A DNA stretch of 62,165 nt, filler included, from Globobulimina sp. (lineage: Eukaryota): the NCBI GenBank assembly GCA_003354225.1. It is 9 parts of 9 records of this genome, joined end to end, with 100 filler letters (N's around TTAATTAATTAA, not from the genome) between each part and the next. Parts side by side here need not be neighbours in the genome. Positions count along the whole stretch, not along the records: positions 1 to 6,849 come from PIVH01000228.1; 8 more parts are not named here. One strand, written 5' to 3'. This document shows, piece by piece, positions 1 to 62,165 of the stretch. The position numbers and the translations under genes were made by a program. The notes beneath the pieces were generated by a model. That model was not told the origin of the DNA. It was given only the letters and a program-made list of their open reading frames with translations, and did not search any database. The stretch's first letter is position 1; every line of letters begins with the position of its first letter.

Positions 1-36
1 CACCCGAAGGCACACAATGTTGTGTGCCTTCGGGTG
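1..36. repeat. 17-bp inverted repeat (hairpin), REP-like; may be truncated by the window start
   Basis: CACCCGAAGGCACACAA (1-17) + TG + TTGTGTGCCTTCGGGTG (20-36) are exact reverse complements. Confidence 0.85.
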
Positions 37-80
37 CCGGGGTATATTTTTCAGGGTTATAAAAAAAGTCCAGCTGTTTC

Positions 81-110
81 TTGACAAAAGGCAAAAAAGC
101 ATTTACTTAT
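81..110 (+). promoter_or_regulatory. Possible sigma70 promoter of the cluster
   Basis: Perfect TTGACA at 81-86, ~105 nt upstream of the first gene; the -10 at 17-nt spacing (TACTTA) is poor. Confidence 0.3.
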
Positions 111-191
111 CCTTTCCTTCAGCTTTTTTAAGTGATACCGCTCAAAAAGCGAAAGATGAGTTTAACGATTATTAAGGGCAAAGGAGATTTT

Positions 192-1457
192 ATGGAATTT
201 AAAAATATACTAATAGTAGATCCGTTCGGTTCCCATACTTATTATTGCGAAGAAATAAAAAATATGGGATATAAACCATTTGCGCTTATTACAGCCAGAA
301 ACATTCCGGATGATTTGATGATCAATTTCGATGAAAAAGATTACGAAAAGGTTTTCTATTCAGACTCTTTTGAGTCCATGATGCCGATGCTTTCGGGCTA
401 TAATTTTCATGCCGTGATTCCTGGAGACCAATTGGCGCTAAGGTTCGTTGATAAACTCGCGCACTCGTTAGGTGTTCCCGGCAATCCCGTCAAGAGTTAT
501 AAAGCAAGAGTTAATAAGGCGGACATGCGGCAGAGGTTAAAGGAAAAAAACATTGATGACGTTGATTTCATACTCTCCGACGATATTGACGTTGTGAAAG
601 AATGGGCCAGAAGGGTTGGATTTCCCGTGATATTGAAGCCTGCAGAATCTGCTGGCGGAAGTCTGGCAGTCAAAAAATGTATGATCAAAGAAGACATAGA
701 TGTTGCCTTTGAGGAAATTGCCTTTATGGGTGGTTATGATGGCAACCTGGATGGTACAGTTTTAGCGGAAGAGTACCTCGACGGGCAAGAGTATATGGTG
801 AACGTAATGCACGATGGTATGGGAGGCAAAAAGCTTGTTGCCATTGCAGGTGTTGAGAAGTTGCAAACAGGTGGGAATGCAAGCATATATAAAAATGTAT
901 ATTCCCTACCACTGGATTCTCCTGAGGTAGTCGAAGCCTATGACTATATAACTGAGATCAATGAAGCGCTTGGTATTAAGATCGGTATAAATGATACGGA
1001 AGTAAAAGTGACTTCAAAGGGAGTCCGTCTAGTGGAGGTCAACAACCGCCTGCCAGGGGGCAAAATGCCGTATGTTATCAACAGGTGCAGCGGCTTTAAC
1101 TGTTTCCAAGAGAATATTAGACTCTTTTGCGGGGAGGGGAGCCAACACAAAGAGATCCATTTCAAAAGACACTATTATATCTGCTGTTTAATCAACGAAA
1201 CTGAAGGCGTGGTGAAAGATATAGAAGGTGGTAATATAATAGAAAAGCTTGAATCCTATGATCGTCAATATTTGAATGTTGGGATCAATCAAAATGCACC
1301 TGTGACTGTCGATTTTATAACGGCTTGGGGGTTGGTGATGCTGGTTCATGAAGATCATTCTCAATTAAAGGCCGATGCAGAGATTGTTCATGACGTTTAT
1401 AGACTTGTGTTTGCGTCTGAATTTCAAGAGAAGGATAACTTAGTTTCTGTTGATTGA
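192..1457 (+). CDS. ATP-grasp amide ligase, L-amino-acid-ligase type (DdaF/NikS/BacD-like)
   Basis: Motifs NKADMRQRL, FPVILKPAESAGG, LAEEYLDGQEYMVN, LVEVNNRLPGG. Start moved from 132 to ATG 192, which follows the RBS AAGGAG at 181-186. Confidence 0.88.
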   Translation: MEFKNILIVDPFGSHTYYCEEIKNMGYKPFALITARNIPDDLMINFDEKDYEKVFYSDSFESMMPMLSGYNFHAVIPGDQLALRFVDKLAHSLGVPGNPVKSYKARVNKADMRQRLKEKNIDDVDFILSDDIDVVKEWARRVGFPVILKPAESAGGSLAVKKCMIKEDIDVAFEEIAFMGGYDGNLDGTVLAEEYLDGQEYMVNVMHDGMGGKKLVAIAGVEKLQTGGNASIYKNVYSLPLDSPEVVEAYDYITEINEALGIKIGINDTEVKVTSKGVRLVEVNNRLPGGKMPYVINRCSGFNCFQENIRLFCGEGSQHKEIHFKRHYYICCLINETEGVVKDIEGGNIIEKLESYDRQYLNVGINQNAPVTVDFITAWGLVMLVHEDHSQLKADAEIVHDVYRLVFASEFQEKDNLVSVD

Positions 1458-1592
1458 TACCGATCTTCTTTCTGTATCCATTCTTTTAAAATAAAAAGGT
1501 GCTTAAATTTGTATCGACTGACATGTCCCATTCTATCGGTATATGTCCCGGACGATATTTCCTTTTGCTATAGACATCTGAGGTTCATTGCC

Positions 1593-2492
1593 ATGATTAA
1601 AAAAACTAATTTATCATTTGATGTAACGTTATTTGCATATGCAGGAATGATAGCGACAGTAATTTCATGGGGAATAATTCCTGTGTTTCAGAAACAACTT
1701 CTCTCTTTATTTACACCAATTGAAGTTTCATTTTCCCGTTTTTTCATTTCATCAATCATCATTACCTGCTGGGTTTTAATGTATAAAAGCAACGAGTTGC
1801 TGATGATTATAAAAAAAGATTATAAGTTGCTTGCTCTGGTGACTATCATCGGTCCTTTGCTTGCCATGACCTTATTTAATTTCGGTATTTCGACAGTACC
1901 TATAGGCATTGCTGGTGTGATATTTACAATGGAAGCTGTGTTTACCTACATACTCGCTGTGTTTTTCAAACAGGAAAAATGGAAGCTGAAGCGTATGTTA
2001 AGTATCCTGGTCGCCCTTTTAGGAATAAGCATGGTTTCGATGTCACGCAGCAACGGTGAAATTCATATGAAAGGTATATTATTGCTGTTAATTTGTGAGT
2101 TTGTATGGGCATTGCATACAGTGCTTTCAAAAAAGATTGTAGACAAGTACACCTCTATTGTTTTGGTTTCCGCCAGTTTTTTAATAAGCTCGCTTTGTCT
2201 TATCCCTCTGCTGTCAGATGGGTATTGGACCAATCTGATTTCCATGGACTACAAGCTCTGGGGCGCTCTCTGGTTTTGTATTCTCCCGGGAACTATTATG
2301 GGATTCACCATTTGGTATTGGTGTCTTAAATATGTTCCCCCTTCATCGCTGGCGGTCTCTCTCTACTTCCTGCCTGTTTTTACGATTATAGGAGGAGTTG
2401 CCGTGTTTGATGAAAAAATTAATGCGGTTATGTCCATTGGGATGTTTATTACATTTGTTGGCATATATTGTGTGAATTTCAAATATAAATAG
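1593..2492 (+). CDS. EamA/DMT-family 10-TM exporter
   Basis: Two EamA halves (ISWG...SRFF; WALHTVLSKK...YFLPVFT...FDEKI), hydrophobic throughout; ATG 1593 preceded by GAGG. Confidence 0.88.
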   Translation: MIKKTNLSFDVTLFAYAGMIATVISWGIIPVFQKQLLSLFTPIEVSFSRFFISSIIITCWVLMYKSNELLMIIKKDYKLLALVTIIGPLLAMTLFNFGISTVPIGIAGVIFTMEAVFTYILAVFFKQEKWKLKRMLSILVALLGISMVSMSRSNGEIHMKGILLLLICEFVWALHTVLSKKIVDKYTSIVLVSASFLISSLCLIPLLSDGYWTNLISMDYKLWGALWFCILPGTIMGFTIWYWCLKYVPPSSLAVSLYFLPVFTIIGGVAVFDEKINAVMSIGMFITFVGIYCVNFKYK

Positions 2493-2616
2493 ATAATTGA
2501 CGTTTATTTTTTCTAATTTTGAGATCATTTTTCTTTTCAAGACTATTCATTCTTGAATTTCTAAGGATAGATCCTTTTCAATTATATTAAACAAAGCAAT
2601 TAAGAAGGAGAAAGGC

Positions 2617-3867
2617 ATGACAAAAGAATTTTATCCATTGGGCCAGGCGCCTCAGATTGGAGTAGTGCCCAAGTTCATGTTAGCGCATTGCATCCGCCAA
2701 AATCGTTTTGGAGAACCGAAGGAGGCTCTACAAATTGAAAAAGTGGAGGTCCCTTCAGATCTTGAGCCTTATGAAGTCCTGGTCTATGTAATGGCCGCCG
2801 GTGTGAATTACAATGTCGCTTGGGCATGCAGCGGTGGCCCTGTGGATGTTATCAATTATTGTCATAAAGGGGATCATCCAGATAATTTTAACATACCCGG
2901 AAGTGATGCAACAGGGATTGTATGGAAAACAGGTTCTGCAGTTACAAAGGTAAAGGTTGGGGACGAGGTCATTATTCATGGATGTCGTTGGGATTATGAT
3001 GATCCCCATATTAAATCGGGCAAAGACCCCGGATTGGCACCAACTCTTCACATGTGGGGATATGAAACCATTTATGGTGGATTGGCACAGTACACTCGGG
3101 TACATGACAATCAGTGCCTGAGGAAACCTAAACACCTACCATGGGCATCGGCTAGTTCTTTGATGGTCAATGGTGCGGCTGCCTATCGAATGCTTCATCA
3201 CTGGTCCGACAACATCGTCCAACCGGGCGATCCTGTATTAATTTGGGGAGGTTCCGGTGGATTGGGGTGTATGGGAATACAGATTTGTAAAGCCGCTGAT
3301 GCTCTTCCTGTAGCTGTTGTTTCTGATCCCGACAAAGAAGACTTTTGTAGAAACCTTGGGGCAGTAGGTGTGATCAATCGAAATGATTTTAACCACTGGG
3401 GAGTGCTTCCCCACTGGAAAAATCGAGAAAAATATCAAGGATGGGTCGCTGAAGCTAGGAGGTTCGGCCGGTCTTTTTGGGAGGCGTTGGGAGAAGCACG
3501 CAATCCTGCTATTGTGTTTGAGCATCCAGGCGAAGCCACCTTGCCAACGTCCTGCTTTCTCGTGGAAATCGGTGGAATGGTTGTTATTTGTGCCGGAACG
3601 TCGGGGTATAATGCCACACTTGATCTCCGATATCACTGGATGCGGCAGAAACGTCTGCAGGGGTCCCATTTTGCAAATAATGAGGAGTGTTCAGCCTTCC
3701 TTGACCTGGTTGATTGCGGAAAGGTAGATCCGTGTCTTTCGCAGGTCTATCCGTTTGAAAATGCGGCGGAAGCGCATCAACTGATGTTTGAGAACAAACA
3801 TCCCCCAGGCAATATGGGTGTATTGGTCAACGCTTCTAATAACAAACAAAAACACTTTAATGATTGA
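2617..3867 (+). CDS. ccr: Crotonyl-CoA carboxylase/reductase (enoyl-CoA carboxylase/reductase)
   Basis: MAAGVNYN, GSDATGIVW, WGYET, VLIWGGSGGLG, VFEHPGEAT, WMRQKRLQGSHFAN; RBS AAGGAG upstream. Confidence 0.95.
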   Translation: MTKEFYPLGQAPQIGVVPKFMLAHCIRQNRFGEPKEALQIEKVEVPSDLEPYEVLVYVMAAGVNYNVAWACSGGPVDVINYCHKGDHPDNFNIPGSDATGIVWKTGSAVTKVKVGDEVIIHGCRWDYDDPHIKSGKDPGLAPTLHMWGYETIYGGLAQYTRVHDNQCLRKPKHLPWASASSLMVNGAAAYRMLHHWSDNIVQPGDPVLIWGGSGGLGCMGIQICKAADALPVAVVSDPDKEDFCRNLGAVGVINRNDFNHWGVLPHWKNREKYQGWVAEARRFGRSFWEALGEARNPAIVFEHPGEATLPTSCFLVEIGGMVVICAGTSGYNATLDLRYHWMRQKRLQGSHFANNEECSAFLDLVDCGKVDPCLSQVYPFENAAEAHQLMFENKHPPGNMGVLVNASNNKQKHFND

Positions 3868-3881
3868 AAATAGGGGAAGCA

Positions 3882-5246
3882 ATGTCTATCGAAGCAAAAG
3901 CAGCAAAGATAAAACAACTTAAAGACCAGCTTGAAGATGAAAACTATCACAAAGTTCTTTTCGAATCCATCATTCGGGAAAATGCATTCAGGAAAGACAA
4001 TGTTTATCGCAGAGAGATTATTGTTCCAGTGGAAACGTGCAAGAGATACGAAGATATAGAGAACTATATAATTCCCAGACTTGATGCCAATTTAAGCGAG
4101 AAGCCGCTTGTCGCTGGTAATTATGAAGACCTCTTCCTGCCTTTTGATTTCGAGAAAAATCAATCCAACGGGAAGATTGCATTTGTCTTACCTACAAACG
4201 GTTTGATTAATGGCTTTTGTCGTTCAATTCTTCCGGCATTTTTCTTGGGGAATGACGTTGTGTTGAGATTTCCCCAAAGAAATAATTCAACGTCTATGAT
4301 TTTTGAGGAAAACTATTTGGATATTTTTAAGGAACATATTCAAATTTCACATGAACCCTCAAGTGTTTTTTTAAAAAAATGCCTGAGAGATCCAGCAATA
4401 GACACGCTTATGATTTACGGAAACAATGTCTGGATAAAAGAGTATTGGGACCAGTTTATTCTTTCTGGAAAGAAAATTATATTCGAAGGGCCTGGAAATG
4501 ACGCAATTATTGTCACTGAGAGTTCAGATCTTCAGCTTGCAGCTGAGGGAACACTCCGAGGCATCTTGAATAATGACGGTCAGTCGTGCACAGCAACGAA
4601 AAGGATCTATGTCCATTCGACGGTTTTAAATGATTACCTTAAGAAATTGGTTCCTTTGGTGAAAAGGATAGAATTCATAAACCCTGAAGAGTCTATTGCT
4701 GGATCGCATCAGTATGTCGTCGGCCCGATTCTATCTGCAAAGATTAGGCAAAACATAGAGACACAGCACCAGGATGCCATGAATTTTTTTGATGAGGAGA
4801 AGGGGGAAGTCAAGCCGGCAGAAATGATTGTCGAACCTTTTACAAAAGAAGATAACTTTTACGGAAAACCGATACTCTACTATAAACCTGCAATTTATCT
4901 CTGCCACGCGAAAATGAAAATGGTTGTAGATGAGACCTTCTATCCCGTCATACCAATTGTTACATATGACACGGAAGACGAGCTTATAAGATATTTGAAT
5001 TACAGCTCTTTTGGTATCAACTGTAATGTGTTTGGCAATTGCAGCGAAAGCACATTTTCAAACTTGTGGAAAATGAATCGTCTTGTTTATAAAGATTCAC
5101 TCGCAACTGATTTGGAAAATTTTGATATGAGTTCCCGTGTGGATGGTGGCCGTAAAGAGTCAAGTTATGTTCTTAAAACAAAAAATAATTCATTTTATAG
5201 GATTGATGGTCCGCGCTGTATCGAATCGGAGGCCATCATTCCATGA
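3882..5246 (+). CDS. Divergent aldehyde dehydrogenase-family protein
   Basis: LPTNG (PWN equivalent), FEGPGND (ELGG equivalent), catalytic GQSCTA, DETFYPVIPI (EIFGP equivalent); N-terminus short and divergent. Confidence 0.8.
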   Translation: MSIEAKAAKIKQLKDQLEDENYHKVLFESIIRENAFRKDNVYRREIIVPVETCKRYEDIENYIIPRLDANLSEKPLVAGNYEDLFLPFDFEKNQSNGKIAFVLPTNGLINGFCRSILPAFFLGNDVVLRFPQRNNSTSMIFEENYLDIFKEHIQISHEPSSVFLKKCLRDPAIDTLMIYGNNVWIKEYWDQFILSGKKIIFEGPGNDAIIVTESSDLQLAAEGTLRGILNNDGQSCTATKRIYVHSTVLNDYLKKLVPLVKRIEFINPEESIAGSHQYVVGPILSAKIRQNIETQHQDAMNFFDEEKGEVKPAEMIVEPFTKEDNFYGKPILYYKPAIYLCHAKMKMVVDETFYPVIPIVTYDTEDELIRYLNYSSFGINCNVFGNCSESTFSNLWKMNRLVYKDSLATDLENFDMSSRVDGGRKESSYVLKTKNNSFYRIDGPRCIESEAIIP

Positions 5247-5334
5247 GAGAACCGGTCACTTCCTTTACGGCGCTGAACCTGAAACCGTTCCTTCTACAGA
5301 TGTTCTTTACCTTATAAGGAGTCTTATTTTTACA

Positions 5335-6648
5335 ATGATTGATATTGTTCGAAAACATAATTATGGAACCTGGATCAAGCAGAAGGATTGGTTGCCCCTG
5401 CACATTGTTGATGCCGAAGGGTGTTTTTTTGTAGATGCAGGTGGTAACAAATATCTTGATTTTGCTTCACAGGCTGCGTGCTCCAACCTTGGCCATAAGA
5501 ATAAGAAAATAATTGGAGCGATTGAAAAACAATCAAATAAATTGTGCTATGTTGCGCCCTGGTTTACTTCTTCTGCCCAGGCCGAGTTGTCCGAACTTCT
5601 GCTTGAAATTTTCCCTGAAGGATTAAGTAAGTTCTTCTATTCGACGTCGGGTACGGAAGCAAATGAAGCTGCTTTTAAGATTGCCCGGATGTTCACGGGT
5701 AAATACAAAATTATTTCCCGCTATAATTCATATCATGGATCAACCGCAGGTTCTATTTCCACAACCGGAGATTTCAGGCGATGGGGCCATGAACCCGTTG
5801 GTACGATGAATGGCATTGTTTTCGGCCCTGAATGCAATTGTTACCGTTGTCCATTTAAGTTGGATTCAGGAAATTGTCAAACTGTATGTGTCGATTACTT
5901 TGACTATATCATCAAAAATGAAAACAATGTGGCCGCTGTTATCATTGAACCCATAGTAGGAACCAACGGTGTACTTGTTCCACCCAAAGATTACCTTCAA
6001 AAGCTTCGTGACATATGTGACAGAAACAACGTTTTGTTGATATTTGATGAAGTAATGAGTGGCTGGTGCAGAACCGGTGAATGGTTTGCCTGTCAGCACT
6101 GGAATGTTTTTCCTGATATATTGACGACTGCCAAAGGAGCAACATCCGCCTATGTCCCCCTTGGTATTACCGCTACAACCCAAAAAATAGCCAATTTTTT
6201 TAATGATGTCTCCTTTGCCCATGGACATACTTATGCAAGCCACCCTCTCATGTTGGCTACTTCCGTTGCCACAATTGAAGAAATGAAGCGTCTTGAGTTG
6301 AGAGAATGCGCCAGAGAAAAGGGCACCTATCTTGGGGAGTGCCTACAGAAGCTGAAAGATAAGCATAAGTCAGTAGGTGATGTTCGGGGAAAAGGTCTTT
6401 TGTGGGCAGTTGAATTGGTTCAGGATCAGAAAAAGAAGACGCCTTTTAATACTGCCAAAGACAAGTTCGAAGGCGACGATATTTTTGTCAGCAGGATTAC
6501 CAAAGAGATGTTCAAAAGAGGGGTGTATATGCTCTCCTGGACGTCTCACTTTATCCTTGCGCCACCTTTAATTATCTCAAGGGATGAGATTGATTTTGCA
6601 ATGAAAGTTCTTGATGAGAGCCTTGCCATTGCAGATAATGCGACTTAA
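5335..6648 (+). CDS. Class III PLP aminotransferase (omega/beta-amino acid, taurine-pyruvate-like)
   Basis: SGTEANEAA, SYHG, IIEPIVG, DEVMSGWCRTG, DILTTAKG (PLP lysine), HGHTY, DVRGKGL. ATG 5335 follows TAAGGAG and avoids overlap with the upstream gene. Confidence 0.92.
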   Translation: MIDIVRKHNYGTWIKQKDWLPLHIVDAEGCFFVDAGGNKYLDFASQAACSNLGHKNKKIIGAIEKQSNKLCYVAPWFTSSAQAELSELLLEIFPEGLSKFFYSTSGTEANEAAFKIARMFTGKYKIISRYNSYHGSTAGSISTTGDFRRWGHEPVGTMNGIVFGPECNCYRCPFKLDSGNCQTVCVDYFDYIIKNENNVAAVIIEPIVGTNGVLVPPKDYLQKLRDICDRNNVLLIFDEVMSGWCRTGEWFACQHWNVFPDILTTAKGATSAYVPLGITATTQKIANFFNDVSFAHGHTYASHPLMLATSVATIEEMKRLELRECAREKGTYLGECLQKLKDKHKSVGDVRGKGLLWAVELVQDQKKKTPFNTAKDKFEGDDIFVSRITKEMFKRGVYMLSWTSHFILAPPLIISRDEIDFAMKVLDESLAIADNAT

Positions 6649-6778
6649 TGAGTGCTTTTAAAAAATAGTATCCTTAACAGTGATAAAAATAAAAATATTC
6701 TAAATATACGGGTATTTAGATAGGAAGACACTTTTTGTTAATAGAAGTATGAAATAGATTCCAAAAGCTGAAATATGT

Positions 6779-6826
6779 ACCCGATCTGGATCGGACACAA
6801 CATGTTGTGTCCGATCCAGATCGGGT
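6779..6826. repeat. Perfect 48-bp palindrome with nested hairpins, REP-like
   Basis: ACCCGATCTGGATCGGACACAACA|TGTTGTGTCCGATCCAGATCGGGT; each arm also contains CCGATC-NN-GATCGG. Confidence 0.88.
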
Positions 6827-6849
6827 CAGAATATTCTTGAAATAAAATA

Positions 6850-6949
6850 NNNNNNNNNNNNNNNNNNNNNNNNNNNNNNNNNNNNNNNNNNNNTTAATTA
6901 ATTAANNNNNNNNNNNNNNNNNNNNNNNNNNNNNNNNNNNNNNNNNNNN
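6850..6949. other. Artificial contig spacer N44-TTAATTAATTAA-N44; identical copies at 13784-13883, 20718-20817, 27644-27743, 34561-34660, 41469-41568, 48376-48475, 55272-55371
   Basis: Identical 100-nt N-padded linker with stops in all six frames; flanking segments fall steadily in length (6834, 6834, 6826, 6817, 6808, 6807, 6796). Confidence 0.98.
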
Positions 6950-9904
6950 CACCAATATCACCACCAGGCAGTGTTTGAAAGCCTTCCTTCAATGCTGGCA
7001 TTGGACTGAATGGACTGTGCTCACTCGTGCATGGCGTAATGGCCATTGGTTTGCGAAGGTTTGCAGTAAACGCAGACAAAGAAGTTTTCCGCATACCGCC
7101 ACCACCAATGCTATAGCCACTATGTGAATGTCCATATGTATGTCGATTATATCCATCCAAAGTATATGAGTTAAACTCGCTGAAAGTGCCGGTTGTCGTA
7201 GAGACTGTAATACCACGTATTCTCCCATTCGTTGATATGAGTGGTCTGTTTAATATCTTTCTAGAATATGTTTTGTAAAATAATTCGTTATCACTGGGTA
7301 TGAAGGCCAATAAGAATGGCAGTTCGGGTAAGGGCTCGAAGCCAACCCTTCGTAAATGAGCGGGCGTTTCAAATATCCAACCTAACCGTCGCAACTTTGT
7401 GATATTTTTGTGTGCTTTGGCTCTTTGTAATCTTTCTGCGGCCTCTTGTTCGTCGGCTTGATACTTCTCATCAAATGTGGGGTATTGTGGAATGAAACGG
7501 ATTTGTATTTCTTGCAAGGATACACCGTATAAATCATATTTCATCATAAATTTTATTAATCGTTCCAATGACCAATCGAAGTTATTGCCGTTGATTAATA
7601 GTTGCTGCGTATTGGGGAATAAACGTGTTATCGTTTCAAATCTGAGTGGTTGATTTTTGACAAACGTCTGTTTGATTGTTTCTATGCCTTGCTTAATATC
7701 ACCAGATTTAAATGGAAACTTATATTTCTTATGGCTTTCATAAAAGAAATGTTGAATTAACATCGGACAACGTTCCATTTTTACCGCCTTAACGTTTTTC
7801 GCTGTTTCAGAAATGGTTAAAAAAAGAGTAGTCAATAAAAACAGATGATATATTATATAAACACATGTACACTTAACCCAACACAATAAATTGATCTCTA
7901 TACTTTGCGAATGCAATGCGTTTATATTTCTTCTTTTTGGTGAAAAACTTATTCCAATCTTTAGTATATTGTAAATATAACAGATATAATATCGATATTT
8001 GTTCATAATCTTCTAATTTATGAAAAGCTAAATCTTGCCGCTTGGATAAATCCTGCATGTCACTGAACGATATCACTGCATATATAACATATCAATAATA
8101 TTACACACACCGTATACGTAGTACGTACCGTTGGATTCTGTATTTATAACATGCAGTGCTTTGAGTATTGACTTTTCAATGGTCGCCGTACTGGCATTCG
8201 GGACATGGTCGCCGTACATACTGTATACATCTGATTTATATAAGTTGACAATTTGAAATGAAGTGTTCATATAAAGTATCTCGCCCTCATCTGGGAAGTT
8301 GCTGATCCACGAGACCCGCAACCCCCTTCTACCAAAAGTAGGATACAATTCGAATATTCTCCCTTTTGTGCCAGCAAACTGTTTGGCAATGTCGAATATT
8401 GTCGTTGTTGAAATTGGTCCCCAATACGTTCCCGAATATGACGGAGTGGAAAAAGCTTCATTCACACCGTGATAGAGCGTGCATGTGATGATATCTTTTG
8501 ATTTTGTACATGCAATAAGCAACAATTCATTCCAATGATAAAATTGTTTCTGTCTCGTTGGTCGATCCGGTTGGTTCTCTCTGTAACATTTGCGATACGC
8601 TCGCTGCAATTCATCAAAGTCTGTGTACAGTTTGAGGCCAACGATCTCCTTCAACGACAGTCCAATCTCTCTGGCTTTGCGTTTCTTGCTATATCCGATG
8701 CAGGATTTTAACAAATCATTCCATTCTTTCTTCTCAATTTTGCAGTACACATTGTTTAATATCTCGGCTTTCGGGTTCTTATACTTTGCGTCTGACTGGA
8801 TTATACTGAAAGGGACACCAAATTGCAACACACGCAACGGGGTATCCGCTGTGGTGGATTGGTACTGTATGGCATAGTAATCAATGGGTACCAATGACGT
8901 TGCTTGATTCACGGCCTCCACATCCAAGTCATCGTCATCTGAATCAGCGTCATGCGCACCTTCATCGTCCATAGCAATCTCGCTCAAGTTCTCGCTGTTT
9001 CTATTGCTATTGTTAGTGGTGGCGGTCATGTAGCTATACCTGCTCTGGTTGCTGTTGCTGCTCTTATGTGTAAAGCCAGGGCCTAGCTCCACTTTTGTCA
9101 TATTTTCATGCGTATTTATATTGCTCGCAGCACTCTGCCCAATATCAATATTCCCTGGAACAGCAAATTTGAATTCCAATGAATTCTGTCTGCGTCTGAT
9201 GGGGGTTTGAATGGTTGGCACAGTTTGCCGCATTCGATAGGATGTTTTTTGTCCAATGTAGCGGTGCTTTCGAGCTGAACTGTTCCGTGATTGCATGTAA
9301 TCTGTACGCATATCACATATGTATATATTATAGAAATGCATATACAAAGATAAGAGTATATAATATACCGTCAGTATGATAAAAATAAACGTGCATTGTT
9401 TGTAATAAGTTCCAAGACTGTTTCCTATAATAATAGTAACCTGCATTTTCAGATTGACCCTTGACAAACAAACATAAGCTATGCAACTTGCACTGTGCAT
9501 AGTTGTGTTGGCCAAGATGATGATGTAAGTAATGTTGCCATAGCTCTGTCATATCAAATTCTAAATTTTTGGAACTTCTCTTTAAATTTGTCATTTTTTC
9601 TACGATTACATCAACTTCCCAATCTTCGCTGATTTGTATTTTCTGTCATGATGTACAGTATGTTACGTATATACGGTATGTTTAAGAAATGAAATGGAAT
9701 TTATAGGAACTAAACAGAATAGTCAATTTTAAAATATTCGCAATATTTTTTGAGCCTTATCCAGCATTCACATTTGTGTTTTGGGCATCGTCTGTTGTTT
9801 TTGGATAGTGTGTGATTGGGCGTTTGCAGATTCGAACTGTTGTTTTTGTTTTTAGACGATTGCTTCTTTTTGGTGTATGATTTCACTTTTTTCAACGCTG
9901 CCAT
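6950..9904 (-). CDS. Five-exon protein with an ADP-ribosyltransferase-like domain; 3' end truncated by the contig end
   Basis: ORFs 9710-9904, 9328-9594, 8073-9515, 7873-8076 and 6894-8006 join in frame through GT-AG introns (~9643-9715, 9302-9440, 8076-8128, 7802-7877). Core motifs LKLYTD, LYHG, GPISTT, WISNFPDEGEIL. Confidence 0.7.
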
Positions 9905-10307
9905 AATATAAAATTATAAATCTAGTGCCAAATTAGGTGTCATGTAATAACGCAAGATTTGAGTCGGGTCGAAATGTTTTAAAAATTGTTTTCAACGCCC
10001 TCCAGCCGTGTTGCTGTTACATTTATTTCTGCATTTGACATGCACCAATCAAATATGGTACAAGTCCGTACAACAGCATGGATAGTACCAATGAATGGAC
10101 ACAAACCCCGTTAGAGAATTCACGTGGTGACAGCAGCTCACACTGCTACAGTTCATTGTGTATTGTGATTGACAGCACCGGAGAAATACAATACGATGGA
10201 ACTGCTGCAACCCAAGACAAACCTATAGCGTTTCTCAGATAATTGAATAAAATGTATACAACTATCGACCAGGTGGGGGGTGTTATCTTTTTGAATATAT
10301 CGTTAAG

Positions 10308-11135
10308 CTATGCAGATGTTGCTGGCGATGCTGCCGTCAAAACCATTGATGGATCTTCTTCATTTTCCATTGTTTCCACTCCCAATTCTACATTATTTCT
10401 GCTTTGTTCTTGGTTTAATTGTTGTTTTAAATGAGAGTGCATCAATACAAAATGAATGGGTTGAGTTAAAAATCCAATGCAAACACATAATAGACACATC
10501 CATTCAGATTGAATAGTAATTGTTGCATCATCTGCTTCATCCATATAAGTGATAATAAATATTAAAAAAAATGTCATTGCTAATATTGGACATAAAAAAT
10601 CATATAAATGGATAATACGTCCATATGCTTGATTGATTTGCGTATATTGCATATATTTTACCCAATTTAGGGCATCTAAAAATTGCGCCAAAACAATAAA
10701 AAAAATACCAAAGGTTGCACCTGCGGCATGATTCGTATTGATGCCATTGATGCGGCCGACATCTGAACCATAGCCATCATCTGAATTCCATGGACACTGA
10801 GCCACCAAAACTATACCGATGGCTCCAAGAATTGATGCAACCAAAATAGAAACTGATAAACACGATAATTTCCATAATAATTTCAGTAAATATGTTTTAA
10901 TTACAAACCAAATAATTATACAAATTGCAGTTATTGTAAATCCTGTTGAAAATATATCAGAATATTTATTATCTCCATGTGTGGTTCCGAGATAAGATAC
11001 AAATGCTTTATATTGAGGTTTAACTTTCCATTTATTCGCATAGATTGTTCCATAAATTGCAAGGGCTACACATCCAATTCCAACGAATGGAAGGAAGAAA
11101 CCAATTTTTGCTAAAATCAACAAAGAAGGTATCAT
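10308..11135 (-). CDS. Frag1/DRAM/TMEM150-family 6-TM protein
   Basis: Six hydrophobic helices with FVSYLG, HAAGATFGIF and SEW motifs. Confidence 0.72.
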   Translation of the reverse strand: MIPSLLILAKIGFFLPFVGIGCVALAIYGTIYANKWKVKPQYKAFVSYLGTTHGDNKYSDIFSTGFTITAICIIIWFVIKTYLLKLLWKLSCLSVSILVASILGAIGIVLVAQCPWNSDDGYGSDVGRINGINTNHAAGATFGIFFIVLAQFLDALNWVKYMQYTQINQAYGRIIHLYDFLCPILAMTFFLIFIITYMDEADDATITIQSEWMCLLCVCIGFLTQPIHFVLMHSHLKQQLNQEQSRNNVELGVETMENEEDPSMVLTAASPATSA

Positions 11136-11157
11136 TAACTCTCCGATATAAAAGCTA

Positions 11158-13533
11158 ATGCTGAGGTGTTCGACAAGATCAGTATTAAAAAAAAAACCTT
11201 TTCGAACAGCAAAAAAAATCAGTACTTATCGGAGAGCCCTAATGTTCAGATTAAAACCCAAAACGGTAAAGAATAGCAATTGTGAAGCATACCAATTGCT
11301 TCGTGGATTGTATCAACAGAACAAAGCTAATGTTGCCAATAAAGACAGGGTTGTCATGGACGCCATGTCCATTTATGATAAAATAAACGAACCGAAATGT
11401 GATTATGTTATCAATGCATTAGTTAATTTATGTTATAATTTCCGATGCTATAAAACAATTCCTTCAACACCCGTCATTTGGAGAGATATTGAATTGTTAC
11501 CAGACACGAATAAAAAAAAACTCTCCTATGCATTGCTATTAATATCTTGTATCAAATCAAATAACATTGCAAAATCATTGAAAACGTTGGAATTGATTGC
11601 AAATTCTCAATACAGTCTGCAAATAAATGAATCAGTGATAATAAAATTAATCAAACTATTAAATATTACCAAACATTTGGATTATATTTCACTATTAATG
11701 TCAGACACTGTTATACCAAACAGCATTGGAATAAAGACATCGTTGATTGCTCAATATTCAAAACACAAAGGAAATAGAAACAATTTAAACAAAGCTATAA
11801 ATATATTCGTTCAAACTAAGTACGAGCAACGAGATACTATCATGAATGGTGCGATGATGACTGCTTTGATTCATAACGATTGTCATAAAGATGCGTTGAA
11901 TATTTACAATGGAATGGACGCAGCTGATCAAGATGCAATTTGCCATGCTTTGGCTGTAAAATGTTGTACAGCGCTGAATGAAACAAAACAAATTCAACAA
12001 ATTGAGGATTCATTGCAGAATTATAATGCTCAACAAATAATCCCAGTGCAGACATCACTGATTGATCACTATGGACATTGCGGAGATATTGAGAAAGCAG
12101 CACGTATCTTCCACTCTGTCACTGACGGTTTGCAGAATATAATCACTGTGAATTCTATGCTGACAGCGTATATTAATTGTTTCTGTTATAAAGAAGCATT
12201 ACTTTTGTATGATAAGTATGATAATTTAGACAGAGATTCAATTTCGCATTCATTGGCCATCAAAGCTTGCATCTCTGTTCGCGATTTTGTAAAAGGAAAT
12301 GGCATTATAAATGAATTTAATTTGCATGTTGCACAGAATCAACATATTCAACTTAAGCATACACTCATTAATTTTTATGGGCATTGCAGCAACATTGACA
12401 ATGCAGAACATATATTTAAATCTATTGGAAATAGCAAAGACTCCGTGAGTATCAATGCTATGATGACTGCATACATCAACAATCTGCAATACGTTGATGC
12501 GTTGAAGCTATATTATGATACAAATAATTTGAATTTTATTGATAACGTTTCTCATTCACTGGCAATCAAATGTTGCGCCAATATTGGCAATTTTAATAAA
12601 GGCAAAAAGATTCATTCCATCCTGAAAAAGGAAAATAAAATGAAGGACGATAATAATCATCACATCAAAACAGCGTTGATTGATTTATATGGCCGCTGTC
12701 ATGATGTCAATAATGCATTGCATATTTTTAGCTCGATTGGAAAAGATGTTGCACATAAAAGTACAGCATGTTGTAATTCAATGATGAATATTTATTGTGT
12801 TAACCAAAAATATGATGAATGTCTGCAATTGTTTGATGATATCGATATAAAAAATAGGAATTCCATATCGTATACCATTGTATTTACCGCCTGCGCCCAT
12901 GATAACAAAGTTGAGCTTGGAAATAATATCTATCATCAACTGCTGCAGCGACGTGATTGTGATCTCATATTGAAAGAACTGTCGACTTTGAGCAGTTTAA
13001 TTAATATGTTTGGCAAATTTGGAGATTTAAAGAAATGTGAAGAGATATTTGATATTGTTAAAAGCGCGCATTGTAAAGATATGTATTTGAATAACATCGG
13101 AATTTGGAATGTTATGATTCAAGCTCTTGGCGTAAATGGTGATGCTGTAAATGCACTGACATTGTTCAATGAAATGAAGGAGAAAACAAATATTAAAGTT
13201 GATTCGAAAGGATATGTTACAATATTCAATGCATTGAGTCATGGACAAAATGTAAAAGAAGCCAAATATATATGGTATAATGACGTGTTAGATGCAAATA
13301 TAAAATGTAATAAGTTGGTGACTTCATCGTTTGTTGATTGTTTAGCTCGCAATGGATATTTATTTGAAGCGTATGATATTATTTATCAATATGAGAAAAT
13401 AAAAGATAGTGAGCTGTGTCAAGAAATGTGGTTATCTCTGTTTAATGGGTGTAAAATTCATAAAAATACAATGTTTATGTACTGTGTTGTTGACCAAATG
13501 AAAAATAGATTTCATGACTTGAGCTGTTTATGA
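11158..13533 (+). CDS. Pentatricopeptide repeat protein, PLS-like, with a C-terminal E1-like motif
   Basis: About 16 tandem 31-38-aa repeats in triplets (TSLIDHYGHCGDIEKAARIF / NSMLTAY..EAL.LY / HSLAIKAC); ends WLSLFNGCKIHKN; basic N-terminus resembles a mitochondrial presequence. Confidence 0.9.
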   Translation: MLRCSTRSVLKKKPFRTAKKISTYRRALMFRLKPKTVKNSNCEAYQLLRGLYQQNKANVANKDRVVMDAMSIYDKINEPKCDYVINALVNLCYNFRCYKTIPSTPVIWRDIELLPDTNKKKLSYALLLISCIKSNNIAKSLKTLELIANSQYSLQINESVIIKLIKLLNITKHLDYISLLMSDTVIPNSIGIKTSLIAQYSKHKGNRNNLNKAINIFVQTKYEQRDTIMNGAMMTALIHNDCHKDALNIYNGMDAADQDAICHALAVKCCTALNETKQIQQIEDSLQNYNAQQIIPVQTSLIDHYGHCGDIEKAARIFHSVTDGLQNIITVNSMLTAYINCFCYKEALLLYDKYDNLDRDSISHSLAIKACISVRDFVKGNGIINEFNLHVAQNQHIQLKHTLINFYGHCSNIDNAEHIFKSIGNSKDSVSINAMMTAYINNLQYVDALKLYYDTNNLNFIDNVSHSLAIKCCANIGNFNKGKKIHSILKKENKMKDDNNHHIKTALIDLYGRCHDVNNALHIFSSIGKDVAHKSTACCNSMMNIYCVNQKYDECLQLFDDIDIKNRNSISYTIVFTACAHDNKVELGNNIYHQLLQRRDCDLILKELSTLSSLINMFGKFGDLKKCEEIFDIVKSAHCKDMYLNNIGIWNVMIQALGVNGDAVNALTLFNEMKEKTNIKVDSKGYVTIFNALSHGQNVKEAKYIWYNDVLDANIKCNKLVTSSFVDCLARNGYLFEAYDIIYQYEKIKDSELCQEMWLSLFNGCKIHKNTMFMYCVVDQMKNRFHDLSCL

Positions 13534-14282
13534 TGACGTTGTACTGTATTGTTCTCCCAGCAATTGTCATACCAGTCAACGTTTATGATTTGTAGGATTT
13601 GGGCGGAGTTTTTCAGTCAATTAATTGTATGCAATCGCCTTCATTTTGCATCCACACAGCAGGTATGTACTTATCCTGTATTATTTTATATGCTGTACCA
13701 TAATGTTTTTCATTTATCCTGAAACTAAGTGAGAAATGATCAAAATCCAATATCATATCAACGACTGTGTTGTTACAACACTTNNNNNNNNNNNNNNNNN
13801 NNNNNNNNNNNNNNNNNNNNNNNNNNNTTAATTAATTAANNNNNNNNNNNNNNNNNNNNNNNNNNNNNNNNNNNNNNNNNNNNAATTGTAAGGAAAAGTT
13901 GGTCCAGTAATATTTGGTCATATTGGTCATAGCGTCTGCATCTTATCCGATACTCCACTGAATACCATATAAGCAATATGCTATCCGTAATAAATGATCA
14001 CAATTTTTGATTATTTCCTTGGTATTCTTATCTTTGTTGTGTTTGTTTTAAAATCAAGTTCCATAACTTTGAGTTTAAAATCAATTTTCGAAAATCAATA
14101 ATATGAATTTAAATCAATAAATGAAACACAAAAAACAGGTTAAAAAACAAACATTGATCACATACTAGGATTCGAATACTAGGTCAACTTCGAATACTAG
14201 GTTGAAAACCACTACAGCTAACCCAAAAACCTTGCCAATCACAAAAGAAGTGTTTAGAAGTTTAAGCCTAAAAAGTCAATTG

Positions 14283-14319
14283 GGTATCAATTCCAATTAC
14301 GTAATACTCGAAAATTCCC
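14283..14319 (-). repeat. Partial copy of the dispersed hairpin element at 60386-60464
   Basis: GGTATCAATTCCAATTACGTAATACTCGAAAATTCCC matches the reverse complement of 60386-60422 at 33/37 positions; tandem TTCGAATACTAGGT x2 nearby (14171-14202). Confidence 0.7.
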
Positions 14320-14616
14320 GTATTTAAATATACTGTTCATACTCACACCAATTGGTTATCTTCAAAATTATACAGTTCGTAGTGTTCAATGCTAGATGGA
14401 AGAACGCATTGTGAGTTTAATGCAAATTGTTATTTTTGCCATAATTGTCTACGATACGCAACTCTAAGAAGCAGAATAATAGAAATAACAACACACACAA
14501 CTAAGAATAAAACAAAAAAAAAATGGGTCACGTTGCAATCATTTTCATTCACAATAAAAAAAAAAATCATTCACAAAATGTTTACTTTTTTAGTTTTTTT
14601 TATAAAAAAAACCCAT

Positions 14617-17600
14617 TCATATCATCTCGCCATCTGCATCTGGATCCGGTTCAAAGTCCGTAGGGGCAGTCACCAGAGGCATCTCTACATCGCCACCACC
14701 ACTTTCTTCATCTAAAACGTCTGTACGACCCACACCATCACCATCATCATCATTAGATCCCGCATCTGGTTCAGAAGTGGGTGCTGGAGGTTGATGTTGC
14801 TGTTGCGTGCCAGTACCACCACCAACAAAGTCTCCACTATTTTCATCACCATCACCGCCGCCTTCATTCATCTCATCATCCACACTAACACTTAGCTGTA
14901 AATCTCTCAGCGAAGCAGAAAGACGCGGGAAATTTTCCTCCATTCTTGAGCTCATTTGTCGACCCAACGGCGTGCCTACAAATTTCTGACTGGCTGAACG
15001 CACCAATTTAGAGCCAAAATCTTCCTCTGGCTCAGTCTCAGTGGCCGGATGCCACGAATATCGCGACATAAATCCCATGCATACCACTAAGATGCTCAAA
15101 AAAGCAATCACCATCATAGCACAACTAATCCAATACATATCTGTAAACAATAAGACGCAGCCTACATTTTTAAATCCACCGTACGCGTCGCCTAAAAATC
15201 CACAGTTACTGTAGTTTTTAATGATACTGTCAAAGCGCTCAAAAATCGGATCCATCATACACGAGATATTCGCCACCGATTTTTCAATATCAACTGCCAC
15301 ACCAAACAAGTCATTATATGCGGAGATAATAATCGATGTCTGTGTAAAAAAAAAGTTTCAGTGACATGTGGCTTTGAGCTGATTTTAAGTGAACAGTTTA
15401 AGTGACTAAGCCTTAGATCATGGTCGCTTTGTAAAAAATGTCAAGACAGTGAAGACACACACCTGGTTTTTAATATCGTTAATTGCCATGTCCATATCTG
15501 CAACCAATTGTACTTCGGCTTTTACGAAGGTATATGCCTGCGTAAAATTGCCAATACAATACCTTGGATCACCACCATAATCAAAGAGATCAAGCCAACA
15601 ATCATTTGGTCGCGACAATGATGAATTAATAATATTGTAACATTCATCATTTTGTAATTTCTCCCTGGTAAATGTAGCAGGCTCAGTACCCCAGGCACTG
15701 CCACAGAGACATACACATTTCAGACCACCGGAACCCACTGCATTGAGTTCAGCCAAAATCCTATCACCTTCCACCTTAAATTCATCAGTGTTTAATAAAT
15801 TAATTTCCGTCACAAAAGAATCCAATGCATCCAACGTAAATGCACTCGTCACATCAATCGACATTACATCGCTCATATTCTCGCGAAATGAACTCCAATC
15901 CAACGAATCCGACATATTCATCACTTTCATTACATCACTACCTGAACAATCATATATTTTTTATTTATTTGATTTTATATTGTTTTTTAAATCATTTTCT
16001 CTGATTGCTTGTTTATTTAATATTGCTTTCAAACATATAAATCATAACCAATCAAAAACAAAATATATATTACTTACCAGTCCAACATGCATTAACCAGT
16101 GCAATCGGGTTCATTCCATCCGACGAATTCCCGGTCAACGTAGCAATGGTTTGTCCCAGCGATGAGCCAATCGGATCAGCTTCAAAGTGATCCAAATTCA
16201 CACAAAAATCAGCCCAGCCGACCGCTATGATGCTAAAAAAGGAAAAAATCAACATAATAACTGCTCCAATCCACATCGCCGGAAACCATGTACATCTAAA
16301 ACAACATTCGCCCATTTTCTTACATTTGCCCATAATGCCCGTAACCACGCCAATGATCCACAGAATAATCCATAACAACGGCAACATAAAAAACCAATTC
16401 CCGCCCATTTCCCTCTGTTCGTCATAGTCTTCGAAGTCGTCCAAATACGTACTAGTTTCGTTACGATACGTCCGTATTAACGAAGTGAAATTGTCAACCA
16501 ACTCATTAAAGGCTGCTACAGCATCATCAATTTGCTCCTCTGCTGTCACTAAGCCGCCCGTACTGTTCAGCATTGCACTCATTCCATTCACCATATCCAC
16601 CGCGGTTTTAAATGTATCGTTAATTCCACCTATATTCGTACCCAACGTAGAGCAATAGTCGCAAGGCAAAGTTATGTTTTCTTCAATTACCGGCGTAAAG
16701 GGCGTAGACACTGTGGCTTCCAGCACATAGCCATCATATGCCACCACGATATAATTCAATGCGCCATAAATATTCCGTATAGGAGCGCCAACGCCGCTGT
16801 TTACATTCTCCATAATGCCATCTACGCTGCCGAAGATTTTCTTGATATTAGCCACAATCCAGTCCGCCTCAGGGCCGATGCCTTCGAACTTATCGATCAC
16901 TAAATATCATATCAAGCGGAAAATGTGTTTATTTGCAGTTTGAAAGCGCACAGTGGACATTTTAAAAATGTTAAAGTTAGCTGGAAAACCTTAAGTCAGT
17001 TTAAAAGCATGGCAGACATTTTCAAAGCTTACCTGTGTCGAATAGACCCAACATTTCCGTGCGTAGTGATTGGTCGTCTTCTGCGAATATATGTGCATGC
17101 ATCTCTTGATTGGCAGTCATCCCTTCGATGCACGCCCATAAGATCACGATTAAAATAGCTGCCATCACCACGGTAGGCCCCCACCGCGACGGCATGGATT
17201 CTGTCGGTTCGCCTAAACAACATCGACAGCATTTCTTCTTCCAGAAATTGCCGCAGCTGCACCAACACATACAACAGCAACAATACATTACAAACATGAC
17301 AATGGCGAAGGTGAACGGGATTATAATGAAGCCGATAAGCGATTTGATATACGGGTTCTGGTCCAATGTCTCGTTACACTCTGTGGGATTTGAGCACTTT
17401 CCAGGCACAAAATCGTACTCAGCGTCCGGGTCACCAGGACGAAATCCTTCGATATCGTCCCGGAAATCCACTGCTTGCTCAGATACTATATACGGACAGT
17501 AACACTCTATGATTTCCGGTGCCAATGTCGGTGCCGGCGTTGTTATTTCCACTGTGTACAGTATACAGACATATAAATGTACAGTTATTCACAAAGAGTA

Positions 17601-19263
17601 GTCGACTTAACAGCAAACGCCCATTTTCGCGTTACAATACCCCGAAGTACACTGATAATCAGCATTACAGCGCCCAGCACACTGCGCGTTGCTACTCACA
17701 TCGCTGTTGCACGTATCAGTCGATATGGTGCCACAATTATCATTGGAGAACGGCGCCAAACAAAACGACGGATCACTGATAAAACTGTCCCAGTCCGCCT
17801 GCCTCGTAAAACACGTCCCCTCCACACCACTGCCCAACACATTATACACCTCGCTGTCACAAGGCGTGCTTCCATCACATTCCGCTCCCGGCACTCCCGG
17901 AATCCACGTACATAATCCACAGCTCCGTGCACACGTTGCCTGTATACCCACTCCAACGCCGGTACAGACGCTGGAAACGCCCGCATTCTTATAATCGCGG
18001 CCTAAATCTGTCAATACTGCGCAATCCAAGACATCGCCCCAATTCTCGACTGGATCCCGACAGGCCAAGTAGTTGTAATTCAGCGAGATCACTTGGTCCG
18101 TGACACTCGACGCTTCTATAAAATCGACAATGATAATGTTCCCGAAGTACAACTTGGAATATTTGTCGATGGTATTGGACAATGTGACGGCTAAATCAGC
18201 GTTGTACTCAGCATAGCTGGTATAGGTATTGCTGTTTTTGGTAAGCGAGGATTGGCCGTCGATGTTTAGTGTATAAAATATGCGGTTCATCACTCCGGAG
18301 GCTGTGCTCGTATCCCATGAGCTGACTAATTGACTCAAGACGTCTGAAATGACAGTGTTGGTCTCGGCGCTCGCTGTTTCGTTGCCGGTTAACACGGCGC
18401 TGGCACTGTCGTCGTGGACGTAGGCGTTGGAGGTTAATCCCTCGAAAATAGGGATCACGTTTATGTTTTGGGCGAGTAGCTGGCTGATACTGTCCACAGT
18501 GATATCGTAGGCTGTCGTGATTTTCATGTACGAGGATAAGGAGGTTTGTACAGCGGCGAATACAGTGTCTGGTGCCACGTTGATGAAATCGCTGAAACTG
18601 AGGATAATTATGTCGTCGCCGTCGGCTCCAACTAAATAACTTTTAATGTCTTCTAACATCTGTGTGTTTGCGTGTGTTTTTAATTCAATTTGAAGTGGTC
18701 CACATTCTAAACGTACATTCTTTATATACAATATACAATGTACAACATAATTATATACAATAAACAGTTAATTAGTATATGTATACTGTATATTATGATA
18801 TTTAGTATGTAGTTTCAGAATGTGGACTTGCTAAAAACAGATGGTCGGATTTGCGAAAGTACTAAACATCGGTTAATGTGGCACCAAGTAAGCCGTGATG
18901 GGCATATATTGTACCGGCATTCTGTTCGAGTCTGATGTCTAAGAATCTGGAGCCTGCATTTAATTGGTCCCTGACATTACTAATTTGGCGTATGCTCCAT
19001 TTTAATTTTGCATCGTTTCCTCCAGGGGCAAAATTAATTACATCGTCGAAATAAGTATCGGTTGCAGCGGCAAAGGAATTGTTTAGGATTGCAGCTGGAT
19101 ACATTCCCGCATGATGTGAGCCAGGAAGCACAATATCAATAATTCTGTATGTTTCAATGTCAGAGGTTGGGATCATGGAACCAAGCCAATTGGTATAATA
19201 AGCATCTTTTGTCAATTGACTGTTTGTAATGGAGAATATGGCTAGAAAAAGTATAGCAATCAT
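14617..19263 (-). CDS. Six-exon membrane protein: signal peptide, PI-PLC X-domain, Cys-rich (ShK-like) region, prominin-like 5-TM module
   Basis: ORFs 18862-19263, 17607-18731, 17022-17552, 16070-16900, 15418-15930 and 14617-15309 join in compatible phases at GT-AG junctions. PLC-X motifs PGSHHAG, GSRFLDIR, HHG; Cys-rich TM pair, large loops and NCGFL..Y....C before the last TM. Confidence 0.75.
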
Positions 19264-19299
19264 TTTGCTATGTTCTTGATCAATTTAATTTACTTTTTC

Positions 19300-19340
19300 C
19301 ACTTCACAATAATTCTATGTTTTTCACTTCACAATAATTC
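19300..19340. repeat. 16-bp direct repeat in a divergent intergenic region
   Basis: CACTTCACAATAATTC at 19300-19315 and 19325-19340. Confidence 0.7.
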
Positions 19341-19366
19341 AATTTAATATAAAAGAAAAAGTGAAC

Positions 19367-20717
19367 ATGTCACTCTGCAAAGCGGTCAAGTTTCGTTTTT
19401 TAGCGGCCCAATTAACACCAGCTGAAACACTTCAATTTGTTAATAAATTATTGGATGGGAATAATAATATCATTATCAAAGCATTGTTTAATCAAATTTT
19501 ACTAAATACACCAGCAAATCAACAATGTGATGCCGATAATATTAACAATATGGTATCAAATATCATAGAATCCCGGGAAAAGAAACCAAAACCGATTCCA
19601 AACCGGGATATTAAATTAGATCAATTACCAAAACCATTAATTGGTGAAATATCTTCATTTTTAGCACAATGTCATAATATTGCTTTTAGTAAAACAAACA
19701 GATGGATTTATTTAGGATGTAATTCACCAAATTTATTAAAACAATTAGATTTAAGAGGGATTGAAGGTTATTCAGCCATTAATTTAGAATTATATCCATC
19801 TGTTAAAGATTTGAGATTAGATTTAGAATATTTTGATGAATTAAGACCATCAGCAATGAATGAATTAGAAGCAATTGAATTAAATGGATGGTACAATGAT
19901 GATATTGATATTGCTAATTTTCTGCAATCTGCTCATTTAAATGTTGATAATATCACAAAATTAAGATGCTCAAATTTTGGGTTTACCAATTTTGGAGGTG
20001 GTGTCAATGATTTCCCAGCTGATAAATTTATGAAATTATTGGCCAAATTTCCAAATATTCAATACTTAGATTTAAATGCTGTTTATGCTCGACTTAATGC
20101 AAACAAAATTAAAGATTTATATCCAAATTTAAAAGGTTTGAAAATCAATGTTGGCTCTGAAGAGCATGGTAAATCATTAATAAATACAGTTGGAAATAAT
20201 TTAGATTTTCTAGGTTTCGCTGAATATAATAACTTTGATTTTGATTTACAAAATACAAATTTTAGTAAATTGAAAGAATTGGAATTAGTGGGACCAACAA
20301 ATAAAACAATGAATGATATTTTATTAACTGCTAAAAATTTAAAGAAAGTTGTTGTTGTTTCAGCTTTCAACCGTTTGAGTTTAATGACACCGAAAGAAAC
20401 AAAACAAACTATGACAAAATTAATAACAACATGTAAATTATTACAATATATTAAATTTAGTGTTTATAATAATGATAAATTACTTGAATCTGTATTGGAT
20501 GGAATAGAAATTGGTTTAATTGAAACAAAAGAATGGAAAAGAAATGAAATTAAAATACATATTATTATCAATTGTAATAAAAATTTTAGGCCAAATGATT
20601 TTGTATCAAATATTGGAAAAATTATTCATTGGTTGGATTATTCGGAAATAAATGATTTTATGTTTATATTGACATTAAAAGGTCTGAATGCTACAATCGA
20701 TAAAAATATTTTATTAA
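19367..20717 (+). CDS. Lineage-specific F-box-like/LRR-like protein (3' partial); paralog of 37996-39495
   Basis: MSLCKAVKFRFLAAQL start, LDQLPKPLIGEISSFL F-box-like motif, LxxLxL periodicity. Confidence 0.7.
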
Positions 20718-20817
20718 NNNNNNNNNNNNNNNNNNNNNNNNNNNNNNNNNNNNNNNNNNNNTTAATTAATTAANNNNNNNNNNNNNNNNNNNNNNNNNNN
20801 NNNNNNNNNNNNNNNNN

Positions 20818-21020
20818 AGTTGTTGTTTTGGTGATATATTTGGTCCAATTTCTGTTGTAAATATCGGAATTAATGGTGATAATGTCGGTGACTGTGAGTT
20901 TGTTGGATTTAATGTGGTTGGCGAATTTGTTGGCGATTTTGATGGTGATTGAGATGGTGATTTTGATGGTAAATTTGTTGGCGATATTGTTGGTGATGCT
21001 GTTGTTGTATTAATAGTTGA
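20818..21020 (-). CDS. Fragment of a Ser/Pro/Thr-rich (mucin-like stalk) protein
   Basis: SPTISPTNLPSKSPSQSPSKSPTNSPT tetrapeptide repeats running off the contig end; upstream exons not resolved. Confidence 0.5.
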
Positions 21021-21515
21021 AGAATTTGATGCAGTTTGGCTGTAACAATGCTGTTTTACAGGAAAAAACAATAACATTGAATGAATTTGTGTGACAACTG
21101 AAATAACGTTAACATACAATGAATAAAATGCACAGGGCTGCAAACAATAATTTATAGCACATGTTGCAATGACTTGTAAAAACTGTATTAAAGTGAAAAA
21201 CTTGTCACAGTAACAATGCCCAAATGAGCTGCAAGTGTTTCCATTGCGGATCACAGTATGAATTGGTAGTGGTTAACATTTTTGCAAGGGAGTAATTATG
21301 TTAACATTTGCACATAAATGCTGCATTTACTTCAGAGACAAAATTCTTCAGAGACAAATGATTAAGGAAACTGGAAATCTTGTTATGATCATTATGATGT
21401 ATCACTTATCAGAAACAATACTGTACGCTAACATACGTTGCAACTGTGCGACATGCCAAGTTTTGTTGTGATTATATATATCGATCCAGCCAAAAAAATA
21501 GTAAGTTATGATGGT

Positions 21516-24059
21516 TCATTGGTTGTCATTGTGATTGTTGTTTGATGAGGGAGTATTTTGTGATGTGTCTGGTTGAGAGTTTTGTGATGTTTGCTTTGTT
21601 GGTCTTTGTTTTTGAGTGGGAACAATTTTCGGTCCGCCACCATAAACTTCAATTAGAAATGTCCAAATATTGCTTGGTATCATTAAATAATCCGTATCTT
21701 TGATTAATTCATCTTTTAACGTATGATTACCGGCATGAATATGTATATTATCAATACGTTGGGGAATTATATTAGTTTTGTTATGAACAAAATTTCTCCA
21801 TTGATTGGCCCATTTCATGTTTAAGGCACAGTCCTGAGGACAGCCATCGTCCTCCAACCTGCGAATCTCAGTTTTTTCATATTCACGCCGTCCATTTAAT
21901 TCTTCCACTTTGCAATCTGTGCATTCCAATGACTTGTCAGATAATTCCCAGGGCATTGTCTCTTTCTCTTTGTCTTTGTCTTTATCGGCATCTGCCATTA
22001 CAATGTCTTGCTCTTTCTCATATACTAACATTTTGGCATTATATTGCAATCCATACTTTTTGCTTAATTCTAGCCAGGTATTATATGCTATTTTAATGGA
22101 ACAATATTTACTTCGATCGTGATTGCGCGACAATGGAAAGCCATGAAAACAACTTAGCCATAAATTATCAATGGGTCCCGGTCGGCTGAAGGCCTGGACT
22201 CTGTGTAGCCAGTATCGAGATAATAATACATGCTTCTTCTTGTTTACATTGTTATTGTGGATTAATAAGGCATTGGATATGGATTTGATGGACGACCTGT
22301 CCGCTTTCCGGCGAATATAGAATAAAATGTATGCTTGCTGTTCAGCTAATTTCTCCCTTGAAATCTGTTCAACTCTCAAATCATCAAATTTATACCATTT
22401 GGCAGTGGCGGGATGTTTAGCAAACGATATATAATGACCTCCGCCGGTACTCCCCATATGTTTGATAATTGAGCATAAATCATATTTTGCGCCGATGTTT
22501 TGTTTATCGTTTCGATGTTTTGGATGAATGTATTGTTTTAAATCCAAGGCGTCGATCGGGAATGAAACATGAGTCGATACCTTGGCAGAGCCTCTCCAAA
22601 AGGAGTCATGGCTAAATCGTTTGATTTGAATCATTAATATTTCGGGCAATTTGGAGATTAATAATGTTTTCTTGGCTTCTTGTTTGGATTTACATTTATC
22701 ACAATGATATTTTTCGGTGTTCAATAAATCCTCGCTGGTACAGTATGAATGCAAACAGAGGCCCAATGGAATGGATTGACTCTGTAAGCCGACAAAGGTG
22801 AAAACCGATGATATCCATCCCTTTGTTGGCAGTGGTTTTGCGCCGTTGATGTTCCTCTCCGCAACGGCCCGATCAATGGCTTCTTGCTTTGGTCTTTCCA
22901 CTTGAATGTTGGTGATAGAATCAATTTTTTGTGATTTTGTGTTACATTTTGAACATTGTACCGATGATATGATCTCTCCTGAAAATAAATCATATATTAT
23001 TGAGGTCTCTAGATATTTTTCTTTTTCTTTTTCTTTTTCTTTTTTGGTCTTTTTCTTTTCTTCGCTGTCATTGTTGTTGTCATTGTTGTCATTGTTGGGA
23101 TGATTGATTGGTATTTTATACTTATACTCATCATGCAAGAATTGTAGAAGACAGGTTAAAAATTCGTGGGCGTCCTGCTGTCCATAACCACGAAATTGCG
23201 GATATTTATACATTATACATCGTAACATGTCTCGGGGAATAACATTCCTATGCTTTCCTTCCCAAATTTCATAGGTTAATTTTACAAATTCATCCACTAA
23301 ACGCAATCTATTATATTTTTTAACATAACATATCTCCGGCAAAGTAAATAAATAAACGACAGCTGGACAATGTAATAATGCCTAAATAGAAAATAAAATA
23401 AAAATATATAAATATGTGCAAGGATCAAAACTTGAAGTGATGCATTCATAAAGCATGTATTTCCCAGATTTTGCATGCCACACATTCCTCCATTCATACT
23501 TTCATGCCAAATGGGTGTCGATTTTAGTATCGATTGAGCATTTTTCCATTTCTATGTAAATTAATCAATGACGTGGCTGCATAAAATAAAATAAAAATAT
23601 TTTATTAACATTTGGATCGAGAGATGTTAAACTTCTTCGGTTATTTTTGTATTTTCTATTATTTCTATGTCCATTGTTATTATTATTATTATTGTTATAT
23701 GAAGCAGATGAAGATGAAGACGGTGATGATTCACTATTATTATTATTATCATTCTCATTATCACCAAAATATACAATCGGTTGGTCACATTTATAACACC
23801 ATAAATGTTTTGGTGATTCCATGTTTACACAAATAAAATGTAACGATTCTTGTGCATGTTTCAATGCATGTTTTTTTTCATAGCGACCACATCCAATATG
23901 ATAACATTGCAAACAACACCAAACATTGCGTGCCGTCCGACAAACAGTACATCGGCCTTTTACTTTGGCTGCTTGTTTTGCAATGCGTGTGATTGAATCT
24001 TTGATTTCATCGTTGACCACAAAATGACTACAGCCCAGCGCAGTTTCTTCCATTGCCAT
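21516..24059 (-). CDS. Ubiquitin-specific protease (zf-UBP + USP + DUSP; USP20/33-like), multi-exon
   Basis: zf-UBP (CLQCYHIGCGR...HALKH...WCYKCD), Cys box GMQNLGNTCFMNASLQ, QQDAHEFL, His box GGGHYISF, WYKFDD, C-terminal DUSP (W...YGGGP); GT-AG introns between ORFs. Confidence 0.92.
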
Positions 24060-24112
24060 GTCTTACTCACTTACTCTTCTTAACAACTGAAAGTTAAAAA
24101 CTTTGCAAAAGA

Positions 24113-24808
24113 ATGGGTAAATATGTTATGAAAACGGGAAATTTTGATCAGCAAAAAAAAATGATGAATATTAGGTCAAAATTGAGAGCAGCGGGTAAAA
24201 TCAAACGTAAACATGTAAAAGAAAACGAGCAATACAAAATTGATGCACAAGGGAGAGAGCACCAATCCCGCCCTGATCATTTCAGTGAATTGTTTTTCCG
24301 CCATAACAAAGCATTGGGTCCACCGTATGATCGACATTTGATTTTATTCAATTCAATTCAATTTATAATATTATAAATTTAATTCCTTTTTGCAATTGAA
24401 ACATACAGATACCATGTTATCATGGACACCAATTTTTTTTATTACGCGAGAAGAGCTCACAAAGATATATTTACTGAAATGACAAGAATTTTATTGGCGA
24501 AATGTTATTTGTATGTCACTGATTGTATTGTTGCTGAAGCCGAGAAAATGGGAAGAAAATATAAATCAATGTTGAGATCAATGAAAGATCCACGAATAAA
24601 AAGATTAAAATGTCAACACAAAGGAATTTATGCGGATGATTGTATTTGTCGCAGAGTGAATCAACAGCGAATTTTTTTAATTGCCACATGCGATCGCGAT
24701 TTGAAAAAAAGACTACGAAAAATTCCCGGTGTACCCATTGTTTACATACAAGCGTACAGATTCACTGTGGAGCGACTCCCCGAGGCCTACGGCGCGCCGA
24801 GGTTCTAA
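24113..24808 (+). CDS. FCF1: rRNA-processing PIN-domain protein FCF1/UTP24, two exons
   Basis: LFFRHNKALGPP|YHVIMDTNF across an intron (GTATGA...ATACAG), YVTDCIVAE, YADDCI, ATCDRDLKKRLRKIPGVPI. Confidence 0.92.
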
Positions 24809-24958
24809 AGAAAAATACAAATAATACTACTCACTACTCAGTAATGTACTTGCTATTATACAAATTAATATTTATCCTTACGCCACAAAAAATAATTACT
24901 AGTAACCAATGTTTTTGAGAGTTTATCTTTTTTCAACTTAAAAACTTGCTGTAAAAAC

Positions 24959-27523
24959 ATGCTGAAAACAAAACAAAAAGCAACTTCAAGACGTCTGAAA
25001 CCTGGTCCCTTTTCCTTAAATCAGCCAACCAGGACAAAAGCGCAAGTGAAATTGAATAGATTGGGGCAACAATTAAAGAAAAAACTGAGGCATGGGACGA
25101 CAAAGGATATTGTAGAGTTTAGATTACTTTCTATATATTGAACAGTATTGAACATGTATATGACAATTAAATATACACTTCTTACAGTTCGGTAACAACA
25201 GAGATTGGCTGGATTGGATTGTGTATTTTATTTCTGTGTCTCGTATCAGTTTGTTATATTATTATTATAATAATTTACAGTGGAAATAATGAGCAAACGC
25301 CAAACCTACACACAATGCATAATCGTGCTCACCCGGATCATATGTCCAATCAACACGACATAAATTCACATCTAAATGATGATGGTAACTCTGTTGATCA
25401 TGCACTTCATATCGATCCAGAACACTGGCCACATCATCTAAGTGCATCAAGAGAAGTTAATTATAATTAAATTCTAATATAAATAATACATATACAAATT
25501 ACATATAATTATGATGTGTTGCCACCAAAAGCAAAAGCAAAAGGAAAAGGAAAAGGAGAGAGACTTTGGTCGTGATGTGGATGGATTGGAAGATAGATTT
25601 AAATTTGACCGACGAAAAAAACGAAATGGAGAAGAGTTGGAAGGCCGAATAGCAAATGACAATGATAATGATATTGATTTTGATAAACTTGATCCTGAAA
25701 TACGAGAGAAAATGATGAATGAAATGGGATTACATGAAAGGAATCGACATCGAAAAGACAGACGCAAGAGAAGGGAGAGAAGAGACGAAGACTGGAGAGA
25801 GAGGAAAGAGAGGAAAGTGAGAAAAGAGGGAGAGAAAGAGATAAAAAGTGAGAGAGAGGCAGAGGCAGAGGTTGCTGAGGTGAGTGGTGATGAGGTGAGT
25901 AATTGGGAGAGCATTTGGAGTGTGATAGGTGGCATTGATATGGGCTCATTATCCAAAGCCAAAGAGAGTGAACCATCCGATATATTATCGGAGAAATGCT
26001 ATCGCATAAAATCTGCATTTTTGCATGCCTGGCATGGTTATGCCAAGTACGCCTTAGGCCATGATGAGATCCATCCCGTTTCCGATTTGCCCGGTGATAG
26101 CTGGGGCGGCTTAGGTGCCACACTCATCGATGCCTTGGATACCATGATGATAATGGGCATAAAAGACGAGTTCAAGCAAGCGAGAGAAAAATTAAACGAC
26201 ATCCATTTTGATATTGATTTACAAGTCTCATTCTTTGAAACCACCATCAGACATCTTGGCGGCTTAATAGGTAGCTACGAAATGTCGCAAATATTGGAGC
26301 CGACAGATGAATTTATTTTGGCTCAGGCAATATCATTAGGCGACCATCTGTTGCCCGCATTTGACACCGCCAAAGGTATACCAAAATCAATGGTGAATTT
26401 GAAAAGTGGGGAGATTAAAAATTATGGATGGACCAAAGATAGATCTGTACTCAGTGAGATTGGCTCAAATCAATTAGAATTTTATGCTTTAAGTAAATAT
26501 ACAAATGATGGCAAATATTATGATAAATCCGCATTAATATACAAGTTATTAAATAGTGCTCAAAATGAGAATGTTGCCTCCGGCAATGGAGAGTTTGGTT
26601 TATTTTCGCGTTTAATTGATACGGAGGAAGCAAGCTTTCCTAAAAACGAAAAAGTGTATAGTTTGGGTGGAATGAGCGACTCTTTTTATGAGTACACTTT
26701 GAAGCTATGGATATTGACCAATTACAACGATAAATTAGCCATCAAATTATATATGGAATCAATCACTGCAGCAAATGAGAAATTGTTGCGAATGATCTAT
26801 GACAAAAAACGTAGAGAGGAGGCATATTTTTTTTATGGCGAACAATGGTACACCAAATTCCGTGGTAAAATGGAAGAATTGCAATGTTTTATGCCCGGCG
26901 TATTGGCCTTAGGTTCATATCATGCAATGTTACTCTCTCAAGAAACGGATAGGAAGTTAACAAAATATGAGAAACAATTAATTGAAGAAAGAGAGAAACA
27001 TTTGAAGTTAGCCCACGTATTATTGGAATCGTGTGTTGCTTTATATAGTGAGATGCCAACTGGTTTGGCGCCAGAAACAATTGAATTTAGTGACAATGAA
27101 TGGAAACCAAAAGAAATGAGATATCAATTACGTCCGGAAACCGTTGAGTCATTATTTATATTATATTCATTGACTGGCAATCAAGAGTATCGAGAGTGGG
27201 CATGGAATATATTCCAATCCATTGAGAAACACTGTAAAACTGACGTTGCCTTCTCTGGCATTGAAGATGTAACTGAAATTCCAGCAAAACAAGACAATCA
27301 AATGCAATCTTATGTTATGGCTGAAACATTTAAATATTTATTCTTAATATTTGATGATTATGCGGCTTCATTATTACCATTAAATCAATACGTATTTAAC
27401 ACAGAAGCACATCCAATACGAATCATAAAAGATATTACAAGGTTTGGTTGGTATAAACCCAATGAAATGTCGAATGACAATGATGATTTCGATCAAACAC
27501 AATATGACGAAATAGACGAATGA
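24959..27523 (+). CDS. GH47 alpha-1,2-mannosidase (type II membrane), multi-exon 5' region
   Basis: AFLHAWHGY, TLIDALDT, FETTIRHLGGL, DSFYEY, LRPETVES, AETFKY, FNTEAHP in ORF 25511-27523; upstream short exons with a TM segment are inferred. Confidence 0.9.
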
Positions 27524-28142
27524 AATCAATGAATACTGATATAAAAAGGATTCTATTTTTGTTTAAAAATTAATGTCATCGCTAGATTCTTCTTTTGCGC
27601 GAGTTTGTTATTCAAACACTAGCAACAAAAAAAACTTTAACGGNNNNNNNNNNNNNNNNNNNNNNNNNNNNNNNNNNNNNNNNNNNNTTAATTAATTAAN
27701 NNNNNNNNNNNNNNNNNNNNNNNNNNNNNNNNNNNNNNNNNNNATATTAAAAATAGATACTCACAGAAAGTATAAATATATTAATGGGGAAATGGGAAAG
27801 AATTGAACTTTCCTTCAATGGACCACTCATCTCAACACGTATTGGTCTGACTCTTTCGGGTAAAATCCAGGAACAAGTGTCAGAGGGCTTTATTCCTAGA
27901 ATTAACAATTTGATTTATAATTAGATATTCAGATAAATAATCTGAAAATAAGAATTATGAATCAATCGCTTCCCGTCTGTTGAATCCCTGTGTGTTGAGT
28001 GAATTTGTGATCTTTATTTATAATTTCATAAAATTTACGTTTCTCAAAATGTAAAACAGATTATTATTTGGAAAATAATAATTTGTTTGTTGTTAATGTT
28101 AAATCAAGCACTTTGAATGATAATTGTCCCTGATGTGTCAAT

Positions 28143-29422
28143 TTAAGCTTGGAATAATTTCTCCACAGTATCACCGTCCCATGGATTGAAAATTTGCAAT
28201 TTGCCTTTACTTTTATCAATATTCATTTTTCCAGGGCGATTTTTGCCGTGAATCATTTCAAATGGTAATATCATTAATTGTTTCTCTGTGAATAAGATGT
28301 AACGGGTCGCAACATGGGGGAGGTTTTTAATTGACCATACTACATATCGTATAACTTTAAGTAAATCAATACCCTGTGCATGACATAACGATGTAGCGCC
28401 AATTCTAATGGAATATGTTGGATATGCTTTCGGATTTTTCATGCCAATGATTTTTACAAATTCAAGCATGATTGTTGATAATTTTGCAGGTGTCCAAATA
28501 CAGCCATTTGTGTCTACAAAAATGTAGTTTGATTGAGCTACACCTAAATTTGATAATCGTTTCTGATGTAATCTCCGTTTTGAAAAATTTGTGGGATTTC
28601 TTGCACATTTTAAGTCGTTAAAATATAACGTTCTTCTTTGTTTATATATTTTGTACATTTTAAAGAAATCCAAAATACCGCAATGACAAATTTTGTGATT
28701 CTCACAAATCGGAGGTGACATGAAAATTTCTTTCGGAGTATTCCTAAATTCTTGATTTTTGAACCAATGGATAACTAATTTCATATACTGATTTATGTAT
28801 TTTTTATGGGTATCATGAAATGTAACATCTCCCCATTTTAAACCAGTTCTGATAATTTCCCATAGTTCATTCTCCGTATTGTCAGTAAATAAAATCTCAG
28901 CGGGTCTACTAATTGTGAAAAACACAATTAATAATAAAAAAGCCTTCAGCAATGTATCTAAAGGTGCTGTATTCCATGTTTTTGGGGTGATTTTTATGTG
29001 TTTTAAATATTTGACTATCCAGTGAATACGCAAAGGTAATCTAAGTTTGCGTACCTTAGAATGTAAACCGATCATAGTATCTCTGATTGTTTTATAAAAA
29101 TTATCTTCAAAAAACATAGGTTTCTCACCCATTGATTTCACCCACCATGAAAGTGCTGAACACCACGTAGAATAAGAATTGCATGAACCTAATCTCATGG
29201 TTCTGTCATACATCCAATAAATAGCTACTGAGGGATTTATGAAAGGGACGAAAGGATCGTTTCCATGCTCAATACTATAACCCCACCAATCTTTTAATAC
29301 AGAGACATAATTCTGTTTTGTTGAGATTCTTCTTGATCTGAATAGATCTTTCAAAATTTGTCTCGTTGTCTGTGGGTCATTTCTCGCTATTCGTTTTTTC
29401 CAAATTAGACGACGAGTGTGAG
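28143..29422 (-). CDS. Tyrosine recombinase of the retroelement (probable terminal exon)
   Basis: ISRPAEIL (R), WFKNQ (K), YSIRIGA (HxxR with H>Y), VVWS (W), ATRY (Y). Frame stays open upstream to the acceptor TTTTTACTTAG at 29423; no ATG near the 5' end. Confidence 0.88.
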
Positions 29423-29480
29423 CTAAGTAAAAACAAAGAGAATTTTATTTTTGGCGTGAAAATAAAACTTTTATAAACAG

Positions 29481-31219
29481 TTAAATGTCGTCTAAGTCTT
29501 TGAGCAACTTCAACTCATAATAATAATCTAAATTTGTTGGATATGGATCAATTTGTAAGTGGAACAGATTTACTATGTCATAGAAACGCTTCCAATCGAA
29601 TCTTGAGAGTGAATCTGATAAACCATTAAAAGAAGATGGGATAAATTCAACTCTCAAATCAATACAATATGTGCACATTAATAACACAATCTCTTGTATG
29701 TATTCCATTAAATTTAGACTGCCTGACCAATGTTTATAGATACTAAATAAAACAGATTTATTATCAATATACAATAATAGTTGTCTGCCGGTTAGAATAT
29801 GTCGAAAATTATAAAGTAGCATTATCACAGCATGAGCTTCTTGATAATTTATATGCATTTGGCGATGATTTATACCAAATAAATTTGGATAATCAACAAA
29901 TTTATATGCACCAAAATGAGAACCAATTATGAAGCCTCCGCCAATATTACATGCATCCGTGGCACCTGTAATTGTAATTGATGGCTTATTTAAGATCGAT
30001 TGCATTGTTACTACTTTCATAAAATTTGAATATTTTAACCAAAATCGAAAATCTATGATCACAGCATCAGGTATCCAAAAAATGTGTTTTTTTAATTTGG
30101 GATTTTTCCTGATCTTTTTATGAATTAATTTCAATAATCGGTAACATAAAATCTTTGCAGGTTTACGGAATTGGGACCAATGCATTATTTTCCCGCAAAT
30201 TGATTCTAAAGCTGTTCCCGATGCAAATCTATATTGGATCATCAATGTCAATCCTTTAACTAATTCATCATATTTATTTTGTGGTATGTTAACATGTTTT
30301 GATCTGAGATTAAATCCAAAACCATGTACAACCCCTTTATAGATAGCATTTTCATCTTTTTCATGGGAGACAGTGACACCTAATTCATAGCACATTTGAT
30401 CAAATCTATCAGCCATTTGTTGTGCTTCAAAGGCACTTGATGCGGCTAATAAAAAATCATCAATATGTACCAAAATTCGGTTCTTTTGATGTGGGGATAG
30501 ATAATTATGTTCACAAATCCATATTAAGATTTCAGCAAAACGTTGACAGTTTGCTGCAGCTGATGCCACACCATATGCTTGACGCATATCTGCGAATTTC
30601 AGACCAAATATACAATATTGTATATAGGCGGTGTCATTTGTGGCAAGTAGGAGTTGTCTGAAAGCATCCTTCAGATCTCTCAAGGAAACATAATCAAATT
30701 TTATTAGAATCTCAATATATTTACGTATATTTGGTAAGGTGGGGATTTTACATTGTTCTTTATCAATCACGTTATTTATTGACACTTTATGTTTAGTTGT
30801 AAAAGAACCATGTCTTGCAACTCTAATTTCAGTCATTAGTTTAGTTTCATTGTTGCGTTTTGGAACGCACAATAAATTTAAATTATAGTGTGCTCTTTTT
30901 TTGATTGGTGTAATATATGCTTTCTTCGCCTCCTTTACCATACGTGTTAAGATTGCCTTTAAATCCCTCTTATCTCTCACAATATTTCTTACAGTCTTAC
31001 AGAGCTTAGCCGGATTTCGCTCTTTTAACCATAAGGGATAACCCTCCTCAATAAATTTAATTTCGATCTCTCCATTTGGATGTTCTCGGAGATAGTTACG
31101 AAATAAATCTATATTGAAATGATGCGGAATAGACGGGGGTTGAACCCATAAATGAACTAATTTTTGGAGTAAATCGGCGCATTCAGTGTCAATTTCTGCT
31201 ACTTTCGGGAGGATATAAT
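29481..31219 (-). CDS. Reverse transcriptase-RNase H, DIRS type (probable terminal exon)
   Basis: RT: DLKDAFRQL, AYGVASAA, VHIDDFLL, HGFGFN. RNase H: TDAC, INYQEA, YIDN, NGLSDSLSR. Acceptor TTCTTTTATACAG at 31220. Confidence 0.92.
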
Positions 31220-31277
31220 CTGTATAAAAGAAACAGTTTAATAAAGTTTTAGAAACGTTTCGGATTTGTGACAATAG

Positions 31278-31437
31278 ATGCGATTATGAGTATGTTCGAC
31301 ATGACATTTTGTGACAAAATGTCATGTCCTATGCGATTATGAGTATGTTGCAGCTGAAAAACATGACATTTTGGTCACAAAATGTCATGTCCTGTGTGAT
31401 TATGAAATTGTAGCTGAAAAACCTGACATTTTTTGGT
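31278..31437. repeat. Three tandem ~53-63-bp units, two containing a long palindrome
   Basis: Units start ATGCGATTATGAGTATGTT (31278, 31331; degenerate at 31394). Palindromes: GACATGACATTTTGT-G-ACAAAATGTCATGTC (31298-31328) and ACATGACATTTTG-GTCA-CAAAATGTCATGT (31361-31390). Confidence 0.88.
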
Positions 31438-31493
31438 GAGAATATTTAATTAAATCACGAATTAAGAGTTTAAAGTCTAAAAATAAATAGTGA

Positions 31494-32494
31494 TTATTTA
31501 AAAATTTCTGTACATTGTGGTATGCGATGGGTTTTTGAACCACATAAACATATATGTAAACGTACAATATTGCCAGATTTGCACGCTAAACCTCTTGCGT
31601 AGCATTTCTCATCATCCATATGATAAAGTGCACAATAACCAGGTCCTAATTTATATTTTGGTTTTAATCGCGCATTTACAGAATCAATCCATTGATCAAA
31701 TCTTTTAGTTCCTGTTTTCTTTCTCTCTTTCTTTATTTTTGCTGTTTCATATGTTGGTTTGTCATATTTTGTTTTCTTGTCAATTTTGATCGAAGTTGTT
31801 GCTTTTTCATGGTCCGCAATTTGTTTTTGTGTTTTTAACAATTTGATATGGTCATATTTGCTAAACATTTGTTGTAACCAGAGATTATCAACAGTTTGAT
31901 TTTGCAATTTTTCAATATCTAATTTTTGTCTCAAATGGGTATTTCTTGAGGCTAAAACAACAGATAATTGTTTTTTATTTGCCAATTCCATTGATTCATT
32001 AAAAAATAAATAAAACAATTGTTCATTTAAAGCGGTGTCATAAACTAAGGTCTCAAAAATGATCCTACATTGTCTCCAATCATGAATTGCTACATTTAAC
32101 ATCATAATATATCGATTTAACTCCGAAGTTGGGTCAATATTACTCGATTTTGATGTATATAATTTACTCAATGCTTTTATCAATTGCGATCTGTATTTAT
32201 TTGCGTAGATTAACCACACATTTAATAATCGCTGAATTTCACGAAAAAATGTGAAAACACTTGATTTATCATTAAATATATTTGCAATCGTTGTTGTAAT
32301 GTTTGATCGTGTTAAATGTTGTGTGTTTTTCTCAAATTTAATCAAATCCAACATAATATCCGTCATAGACTGTGTAGAAATTCTCCATACAAACATTAAC
32401 AATCCAGTTTCTGCAATTTCTTTTTTCTCTTTTCGAGATGTTTTTGATTTCTTCTTTTTACCACTCATTGAATCATCAGAATCGACATCAGAAT
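31494..32494 (-). CDS. Gag-like C-terminal region with a Cys/His zinc finger (probable terminal exon)
   Basis: C-terminal CALYH...C...C...HICLCGSKTHRIPQC resembles DIRS/Ngaro Gag fingers. Frame is open upstream of ATG 32468 to the acceptor ATCACAG at 32495. Confidence 0.7.
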
Positions 32495-32838
32495 CTGTGA
32501 TAATTATTATGTGGTTTATAAAGAGGGAAAATCTCAGAAATTTTAGTGTTTGTATTTGTCATTGTTGAGCATACAATGTACAGTCAGTATTTTTAAAGGT
32601 GCTCATATTAAAAAGTATAAAAGAATATGCGTTCATTTTTGGATAGCAATCATTTATTTGACGCATGATATCATGATTCGTCCTATTTTGCTATACCAAT
32701 AAATCACACAATTAATGAAAAATAGAATTACGGAAAAGTAAACAAACATGTTTCTCTCCACAGAAACATGTCAAACATAGTAAATATAACACAAAATACG
32801 GCCAAAGCCATACAAACGATTATAGCTAAGCAGCTTAG

Positions 32839-34407
32839 CTATGCGGCCCAATGACACAAAGGACAGACCCACGTACCTTGTATTTCACTCACAACGCCCT
32901 TTCCCGTCTTCCTACTCATCATTCGTAGATTGGTTGCCATCAAACTCGATTTGTGTTGGATTTTGTTGGTGTGATTTGCAATTAATTCGAAACCTAATGT
33001 TGTTTTGTCAACATGGTATTCTTTGCTCCATCGATGGATTCCGCGTTGATCGGAATTTAGCATTTGTTCCACCGATTGCTTCTGTGGCGAATTGTTGTTA
33101 TTTTGGTTTGAAATCACTTTCCCTAAATTCAAGGAGAGTGAGTCTTGTCGCTGTAATATCTGTTTCAAAATTGAATTATCAGTGGTTCCAGACTCACCAC
33201 CCTCCATTTCCTCACTTTTCAATTCCAATCTGCGTCTTTTATGTGGACGATCTGAATCTAACTCGTCCCATTCGCTCCGTGCATGAATGGTTCCACTCAA
33301 TGCAGGATTTTTGATAATTTTATCATTCTTTGTGATAAATAATTCCTTCGGTATGACATCTAAAACCGTGTATGCTTTAATTCGTTTTCCATTTTCATCA
33401 ATATATCCTTTGTCCACTAAAAATTTAAATTGTTCAAAATAAACATCAATGACTAATTTGCGTAATTCAGTTGGGTCAGAAACGCCTGACACTCCTTGAA
33501 AACGATCGGATTTTGGCGGTAAATTATGGTAAACACGGTAATTGACTAAGAATTGGATCATGCGATGATTATACGCATTGAATTCATGTTTGTAATCATT
33601 ATAATTTACGGAAGTTCGTTTGGCGAATCTTCCAATATTTTGTAAATATTCTTTTCTTGTTTTAATGACTAATTTGTATCTTTTCTTGAATCCTGATTCA
33701 TATTCTTTTGCTTTGTCAGCTTTGACAAAATTCGAGCTCACAAATTTTTTAATCCTTGCACTCGTAATCGTTTCTGATGATTTCTCATCGGATTTGATCT
33801 CAATGTCTCCCGAATCCATTCTAAAAATGTCATCATCATCGGTGGGATAATCGACATCTTCCTCTTCTATGCTGTCCGCAATTTCCTCCTCTTCTTCATG
33901 CGTGGAATCTTCGTCATGCACAGATTCTTCATCTCGTGGACGAACTCGTGACTCCGCTTCCGGTGATTCCGGGAAAGTCCATGCATCGATAATATCATTG
34001 ATTGCAAATTCTCTCTCACGACTATCCCAATTTTTCTGTCTTTTGGTTGAAAGACTTTGATAAAAGAGGTCGGTATTTGTTACTAATGTGTATAATTTGT
34101 GGGTGTTCGGTGGCGGGTCATCGGGGTTTTGCTCTTCATAACGTTGAGCGACCCGAAAGGCATCGCCTAATCCTTGTAAATCAACATTTAAACCTTTTTT
34201 ATTGCCATAAGGTAATATCAAATGTTCTTTGATTAACGCTGCAATCGCAGCAATGGATTGACTCCCTAATTTGCCATCACGTGCCGCTTTTTTAATTCCT
34301 TTAATTATTGTGAATTGCGTAAACGACGTCGTTTGTTTGTAATAAAATACGTCTTGATCGAGCATAGGCCCGTTGACGTAGACTTTGCGTGTTGTGCTTA
34401 CTGGCAT
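32839..34407 (-). CDS. Retroelement ORF1 (probable Gag N-terminal part / shared leader exon ending at 32877)
   Basis: 522-aa ORF with an acidic tract and a basic KRRR cluster; donor AAG|GTACGT 12 codons before its stop. Confidence 0.65.
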   Translation of the reverse strand: MPVSTTRKVYVNGPMLDQDVFYYKQTTSFTQFTIIKGIKKAARDGKLGSQSIAAIAALIKEHLILPYGNKKGLNVDLQGLGDAFRVAQRYEEQNPDDPPPNTHKLYTLVTNTDLFYQSLSTKRQKNWDSREREFAINDIIDAWTFPESPEAESRVRPRDEESVHDEDSTHEEEEEIADSIEEEDVDYPTDDDDIFRMDSGDIEIKSDEKSSETITSARIKKFVSSNFVKADKAKEYESGFKKRYKLVIKTRKEYLQNIGRFAKRTSVNYNDYKHEFNAYNHRMIQFLVNYRVYHNLPPKSDRFQGVSGVSDPTELRKLVIDVYFEQFKFLVDKGYIDENGKRIKAYTVLDVIPKELFITKNDKIIKNPALSGTIHARSEWDELDSDRPHKRRRLELKSEEMEGGESGTTDNSILKQILQRQDSLSLNLGKVISNQNNNNSPQKQSVEQMLNSDQRGIHRWSKEYHVDKTTLGFELIANHTNKIQHKSSLMATNLRMMSRKTGKGVVSEIQGTWVCPLCHWAA

Positions 34408-35612
34408 CTTGTTATAATATTGATATTATAACGTTCTTTGCTTGGGAAACGTTAGTATGCACTTCGCGGAAAAGAGGTTTTTTGTTTGTAAATTAAACTA
34501 AAGACTACTAAAACAAAAAACACTTTTGTTGCGAAGTTATTTTCAATACCTTGATGATTANNNNNNNNNNNNNNNNNNNNNNNNNNNNNNNNNNNNNNNN
34601 NNNNTTAATTAATTAANNNNNNNNNNNNNNNNNNNNNNNNNNNNNNNNNNNNNNNNNNNNAGTCTGAGGGGGTGAGGTGAGGGGAGTTAGGTGACCATAC
34701 AATATATCCAACAGAAAATAAAATTCAAAATAATATCTTAAAACAAAAAGTAACTTATATAGTAATATGAAACAAAATGAAACAACATTCAACAAATCAA
34801 AATTAAGGAATGTATGCTATAATGTTATAATAATAAGAGTTGGATATAAAATACACAGAAGGTAATGGACGGAAAGAGAATGGACAAAAAGCACAAATTA
34901 AAACAAATAAGAAAGATATTAAAGCTCAATAACAAAAAACAAAAAAATATAATTAACACAAAAAAAACCACCAAAGCAAAAGGCAAAAGAAAACAACATA
35001 TTTACGTTCTTGTTATCGCACTAAATTTTTTGTAAGAAAAAAAATTCAAAATCAATATAGAAAATGTGAACAAATACAACCAAACACCGAAATAAAAGAA
35101 AGTCATATTGAAATCATATATTTTGTCATAAAATTTGTAATATAAAAAAAACCCGCTTTCAAAAAAAAACAGAACGAAAATATTTGTGAAAAAAAATAAA
35201 AAAACACACAAAATAAGAAAATACAGCAGATTTTGTTGCATTTAACCTGTTAAGTCTGGTCTGTGAACAAACTACAAAAAAACAACAAATCAGAAAAAAA
35301 TACAAAATAAGTTTGCAGAATAAGGTCTAAAAAATCACACAAAAATATCGTACGAGAAAGAGATATTAAAATGGAACACAAAAAAAATAATCAAAAGATA
35401 CATGAAAACATTAAGTTAAATTTTATTTGATTTTAAAAATTATAACTCAACGATGAGCAAATACAAAAAAAAAATAAAAAAAAGAAGCAGAATCGCTCAT
35501 TTTATCTTTTCTTTTGCATCTTACATAGAATAAATAACTATAATTTCAAGCTAATAAACAAAGATTTTATTTATTTATTACAAAATTGCAGAAAAAAAAT
35601 ACAAAAAGTAAT

Positions 35613-37730
35613 TTAGATATACGGTGGAAACGTATTAATATTGGGATTGGCGGAAAACATATGAATATCATTATGATTCTCAGTAAACATTAACCCGTTA
35701 AACGGCATCGCAGATTGATTCCCGTCCATATCGTCCTCGTCATGTTCAAGCACATTATGTTTGCCATCCATCTGCGTGTCGTGTATATCAATGTCGCCAT
35801 CCTCGCGTTTCTGGTTATGAATCAACTGGAAATTATTCAAAACGGGCGGGGTATCGGAGGCCGATGTGGTGGGCGTATTGGTGTTCAAATTGGGCGTGTT
35901 ATTATTTGTATTCTGTGCATTGGCAAAGTCGGCGGCTAGCGAGTACCCAACGGATGGGGTGGTATTAAAAAAGTGATCGCTCACACTTTGATTCGCGGCG
36001 TGCATACCAAATTGTTGCTGTTTGTGTGCATTTTGCAGTGTAACAAATGTATACTATGTATGGTGTATATGTACCTGATTTATGCGTTGATGGTCGATGC
36101 GAGCCTCCAATGAATGTATTCGTGTAAGTAGCTGATGGATGATATCCTTTTGGGAGTTTTGAGTATCGGTCAAGCGATTTAATTGCTGTACCAATTGGTT
36201 ATACTGTCTCGCTGGCAATAATACATTATTTATATTGTTAAAGGTGCCGTTGGGCGGTGGCACCGGCAAATTGTAACCAGATTGGTTTGAATTGGAGGTC
36301 GACGGCGAAACTATACCGAACTGCGCAGAATTGAAGGTACTGTTACTCGAACCGGGTGACACCACTTGCAAATTATTACTGTTATTACTCAATGCAGCGT
36401 TATTATTGTTGTGTTGGTGCACATTTAAGTCGGACACAGTGAATATCTGTTGGTTGCCGCCCACATTGAAGGAGAAAGAGCCGCCGTCGATTGTACCGTT
36501 ATTATTATTATCCGCGTTATTGAGGTCATTGCTGGCATGGCTGTCCGCAGACAACGCCGGGATTTGAGGTATTTGTGGCATGGGCACAGTGGGCAACGGT
36601 ATGGTCGGTATAGTGGGCATAATGTTGTTAGGCGGCCCGAAGCAATGTGCTTTACTCATCTCTGCGCCGTGGCCGTGGCCGTTGCCATGCGAGTTGCATT
36701 TAATTAGCATCGTTAGTCTCTGGAGACATTCTTGGTATTTTCCCTGCAGTGCACACAACAAACGTTATAAATGAATTATAAAATAAATGTAATGTACGGT
36801 TTAACTTAACTTCAAAATACGTTGCTGCCTCGGAAGTATGTGATGGAAATTGAGAGGAATACGGATGATCGATGGCGTATTGCTGGAATATTTTAGAGGT
36901 GGTGCTCTTTGCCGTTTTGATGGAATTCTCGATCAACAGAGGCGTTTTTCGCCCGGTGTCGTTTAATGAGATCTTGGCGGAACATAAGCGAGCTAAATAA
37001 CCGTATCTTAAGGTTGTAGATAATAAGTTGACGGCAGATTTGTTGGCCGTGAATATAGCGGCGGAATGTTGCTCCGCATAGGACTCAGAATGATGGATCA
37101 TTTCAGGGAATAAAGTTAAGGCATAGTTGGGGGCTTTGCGCCCATTTAACCAGTTTTTCGCTTTGTATTCGAACTCTGTGTAGGATTTGGGCATATATTG
37201 CATTTGTTGCGTTTTTAAACCGGTCCATTCAGCTAAAAATCGTAAATGTTTTAAGGGATTGGACACTTCGAACACGAATTTGGGATAATCAGAGCAATCG
37301 ATATTGGCCTCGCGCAGGATTTGGTGGAGTTTGTCCATGGTTTTCTTGGTGGTGTCGTTGACGAATTGGCTCCAAAACACGGCGCGCGTTTTGATATTTT
37401 TGCTTTCCATGTCCTGTGGGTTTTAGATGTACGAATCCGGTGCAAACACAGTTTATGGACAAATATGTATATTTACAATGACACAAACAGGTGTATGGTC
37501 GGATGTATTTTGTATATTTCACATACGATAAGCATTTGGCGACAGGTTGTGACCCATGTTTTTGTCTGTTTTGTTGTTTATATTTATATTTGTTTTTGTA
37601 TAACGAGTATTCACATATATAGACATACATCATTTGGGTGCATCTGTGGCACATTTTTAGTGTTTATATTTCTCATTCCAAGCATAACATTTTTAGAGTT
37701 CTGTTGGAATGATTGAGCCACAGAAGCCAT
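35613..37730 (-). CDS. Five-exon hypothetical protein with N/Q/P-rich low-complexity C-terminus and coiled coil
   Basis: ORFs 36700-37410, 36054-36761 and 35613-36005 plus two small 5' exons join at phase-0 GT-AG junctions; no family recognised. Confidence 0.6.
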
Positions 37731-37995
37731 GGATATATTAAATGTCGGTGATTGGGAATTGTTGCGGGATTGCATGGTTAGCTATGACTATGAGTTGATA
37801 TATTTAATATTATATAGATTTGAAAGGAAGATTCTATTTGTTTTTTTTTTAATTTTCGTCTTCGTTTCAGTTGAATGGTATCAATATGACCAAAAAAAAC
37901 AGACTCTTAGAAAACAGACATGTTGGCAAGAGTTTTTAGTGGGTGCACACTTGAAAAAAGATTGTAATCTCCGTTGAAAACCTTTATTTATACTC

Positions 37996-39495
37996 ATGTC
38001 GCTTGCAACAGCAGTTAAATTCCGATTTTTAGCTGCCCAATTAACCAAAAAAGAGCTGCACCAATTTCTTGATTCTAACACCAATATTATTATTACAGCA
38101 TTATTTAATCAAATATTAAACACATCAATAAATCAACAATCTGAAGGTGATAATATCAACAATGCAATATCAAATATCATTTTATCTCGAAAGAAAAAAC
38201 CAAAACCAATTCCAACCCAAAATATTCAGTTAAATCAATTACCAAAAAGATTAATTGGGGAAATATCTTCATTTTTAGATCAAAATCAGAATTTTAATTT
38301 TGGTAAAACAAATCGATTTATTTATTTAGGATGCAATTCACCAAATTTATTAAAAGAATTGGATTTAATGGAAATTGAAAATTATTCACATGTTAATTTA
38401 GGATTATATCCATCTGTAAAAGATTTAAGATTAAATTTAAACAAATTTAATGAACGCATACCAGCAATAAATGAGTCACCGAGATCTGTCATGAACGAAT
38501 TAGAAGCAATTGAATTAAATGGAGAGAAAAAAAATGACATTGATATTGACAATTTTTTAGAATTTACCCAGATAAATACAAATAACGTAACAAAATTAAG
38601 ATATTCAGAGTTTGGAGATGCTGATTATTTCCCAGCTGATAAATTTATGAAATTATTGACAAAATTTCCAAATATACAATATTTAGATTTGTTTTTTGTA
38701 TACGTTGAGTTGAATCGATATCATATTGAAATTAAAGATTTATATAATTTAAAAGGTTTAAACTTGATTACTGGCCCTGATATTAGTAAATCATTAATTA
38801 ATACATTTGGGAATAATTTAGTTTTTTTATCATTTATTGAATTTCATAACGACTTTGATTTTAGTTTACAAAATATAGATTTTGGTAAATTGCAAGAATT
38901 GGTATTATGGCATCCAACAAATAAATCGATGAATGATATTTTATTAACTGCTAAAAATTTAAAGAAAATTGGTATTATTTCAAGTTTCCACGGATTATCA
39001 ACATCATCATTGATGACACCAAATGAAACAAAGAAAATAATGACAAAATTAATAAAAACATGTAAATCATTGGAATTTGTTGAATTTGGGGTTAAGTCTG
39101 CAGCCGGTGGTGAAATATTTAAATATGCATTGGATGGAATAGAAAGTGGTTTGAATGAAACAAAAAAATGGAAAAGAAATCAAATGAAAGTACGATTTAT
39201 AGTGGATTGTGAATGTGATGATGAATTAAATCCAAATGATTTTATGCTAAATAAAATGGTAAGAAAAATTATGGATTGCTTGCTTGATTCAGAAATAAAT
39301 GATTTTATGCTTAGTTTTTCATTTCGGAATTTGAGTGAGAAAATTGATACAAATATTTCATTGAAAGAATTAAAATCCAAATATTTATCAACAAAGGTGA
39401 AAGTTAGCTGTTTCAAACATGATTTTGTATTTACAAATACTGACTGTAAAATTAATGGAATTCGAGAATCATGGAAAATTACATTATATGAATGA
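37996..39495 (+). CDS. Lineage-specific F-box-like/LRR-like protein; paralog of 19367-20717
   Basis: Long near-identical blocks shared with the paralog (KTNR.IYLGCNSPNLLK, MNELEAIELNG, FPADKFMKLL.KFPNIQYLDL, MNDILLTAKNLKK). Confidence 0.75.
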   Translation: MSLATAVKFRFLAAQLTKKELHQFLDSNTNIIITALFNQILNTSINQQSEGDNINNAISNIILSRKKKPKPIPTQNIQLNQLPKRLIGEISSFLDQNQNFNFGKTNRFIYLGCNSPNLLKELDLMEIENYSHVNLGLYPSVKDLRLNLNKFNERIPAINESPRSVMNELEAIELNGEKKNDIDIDNFLEFTQINTNNVTKLRYSEFGDADYFPADKFMKLLTKFPNIQYLDLFFVYVELNRYHIEIKDLYNLKGLNLITGPDISKSLINTFGNNLVFLSFIEFHNDFDFSLQNIDFGKLQELVLWHPTNKSMNDILLTAKNLKKIGIISSFHGLSTSSLMTPNETKKIMTKLIKTCKSLEFVEFGVKSAAGGEIFKYALDGIESGLNETKKWKRNQMKVRFIVDCECDDELNPNDFMLNKMVRKIMDCLLDSEINDFMLSFSFRNLSEKIDTNISLKELKSKYLSTKVKVSCFKHDFVFTNTDCKINGIRESWKITLYE

Positions 39496-39754
39496 CAATT
39501 GCAAATAAAATTCATCCACGAATCCCAACCAATATTGTGATTGTTACTGTGTAATTTTCACGTGTACGATCGTAAGTTAATTGTCACACTGCATTATACT
39601 CAAAACCCTTATGATATCCAGTACGTCTGTACGTTGTTAGTCTTCGACATTCACCGTGGACTCCAAATGCGCATCACCTTATACTCCAAACCCGATGCGC
39701 ATCGCATTCACATTGGACTTTTAATAGGATGGTTTTCGAGAATCTACTTAGAAC

Positions 39755-41238
39755 ATGAACCCAATAATCCAAGTGATCAAACTATTGACGTATACATTGT
39801 TGTTGGTAAAATGCATAGGTCAATACGACACGACAGCTGATCTGCCATCTACAATGCAAACCCCATCCTCACCGTGGAATGACGGTTACATGATCCCCAT
39901 CGCAGAAATTCATAATTTCCATCCAGAATCTAGCGTTGTTACCCTGTCAAAACCGCAAATAGCGTGCCTCTGCTGGTGGAACCCAGATAGTAATGGCGAT
40001 GATGGCTATGAACCTGTCGCTGTTGCATTTACATATGGTATCCATATACTATTTAACTTATATATTAATATACAAAATATATACAGCAATCGTAGACGAA
40101 TCAAATACTGACATTTTACATGAATCCCCATTATCTGACCTAGCGTATCGGCCATTTAGTTATGATACCTTTTATCACGAGCCGTGGATGAACGTAGCAA
40201 CATCCAATGATCCGCAGGTCAACGCCCATATTGCGTATATGATGAATTTGGACCAAAAAACGCAATGGAAACGCGTTGCCATCAAAATAACAAATAAAAA
40301 TGATATTGGATTATCGACTGAGATTGATTGGGATGTAGCAAGCCAAGGAAACACGATATCTTTTATAGTCACAGCATGGCGTTTTTCCAGCAATACAAAC
40401 GTAGGAAACACAGTGACTTACAGTCCGACACCAATTCCTACCCACAGTCCAACCCATATTCCCACACAAAGTCCAACACAAAACCCAACACAAATACCCA
40501 CACAAAAACCAACTCCAATCACACAAAATCCGTCGCAAACTCCCTCACAAAATCCATCGCAAAATCCAACGCAATCTCCAACAAAAAATCCCACACAAAC
40601 ACCATCGCAACATCCCACCACACAAAGTCCCACAAAAAAGTCCAACCAATACTCCAACTGCTGATCCAACATCAGATCCCACCGCAGATCCAACATTTGC
40701 TGAGAAGGCAGTATCCGATGAGCATGATACGAGTACCAGTACGACATTGGCATCAGATGACAGAAACGTGAGTGGTCAAAGTGGCTTTGCAGCATATTAT
40801 AATAACTATATATTGTGGGTATTGGTGCTGATCATAAATGTGATGATTTGCTGTTTATTAATTGTTTATATTGTTTGGAAGAGAAGAAAACTTAAAACAA
40901 AGAGAATTGAAAGCGATGTTATTAAACATAACGTATTGGCAGACTCTGGTTCTGGTTCTGGCGCTGTGTCGAATATGAGCGGCGATATTGCATTGACCGC
41001 GATGTCAATACAGAATAATGTGAATATGAATGTTATTAATCCGGTGGTTGCAGCGCATGTGATGGGAGTGACGCCTTTTGGGATTGTAACTTTGGATGAA
41101 CATAATATTCATAGTCAGGAATTCGGAGCACAGACCGGTAACGATGGTGATTATGATTCAGATGATTCGAGTAAATTATATGGGAGTCATGAACAGGATG
41201 ATGATCATAGTTATCGCGTCACAAAAGGGTTTCAATGA
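39755..41238 (+). CDS. Type I membrane protein: signal peptide, PT-repeat stalk, one TM; one intron and an apparent +1 frameshift at 40634-40639
   Basis: Hydrophobic N-terminus, (PTQS/PTQN)n repeats, TM ILWVLVLIINVMICCLLIVYIVW followed by KRRK; repeats continue in a different frame after an A6 run. Confidence 0.7.
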
Positions 41239-41568
41239 GTATTTATTATATATTATAATCATAATATTAAATCAATAAATCAGATTTTTGTTTTTTGCAA
41301 CTGACCAAATTGTCTAACTTGTACAAATTAGAATTTTTGTGATGGTTATATTAATTACTAAAATTATTTTGCAATTGGCATAGTTTATTTTGTTGTTACT
41401 GGATTCGCAGTTATCTTTTGTCGTTGTGAAAGAAAGTGAAAAACTTTGTTTTTAGAAACACGATACCGNNNNNNNNNNNNNNNNNNNNNNNNNNNNNNNN
41501 NNNNNNNNNNNNTTAATTAATTAANNNNNNNNNNNNNNNNNNNNNNNNNNNNNNNNNNNNNNNNNNNN

Positions 41569-42649
41569 TTTCTCTTTCTGTTTTTTGCGATGCAATAATG
41601 TTTCCTTTCGGCGCAGACGGTGCAGCTCCGGGTTCTACCTCCAATTCCGCGCCTGGTTCCACCTCCATTTCCATTTTCATTTTATTATCAAATTGATTAT
41701 GATTATGGCTCCCATTTAGCACAAGATCATAATGTTTATTTGCTTTGCTATCATCATTATTATTAACATTAATATTTGCATTCTGTTCTGCATTCGGATG
41801 AATTACAATATTTTGAATATTTTGTATATTTGGCGGTGTCACCACAGAATTATTATTATTATTTGGATGAGATTTGATCTGTTCGTGTTGCAGTATTTGA
41901 ATCCATGCTTTTCTATTTTGTCGATCCGATGCTTTGAATATAAATTTAGATTTTGTGGCTGTATTATATAAAATAAATTCACCGCATGTCGTATGATTTG
42001 GTTGTATGTCAATGTCATCGTCGATTATAACACTCTCTGTTGGATGTATATATTCTTTCTTTTGTTTAAATGTAAATAATGTGATGTCCTCGGTATTCAT
42101 ATCCAAAACGACCCATCTGCGCCGCCATGATTTTAAATATCGCGATTTCTTATCCAGCCATCCTTCCTTTAATATATGTTTAACCACAGTATTATTATTA
42201 ATATTATTGTTACCATGAAATGCCTGCTTCATATCATCCAAATCCTGCTGCAATTTGTTTATTTGATCTTTCTCATTCAAATCATTCGCCTCTCTTTGTT
42301 GTTGTTTCTTATCTGAATCATTTATTATGTGTGGCTCAAACTGTTTGTTTTTAATCTTAATCTGATTGACAGCATCTTTTAGTTCAGAATGTAATGAGAT
42401 AAATGTTTGTTGTAATGTTTGTATTTGTTGATTATCGATATCTGTGATCTTGTTAAAATTAGATTTAATGGATCGACATAGTGACGTTCCATCGCGTATA
42501 TGCGATGTCATGGTTTTTCTGAATTGAAGGGTATCCCGCTCGGTGCCAAGGATAGAAATACATTGTTCACATTGCGACTTGGCTTCAAACAATTTGTCCA
42601 AATCGATGCTGATTGCTTCGTATCTATTTTTATATCCAAATTGTGCCAT
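41569..42649 (-). CDS. Syntaxin-N-like helical domain plus PH domain protein (3' partial)
   Basis: LGTERDTLQFRK (syntaxin-7-like Habc); PH motifs ILKEGWLDKKSRYLKSWRRRWVVL and FKASD..NRKAWIQIL. Confidence 0.8.
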
Positions 42650-42831
42650 TATTCAAAGTGGTTTTTTGTTCGCGTTTTCGTTTTCACAAAAACGATATCA
42701 ACTCCTCCAAATCTCGTGCAGCTGCTTACTCACTTTTTTTATTTGAATTTCATAATTCTATTCTATTATTCACAAATATTCTATTTTTGTATAGAATTGA
42801 TTTTAGCACCTAACGTTTACATTAATTACAA

Positions 42832-43622
42832 ATGGATATTACGCTTCAAATTTATCACCATCACTTTATGTCTGACAAAAGGCATCATTTAAAGGTTAAA
42901 ATAAAGAGTGTCAACTCCATTTTAGAACTAAAGGAAGCAATTTCACAGCAATTCATCTCAAAAATAAATTATTTTATTGCTCCGCCTCAATTCCAATCAA
43001 TAATTCTTCATGGAAAAATATTTGATGATTTACAAACAGTGCAACAATTAGTATCCTCCTCACAATCAAATAATAATAATAATACTGTATTTCCTACAAA
43101 TATTAAACAAGGACAAATTATATTATTACAATGGCCGCGAACGGACTTACATTTAAGACAAATACATAATGTCATAACAGATTCATCATCAAAAGAAATT
43201 CATCCATTCACATTATGTAAAAAACTTAAAATTTCAATGACTCGGTTTGTTTTACTATTCTCTTTTTCTCTTTCTTTTTCTTAATTGTTTATAATATATT
43301 TAGATTCATGAAAATCATTCATTTTTTAGAGTCGGCGGGATGTTTAAGAATAGAATCAGCACCACATATAAATACACATTTAAATCATTTATCAAGAATG
43401 GAAGAAGAAGATAACAACCAATCACATTTAACTGAATCAACACAATTACAAAATGTTTCTCCATCTCACTCTCACTCTCTATCCTTTTCTTTGAGTGACA
43501 TTGATACAGATTTATTACGCTCTTTCCTTACCACTGTTAATGAACTCTCACTCGCTCAACAACTACTTGCACTCAATGATGATGCTGATGATGATGAACA
43601 AGAACATAAAGATGATGAATGA
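42832..43622 (+). CDS. Ubiquitin-like-domain protein, two exons
   Basis: SILELKEAI...IILHGKIFDDLQTV ubiquitin-like pattern; intron GTTTGT...TTTAG joins the two ORFs. Confidence 0.55.
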
Positions 43623-43728
43623 CTTTTTTGTAATTTGTTTTAATTTTATTTAAATTGTTTTGCCACAACGGATAATGAATCCAAAAAAACAGTTGAAAAA
43701 AGCCAAAAACTGAAAAACTAATTATATA

Positions 43729-45363
43729 ATGGAACCTCAATTTTCAAGTCCCACACAAGAAGAACCAATGAAATTGTTGGTTCATAACGTTTCTCATGCC
43801 GACCTCTGTGTTACCATTCAGCCATCCTCTGTTATTGGAATTAATCAAAACAGAGAACTAATGGCAAGACCACGATCCTCCCGCTTTAAGCATGTCTGCG
43901 ATGAAATACTAACTGCAATCAAAAAAGGTGCAAAATATGATGGCATCACATACAACGATCAACAGAACAAAGCAAAATATGTTGGTTTTATTTTCGATCC
44001 ACCGCAACGTTTATGCTCATGGAGCGATTTTACAATACGAGACCCAAACACTAGAACCATATCCGACTCATTATCATGCCAAATTGTACGCGTATTCTTC
44101 CCTTTAATGAGTGTAATTGTGCCCAAATGGATATCATTGGTATCATTCCCCACATTCCATACAACCATATTCCATGATATTATTCGCGCGCCAGTCGTAC
44201 CAAAATATGACCTCAATTCAAATAACGAAATTGAATGTTGTTCCATTGCAAGCGATCAAAATAACTATTTGGAGCATATGGAAGAAATGAAAATGGAGTT
44301 CAACACCATTTATAAATTATATATAGTCTCCGGTGCCGGACACCCTTTAAACAAAAAGAAAATATATTATCAGGACGACTCGACCCAGCAATTAGCGCAG
44401 TTATTATGCAGATTTATCAAAGATTTCTATCCACAAATTATCGTCAAACAATTCTTTAGTGAGCAAGACATATTCCACTATTTCGAAAATATAAAGTTTG
44501 TCCACTCTCAGTTGCGTCCAGCCATCGACAAAGAGCGAGCATCATTGGCCTCCATCCATGGCAAGCATTGGGCGAAATATTTCAATCTATCCATTACACT
44601 CTGTGATGGAACGCCGGCTCGTTTGTCTGCCATCATTCAAGGTTTGCGATCCTTTAAACCCGACATGTTGCACATGTTTAGACGCAAATCATTATGGGTT
44701 GATTTCCCCGCAGTGGATAAGTTATGGGAAACAGATTTTGAATTCTTAAAATTTAATCAGATGGAAACTTATCCCGCCATCCCTTTGCATGAAATACATG
44801 AGGAAACCATATTGAATGTGGTGGACGAAATGCGTAAATGGAAGAAAGCTTTTATTGAGTCAGCGGTCAGAAATGGACAGTCTGAAATGAGTCGTTTTTG
44901 GTTAAGGAAAACGCACCAACCGGTATTGGCTGTGTTGTCTGTGCAGAAAAGCTGTGATAAACAAGCAACTTATTACAGAGGGGTCAATGTCGAAGTGTCT
45001 ATGCCCACTGGTTCTTTGTGTGCTGAACGCAATGCGATTGGCACTGCGCTTGCTGCCGATCCTTCGCTGAGAAGAGAACATTTTAAAATGATTGCGGTGC
45101 TGTTTATGGGTGAATTGGATAAAGATAAATCAGCAAATACTGTGCCGAATACTCCGCTGATAAATGGTATGAGTGCAATGACACCGATTAGCAAAAGAAC
45201 ATCTTATATACAGGAATTCGAACCGGATGATTGTAATCCAAGGGGACCATGTGGAAGTTGTATGGAATGGTTGACTAAAATTTCCCAATGTAATCCGACT
45301 TTTAAGGTGATTACATTTTCGAGTAGAGCTCTCGAAGAGGTCATTGTAAGGAATTTACAATAA
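43729..45363 (+). CDS. Large protein with a C-terminal cytidine deaminase (CDA-like) domain
   Basis: YRGVNVE, SLCAERNAI and PCGSC zinc-deaminase motifs after a ~380-aa unrecognised N-terminal region. Confidence 0.8.
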   Translation: MEPQFSSPTQEEPMKLLVHNVSHADLCVTIQPSSVIGINQNRELMARPRSSRFKHVCDEILTAIKKGAKYDGITYNDQQNKAKYVGFIFDPPQRLCSWSDFTIRDPNTRTISDSLSCQIVRVFFPLMSVIVPKWISLVSFPTFHTTIFHDIIRAPVVPKYDLNSNNEIECCSIASDQNNYLEHMEEMKMEFNTIYKLYIVSGAGHPLNKKKIYYQDDSTQQLAQLLCRFIKDFYPQIIVKQFFSEQDIFHYFENIKFVHSQLRPAIDKERASLASIHGKHWAKYFNLSITLCDGTPARLSAIIQGLRSFKPDMLHMFRRKSLWVDFPAVDKLWETDFEFLKFNQMETYPAIPLHEIHEETILNVVDEMRKWKKAFIESAVRNGQSEMSRFWLRKTHQPVLAVLSVQKSCDKQATYYRGVNVEVSMPTGSLCAERNAIGTALAADPSLRREHFKMIAVLFMGELDKDKSANTVPNTPLINGMSAMTPISKRTSYIQEFEPDDCNPRGPCGSCMEWLTKISQCNPTFKVITFSSRALEEVIVRNLQ

Positions 45364-45736
45364 TTAATATAACATTATTTAAATTCTTTTTTTTTGTATT
45401 TTTTGCGTGTACGTTTGTTATTTAAAAGGGCGGGAAGGATATTAATTGTATACTTACTTGCTTCAAGGTAATTATAACCACATTTCATACATATTTTCAA
45501 AATATCCCTTCCATCTTTTGCCCTCTCACTTTTCCATTTTTCGCTGGTGTGTGTGTGTGTTTTAATTGTTGTTTAAATAACAATTATTAAAATAATTTAT
45601 TATTGTATACTACCTTATCTTAAAGTTACTAAACTACATAAATACTCATTTGTTTTGTTACATTTCACTATGCACGACTACGTATGTATATATATAAAAA
45701 AACAAAAACAATTTGAAGTTTCGACAAATTAAACTT

Positions 45737-47240
45737 TCAATCAGTCCATTTTACCAATCTTTCTAGCACTAATGTAGTAAATATTTGCGCACCGACAGGT
45801 AAACATCTTTCATCCAATCTAAAGTCACAGGAATGATGTACAAATGTTTTATCCCCATCCACACCGCATCCCAACAAGAAGAAACATCCCGGCCTTTCCT
45901 GTAAAAAGAATCCAAAATCCTCAGAAATCATAGTTTTATAATATTCGTCATTTATAACACCACTTTCAAAGTTATCAATATTTGCCGATGGTATAACCTG
46001 ATTTATAGATTTCCTCACCAAATCACAGCATTCTTTATTCCGATTAATAACGGGCGGAAACAGTGGCGTAGTTTGTTTATATTCAATTTTAACACTAAAA
46101 CTCTGTTCGATTCCAATACAAATCTTCCTAACCCTTTGCATCAATACTTCGTAATCATTACTATCAAACCATCGCATAGTCCCATAAAGACTCCCTTTAT
46201 CCGCAATAACATTTGCTTTATATCCACTGGATATTTTACCAATAGTTAATACAGCGGATTTAAGAGGATTCAAATTGCGCGATACAATGGTATGTAACTG
46301 TTGGGTCAAATGACTGATCGCAACAATCACATCATTTGTATTTTGAGGTATTGCTCCATGACCACCTTTGCCATGAACATCAATCTCAAACATAATACAG
46401 CCAGCCATCACTGCTCCATTTACAACACGTAAACTGCCAAATTTATCATAGGACCATACGTGTAAACCATAAACTTGATCCACATATGGTTCAGACAAAA
46501 TATTGCCTTCTTCGATCATTTTCTGTGCGCCAGCACCGCCCTCTTCGCCTGGTTGAAATACAAATTTTACACTGCCATGCAATAAGTGTTTAAGTGAGGA
46601 TAAGATCTTTGCTGCACCACACAAAATGGCTACGTGTGCGTCATGGCCACAGGCATGCATTACACCTTTGTTTTTCGATATAAATTTCTCATTTTCTGCT
46701 GTTTTACGTTCTTCAATGGGTAAAGCATCCATATCTAATACATAGACATGCAGCAAAGTGCAAGGATGGAGTAATAAAATGGACATACTTTACATACCGG
46801 CTCTAAGCATAATGCATGGTCCATCATGATCGCCTTTAAGCAATCCAACCACACCGGTACCCGCTACTTTTGTTTTCGTCTCGATTCCTAAATCGCGGAG
46901 ATATGCTTCAATGTTATTGGCCGTGTTTTCTTCTTTAAATTTTAGTTCTGGATTGGTATGGAAATAGCGCCGGATTTGTTTTATTTCCTCTCTAAATATT
47001 ATATATTGGCAATATGAATCAGAATATCAACGATGAATGAAAAATAAAATAAAATGATGTGTTTATTATTGAATACCGTATGTCAAACACTTGCGGCGAG
47101 ATCACGATTGGGAATTTTGTGTTAAAATATTCTTTAATGTCTGATTCTGATGTGGTTGATTTTATTGCTATTTGTTGTTGTTTTTCGTCGTTTTTATTTT
47201 CCTTTGATTCATTTGTTTGTGGTTGCTGTTCATTGCCCAT
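45737..47240 (-). CDS. M20D-family amidohydrolase, three exons
   Basis: [11 protein letters not shown] and TGVVG in the middle exon, LRA|DMDALP across an intron, [28 protein letters not shown]. Confidence 0.92.
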
Positions 47241-47305
47241 TCTCTATTCAAGAAAAACTTCACTAAAACTATTTTCAATTTTTCATTCCGCTCAGTTAAC
47301 TGATC

Positions 47306-48037
47306 ATGGGCAATGAAACAAGCTTCCCTGAGGTCACGACATCTGAGTATATATTAGATTTTTGGGTGGCAATGGAACCAACCATGAAAGCAGCGCAAAA
47401 CGTAATTGAACATATAGGAATCAGCTCTGATTTTTCGGAACGCGCATCAGCGTTTGAAGGAAGAAATAAAATACGCAATGATATAACACAATCATTAATC
47501 AACGCTGAACCTGCTTTAATGAGAAAATACTCGCTGTTGGTCAACATTGAAAGATTGGTTTACGGATTTGGTGCAATTGCAGTGGTTTGCATTGTTATCG
47601 TTGTTTTACTGGGAGGTAAATTAAATGATACAGATATTGCATTATTAATTGTATCAGGAAGTATATTGGCAATTTTCATTTGTGCTTTTCATTTTTATTT
47701 CGTAAAGAAACAAGCGATTGTGACCAAACTATGGAGAGATGCTGCGGTTGAATCATTAACATATAATTTGGACACTTGGAAAGAAACATATTCAGTGTAT
47801 AATTATTCGTATAGTGTACTATATCCTATTCAAGTATTGTTGACAGAACAAGGATCATCAAGGAAGCGAGTTGTTGGGATCTGTGCATTTGTTCGAGTTT
47901 CAATGGGAAATGAGGTAAAACATAGTGATACAGAGCCAATTCATGCCACCACAAAAATTGCTGAACATAAATTGATTGTCACAAGTCAAGATACGCAACA
48001 AACGTTAACGTTTGACGAAACTGATCATTTGAAATAG
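47306..48037 (+). CDS. Hypothetical two-TM membrane protein
   Basis: 243-aa ORF with two adjacent hydrophobic helices. Confidence 0.65.
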   Translation: MGNETSFPEVTTSEYILDFWVAMEPTMKAAQNVIEHIGISSDFSERASAFEGRNKIRNDITQSLINAEPALMRKYSLLVNIERLVYGFGAIAVVCIVIVVLLGGKLNDTDIALLIVSGSILAIFICAFHFYFVKKQAIVTKLWRDAAVESLTYNLDTWKETYSVYNYSYSVLYPIQVLLTEQGSSRKRVVGICAFVRVSMGNEVKHSDTEPIHATTKIAEHKLIVTSQDTQQTLTFDETDHLK

Positions 48038-48475
48038 CTAACATACTATAATTGTATTGTCACAAACTGTATATGTTTACTGTTAAATTTTGAGTATTAA
48101 AGAGTGAAAAATTAGCATTTTGAAGTGTTTTTATTTTTGTATACTGTAATCTGTTTTAAAACCAGTTTACTTTTTTCATGGATTGTTTTGATAGTTATCA
48201 TCTCTGATCATGAACATGTCTGGATGGAAAATAATCACTATTGAGCCGAGGATTTTTGCTCAAATCCGCCGCTTTTCCCAGCAAACCGCTCACCAAAATA
48301 TAATGGTATCAGATGAAAGCTGAGATGGAGCTTTATCAAGTTATGGAATAATTATTGTATCGGATTTTTATTATTNNNNNNNNNNNNNNNNNNNNNNNNN
48401 NNNNNNNNNNNNNNNNNNNTTAATTAATTAANNNNNNNNNNNNNNNNNNNNNNNNNNNNNNNNNNNNNNNNNNNN

Positions 48476-49425
48476 TCAAAATGAGGAATATATCTTGCAA
48501 AGGAAAACACGCCGCTTCCCGCCTTATATCTCGCTTGTCCAAATACAAAATTCCATGATTCCTTGGGATACAAAATAATCTCTCATGCTTTCCTCTGATC
48601 GCTACTAATTTGTCGTGGATAGCAGTGGTTAATAATTGCTTAGCTCCGCTGGCATTGTTATATCTTGACGTGATGTCACTGCATTTCATTGATTCAATTA
48701 TTGTAACTTTCATACCATAGTATACCTCGACGATGCTCGATAACATTGTAAATAAGCTATCTTCGCACAATTCAGAGTTATTGCAATTTATTTTCGTTTC
48801 ATTTTCGGGGTTTCCATTATATTTATTACTTAGATCTAGATTCAGATTAAAATCACCGATGGAAATAAGGCCGATAGAATCCAATTTATTTGATGGATAT
48901 CTTGGTTCTCTACGAAAATATTCCAGAAAAGTTTGGCCTTTTCTATCTTTTATATGGTTATCTAACCAATCACCATTCTTTGGAGCGAGCTTTGGTGTAA
49001 AAAATGAATGCCAGTATTTGCTATCTATTATAATGCCAATAACAGACTTTTTGGATGGGATTGGAATTGGAATAATTTTACTCTTTCTATATGGTATTTG
49101 ATTCATGGCTGCCATTGCGCAGTGCTTTGCGTTTGGTGGTCGCCATACAGCGTTGGGGTTTGATGTGATTCTTAAATATTATTTATTGTCATTTAATATT
49201 GGTTATATACGTATTTGTTAACTGTGCGTTTTCAGGAATATAATCAGATGGTTTATCGACTTTATCCTGCAGTTTTTTCATTAATTGAGCAGTATTTGCG
49301 CTATTCATATTTATTAAGGATTGTAGATTTTCTTCCATTTTCTCAATTGCAGATAATGTTGCCTCCAATTTGGAGGACTTACACTTTTCATGTCCTTGTT
49401 TATTAGGATCCCGTTCCTCTGACAT
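48476..49425 (-). CDS. Archaemetzincin (peptidase M54)-like protein, N-terminal part, two exons
   Basis: PKNGDWL..H....GQTF..Y and SR.....KQLLT..I...L.......FCI resemble archaemetzincin-2; the HExxH motif is not reached before the contig end. Confidence 0.65.
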
Positions 49426-49552
49426 TCCAAAAGAATTTGACGGGTAAGTTTTTCATTAATTTTGTTCGAATTCATGCACCAAAAAATATGCAAAATTCAA
49501 GTCAACCAAACAATTAAACAAGAATTTAATTCGCGGCATCAACATCAAACAT

Positions 49553-50375
49553 TTACGGTTGAGTCATTTGATCGATATCCATATATGTTTTAACCACTTG
49601 GTTCAGTTCATTCGAGTTGACAAATTCTATCATTCTGTGCGCATCTGTCTCATTATCGACTCTATTCAATTCGAACTTGTCCTCATTATATTGTACAATC
49701 AATTCACTGTCACGAATATCTATGATGCCATCATTAACTCCATGATATATTATATAACCATTTTTTATTATATTTTGTAGAAACAGTTAGCATACTTTGT
49801 ATAAATTCATTTTGTGGATGCTTAGGTTTATCCAATTTTGTATAATCAATTTGTTGGCAGTGACAGACAGATTGCATTTGTAAGTAAGCCGGACATAATA
49901 ATATCATAGGTCCACTCCATATATTTTCTTTCAATATTTCGAAAGCAACGGCAGCGCCCCATGATGAGGAGATAATTATATCGGGATCAAATGCACAAAT
50001 TGCTGCTCTCTGCATATTCAAACATGACTTGAATGATCTCCATACAATCAATGCTTTGAATTTATGTCGGAATATAATCAAAACTAAAATGTATAAACAA
50101 ACAATTGCATATAAAATATAAATATAATTTGTGTTACTGTTTATATCGTAAATAATAGCAAATATTAGCAAAGCAATGAAAGCACAGAATGGCAGCAGGT
50201 GCTGATGCAATAATTTCATCAAAAAACTGTTATGTGTTTTGTGTCCCTTCACTTTAAGAGTATATAAATTCATATCAGGTACATAGACATTAAAATCTTT
50301 TTCTAAAGCACTCACTTTTTTGCTATTTGGACAACTTTTAAGACCATGAATGAATAATACTTTCAACTGTGACAT
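49553..50375 (-). pseudogene. Alpha/beta-hydrolase (YqiA/UPF0227-like) with two inserted TMs and an apparent +1 frameshift near 49750
   Basis: FIHGL and ISSSWGAAVA nucleophile elbow in one frame; YHGVND and DAHRM continue in another frame to TAA at 49553; no AG acceptor in between. Confidence 0.6.
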
Positions 50376-50524
50376 TGTTAGTTGTTGCGTATGAATTTGA
50401 AGACAGAAAACTGCAGAAAACCAACACGTGATATTATATTTTCGGAATAGTAATAGCAAACAACACTGTATAAAATAGGTGCTATGACCCTATCAACACC
50501 GTACTTAGTTGATATAAGTGTCAT

Positions 50525-51214
50525 TTATCTGGAATCCAGCAATTGAATATGATCATTGTTATATAAAACGACAATTAATCGATACGGAGTATTCATGATA
50601 TTTTTAAATGCAATTCCTTGATCTGCGCCATTAACAACAAACTGAATTGTTAAATCTTTCATATTTAAATGAATTTCGATGATATCATCCGGATATAAAA
50701 GAACGCCATACTTTTTCCTAAAGTTTTTATGTCGAATTTCTTTTGAATATCCCCAATATGAATATCCTTCATATGGCATCATATCAAACCGTTTCTCCAT
50801 CGCAATAAATTTATCTTTTTGTGAGAAAACATTTTTATTCGGAACAATACCAATCAATGAACCAAATTTACTCTCATTGCATCGGCCAATTTTTAATCTC
50901 CAAACATTTGTGAAATCAACTGATATTTTGCCACAAATTGATGTATTCCACCTATGACAATTATTGGTTCTTTTGATCCATTTCTTGTGTTCACCAAACA
51001 CGCAAATACATTTTGTATGATTTGATTCCAGAGACCATTCCTCGTTCAATAATGAACCGAGAAAAGATGCACATAAAAATCTGATGCTATCTGGGAATAC
51101 TTTATTATTATTCTTTAATGACTCAAAATGTTGACGAATATACCAACATATTGTGAATTCTGTCGCAATCGCTTGATTACAAGAATTGGCGCAGTCATTT
51201 GCACTTGGTAGCAT
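50525..51214 (-). CDS. SPRY/B30.2-like domain protein
   Basis: WRLKI, LIGIV, YG......DIIEIHLNMKDLTIQFVVNG.DQGIAF. Confidence 0.75.
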   Translation of the reverse strand: MLPSANDCANSCNQAIATEFTICWYIRQHFESLKNNNKVFPDSIRFLCASFLGSLLNEEWSLESNHTKCICVFGEHKKWIKRTNNCHRWNTSICGKISVDFTNVWRLKIGRCNESKFGSLIGIVPNKNVFSQKDKFIAMEKRFDMMPYEGYSYWGYSKEIRHKNFRKKYGVLLYPDDIIEIHLNMKDLTIQFVVNGADQGIAFKNIMNTPYRLIVVLYNNDHIQLLDSR

Positions 51215-51304
51215 TTGAAAACTTTAAATTTTTAAAGCAGCTGAGGGAGCATTAGAAATAATTATCATAATCCAGTAATAATTTAACAGATATAAATATG
51301 AAAT

Positions 51305-51350
51305 ATCAGCATAATTCGCTATAAATAATCAACATAATTCGCTATAAATA
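51305..51350. repeat. 23-bp tandem duplication in a divergent intergenic region
   Basis: ATCAGCATAATTCGCTATAAATA / ATCAACATAATTCGCTATAAATA. Confidence 0.8.
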
Positions 51351-51398
51351 TAGTATTAAAATCCACACCAAATCTTCTCCTCAACCTCAAAATTCAAC

Positions 51399-52372
51399 AT
51401 GACAGCTTTACCAATCGGCAGTAATAGTGTCAGCATCGATGATTTCCCACTTTTGCATCCCAAATCATTTCAATTCGGTTGCATTTATCCAGATTGTGAG
51501 CTGGTATTTACATTAACGAACAATTTATATAATCATATCCGTGATCATAAGAAAGAATTAATTTGTCCTGTATGCAATATCGAATTTAAATGTATGGCGT
51601 CACTCGTTTATCACGTCCGCACCCACACTGGATCCAAACCGTACATTTGCCCATTACCAAACTGTAAATTTGTGACTGCGACAAAAGGAAATCTGAAAGC
51701 GCATTTATTAGCAAATTCACACAAGTTAAGTAGTGTGTAAACCATCTTCGAATTTTTGAAATAAAAACTTGTTTGTAATTTCACAGAGAAATAATGTCAT
51801 TGGACTTATTGAATGTGATCTTATCATTGGATACAAATCATGCGAGGCCTGAAGTCAATTTACAAGCTCCAAGACAGCGCAAAAAAAGACTGCAGTCCCC
51901 TGATGACAATGCGTTTCGCCAACCACCAAGAAAAAGAAATCGTTCTTCTGAATCGGTTGAATTGGGACAAGTTACAAATCCATTCTTTGCATCCGGACTT
52001 AATACAAGCAATTTTTATCAACAACGATCGCCTGCAACAAGTTTAACCCATCAATGGCAAGATTTTAATTTTATGTCATCGGCAAGAATAAAAGTAGCAA
52101 AACGAAAAGATGACAGAGAAGATTTAACAGTCAGAATTAAGAAGCGATTGTACGACTCGATAAATCAAATGAACGATGGTAATTTTTTAATGGTATTAGG
52201 TGATGAATCAACCAGCGGTTTTTATGCACGCAATAAATTTGGAAGATCAACATTTCTGCGTAACAGCAACAGCAATACACCACCGTTTGGTATTGATGTC
52301 CGGACACAGACACATAGCAGTTCTGAAGAACCAAAGTATGAGCATGATTTGGAATTGATTGCACCTTTGTAA
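51399..52372 (+). CDS. C2H2 zinc-finger protein (three fingers), two exons
   Basis: CIYPDC..H..H, CPVC..HVRTHTGSKPY, CPLPNC..H; intron GTTAAG...TCACAG. Confidence 0.88.
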
Positions 52373-52568
52373 TATAATAACATTTTATTTTAAAACAACT
52401 GTACTATTTTTAATAATATTCTGTTTCTTGTTTCTGCAATGAATTATACGCGAATTCATAAATAATAATATAAATTAATGATTAACACTACACATAAAAA
52501 ATGACGATTGTGTTTGTTTTCCCGATATGAGTGAAAACTTCCCAGTGCACTGTGATTGTGAGTGAAAG

Positions 52569-53315
52569 ATGGGTGCTGCTGCATTTGTAGAATTTGATAC
52601 TATTAGTCAACGTGTAATGGATTTAGTCGCCGGATATTTCCGCGAATTAAGTCAATTATATGATGCAAACCTTACATATTATCAAGGCTCCCAATTGATT
52701 CTTCATGAGTGTGTTAAATACAATGGTCATTTTATTGGATTTTATTTTCAATCAAGAATGCCGACTGTAAAATGTTTACCATCGCACATATCAATGAGAG
52801 CTATATGTAATCATCAAAATAGATATCAGAATGTAATAAATGCAAATGTTAAAAGTGACGAAGATGCATGTTTTGATAATGTAGTTGCATTTGGTAATAT
52901 TATCGTTGATCAACATTTAAAATTAGAAACAGTATTATATGATTGGAGTTTTTTGTTACTCCCATTATTGGCAAATGATGAAAGCTATGAAACAGGGGAA
53001 CGTGAAATAGATATTGAAATTGGATTAATATCAACGTCAAACGACAAATATGAGGCAGTATATTCATCGAATGGTACTCTGACGTACAGAGATAATATGG
53101 GAGTGAGGAATACAGCACAGAGTGAGCCATATAACATGAATGATTGTATTAATATCCAGTTAAATAGTCAGGAGGCAACAATTAAGTTTGTTAAAAACAA
53201 TAAACATGTCTCGATTTGTGAGAACATTAATATTGACAAACAACTGTTGTTAAAGATAGCAGTTACATCAAACTGCCAAATTCTTTTGGATAATTTTAAA
53301 ATGACAAAGTTATAA
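52569..53315 (+). CDS. Divergent SPRY-like domain protein
   Basis: YDWSF, IEIGLI, YNMNDCINIQLNSQEATIKFVKN. Confidence 0.6.
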   Translation: MGAAAFVEFDTISQRVMDLVAGYFRELSQLYDANLTYYQGSQLILHECVKYNGHFIGFYFQSRMPTVKCLPSHISMRAICNHQNRYQNVINANVKSDEDACFDNVVAFGNIIVDQHLKLETVLYDWSFLLLPLLANDESYETGEREIDIEIGLISTSNDKYEAVYSSNGTLTYRDNMGVRNTAQSEPYNMNDCINIQLNSQEATIKFVKNNKHVSICENINIDKQLLLKIAVTSNCQILLDNFKMTKL

Positions 53316-53327
53316 CAACAAACGTTA

Positions 53328-55163
53328 TCAATGAAAAAAGTGGTTTCCTACCAATAATCTGGCATGTACCGGATCGTCAGAGTCATAATCAAAGTGAGCA
53401 TTGCTTTCTTCATCTTGCTTTTCATCCTCCTCAATGAACGCAGTTGAACTTTCTAAATCTACCTCTAATTCTGCTGAACGTATCATATTTCCCTTTTCTG
53501 TTTGGCAAATCACAACAATATAACCTTGAAACGCATCTGGCGGTGACAGAAATAGCATATGCGTATTGTTACCAAATTCTGGAGCTAACAGTAAAGCCTC
53601 TGATACTCTGATACCAAAATAGTGTGCTCTCTGATACTCTTCGTCATCATCTCCCAATAGATAATACTGATAATAACCTCGTCTGTGGACCTGTGTGATG
53701 TACGCATGCCGTCCATCGACATTACCAAGTTGCATAACCAATTGTCGATCTTCATTGATTCCGTCTATTTCAGCCAACGAGAGCGTATTTTTAAATTTTC
53801 CAATGTCACTTACATCTTTGATTGGTGTGCTGATAAAAACGCCATTGTCTAAATGACCGATTACAACCACATTAACATAATTCGCATTTGCTGCTAAATC
53901 TATTTCCCAGCAATAGGCGATAGACCCATTTGCAAAGTGTATATCAGAAAATGTGACAACTTCATTTGCGATGATTGTGTAGCTTTCATTCTTTGAGGAT
54001 TGTGAATATGCACTGTATATTCCAGGAGTATCAATGTTTGAACACATCAGTTCCCCCCAACTTAATTGTTTGCCAAATGTTCCAATTTGTTGCGCAGTGA
54101 AAGATTCTTGTAATGCATTGCAAAAAAAGACTGGTGTTCGCAAATATCCTTTGTTCGTTTCGCAAATTGCAACCAAACGACCGGTAAAATGTACTTTTGG
54201 AAAGTTAGCGTCATATAATTTGTCATTCCATCCTGGCCCCAACATTAGCACATCTCCAGACAGTCTGCGGTATTCTTTGTCATCGTTCTCTGAAAAATAA
54301 TATGCGTAATAGCCTGTGCGGTCGACGTGTGTTTGGAAGATTGTATGTTGATCATTATACAGCCTCTTAATTTTAGCTAATTCCATATCGATCAGTGATA
54401 TCTGGTCAACAGACATACTTTGTGGAAATCTGCCCATACCCTTTACATCTTTAATTGCTGTACGAGCAAGAGCTCCATTTTCAAACTGACAGATTACCAC
54501 AACACTGCACAATTCGGCAGGAATTTTCCAGTCAATAAAATGTAATTCATCGTTTTTTTGCAATGTATCCATAGAAACATCAATTTGAAACATGACATTA
54601 TGTAAATAAACATCCAATTCTGCTGACTGTGCATAGAGAGCATATGTGCCAGCTCGCGTTTTATGCATTATTGACCGGAACATTTGTTCTCCCCATTCTA
54701 ATTCTTCTGGTATCTGATCCACAATGTACTGCTCAGTCCACTTAGGTGTAATTTCAGTGGCTTGGGGCTGTGGAATTGCACCACATATCTGTCATATCAT
54801 ATCATTATCAGTTGTGGCACCAATTATAATGTAGTTACAACTCTCAAATGCATTTACTTCCATCAAATAGTTAGTTGGAAGTTCTTGAGGAGTTATCTGG
54901 AAAACAGTTCGTTGAACTCGAGAAAAGTCCGTTTCATTTTGCATTCTTTGATACAATGCATAATAGCCTGGTTCATTAATATCAATACTAATACGCATAC
55001 GTTTAATGGGTATTGGATGTTTTGTAGCGTTTAATGTTGATTTGAATGATTCGATTTGTTGCTGGCTGTATGAATGTTGGAATACCGCTAAAATACAATT
55101 CACATTTAGTAATAACATTAAATACATTCTAAAATTAGTTGATTTGAAAATCTGTAAACTCAC
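53328..55163 (-). CDS. Putative secreted protein with ~5 internal repeats, interrupted by one in-frame TGA (54792-54794)
   Basis: ORFs 54792-55163 and 53328-54722 are in the same frame, separated only by TGA; signal-peptide-like N-terminus; repeated G.YA.Y and V.IC...G...R motifs. Confidence 0.65.
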
Positions 55164-55428
55164 TTTTGGATTGGTTTTGCGGCGATTTATAACTGCGGTT
55201 TTCCGTTCAATTTGGGAAGGAAAATAGGTTAATAATAAAATGTTAATGGTTCCCGATGAAACACAACCTTTNNNNNNNNNNNNNNNNNNNNNNNNNNNNN
55301 NNNNNNNNNNNNNNNTTAATTAATTAANNNNNNNNNNNNNNNNNNNNNNNNNNNNNNNNNNNNNNNNNNNNAACATCACTTCTGACATTATCTCAACATT
55401 TAGCAACTAGGATGAAACCCTGTGATCC

Positions 55429-58400
55429 ATGCTATTGGTTATTTTCGTTTTCAACAAGTACGTATTTTATCCATTCTTTTCCAACACCATGCATATAATT
55501 AATTTGTTGTTTTGTTCAGAACAAATTGCAGCAGAACAATCTAAAATTGCCACATCTTTATTCCAACCACCAATTGCAACAAAGGAGGAATGTCCGCAAA
55601 TTAGCGAAACAATTGAAGTGATATTGGAATCACTGATAAATAGTTCCTCATTTAAACAATTCGAAGCAGAATGTCATCGAATTTTGCTCAATGCATTTGT
55701 TGATAAATGTGATGATTATTTGTGGATTTCAGTTGTGTTTTTCTCAATGTTTATGCGTTGTAATTTTGTTGGGCCGTTTGAGTTAACTGAACACGAAATG
55801 GATGAATGGGACAAATGGTTCAAACTGGAATTACTGTCAAATGACAAACAACTGACATCCGTAAAATGTCACCAATGGCTAAGAATCGATAATGAGGACA
55901 TTGAGTTTGAATTAAAATATCCATTTTTCTTAATTTTATCAAGCATCATTTTAGAAAATGGCTTATCATCAAATAAAAATGGTAATAATTCTAACAAGAA
56001 TGAAATATCGTGGCATTGGTGGTATGTTCGCGTACTCCGCTATCATCAAAATATTTTATCCCATCGATGCCCAACACTGCAAAATGACATATTGTCGCAT
56101 TGCCAAAGCATTCAAGAGTTGTTCCCCCAAAGTTTTATCAAATTAAAGGAAACCAAACAAGAAATCAACAATAACACAATTATCACTTTAAAAGAATTAC
56201 TAAAATGCCAATTTAATGTGGAATACGCATTGATTGCTAATTTTTATTGGAAGCATGAGATTGTTAAAAAGCAAATTCTTTCGGCAAAACAATGTCTTTC
56301 TGATGCATTTGTTTATAAACTCACATCAAAATTAGGCAAAAGAACCAAATATCAGATTCAAAGCAAATCGCAGTTGTATTTATTGGTTAACTCATCAATT
56401 TATAAGTTTTTCCCTTCTGCGGATTTGGACATCGATGAAAAAACAGAGGAAAAAGAAAGCGGTTTAGCGGCGCAACAGAAACACTATAAAAAGACCTGGT
56501 ATTTGCCATTGAATGTGCGGTTGGAAGATGACACTTTGTTGGATGAGATCCGATGGGACGACGAAATTCATCATTTTAAACTGCATTACTTGGAATATTG
56601 CATTATTTTATTCGAAGCCGTGCAACAATCCGTAATTAATAAAGTGAGAGGAATCTCTGAACTGTGTATTTTGGCGTATTTAGACGGATTGAATTCGAAT
56701 GGAAATATTCATGATTGGAGTGTTCAACTTTTTGTATTGTTGCAACGATCAAGAACAGAATTTAGAAATTACAGCAAACAAAGTCGAGCCATCCAGCAAT
56801 ACGAATCCATTCAATATCACTTAGATTCCATGTTTGATGAATCACGCTTTTTTCCACCGCAATATACCGCATTAAAGACACACATTAAATTGCATAGCAA
56901 TGATAATCGAGATAATAGACTCAATGTGGAATATAATGAGTTGTGCACAGACATTGCATATAAACGTTTGCGTGGAATTTATGGAACAATTTTAAAGTCC
57001 AATGCCCAAATCCAGTGTGAATTGGGTGACTTATATATGAGTCTTGGTTTTACGCGGAGTGCGTTGGCTATTTATGAGAAACTGAATCATTTCCAAAAAG
57101 TGGCGCAATGTTTGGTTAATTTGGATAGAAAGCACGATGCCAAACAACTCTTATTCCAACAGATAAAGCAAATCGATTTGATGCACGCGAACAAGCAGAA
57201 GAATGATGGAAAAGTGAGAATTTGTCAGCATTACAGCTGGGATAAGAAACCATATTATCTCTGTTTGTTAGGTGATATTTGTGAGGACAATGCCTATTAT
57301 CAGCAAGCGTGGAATGTCAGTCATAAAACGTATGGCCGCGCAATGAGGACATTGGCATATAATCATTACCATTCGCAAGAATATGAAGAATGCATCGAAT
57401 GCGCCCGCAATGCACTGGCAATCAACTCCTTATTTCCAAAGGTTTGGTTCCTTTTAGGTTCCGCATCCATGCAATTAAAGCAGCCCATTTATGAATATGT
57501 GATTGAGTCCTTCTCCTTTGTGGTCAGCATCGACGACACAGACTTTGAGGCCTGGAATAATTTGGGTGCAGCACACATGAATTTGAATAATTATAAGTCT
57601 GCGTTGTATGCCTTGCAGCAAGCCGGCAATTTGCGGAGAGGGAACTGGAAGATATGGGAGAATATCTTGACGTGCTCGTTGAAACTAAAAAAATTAAGCA
57701 AATCAATCTCGTCATTGTCGCATTTGATTGATATTAAGAAAGATACAACTTCGGTGAACCCAAATATTATCGCTGCACTCACTGTTGAGTTGACTGCAAA
57801 AATAGAAAAATATCAATTGCAAAATACAGATATTGATATCACTGATCCTGAGCAAAAAAATGAAGTTCAAATTGACGAAAAAAAAGCAGATGAATGTGGT
57901 GACGAATTGGAAGAAGAGGAATTAAGTAAACCAACAATAATATCATTAATGACGCAGTTTGATAAGTTGGTGTTGAATATATTGGATAGATTGAGTCAAC
58001 ATTCATTTCTGAGCAGTTCCTCGCATATTAAACAGTCGCCATTCACCAAAACGGGCTTGCTGGATAATGATAATTTGTTGCATGGAATATCAGAAAATCA
58101 AAGAGCAAAACAAACGCAATCTGCATATGACATTTATGAGATATTTGCAACGTATTTTGAGAAATGTTTGCGGATTGAAGAGAGTGTGGAGAGCAGGTTT
58201 AAACAATGCAGGATTATCATGAAATACTTTGAGATTATAAGCAGACAAAATGCACAAATTAATGAGAAAAATAAGAAAGAATATTTGAAGATTATTCATG
58301 TTTTGAGTAGGTTGACATTCTTATATTCATTGCAGATTAATGGTTATCGGAATAGTTTGAAAAATGAGAAAGGAAACTTAGATATTAACAAATTGCAACA

Positions 58401-58593
58401 AATGTTGACCTCAATTCAATTGCTTTTCAATCGCTTACAGAAATTATCCAACAAATTGTATATTGATTTGAAAGAAAGCAAAGAGCTAACTATTAAGTTG
58501 CAGGAAATGGAGCAATTGAGCTATAAAATAAAAAATGAATCAATAAAGAAGGAAAAAGAATCAATACTGAGTGCTTTCTCTGATTGGATGTAG
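55429..58593 (+). CDS. TTC27: TPR protein TTC27/EMW1-like (5' exon structure uncertain)
   Basis: F.R.NFVGP, LGKRTKYQ..SKSQL, DDTLLDEI, WSV....LL.RSR.E, YCLLGD-like...YQQAW.VS, TPRs (WFLLG, AWNNLG, WKIWEN). Confidence 0.82.
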   Translation: MLLVIFVFNKYVFYPFFSNTMHIINLLFCSEQIAAEQSKIATSLFQPPIATKEECPQISETIEVILESLINSSSFKQFEAECHRILLNAFVDKCDDYLWISVVFFSMFMRCNFVGPFELTEHEMDEWDKWFKLELLSNDKQLTSVKCHQWLRIDNEDIEFELKYPFFLILSSIILENGLSSNKNGNNSNKNEISWHWWYVRVLRYHQNILSHRCPTLQNDILSHCQSIQELFPQSFIKLKETKQEINNNTIITLKELLKCQFNVEYALIANFYWKHEIVKKQILSAKQCLSDAFVYKLTSKLGKRTKYQIQSKSQLYLLVNSSIYKFFPSADLDIDEKTEEKESGLAAQQKHYKKTWYLPLNVRLEDDTLLDEIRWDDEIHHFKLHYLEYCIILFEAVQQSVINKVRGISELCILAYLDGLNSNGNIHDWSVQLFVLLQRSRTEFRNYSKQSRAIQQYESIQYHLDSMFDESRFFPPQYTALKTHIKLHSNDNRDNRLNVEYNELCTDIAYKRLRGIYGTILKSNAQIQCELGDLYMSLGFTRSALAIYEKLNHFQKVAQCLVNLDRKHDAKQLLFQQIKQIDLMHANKQKNDGKVRICQHYSWDKKPYYLCLLGDICEDNAYYQQAWNVSHKTYGRAMRTLAYNHYHSQEYEECIECARNALAINSLFPKVWFLLGSASMQLKQPIYEYVIESFSFVVSIDDTDFEAWNNLGAAHMNLNNYKSALYALQQAGNLRRGNWKIWENILTCSLKLKKLSKSISSLSHLIDIKKDTTSVNPNIIAALTVELTAKIEKYQLQNTDIDITDPEQKNEVQIDEKKADECGDELEEEELSKPTIISLMTQFDKLVLNILDRLSQHSFLSSSSHIKQSPFTKTGLLDNDNLLHGISENQRAKQTQSAYDIYEIFATYFEKCLRIEESVESRFKQCRIIMKYFEIISRQNAQINEKNKKEYLKIIHVLSRLTFLYSLQINGYRNSLKNEKGNLDINKLQQMLTSIQLLFNRLQKLSNKLYIDLKESKELTIKLQEMEQLSYKIKNESIKKEKESILSAFSDWM

Positions 58594-58632
58594 TTTATTT
58601 TAATTCTAAAAAACTCACTAACAAACTCAAGC

Positions 58633-60285
58633 ATGTCTTTTTTTGAAGCAACACCAACAGCAACACTGACAACAAACAAATTGAATTGCAAACAAGATGT
58701 CCGATGTTATTACGCCGATTCGAGTGCTACTGCTCCGTCGTTAGAGTTTTTTTATGGTAAAGACATTCCAAAAAATGGCAAAAGTTGTGATAATGGCTTA
58801 TTTTCGATGGGTAATCAAACACAAATGCATTCCCTCAGCATTTTATACCGCATACCCTATCTTCACCCAATTGCTGTAATTTATTCCCTATTATTTTTAT
58901 GGTCCATTCATTTCCGAATTCGTGTCATAACCATAATAATCATCCTTTTTATTCAATTTGCAATCGGCGAATCAATGAGAATCCATCGCCATGCTTCACT
59001 GCAAAATGTATTCGATAAAATCAAAATTATCGCAGCATTGATCGGTGACATTTTGTTAATTCCATTTCAGATTTTTCTATTTCCGACAGAAAATCCATTG
59101 ATTCAATTCCAAGATACTTCTATTAATCGCTACATTTTATCGCACTGCAAATCAATGCTCAAATTCAGGCCAACTTTTTGGAGCAGACACAATTTCATTC
59201 AATTCGTTCTGTGTATATTCGAAGAGCAATTCGCTTCGTTCAAATGCCAAATTTATAGGGAATTGCTTGAAACCACTGATGGCGGATTGGTTGCTTTGGA
59301 TTATTGGGTGGATAAAGCAGCAGAAAGCAAGCAGGAATTTGCCCATTTTGGGGATGTCTATAAATCAAAATATTTTTATAAATTCAGCTCAAAATTGTAT
59401 GACAAATGTTTGTTCGGCAAAGGTAAGTCAACCCCGATTTTATTTATATTTACGACATATTGCGGCGACTCACTGTCTGCTCCGGTTCGCAAAATGGCGG
59501 AATATTTTTGTTTGAGAGGTTGGAGAGTCGTCAGTTACACGAAGAGAGGCTGCGGTTCGCCATACTTTGAGATGCTGCCTTTGTTAACGCATAAAACCTT
59601 TGATTTGCAGGGAATGGCGGATGCGCAGTTTGTAATCGATCGCATTCAAAACAGATATCCGGCGGCGCCCAAAATATGCGTTGGTTTCAGTTTAGGCGGC
59701 AGTCAAATGCAGGATTTGTTGGCCACTTTGAACGCCAAACATAAATATTTTAGTGGTGGCATCAAAATTGATGGCGTCTGTAATTGGTTGGAAGTGATCA
59801 AATTCAATGATCGCTTGAACATAGTTTCTAAGGTTTTGGGCGAAATCGTCCATTCCAATTATATTAAATCGTTACGTTTTATGGAAAGAGAAAAAGCAGA
59901 AAAAGCAGACATTGACTTTGATAAAATTTGCAGTATAAAATCCCGAGACTGCGGAATGATGGATATTATCTCGAATATGATGGCTCCAACAAAGGGATAC
60001 TTGGATAATGTGGATGGATATTTGCATTCTGTGGGCCCGTCGGATGTCGAGGGGGTCGCTGTGCCGTTGCTAGTCTTTAATTGTTGGAATGATGGCTTCC
60101 AGGACCCGGCGGATCTGCCCATTGGAGTAGCAAATGTAAACCCAAATATCTTGCATTGTGTCACCAGATTCGGCGCACATTGTATTCGGAGGGAAGGCAT
60201 ATTGAATAAACAGTGTTGGCTCTCCAAGACTAGCTTTGAATTTGCTGCGGCTGTTGTTAATGCTAAAGCAAATCGTAAAGAATGA
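58633..60285 (+). CDS. ABHD1/2/3 (YheT-like) alpha/beta hydrolase, membrane-anchored
   Basis: YRELLETTDGGLVALDY, KRGCG, VGFSLGG nucleophile, VPLL....ND, TRFGAHC. Confidence 0.85.
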   Translation: MSFFEATPTATLTTNKLNCKQDVRCYYADSSATAPSLEFFYGKDIPKNGKSCDNGLFSMGNQTQMHSLSILYRIPYLHPIAVIYSLLFLWSIHFRIRVITIIIILFIQFAIGESMRIHRHASLQNVFDKIKIIAALIGDILLIPFQIFLFPTENPLIQFQDTSINRYILSHCKSMLKFRPTFWSRHNFIQFVLCIFEEQFASFKCQIYRELLETTDGGLVALDYWVDKAAESKQEFAHFGDVYKSKYFYKFSSKLYDKCLFGKGKSTPILFIFTTYCGDSLSAPVRKMAEYFCLRGWRVVSYTKRGCGSPYFEMLPLLTHKTFDLQGMADAQFVIDRIQNRYPAAPKICVGFSLGGSQMQDLLATLNAKHKYFSGGIKIDGVCNWLEVIKFNDRLNIVSKVLGEIVHSNYIKSLRFMEREKAEKADIDFDKICSIKSRDCGMMDIISNMMAPTKGYLDNVDGYLHSVGPSDVEGVAVPLLVFNCWNDGFQDPADLPIGVANVNPNILHCVTRFGAHCIRREGILNKQCWLSKTSFEFAAAVVNAKANRKE

Positions 60286-60385
60286 CTTCATTTATTTGTA
60301 TTTTTATGTATATTATAAATTTTACAACAACTCGCTACAAGATAACTAACTTTATATCATGTGCTGAAACTCCTTTACGAAATAA

Positions 60386-60464
60386 GGGAATGTTCTAGTA
60401 TTACGTAATCAGAATTGATACCTAGGACCTAGGTGTCGTTAATTACGTAATACTAGAACATTCC
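60386..60464. repeat. Hairpin/MITE-like element with perfect 23-bp inverted repeats
   Basis: GGAATGTTCTAGTATTACGTAAT (60387-60409) / ATTACGTAATACTAGAACATTCC (60442-60464), central ACCTAGG-A-CCTAGGT; related sequence at 14283-14319. Confidence 0.8.
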
Positions 60465-60495
60465 TAAACGCCGCGGCAGTAAAACGTTAAGAGCC

Positions 60496-62165
60496 ATGGC
60501 AACTTTAGAAACAGAGTGGGAAAAGGCGTGCAAAGGCAGCCACAAAAGTATAGTCAGTTATTTTGACATTCATAAAGAAGAAATTTTATCGTCTGGATCA
60601 TCATCGTTTCTTGCGGGTTTAATTACATCTGATGATATTAAATCATTACAACACATATTTCAAAACAGCAATCCTAACCAATATATTAATGTTGTCCCAA
60701 CAAACAAATGTCGTGATCATCTCCTTTGGCATGCAATGTCCTCTACTTTTGCAGTAATTCGATGTGTTGTATCCAACGGAGCAAAATTCCCCAATGATAT
60801 TGGTAGTGGATTTATCTACCAATTAATTAAATATAATAGAAAAATGACACCAGATGAAATTTATTTATGTGTTGATTATTTATTGACAAATCTAACTGGA
60901 AAAATTAATGGTGGTAATATCATGAGTATATTAGCAAAAGGATGCGATAATAATGGCAAACTATCATTTGATGCAATAAAAATGGGAAACTTAATTACAA
61001 GCAAAAGACCTGATTTTCAAGAACACTTTGGATATGGTTACATAAGGAACGCAGTCGGAGCACAAAGATTTGAATTTGCTGAATTTATGATTGAAAATGG
61101 TGCTAATTTAACTGTTGATTTATATGTGAAAACAGACGTTTTTTCTGAGCCAAATGATGCAATCATTAAATGGTTATTGAAACATGATGTTGATATTAAT
61201 AAAGAAATGGATGATTTTGTAGGAACTCCTTTGTTTCAATGTTGCATTGATCAAAGATATGATTTGATGGAATTACTCATAAATAATGGAGCTGACATTC
61301 ATAAAGAATGTAAATACAATGACACAATGATCAGTCCATTACAACTCTGCCAACAAACGTTTCCACCGAAATATTTCGAATATTTTCGGAATTATAATGC
61401 AAAAACGATAGTTTTTGATATCGATTTTTCAAAGATACCCAAAACTGTGCCACCACTGAATTTTGTGTTTGATGATGAAAAATCACTCAATGATATCAAC
61501 AATAAATGTATTAATAAAAGGAAAGAAATTATGGATTTAGAAAATGAATTGGCTGTAAAATATGGTGAGTTGCGAGATTTGGTTTGTGAGCAAAGTGAAA
61601 TAGAAAAGAAAAAGCAAAATATTGTATTATGGAATGAAATGAATGAGGAATGGATGCATTTTTTAAATGAATGGCAGAAATGGGACAGTCTTTGTTTTGT
61701 TGAATATTTAAAGCGCAGTAAATATGACAAAAAAGCATATGATTCTTATTTTTTATCCGACAGCATTGCAATACAAAAAATTGAAAATTATGTCAAAGAT
61801 AATTTAAATACTTTTACTGAGGAAAAAAATGCAGATCAAAATGATGAAACATATTTTAAAGGTATTTATTTGAACCAGTTTGACAAATCATCGATATATG
61901 GGGTTGGTATTACGGAAAGCGAGGATATTCAAAGTGTGTATCAATCATTACAACAATTAACCAAATCAAAAATGAATATCGCACAAAAGGAACATTATAA
62001 GGTGAATCCATCAAAGATTGAGAAACTCAAAGAGTGGTTAACTAATATTGTTAAATTACCACAATATTTTGATGTATTCGTAGCAAACGATATTTATTTA
62101 GATTTGATGGGAAGTGTAACCAAAGATGATTTGAAAGATATGGGGATAAAATCTGTTCGACATTT
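60496..62165 (+). CDS. Ankyrin-repeat, coiled-coil and SAM-domain protein (runs off the window; absent from the ORF track)
   Basis: Manual translation from ATG 60496 is open to the end: FMIENGAN, WLLKHDVDIN..GTPL..ELLINNGADIH, then LKEWL..VKLPQYFDVF....DDLKDMGIKSVRH. Confidence 0.85.
   Translation, partial: MATLETEWEKACKGSHKSIVSYFDIHKEEILSSGSSSFLAGLITSDDIKSLQHIFQNSNPNQYINVVPTNKCRDHLLWHAMSSTFAVIRCVVSNGAKFPNDIGSGFIYQLIKYNRKMTPDEIYLCVDYLLTNLTGKINGGNIMSILAKGCDNNGKLSFDAIKMGNLITSKRPDFQEHFGYGYIRNAVGAQRFEFAEFMIENGANLTVDLYVKTDVFSEPNDAIIKWLLKHDVDINKEMDDFVGTPLFQCCIDQRYDLMELLINNGADIHKECKYNDTMISPLQLCQQTFPPKYFEYFRNYNAKTIVFDIDFSKIPKTVPPLNFVFDDEKSLNDINNKCINKRKEIMDLENELAVKYGELRDLVCEQSEIEKKKQNIVLWNEMNEEWMHFLNEWQKWDSLCFVEYLKRSKYDKKAYDSYFLSDSIAIQKIENYVKDNLNTFTEEKNADQNDETYFKGIYLNQFDKSSIYGVGITESEDIQSVYQSLQQLTKSKMNIAQKEHYKVNPSKIEKLKEWLTNIVKLPQYFDVFVANDIYLDLMGSVTKDDLKDMGIKSVRH

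Follow-up and report, generated by a model that had tools for sequence, protein, structure and literature searches.

What might a crotonyl-CoA carboxylase/reductase (Ccr) make when it is encoded beside an aldehyde dehydrogenase (ALDH), a class-III aminotransferase, an ATP-grasp ligase and a transporter? These genes lie at the start of the window, the whole 62,165-nucleotide stretch of DNA that was analysed, from the Globobulimina sp. assembly GCA_003354225.1. An earlier, sequence-only reading had spoken of "the contig"; the window consists of nine unrelated pieces of ~6.8 kb each, joined by eight N44-TTAATTAATTAA-N44 linkers at a regular spacing of ~6.9 kb. Contig 1, the first piece (positions 1-6849; 6,849 bp), is wholly taken up by the five-gene operon, and the eukaryote-type genes and domains on other contigs of the window are unrelated to it. 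The features are as follows.

1..36, no strand: GC-rich palindromic hairpin, then a T-rich stretch, at the left contig end within a multi-copy repeat
72..117, + strand: dispersed repeat core with TTGACA (81-86), possible operon promoter region
192..1457, + strand: ATP-grasp ligase of the L-amino-acid-ligase type, 421 aa (profile and PDB matches)
1593..2492, + strand: EamA/DMT-family transporter, 299 aa, putative exporter (Pfam EamA)
2617..3867, + strand: crotonyl-CoA carboxylase/reductase, 416 aa (TIGR01751)
3882..5246, + strand: divergent short ALDH, 454 aa, Asn106/Glu202/Cys236 triad intact (Pfam Aldedh)
5335..6648, + strand: class-III (omega) aminotransferase, PRK06062 subfamily, 437 aa (Pfam Aminotran_3)
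6779..6826, no strand: perfect palindrome of 24 pairs, 3' of the last gene, in a second multi-copy repeat at the right contig end
6850..6949, no strand: artificial linker joining contig 1 to an unrelated contig

The genes had been described as five co-oriented units with ribosome-binding sites, and this holds: all are on the + strand, with purine-rich sites before the likely starts. Allowing for alternative starts, the open reading frames span 192/132-1457, 1509/1593-2492, 2617-3867, 3864/3882-5246 and 5137/5335-6648, and a profile search placed them in the ATP-grasp, EamA, Ccr, Aldedh and Aminotran_3 families. Shine-Dalgarno-like motifs precede the ATGs at 192 (AAAGGAG), 1593 (GAGG), 2617 (AAGGAG), 3882 (AGGGGAA) and 5335 (AAGGAG, 13 nt upstream). 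There are no introns, and the intergenic gaps are 14-135 bp, the shortest (14 bp) separating the Ccr stop codon from the ALDH start. By these sites and by its GC content (40.6% for contig 1, against 34.8%), the operon looks bacterial.

Contig 1 ends on either side in multi-copy repeats, at which the assembly stopped. The summed depth in run X1 is 446 in the bin 1-229, against 7.9 in the contig body, and 155 in the bin 6642-6849, against 9.1 in the body, and in runs X1, X2 and X3 many distinct loose ends diverge before ~72 and beyond ~114-117. At the left end, a palindrome script found a 17-pair palindrome and a terminator-like scan matched 28-42 plus a T-run, and a sigma-70 scan found no full -35/-10 match at 72..117. 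Rfam matches to the palindrome at 6779..6826 all fall far below their gathering scores, and the end repeats were not found in the other eight contigs of the window. Because the ends are dispersed repeats, the neighbouring genes are invisible. The claim that the contig carries no PKS, NRPS or ethylmalonyl-CoA-pathway genes is thus literally true but empty: the absence of PKS and NRPS genes is uninformative since contig 1 holds only five genes and the assembly broke at repeats on both sides. Windows of glued short contigs can mislead absence-based arguments.

That the Ccr is a carboxylating enzyme was borne out at the family level. It scores 509.2 bits against TIGR01751, above the equivalog cutoff of 378.55, and its PDB matches include AntE (4y0k, 451 bits), the best solved relative, and M. 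extorquens Ccr (4gi2, 425 bits). Aligned to K. setae Ccr (6na3), the protein has N66, Y149, E150 and H351 at the four CO2-pocket positions, which we take to be Asn81, Phe170, Glu171 and His365 of that enzyme; in the same alignments, Tyr also replaces Phe in AntE and M. extorquens Ccr. Phe352 aligns with Val350 of AntE, a position where Phe is presumably the residue of crotonyl-specific enzymes. Judged from sequence, the protein is a canonical, bona fide carboxylating Ccr. Its best database identity is 70%. In a sample of 401 genomes, the closest Ccr (69% identity) lies among unrelated genes.

The aminotransferase matches Pfam Aminotran_3 at 317 bits over profile positions 7-401 of 403. It scores 418 bits against PRK06062, under the cutoff of 472, and its closest relatives outside the gene trio described below, members of the same subfamily at 50-51% identity, score 376-388 bits. 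At all three loci examined, these relatives adjoin PreA, dihydropyrimidinase, CN-hydrolase and a uracil-type permease, and one of the three also has a CoA-acylating methylmalonate-semialdehyde dehydrogenase; by this genomic context they appear to be beta-alanine/beta-aminoisobutyrate aminotransferases. In reductive pyrimidine catabolism, the aminotransferase step converts beta-alanine or beta-aminoisobutyrate to (methyl)malonate semialdehyde. As this step matches the skeleton of the Ccr product, it supports the proposed conversion of a semialdehyde to a beta2-amino acid, a claim that fits the relatives' context at 3/3 loci while the PRK06062 score stays below its cutoff. The best PDB match is taurine:2-oxoglutarate aminotransferase (6jix, 262 bits); taurine is an isostere of beta-alanine.

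The ligase scores 45 bits against Pfam ATP-grasp_4 (cutoff 27) and 242 bits against NCBIfam PRK07206 (under the cutoff of 302), and its best PDB match is 30vh, 'L-amino acid ligase' (118 bits over residues 5-406). Its homologues at 33-43% identity lie in small clusters of amino-acid-modifying enzymes at 5/5 scanned loci, with MFS, OPT or EamA transporter genes at four of the five (L034, L035 and L039 bear transporters; the ORF layout is the same in L037 and L041). These matches identify the predicted protein as a relative of L-amino-acid ligases. Its description as DdaF/BacD-type stands as far as this kinship goes, through 30vh and the homologues in biosynthetic clusters, and fails at the named enzymes: the scores are 109 bits against a cutoff of 840 for the DdaF equivalog (dapdiamide A synthase) and 20.6 bits against 850 for BacD, and both assignments were rejected. 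The transporter has both EamA repeats (Pfam EamA, 134 bits in two stretches) and scores 78 bits against the NCBIfam 2A78 carboxylate/amino acid/amine transporter model, under the cutoff of 230. EamA proteins are mostly exporters.

The ALDH matches Pfam Aldedh at 128 bits over profile positions 125-405 only. Its close homologues form only two clusters, and the subfamily is very rare. The general-base Glu is kept, as had been noted: E202 lies in FEGPG and C236 in GQSC, and with N106 they form a triad whose residues show conservation of 90% or more among 40 members of the clade and occur in 11/11 sequences inspected, AMP-binding fusions included. All neighbours listed by Foldseek for the AF2 model (pLDDT 94.7) are irreversible ALDHs, the top PDB ones being betaine-aldehyde, acetaldehyde, 2-aminomuconate-semialdehyde, GapN and succinate-semialdehyde dehydrogenases (TM 0.69-0.74). 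The best NCBIfam match is sulfoacetaldehyde dehydrogenase SafD (91 bits, cutoff 700), and the score against the piperideine-6-carboxylate (P6C) dehydrogenase model is 80 bits (cutoff 730). The operon ALDH has no LuxC Pfam match at E up to 1; two close homologues score 21.5 and 23.6 bits (cutoff 21). Further out, the short-ALDH clade includes proteins that form fusions with, or are encoded beside, carboxylate-activating AMP-binding enzymes and an aminotransferase.

According to a review (PMC12041015), the Asn/Glu/Cys triad defines the irreversible (hydrolytic) ALDHs, and every known reductive or reversible enzyme of the superfamily has lost triad residues: Glu in ALDH6, and all except Cys in ALDH20, LuxC and ALDH18. 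With Glu202 and Asn106 both kept, a reductive/CoA-acylating ALDH of any of these types was rejected. The full triad and the irreversible-ALDH-like fold argue against thioester reduction by this enzyme, and the proposed reduction of alkylmalonyl-CoA to a semialdehyde conflicts with both and with the generalisation of the review.

A second occurrence of the five-gene set was not found in the homologue and locus searches. Only the trio of ATP-grasp, ALDH and aminotransferase genes was seen again, in a single Desulfobacterales MAG lineage and without Ccr or EamA; the sequence-only reading had looked to synteny of all five, and Ccr was not found in that MAG with the query used. The order at the MAG locus (L001) is ATP-grasp, 215 bp, ALDH, 8 bp, aminotransferase, and the operon proteins are 47% (ligase) and 68% (aminotransferase) identical to their counterparts there. 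Relative to L001, EamA and Ccr form a block inserted exactly upstream of the ALDH.

A small amide-linked metabolite, built on an unusual beta-amino acid or a branched diacid, is the probable exported product of the operon, which is a real orphan pathway allied to ligase-type small-peptide clusters. As a tentative reading, we propose jointly that contig 1 is a self-contained transcription unit of an uncultured bacterium, an associate or a contaminant in the protist assembly, and that it takes a Ccr product through a semialdehyde and a beta2-amino acid to a ligated, exported amide. Ccr would convert crotonyl-CoA, CO2 and NADPH to (2S)-ethylmalonyl-CoA; the C5 skeleton would be brought to the aldehyde level as ethylmalonate semialdehyde, a thioester-to-aldehyde step assigned to the ALDH; and the aminotransferase would yield 2-(aminomethyl)butanoate, a beta2-amino acid that the ligase would couple with another amino acid, with the product leaving via EamA. 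The Ccr-less trio of the Desulfobacterales MAG would follow the same route starting with malonyl- or methylmalonyl-CoA. The operon anatomy, the inserted EamA-Ccr block, the canonical Ccr, the beta-amino-acid context of the aminotransferase relatives, the biosynthetic ligase clusters and the AMP-binding-linked ALDH clade speak for this route, and the ALDH triad and fold, the failure to find the five-gene set elsewhere, the trio without Ccr and the unrelated neighbours of the nearest sampled Ccr speak against it. Its weakest link is the second step, which would be unprecedented for an ALDH with a full hydrolytic triad. Rather unlikely is the bolder version, in which triad-intact short ALDHs reduce alkylmalonyl-CoA and Ccr thereby feeds a PKS-independent supply of 2-(aminomethyl)butanoate for an exported ATP-grasp dipeptide.

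The amine-to-aldehyde-to-acid branch, raised earlier as a caveat, is a serious rival, although we consider it somewhat unlikely. Here the aminotransferase would turn a primary amine (a beta-amino acid, a diamine or a basic amino acid) into an aldehyde, the ALDH would irreversibly oxidise it to a carboxylate, the ATP-grasp enzyme would activate this via an acyl phosphate and form the amide, and EamA would export it; Ccr would be an accessory, either an additional supplier of an alkylmalonyl unit or just a passenger. The intact, clade-wide conserved triad and the listed irreversible fold neighbours suit this chemistry, to which the generalisation in the PMC12041015 review applies. The L001 trio exists without Ccr, the AMP-binding-ALDH fusions equally fit an acid made first and activated afterwards, and pairing of an aminotransferase with an ALDH is the norm in amine catabolism, as at L057. 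On the other hand, oxidation leaves Ccr without a role despite its insertion with the exporter 14 bp upstream of the ALDH, it does not account for the source of the amine, and a beta-alanine-type aminotransferase would lead to a malonate-type diacid, an unusual substrate for an L-amino-acid ligase.

Contig 1 could also be a fragment of a larger biosynthetic locus. Ethylmalonyl-CoA from the Ccr would then go to a PKS or to other enzymes encoded past the repeats, and the remaining four genes would tailor or export what these make, or would belong to a separate pathway. The invisible neighbours at both repeat-bearing ends leave room for this, and AntE, the best solved relative of the Ccr, is a PKS extender-unit enzyme. 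We regard it as improbable: the flanking hairpins and the upstream repeat with its -35-like box suggest a closed transcription unit, Phe352 at the AntE Val350 position resembles what we take to be crotonyl-specific enzymes, and nothing points positively to a PKS.

Decidedly improbable is a role in the catabolism or salvage of beta-amino acids or of amines resembling taurine, with import by EamA, transamination and oxidation, and with the ATP-grasp enzyme and Ccr channelling carbon into CoA-ester metabolism. The aminotransferase relatives are catabolic by context, taurine aminotransferase is the best solved relative, and SafD is the best, if far sub-cutoff, NCBIfam match of the ALDH; but the ATP-grasp family context is biosynthetic, EamA proteins generally export, and Ccr physiologically runs toward carboxylation. 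That the protist gained the operon by horizontal transfer into its own nuclear genome is highly improbable, for although the record is filed in a eukaryote assembly and other window contigs carry eukaryote-type domains, the operon has a bacterial structure with Shine-Dalgarno-like sites, 14-135 bp gaps and no introns, differs in GC, and sits on a separate contig whose end repeats are absent from the other eight and on which no junction to eukaryotic sequence is seen.

Should the Ccr product indeed feed amino-acid ligation, Ccr would have a use outside central carbon metabolism and the provision of polyketide extenders, and the operon would give easy enzymatic access to beta2-amino acids, themselves useful as building blocks. 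Such a pathway would also reveal an ALDH clade at odds with the rule that the catalytic Glu is missing from reductive ALDHs. If the bolder version above holds, reductive carboxylation would gain a new use and thioester reductases a new type. Even if the logic is oxidative, the operon marks out a very rare and so far unstudied subfamily of ALDHs associated with ATP-grasp ligases. In addition, its product is a candidate small bioactive amide of a bacterium that lives alongside a marine protist.

A full-text literature search found no paper naming the four enzymes together, and the operon can be compared with known systems part by part. Its Ccr resembles those of the ethylmalonyl-CoA pathway and of PKS extender supply (M. 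extorquens 4gi2, AntE 4y0k) in the TIGR01751 match and the CO2 pocket; unlike them, it lies inside a ligase/aminotransferase operon, and pathway or PKS genes are not visible on the 6.8 kb contig. Pyrimidine catabolism likewise places a PRK06062-subfamily aminotransferase (50-51% identity) beside an ALDH-superfamily partner. There, however, the partner is the Glu-less CoA-acylating ALDH6 (TIGR01722) rather than a rare short ALDH with a full triad, and the operon has a ligase, an exporter and Ccr instead of pyrimidine-degrading genes. Beta-lactam clusters combine lysine epsilon-aminotransferase (lat), piperideine-6-carboxylate dehydrogenase (pcd) and a ligating enzyme (ACV-synthetase). On the oxidative reading the logic is alike, in that a class-III aminotransferase and an irreversible ALDH give a carboxylate that a ligating enzyme then activates, but the operon ALDH reaches 80 bits against 730 for the P6C dehydrogenase model, its aminotransferase has a context of beta-amino acids rather than lysine, and its ligating enzyme is an ATP-grasp ligase rather than an NRPS. 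For the small antimetabolite-peptide clusters built on L-amino-acid ligases, namely those for dapdiamide (DdaF), bacilysin (BacD), mangotoxin (MboC/MboD) and rhizocticin (RhiM/RhiC), there is no report of a Ccr, a class-III aminotransferase or an ALDH from this clade. With these clusters the operon shares a stand-alone ATP-grasp enzyme, a few building-block enzymes, a transporter and no NRPS, and the same ligase-cluster logic is set out in the mangotoxin paper (PMC13725569).

The window contains eight identical linkers, located by script (44 N, TTAATTAATTAA, 44 N, at 6850-6949, 13784-13883, 20718-20817, 27644-27743, 34561-34660, 41469-41568, 48376-48475 and 55272-55371), with a spacing of ~6.9 kb, indicating that it consists of nine short contigs (~6.8 kb each, longest first) joined together and is not one piece of DNA; gene-neighbourhood arguments that span the linkers are therefore void. 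Contig 1 has a GC content of 40.6% against 34.8% in the remainder of the window and is bacterial in style throughout. The operon structure and the family of each protein are directly observed: five intron-free genes, separated by 135, 124, 14 and 88 bp, take up the whole contig (1-6849), and each likely start is preceded by a purine-rich Shine-Dalgarno-like site (5 of 5). The five co-oriented genes with ribosome-binding sites described in the sequence-only reading were thus all recovered, on the plus strand and in named families.

Features of contig 1
1-36, 17-pair palindrome with a T-run, left end
192-1457, plus strand, ATP-grasp ligase, 421 aa
1593-2492, plus strand, EamA transporter, 299 aa
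2617-3867, plus strand, crotonyl-CoA carboxylase/reductase (Ccr), 416 aa
3882-5246, plus strand, aldehyde dehydrogenase (ALDH), 454 aa; start ATG at 3882 aligns with homologue starts
5335-6648, plus strand, class-III aminotransferase, 437 aa
6779-6826, 24-pair perfect palindrome, right end

By domain content, ORFs of the other eight contigs carry eukaryote-type domains. Several large ORFs within 6950-62165, such as 8073-9515, have no Pfam match. A Legionella-like origin, prompted by the PPR protein, was ruled out, as the window is a set of joined contigs with eukaryote-type genes.

Features of the other eight contigs
11158-13533, PPR protein
21516-23342, UCH and DUSP ORF
25511-27523, glycoside hydrolase 47 (GH47) mannosidase
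29481-31274, reverse transcriptase/RNase H
41513-42649, PH-domain ORF
43729-45363, LmjF365940-type deaminase
55429-58593, TPR ORF
60496-62163, Ank and SAM ORF

A pattern scan with the ALDH alignment over 185,579 species, one genome per species, returned 32 loci, and a close ALDH (58%) was present in only one of them, L001, on a Desulfobacterales MAG contig (JAAELO010000058.1). This locus contains, in order, the ATP-grasp ligase (47%), the ALDH (57%) and the aminotransferase (68.5%), with neither EamA nor Ccr in between, and the Ccr query found no match in the 7.7-Mb MAG. A second MAG has an adjacent ATP-grasp/ALDH pair with > 90% identity to that of L001, indicating that it belongs to the same lineage. 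The trio is therefore a conserved module, whereas the five-gene set is unique to contig 1 in the databases searched: looking for synteny elsewhere, we recovered the trio alone, without EamA and Ccr, in one MAG lineage. Compared with L001, contig 1 has EamA and Ccr as a joint insertion immediately before the ALDH gene. A metagenome scan with a three-sequence ALDH alignment gave 389 pattern matches, none of which was confirmed. No contig with one of the best Ccr homologues has the length of a contig with an ALDH or ATP-grasp homologue, which is weak evidence against linkage between them. The literature search returned no paper in which Ccr, ATP-grasp, aminotransferase and aldehyde dehydrogenase occur together, and the single paper that combines ethylmalonyl-CoA, a semialdehyde, a beta-amino acid and a transaminase is a review on making beta-alanine.

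The ALDH is rare. A search of 5.8 billion clustered proteins gave just two clusters close to it, both with 58% identity (P0121 from a JGI contig; P0122 and P0167 from two MAGs), followed by a match at 30%. An exhaustive HMMER search over 1.84 billion representatives gave a single one with more than 50% identity, the second best having 31%, and only 12 at E ≤ 1e-30. The protein covers only positions 125-405 of the Pfam Aldedh profile. Its predicted model (pLDDT 94.7) resembles ordinary irreversible ALDHs in all of the Foldseek neighbours listed (TM 0.69-0.74), and its look-alikes in the ESM Atlas are all unnamed clusters of short ALDHs, most often from Thermodesulfobacteriota. Asn106, Glu202 and Cys236 are at least 90% conserved in the 40-sequence clade alignment, and this triad is present in all 11 sequences inspected. 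The Glu in FEGPG, held as a caveat in the sequence-only reading, is indeed retained as Glu202 and conserved across the clade. According to the review PMC12041015, the catalytic triad is universal among irreversible ALDHs, the Glu is lost in CoA-acylating methylmalonate-semialdehyde dehydrogenases, and nothing but the Cys remains in ALDH20, LuxC and gamma-glutamyl-phosphate reductases. The intact triad and the irreversible-ALDH fold neighbours oppose the proposal that this ALDH reduces an alkylmalonyl-CoA thioester; on present knowledge, it should oxidise an aldehyde instead.

The wider short-ALDH clade shows an N-terminal AMP-binding fusion in 4 of 12 scanned members. These fusions (P0184, P0193, P0197 and P0203) contain FEGPG and the full triad and have no carrier domain. 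In the Thermoanaerobaculia loci L007 and L008, the short ALDH adjoins a stand-alone AMP-binding enzyme and an NRPS, and L007 additionally has a DegT-type aminotransferase nearby. These arrangements indicate that the clade is repeatedly coupled to a carboxylate-activating enzyme, which cuts both ways, being compatible with activation followed by reduction as well as with oxidation followed by activation. A full-text literature search found no paper on an AMP-binding/short-ALDH didomain.

The Ccr, with thousands of homologues (top identity 70%), scores 509 bits against the TIGR01751 equivalog cutoff of 379; among solved structures it is closest to AntE (451 bits), followed by the M. extorquens Ccr (425 bits). 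Its N66, Y149, E150 and H351 align with the CO2-pocket residues Asn81, Phe170, Glu171 and His365 of the K. setae enzyme; AntE and the M. extorquens Ccr likewise have a Tyr in place of the K. setae Phe170. In addition, Phe352 aligns with AntE Val350, a position at which enzymes for small substrates have Phe. The equivalog score and aligned pocket residues uphold the claim of a carboxylating Ccr, and by homology we assign it as a canonical enzyme of this kind. Of 401 genomes sampled from the L001 MAG's phylum, seven had a Ccr match at E ≤ 1e-100; the nearest (69% identity) lies among phosphodiesterase-like and heterodisulfide-reductase-like genes, with none of the other four operon genes at that locus. 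A distant-mode blastn search of the plasmid collection gave only a 165-bp match internal to the Ccr gene, at ~70% identity, in two Tritonibacter records.

The aminotransferase belongs to the PRK06062 subfamily (418 bits against a cutoff of 472). The solved structure nearest to it is that of a taurine:2-oxoglutarate aminotransferase (262 bits). Of the same 401 genomes, 34 contained a match at E ≤ 1e-80; the MAG itself has 68% identity, and the best three relatives outside it have 50-51%. Each of these three has a CN-hydrolase, a uracil-type permease, the dihydropyrimidine dehydrogenase PreA (509 bits against a cutoff of 335) and dihydropyrimidinase (619 bits against 393) in its cluster, and at locus L057 a CoA-acylating methylmalonate-semialdehyde dehydrogenase (536 bits against 448.5) is located just upstream of the aminotransferase. 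In pyrimidine catabolism, transamination turns beta-alanine into malonate semialdehyde, or beta-aminoisobutyrate into methylmalonate semialdehyde. This context suggests that the relatives handle a 3-amino-2-alkylpropanoate/alkylmalonate-semialdehyde pair of the kind postulated earlier, and the carbon skeleton of ethylmalonate semialdehyde is that of the Ccr product. The postulated conversion of a semialdehyde to a beta2-amino acid would thus fit the relatives' setting. In the pyrimidine-catabolism cluster at L056 (7968-15658), an aldehyde:ferredoxin oxidoreductase directly follows the aminotransferase, possibly as an anaerobic way of oxidising malonate semialdehyde.

The substrates and product of the operon we infer throughout. 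As a tentative best explanation, which is the main route of the sequence-only reading and possible but short of probable, Ccr would form ethylmalonyl-CoA, which would be reduced to the semialdehyde and transaminated to a beta2-amino acid, which would then be ligated and exported. This reductive route gives each of the five genes a role and accounts for the gene order, for Ccr being inserted together with the exporter, and for the family context of the aminotransferase, but it demands ALDH chemistry that is not known in a triad-complete ALDH. If true, the ALDH would be a thioester reductase through which Ccr feeds the making of a beta2-amino acid. An oxidative route from amine to aldehyde to acid, raised as an alternative in the sequence-only reading and here followed by ATP-grasp ligation, agrees with the ALDH and with a trio that lacks Ccr, and beta-lactam clusters provide a precedent for this order of steps. 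It gives the Ccr no task and does not say where the amine comes from, and we regard it as only slightly less likely than the reductive route.

That contig 1 is a fragment of a larger locus seems improbable to us, and the contig ends bear on this. Contigs of three sequencing runs from one sample (X1, X2 and X3) were aligned to 1-6849 for depth. In X1, the contig body (230-6641) has a depth of 7.9-9.1, while the summed depth reaches 446 in the first bin and 155 in the last, and the end repeats (1-117 and 6715-6849) lie at 17-56x body depth. Many different sequences diverge before ~72, behind ~114-117 and around 6715-6811, indicating together with the high end depth that dispersed repeats bound the contig on both sides, so that PKS or ethylmalonyl-CoA-pathway genes may still adjoin it. 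The earlier statement that the contig lacks PKS, NRPS and ethylmalonyl-CoA genes therefore holds for its five genes, but what was concluded from it fails for a 6.8-kb contig ending in repeats. Among sequencing runs, contig 1 occurs in X1 only, which is probably its source run, and no RNA run is listed with it. The ends also occur in X3 (summed depth 190 and 27), where the body is unassembled; the body is absent from X2 and X3 contigs, which is uninformative at an expected X3 depth of only ~2-3, scaled from the repeat depths. Each end repeat contains a GC-rich palindrome, the two being alike in their central loops, and the left one has a TTGACA box ~105 bp upstream of the first start codon. They may be a terminator/promoter-bearing palindromic element family of the source bacterium. 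A search of the other eight contigs of the window did not recover the repeats, the repeat core had no match to viral contigs, and Rfam gave nothing near gathering scores on contig 1 and no riboswitch, the two palindromes producing spurious microRNA-model hits. A catabolic operon, as around the aminotransferase's best relatives, appears more improbable still, and horizontal transfer into the eukaryote is scarcely credible for a contig of bacterial style.

The ATP-grasp ligase has 33 homologues at E < 1e-20 (top identity 53%), several of them actinomycete. Its closest solved protein is 'L-amino acid ligase' 30vh (118 bits, full length). Because it scores far under both the DdaF and BacD equivalog cutoffs, it is a relative and not a member of these families. 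We scanned the neighbourhoods of its relatives (33-43% identity) on metagenome contigs. At the 10 loci found with the ATP-grasp alignment, tblastn (1e-5) gave no homologue of EamA, Ccr, the ALDH or the aminotransferase.

Gene clusters beside ATP-grasp relatives
L033: AMP-binding/carrier protein, RidA, EPSP-synthase-like gene
L034 (2893-12343) and L035 (2142-9499): RidA, two EPSP-synthase/MurA-like genes, asparagine synthase, ATP-grasp ligase, MFS or OPT transporter
L039 (4361-11355): HalD-type halogenase, glyoxalase, DUF3291, haem-oxygenase-like oxidase, ATP-grasp ligase, cation antiporter, EamA, LysR

The recurring L034/L035 cluster may encode an enolpyruvyl-type amino-acid antimetabolite pathway. 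The ORF layout of L039 recurs in L037 and L041, and this cluster appears to be another ligase-type amino-acid pathway; the L039 EamA has no significant similarity to that of the operon. These loci resemble small pathways, free of NRPS, in which an unusual amino acid is made and ligated, and they back the 'ligated and exported' half of the proposal that the cluster yields a small peptide. As described in PMC13725569, mangotoxin, tabtoxin and phaseolotoxin arise by the same logic, an unusual amino acid being made and then ligated without an NRPS. Ligase-type small-peptide clusters are already known, and this operon, with no counterpart in the literature searched, differs from them in its building-block enzymes.

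Follow-up and report, generated by a model that had tools for sequence, protein, structure and literature searches.

The element analyzed here is one copy of a multi-copy tyrosine-recombinase retrotransposon that is Ngaro-like in layout, with the gene order Gag, RT/RNase H, and recombinase and without a methyltransferase. As judged from sequence comparison, the family probably has spliceosomal introns and relies on alternative splicing to express its genes. The best reading, to which we give a probability of about 60%, is that one donor at the end of ORF1 would be shared by three alternative acceptors. A single primary transcript would begin upstream of ORF1, and the phase-1 donor (32877|32876) would be spliced to any one of three 3' splice sites, all conserved and phase 1. 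The junction 32877 to 32494 would give the full Gag (ORF1 plus ORF2, 843 aa), 32877 to 31219 an ORF1-RT/RNase H fusion of 1089 aa, and 32877 to 29422 an ORF1-recombinase fusion of 936 aa, while RNA left unspliced would encode ORF1 with a 12-residue tail. Because the copies keep their introns, the unspliced RNA must be the template for new copies. A preliminary description had proposed these alternative terminal exons; its sequence-testable predictions were borne out, and it is partly supported, the pairing of the RT and recombinase acceptors with the ORF1 donor being its more tentative part.

The window, i.e., the whole stretch of DNA analyzed (62,165 nucleotides), consists of nine unrelated contigs, between which an N-run scan located N44-TTAATTAATTAA-N44 linkers. 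The element stands alone on a 6.8-kb contig, which it fills (Table 1). Four non-overlapping stop-to-stop ORFs were found on the minus strand (32839-34425, 31494-32558, 29481-31283, and 28143-29444), and every feature of the preliminary description lay at the coordinates it gave. ORF1 has 33 homologues; its predicted model (pLDDT 70.6) showed two confidently folded domains, and a search with this model for a fold match to them found none. ORF2 consists of an acidic/basic start, a helical body, and terminal Cys/His knuckles, with homologues in loci L001, L005, and L007 and in the C-terminal half of the protein P0108. The RT ORF matched RVT_1 (E 5.3e-6) and RT_RNaseH (E 2e-4), both under Pfam's cut-off, but has 92 homologues, many with PF00078/PF17917 on record, and comparison with them found the invariant residues present; the exon held no methyltransferase domain. 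ORF4 is a Cre-like tyrosine recombinase: its alignment contains the invariant Arg in an ISRP stretch and the invariant C-terminal Tyr and Trp-Ser, it matched integrase 3nkh at E 0.02, and the top Foldseek rows for its model (pLDDT 59) were all Cre (best E 4.1e-4). Gene order was the same across loci L001 to L014. In the window copy, ORF2, ORF3, and ORF4 lie in one frame, with 6 and 2 in-frame stops between them. The ORF2-RT spacer contains ∼60-nt tandem units with perfect palindromes at 31298-31432, and run X1 depth reached ∼250 at 31313/31314 versus ∼25 around it. The spacers end at their 3' sides in a pyrimidine-rich tract followed by CAG (ORF2-RT) or TAG (RT-recombinase).

Table 1. Coordinates of the element and its predicted parts in the window
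Feature	Position	Strand	Details
Whole element-bearing contig	27744..34560	-	Artificial N/TTAATTAATTAA linkers on both sides
5' non-coding part	34442..34560	-	Joint 27973->34442 (run X1)
ORF1 coding exon, Gag N-terminal part	32877..34407	-	ATG at 34407; 510 codons + 1 nt
Candidate major 5' splice site (GTACGT after exon-side CAAG; phase 1)	32871..32876	-	Sequence and homologues
Conserved, putatively intronic motif directly 3' of donor	32855..32870	-	Window copy, L001, L003
Predicted intron 1, 382 nt, GT..AG	32495..32876	-	Three frames closed: 6, 9, and 9 stops
ORF2 exon, Gag C-terminal part	31494..32494	-	333 codons including the donor's G; stop 31494-31496
ORF2-RT spacer	31220..31493	-	Closed in every frame
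RT/RNase H exon	29481..31219	-	579 codons including the donor's G; stop 29481-29483
RT-recombinase spacer, 58 nt	29423..29480	-	Second in-frame TAA inside
Tyrosine recombinase exon	28143..29422	-	426 codons including the donor's G; stop 28143-28145
3' non-coding part	27744..27973	-	Joints 27973->34442 and 34560->27744; raised depth

A run X1 contig was found to link 34560 to 27744, with 21 other letters in between, so the unit is cyclic or tandem in the assembly graph. The joint 27973->34442 was seen in one run X1 contig, with 30 letters on its shorter side. The 5' non-coding part, which includes an imperfect inverted repeat (I2) at 34461-34537, is taken to be the last stretch of terminal repeat part "A." The 3' non-coding part, which begins 170 nt past the recombinase stop and had a raised depth of 61.7 over 27744-27971 in run X1, is read as part "B." In L009, a parallel was observed in a 103-nt exact direct repeat 183 nt past the recombinase stop, with a spacing of 432 nt. 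The ends of the element are probably split direct repeats.

The run X1 pieces on the element numbered 125, with 18 at ≥99% identity, 9 at 95 to 99%, 14 at 90 to 95%, and 84 at <90%. Some paralogues are dead, given stop mutations in two contigs of paralogous copies, and L001 has a frameshift in ORF1. Such lesions would fit a decayed element, in which the breaks between ORFs arose by ordinary mutation of a gag-pol-recombinase frame that was once continuous or overlapping. This explanation is barely credible, however, as the four-ORF layout recurs in 14 loci, with RT identities as low as 34%, and no RT homologue among the 92 reaches >49 residues upstream of the acceptor site. Most substitutions between copies were also synonymous or in third codon positions (23 of the 40 best supported differences were in third positions, and 23 of the 40 were synonymous against 17 that were not), and a weak search among proteins of >1050 aa found no longer, fused form of RT.

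The strong donor claimed for ORF1, CAAG|GTACGT with its exon end at 32877, was present and in phase 1, since the exon end sits 1531 nt from the ATG. It ranked second among all GTs of the contig strand under a generic donor matrix. The exon side CAAG followed by GTA[A/C]GT was shared by the window copy, L001, and L003. From 20 sequences fetched of the 33 ORF1 matches, all 17 genomic ones extending to the C-terminus finish with [Q/H]-G and then a few unconserved residues, a pattern that reads as the footprint of the donor; none of the 20 continued into RT or recombinase. The motif directly after the donor, with a core GGGTCTG and then a CC..TTT stretch, was kept as nucleotides for ∼15 nt whatever the frame, so that homologue tails read WVC or LGL depending on the frame, and in L003 it is located behind a stop codon. 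No second occurrence was found in the 62-kb window. Paralogous copies carry non-triplet insertions within intron 1 at 32767-32779, and one lacks 245 nt of it (joint 32499->32745). Two observations at the ORF2 acceptor count against the model: in the window copy a pyrimidine-rich tract is absent (0.45 versus 0.47 overall), and L001 has AAG instead of YAG.

The claimed in-frame fusion of ORF1 to ORF2 has a counterpart in P0108, a single continuous protein of 1175 aa whose label assigns it to EukProt and to the foraminiferan Nonionella stella. It lacks intron 1, holds ORF1-like and ORF2-like parts in one frame, and runs from ...IQ into D and an acidic stretch, matching the junction predicted for the window copy. 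The EukProt set is presumably a transcriptome, but instead of a spliced transcript, P0108 could represent a genomic copy that has no introns. In L003, gag is divided by five predicted introns (56, 52, 64, 222, and 61 nt), all phase 1, and the exon pieces align in order to the ORF1 profile (E 0.0026, 2.3e-6, and 1.5e-4); counting the two downstream acceptors, seven sites of this locus lie in one phase. The ORF1-ORF2 intron is thus well supported.

The three acceptors were found as claimed: CAG stands ahead of 32494 and of 31219, and TAG ahead of 29422. All are phase 1, since 2 nt of a codon remain after each. At the RT acceptor, a phase-1 YAG stood at one aligned place, 10 to 11 codons ahead of a conserved Asp, in 10/10 loci holding the 5' end of the RT ORF (nine distinct, as L005 is nearly identical to L006). 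The same pattern, judged by eye at the protein level, fit 23 of 30 further homologues with upstream residues, 7 being unclear. The recombinase acceptor was likewise phase 1 and at the same aligned place in 12/12 loci, 11 of them distinct. In the recombinase codon alignment, the first column pair carried phase-1 YAG in 11/11 cases, the best internal pair in 7/10, and the background junctions in 82/3626; the background of phase-1 YAG is 2.3 to 2.9% per codon junction. The acceptors of L004, L007, and L010 were placed by alignment, 34 to 51 codons inside open frames. A stop codon often occurs 1 to 4 codons 5' of the RT and recombinase acceptors among related loci (2 to 4 codons and in frame at the RT acceptor of L001 and L003). 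Conservation of the acceptors across relatives is well beyond chance. ORFs, candidate splice sites, phase, and conservation can all be read directly from the sequences; homologous copies keep donor and acceptors in phase 1, as the preliminary description had expected.

We strongly infer from these data that the RT and recombinase acceptors are used. The contrary explanation is that unspliced RNA serves as the mRNA for both enzymes, through internal entry, non-AUG initiation, or termination-reinitiation, with the YAG a by-product of protein or RNA constraints. It would suit L010, whose recombinase ORF also has an opening ATG directly at the RT stop (TGA-ATG), and the Ngaro ORFs, which are generally non-overlapping with their translation unexplained in the available portion of one paper (PMC3266345). 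We regard it as quite improbable, because Y-A-G is invariant as nucleotides whereas the two residues it spans differ between loci (T, I, L, or S followed by D, E, or G), and conservation sets in exactly at the AG, the identity between the window RT and L001 rising from 0.37 to 0.78 there. The five gag introns of L003 end likewise, in ACAG or TAG preceded by pyrimidines. Spacers also vary widely, from 58 to ∼430 nt, and RT and recombinase share a frame in only 3/11 loci plus the window copy, yet the acceptor phase relative to its own ORF is always 1. Three other routes, namely readthrough, frameshifting, and sequential splicing out of the ORF2 or ORF3 end, were considered and rejected as not being conserved options across loci. 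No phase-1 GT was found in the last 30 RT codons of the window copy, L003, L004, L008, L010, or L014, and the only phase-1 GTs at the ORF2 end are in Cys TGT codons, which are not kept in L001 (last knuckle Cys) or L007 (first Cys).

We infer more weakly that the ORF1 donor is the partner of these acceptors, giving Gag-N fusions. In the window copy and in L001, ORF1 is the only one of the four ORFs with an ATG close to its 5' end. The RT and recombinase ORFs were said to lack one, and their first Met is indeed residue 115 and 78, respectively; independent start codons, named as evidence against fusion, were not conserved among relatives for either enzyme. The acceptors may instead be joined to another donor, in a 5' leader or elsewhere, or the exon upstream of them may stay untranslated, which would leave RT and recombinase unfused. 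This is rather unlikely, although an ATG lies directly 3' of the acceptor in 4/22 instances (RT of L005 and L006; recombinase of L003 and L010), so unfused RT or recombinase is possible in these loci. In addition, phase does not fix the partner in L003, as its five donors are all phase 1, and the window copy has a GTAAGC right after ORF1 codon 2. However, the other 18/22 instances have no nearby ATG, the first Met lies 72 to 138 residues into the ORF at several loci, and there would be no point in conserving phase 1 if no coding exon lay upstream. GTAAGC is phase 0 and therefore out of frame, and the only donor conserved family-wide, with its conserved flanking motif, is the one ending ORF1. 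A spliced leader added in trans to each acceptor, resolving a polycistronic transcript, is very improbable: in the accessible part of PMC6053224, spliced-leader trans-splicing is described for one rhizarian genus, Paulinella, but was not found in Bigelowiella, Plasmodiophora, or the foraminiferan Reticulomyxa. Such a leader must supply an AUG and keep phase 1, whereas the 20-base conserved part of the Paulinella leader has no ATG (PMC6053224, same part), and a matching cis donor is present. Counting against the shared ORF1 donor, the implied introns would be 1657 and 3454 nt long, compared with 57 nt for one putative host intron. A 510-residue leader on both enzymes would also be unusual, which likewise counts against it. 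So does the failure to find a protein that links ORF1 to RT or recombinase, whether in the weak RT search among proteins of >1050 aa or among the 20 fetched ORF1 homologues.

Among known elements, Ngaro (order DIRS; e.g., in Cafeteria burkhardae) has the same order of Gag-like ORF, RT/RNase H, and tyrosine recombinase, and the likeness extends to the absent methyltransferase, non-overlapping ORFs, a length of ∼6 to 7 kb, and ends that fit A1-[ORFs]-B1A2B2 as given in extracts of PMC8547959 and PMC3266345. Unlike Ngaro, the element has a Gag apparently split by introns and RT and recombinase ORFs without start codons, which open at 3' splice sites conserved in phase 1. Within the available excerpts of PMC3783388, PMC8547959, PMC3266345, PMC7192593, PMC9210276, and PMC6681497, introns or natural splicing of Ngaro-type elements are not mentioned. 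DIRS-1 of Dictyostelium and DIRS1-like elements share RT/RNase H and tyrosine recombinase and the lack of a protease and DDE integrase. The inverted terminal repeats and internal complementary region of DIRS1-like elements, their methyltransferase domain, and the long ORF overlaps that they often show (PMC3266345, in part) were not seen here. Long overlapping ORFs had been taken as typical of DIRS/Ngaro; this holds for many DIRS1-like elements but not for Ngaro, usually without overlaps in the same excerpt (PMC3266345). Non-overlapping ORFs are therefore not unusual per se; the unusual features are the missing start codons and the conserved splice sites.

The element resembles retroviruses in its one conserved donor toward the 5' part of the genome, an acceptor ahead of each downstream gene, and a conserved element after the donor. 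In retroviruses, one major 5' splice site serves several 3' splice sites, the unspliced RNA is the genome, and packaging signals are placed immediately 3' of the donor; in foamy viruses, Pol has a spliced mRNA of its own. The element differs in that its donor ends a 510-codon ORF, all sites are phase 1, and in-frame Gag-N fusions are predicted, versus retroviral proteins with their own start codons. Penelope-like elements also have genomic copies that keep spliceosomal introns, implying an unspliced template, but they belong to a different RT clade, with a GIY-YIG endonuclease and no recombinase. The Ogre intron and ORF4 of rice tungro bacilliform virus (RTBV), fused to a leader sORF, are further cases of products made by splicing. 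Splicing likewise shapes the subgenomic gag RNA of Ty1/copia and the SD' product P50 of MLV (PMC5580714 and PMC10496198, available sections). These systems use splicing rather than frameshifting, some with in-frame fusions of a 5' to a distal ORF, but they are LTR elements, pararetroviruses, or retroviruses with protease and DDE integrase. We know of none among them in which one donor serves Gag completion, RT, and recombinase alike.

Speculatively, the fusion may bring the enzymes into particles, and the motif after the donor may control splicing or mark the unspliced RNA. If the shared-donor reading holds, one RNA would be spliced three ways to give coat protein, RT, and recombinase, as retroviruses are known to do but elements of this class are not.

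Each of the four minus-strand ORFs named in the preliminary description was found in the sequence with its own stop. The same description had proposed that a single donor at the end of ORF1 is spliced alternatively to three acceptors; these four sites were present at the positions collected in the table, every one of them in phase 1. The claim that the RT and recombinase ORFs have no ATG near their 5′ ends also stood, the first Met being residue 115 in the RT and residue 78 in the recombinase. The ATG of ORF1 lay seven codons into its open frame. In the window copy, one frame was common to ORF2, ORF3, and ORF4, with six and then two in-frame stops between them, and both intron 1 and the ORF2-RT spacer were closed in all frames.

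Features of the element, of a neighboring contig, and of the linkers between contigs
Feature	Position	Strand	Remarks
ORF1 (Gag N-part)	32877-34407	minus	
ORF2 (Gag C-part)	31494-32494	minus	Cys/His knuckles
ORF3 (RT/RNase H)	29481-31219	minus	
ORF4 (tyrosine recombinase)	28143-29422	minus	
Donor of ORF1	32871-32876	minus	GTACGT; exon end 32877
Acceptor of ORF2	before 32494	minus	
Acceptor of RT	before 31219	minus	
Acceptor of recombinase	before 29422	minus	
Imperfect inverted repeat	34461-34537		5′ leader
Tandem units with palindromes	31298-31432	minus	ORF2-RT spacer
Putative host intron	36018-36074	minus	GTACAT...AACAG
N44-TTAATTAATTAA-N44 linkers	6850-6949, 13784-13883, 20718-20817, 27644-27743		stops in all six frames
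N44-TTAATTAATTAA-N44 linkers	34561-34660, 41469-41568, 48376-48475, 55272-55371		stops in all six frames

ORF3 matched the Pfam families RVT_1 (E 5.3e-6, 26.7 bits, below the cut-off of 29.6) and RT_RNaseH (E 2e-4, 21.9 bits, below the cut-off of 24.8). Its homologues of similar length numbered 92, with PF00078/PF17917 recorded for many. An RT-profile scan of metagenome contigs yielded 59 loci, of which L001 to L014, with RT identities of 34 to 70%, carried an element of the same kind. The other 45 (L015 to L059) held distant RTs within long pol-type frames, are probably other retroelement classes, and were left out of all counts. No relatives turned up when prokaryote genome contigs, and likewise viral contigs, were scanned with the RT profile. 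The catalytic-type DDF and the RNase H columns were invariant in the RT alignment, and ORF3 ended about 60 residues past the RNase H part without a further domain.

A Pfam search of ORF1, ORF2, and ORF4 gave no match. For ORF4, a model of modest confidence was obtained (pLDDT 59.4, the C-terminal 97 residues being poor), and in Foldseek the top rows were occupied by Cre (best E 4.1e-4, probability 1.00), with XerH, XerA, the Tn1549 and lambda integrases, topoisomerase IB, and a few unrelated low-probability rows below it. A profile of seven recombinase members matched the integrase 3nkh over the box-II region (E 0.02). As modeled, ORF4 is a tyrosine recombinase rather than a DDE integrase. An Arg, a Trp-Ser, and a C-terminal Tyr were invariant in the recombinase alignment and would be the catalytic residues. 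In the box-II-like stretch (window ORF4 residues about 340 to 350), Arg was present in the window, L002, and L011 and replaced by Lys in four of the seven aligned members (L006, L007, L009, and L014), and Tyr or Phe stood where His is usual; if the box-II alignment is right, the active site would be of unusual makeup for a tyrosine recombinase. The model of ORF1 had two confident domains (pLDDT 70.6) and no recognizable fold match (best Foldseek E 2.9); VIA-align returned helical bundles with a best Z of 5.1, the effective test being limited to residues 223 to 386. The Cys/His knuckles at the end of ORF2 were retained in L001, L003, L005, L007, L012, L013, and P0108, a protein from the search for ORF1 homologues.

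The architecture is Ngaro-like, as judged from architecture alone and not from a tree. It comprises an RT and RNase H ORF without a methyltransferase domain, a tyrosine recombinase, and the order Gag, RT/RNase H, recombinase without long overlaps, which was found in the window and in every L001 to L014 locus holding at least two genes. Unlike in DIRS1-like elements, a methyltransferase after RNase H is absent, and ORF3 leaves no room for one. The initial premise that DIRS/Ngaro elements typically have long overlapping ORFs was off for Ngaro, for which the accessible text of one account describes non-overlapping ORFs as normal (PMC3266345). No introns or natural splicing of tyrosine-recombinase retroelements were found in the available portions of published work on them, nor was splicing in DIRS/Ngaro elements, or the presence of such elements in foraminifera, found in the literature; prior mention in the founding Ngaro papers is possible.

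The junction of ORF1 and ORF2 was found as continuous protein. In P0108 (1175 aa), ORF1-like and ORF2-like halves are joined in a single frame, and NDIQDIDS stands where the window is predicted to go from Gln510 to Asp. The record may be a transcript or an intronless copy; in either case, it shows ORF1 and ORF2 to form one predicted Gag protein joined at that point. Its label assigns it to EukProt and to Nonionella stella, a species classed as foraminiferan in the accessible part of the source (PMC10772126). An intron between ORF1 and ORF2 is very probable. In L003, the ORF1 equivalent is split into several pieces, which matched the ORF1 profile in collinear order, and the gag pieces are linked by five GT..AG introns of 56, 52, 64, 222, and 61 nt, all in phase 1, the fourth of them being the homologue of the window intron. 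Counting its RT and recombinase acceptors, L003 has seven sites of one phase. About 30% of introns are in phase 1, and if that general figure and independence of phases are assumed, the chance of seven phase-1 sites is about 2 in 10,000. With a uniform phase, every donor fits every acceptor, as a design that joins any donor to any acceptor needs.

The donor of ORF1 was the second best GT of the contig strand under a generic donor matrix. An exhaustive search gave 33 ORF1 homologues (a near-length search gave one), and 20 of the 33 were inspected. Alternative splicing as first proposed calls for copies to keep the donor and its phase, and this was borne out: the homologous donor is CAAG then GTAAGT in L001 and CAAG then GTACGT in L003, and all 17 genomic-type homologues reaching the C-terminus ended in [Q/H]-G plus a short unconserved tail. 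The other three inspected matches were P0107, which ends earlier, the repeat protein P0113, and the fused record P0108. Some 15 nucleotides behind the donor (core GGGTCTG) were conserved in the window, L001, and L003. This motif is read as WVC or LGL by frame in homologues and lies behind a stop in L003; it is kept whatever the frame, and the constraint is therefore on RNA or DNA. P0113 (848 aa, predicted) contains 13 tandem copies of a unit of ∼27 residues, which resembles the junk tail read from the window intron behind the donor (WV[C/S]PLCHW), and a tandem array of the donor-proximal intron segment seems to exist somewhere. A hairpin enclosing the donor recurred in each of the three loci when folded by minimum free energy, and the alifold consensus had it too. 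It is not claimed, its energies being no better than those of shuffles (z +0.4 to +1.3) and the three sequences offering no useful covariation.

The downstream acceptors were likewise kept in copies, with their phase. A phase-1 YAG lay 10 to 11 codons ahead of a conserved Asp in 10/10 loci with an RT 5′ end (nine distinct), and the recombinase was preceded by a phase-1 YAG in 12/12 loci (11 distinct). At both acceptors, the residues encoded by the two YAG codons vary, and the nucleotides Y, A, and G never do. The background of phase-1 YAG per codon junction was 2.9% (146/4981) and 2.3% (82/3626). For the recombinase, the alignment showed the site in 11/11 sequences at its first column pair, and the highest score of an internal pair was 7/10. 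For the RT, the site was divided by a one-residue gap between two column pairs, with five sequences at one and four at the other; the highest internal score was 5/9, and the occupancy filter had skipped the first of the two site pairs. The RT peptides were flush in the alignment from the acceptor codon on, in-frame stops lay 1 to 4 codons upstream of the acceptors in L001, L002, and L003, and the nucleotide identity of the window to L001 was 0.37 before the RT acceptor and 0.78 after it. Among further RT homologues with upstream residues, read by eye, 23 of 30 fit the pattern and 7 were unclear; none of the RT homologues reached more than 49 residues upstream of the acceptor site. The RT and recombinase acceptors are likely to be real splice sites on this pattern of conservation.

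Other routes to the downstream products were weighed. Readthrough or a fixed frameshift would use agreeing relative frames of RT and recombinase, as the window copy has; such agreement was found in only 3 of 11 loci besides the window, and neither is therefore the mechanism of the family. Sequential splicing from ORF2 to RT to recombinase was ruled out by the lack of conserved donors at the ends of ORF2 and ORF3: no conserved phase-1 donor was found at the end of ORF3, and the ones that ORF2 has at its end are TGT (Cys) codons, which are not retained in all relatives. Counted against fusions were an ATG directly after the acceptor in 4 of 22 acceptor instances and, in L010, an ATG abutting the RT stop. 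No ORF1-RT form was found in an RT search among proteins of more than 1050 aa, and neither an ORF1-RT nor an ORF1-recombinase fusion occurred among the 20 inspected ORF1 homologues. The weak pyrimidine tract at the ORF2 acceptor of the window and the long introns required for RT and recombinase also count against the model, as does the ORF2 acceptor of L001 (70% identical), which is AAG, not YAG. L001 also has a frameshift in ORF1 (the two features lie at about 1919-1928 and 2511-2512) and is probably a decaying copy, yet its donor is intact, as are its acceptors for RT and recombinase. Among the 15 joints listed for contigs of three sequencing runs, none was at 32877>32494, 32877>31219, or 32877>29422; because these are assembly contigs of unknown library type, the absence says nothing on splicing. 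The shared-donor reading, the same as that of the preliminary description, is the most economical, and a common ORF1 donor, with the fusions that follow from it, appears moderately probable.

In the assembled contigs of one sequencing run (X1), 125 pieces of the element or its paralogues were found, 84 of them less than 90% alike. Among the 40 best supported differences between copies, 23 fell at third codon positions, and 23 were synonymous and 17 not. Non-triplet indels were located in the 5′ leader, intron 1, and the ORF2-RT spacer; compensated +1/−1 pairs occurred once in the RT ORF and once in ORF2, and an uncompensated 1-nt deletion in the RT ORF (31008) came from a single low-depth contig only. 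Judging from these differences, the element is a multi-copy family under selection. The ORF2-RT spacer of the window contains ∼60-nt tandem units with perfect palindromes (15-nt arms around one base). X1 depth was about 250 at 31313/31314 and about 25 for the element, and the palindrome piece therefore greatly outnumbers the element. It would be an independent small repeat that inserted here, or else a site common to many subfamilies, and its shape is suggestive of a lox-like site.

Ngaro ends are described, in the accessible text of the source, as split direct repeats of the form A1-[ORFs]-B1A2B2 (PMC8547959). One X1 contig joined the last base of the element contig to the first with 21 letters between (B to A), and another, read in element orientation, linked 34442 with 27973 (A to B). 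Both are suggestive of the junctions expected of split direct repeats, short of proof because the A-to-B joint has only 30 letters on its shorter side. L009 contains an exact 103-nt direct repeat (2955-3057 and 3387-3489, spaced 432 nt) that runs into the contig end and begins 183 nt past the recombinase stop, the putative B of the window lying 170 nt past its stop; this pattern is likewise suggestive of B1...B2. A copy complete with both of its flanks was not encountered. Inverted terminal repeats and an internal complementary region mark DIRS1-like elements; here a repeat search found no inverted repeat between the two contig ends, and the true termini are not defined on the contig. The 5′ leader, read as terminal repeat A, contains a 27-nt inverted repeat that is imperfect (78% complementarity) and encloses a loop of 23 nt.

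The element is the sole occupant of its contig (27744-34560), and adjacent genes are therefore uninformative about it. The nine contigs of the window, separated by sixteen N runs of 44 bases paired around TTAATTAATTAA, stand in falling size from 6849 to 6794 bases, and synteny across the linker points is meaningless. On a neighboring contig, an otherwise continuous ORF is broken by a TAG inside a putative 57-nt in-frame host intron, and at three other places in the window (1455, 54792, and 58591) a single TGA or TAG codon separates two abutting ORFs. An altered genetic code was rejected, the abutting ORFs of neighboring contigs being broken by both TGA and TAG; because the two stops are mixed and at least one break resembles a short in-frame intron, there is no hint of stop reassignment.

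In the proposed expression, a single transcript, whose one major donor lies where ORF1 ends and can pair with any of three acceptors, would give three spliced products, Gag (843 aa), ORF1-RT (1089 aa), and ORF1-recombinase (936 aa). Since copies retain introns, the template for copying would be the unspliced RNA. In its working, not its membership, this resembles a retrovirus: all downstream genes lie behind one major 5′ splice site, and each has a 3′ splice site before it, both kinds of site being conserved; of the predicted spliced junctions, ORF1-ORF2 was the only one seen, and only as the continuous protein P0108 of another organism. In-frame leader fusions, like those predicted here, are made by some pararetroviruses. 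We put at about 0.5 the probability of the full reading: a foraminiferan-type (rhizarian) family with introns all in phase 1 would make Gag, Gag-N/RT, and Gag-N/recombinase from one donor by acceptor choice, a donor-adjacent intronic element would balance splicing against the unspliced RNA that is copied, and the DIRS order would have arrived on its own at a retrovirus-like program in place of frameshifting, protease processing, and separate starts. It is speculative that the fusions serve packaging or stoichiometry, or that the motif behind the donor has a function.

ORF-based calls, as for all 92 database proteins here, miss the real gene structure, which is a warning to annotators, and the uniform phase 1 is a clean sequence signature by which such elements may be located elsewhere. 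How the non-overlapping downstream ORFs of Ngaro elements are translated is unexplained in the accessible portions of the literature examined, and the family gives a concrete, testable answer. If confirmed, this would be the first demonstration that a tyrosine-recombinase retrotransposon depends on alternative splicing, and a rare case of a retrotransposon in which several ordinary introns are kept, which would constrain which RNA is copied and where. It would also mean that the retroviral layout, a single donor serving many acceptors, was invented independently and is put to use here for in-frame fusions.
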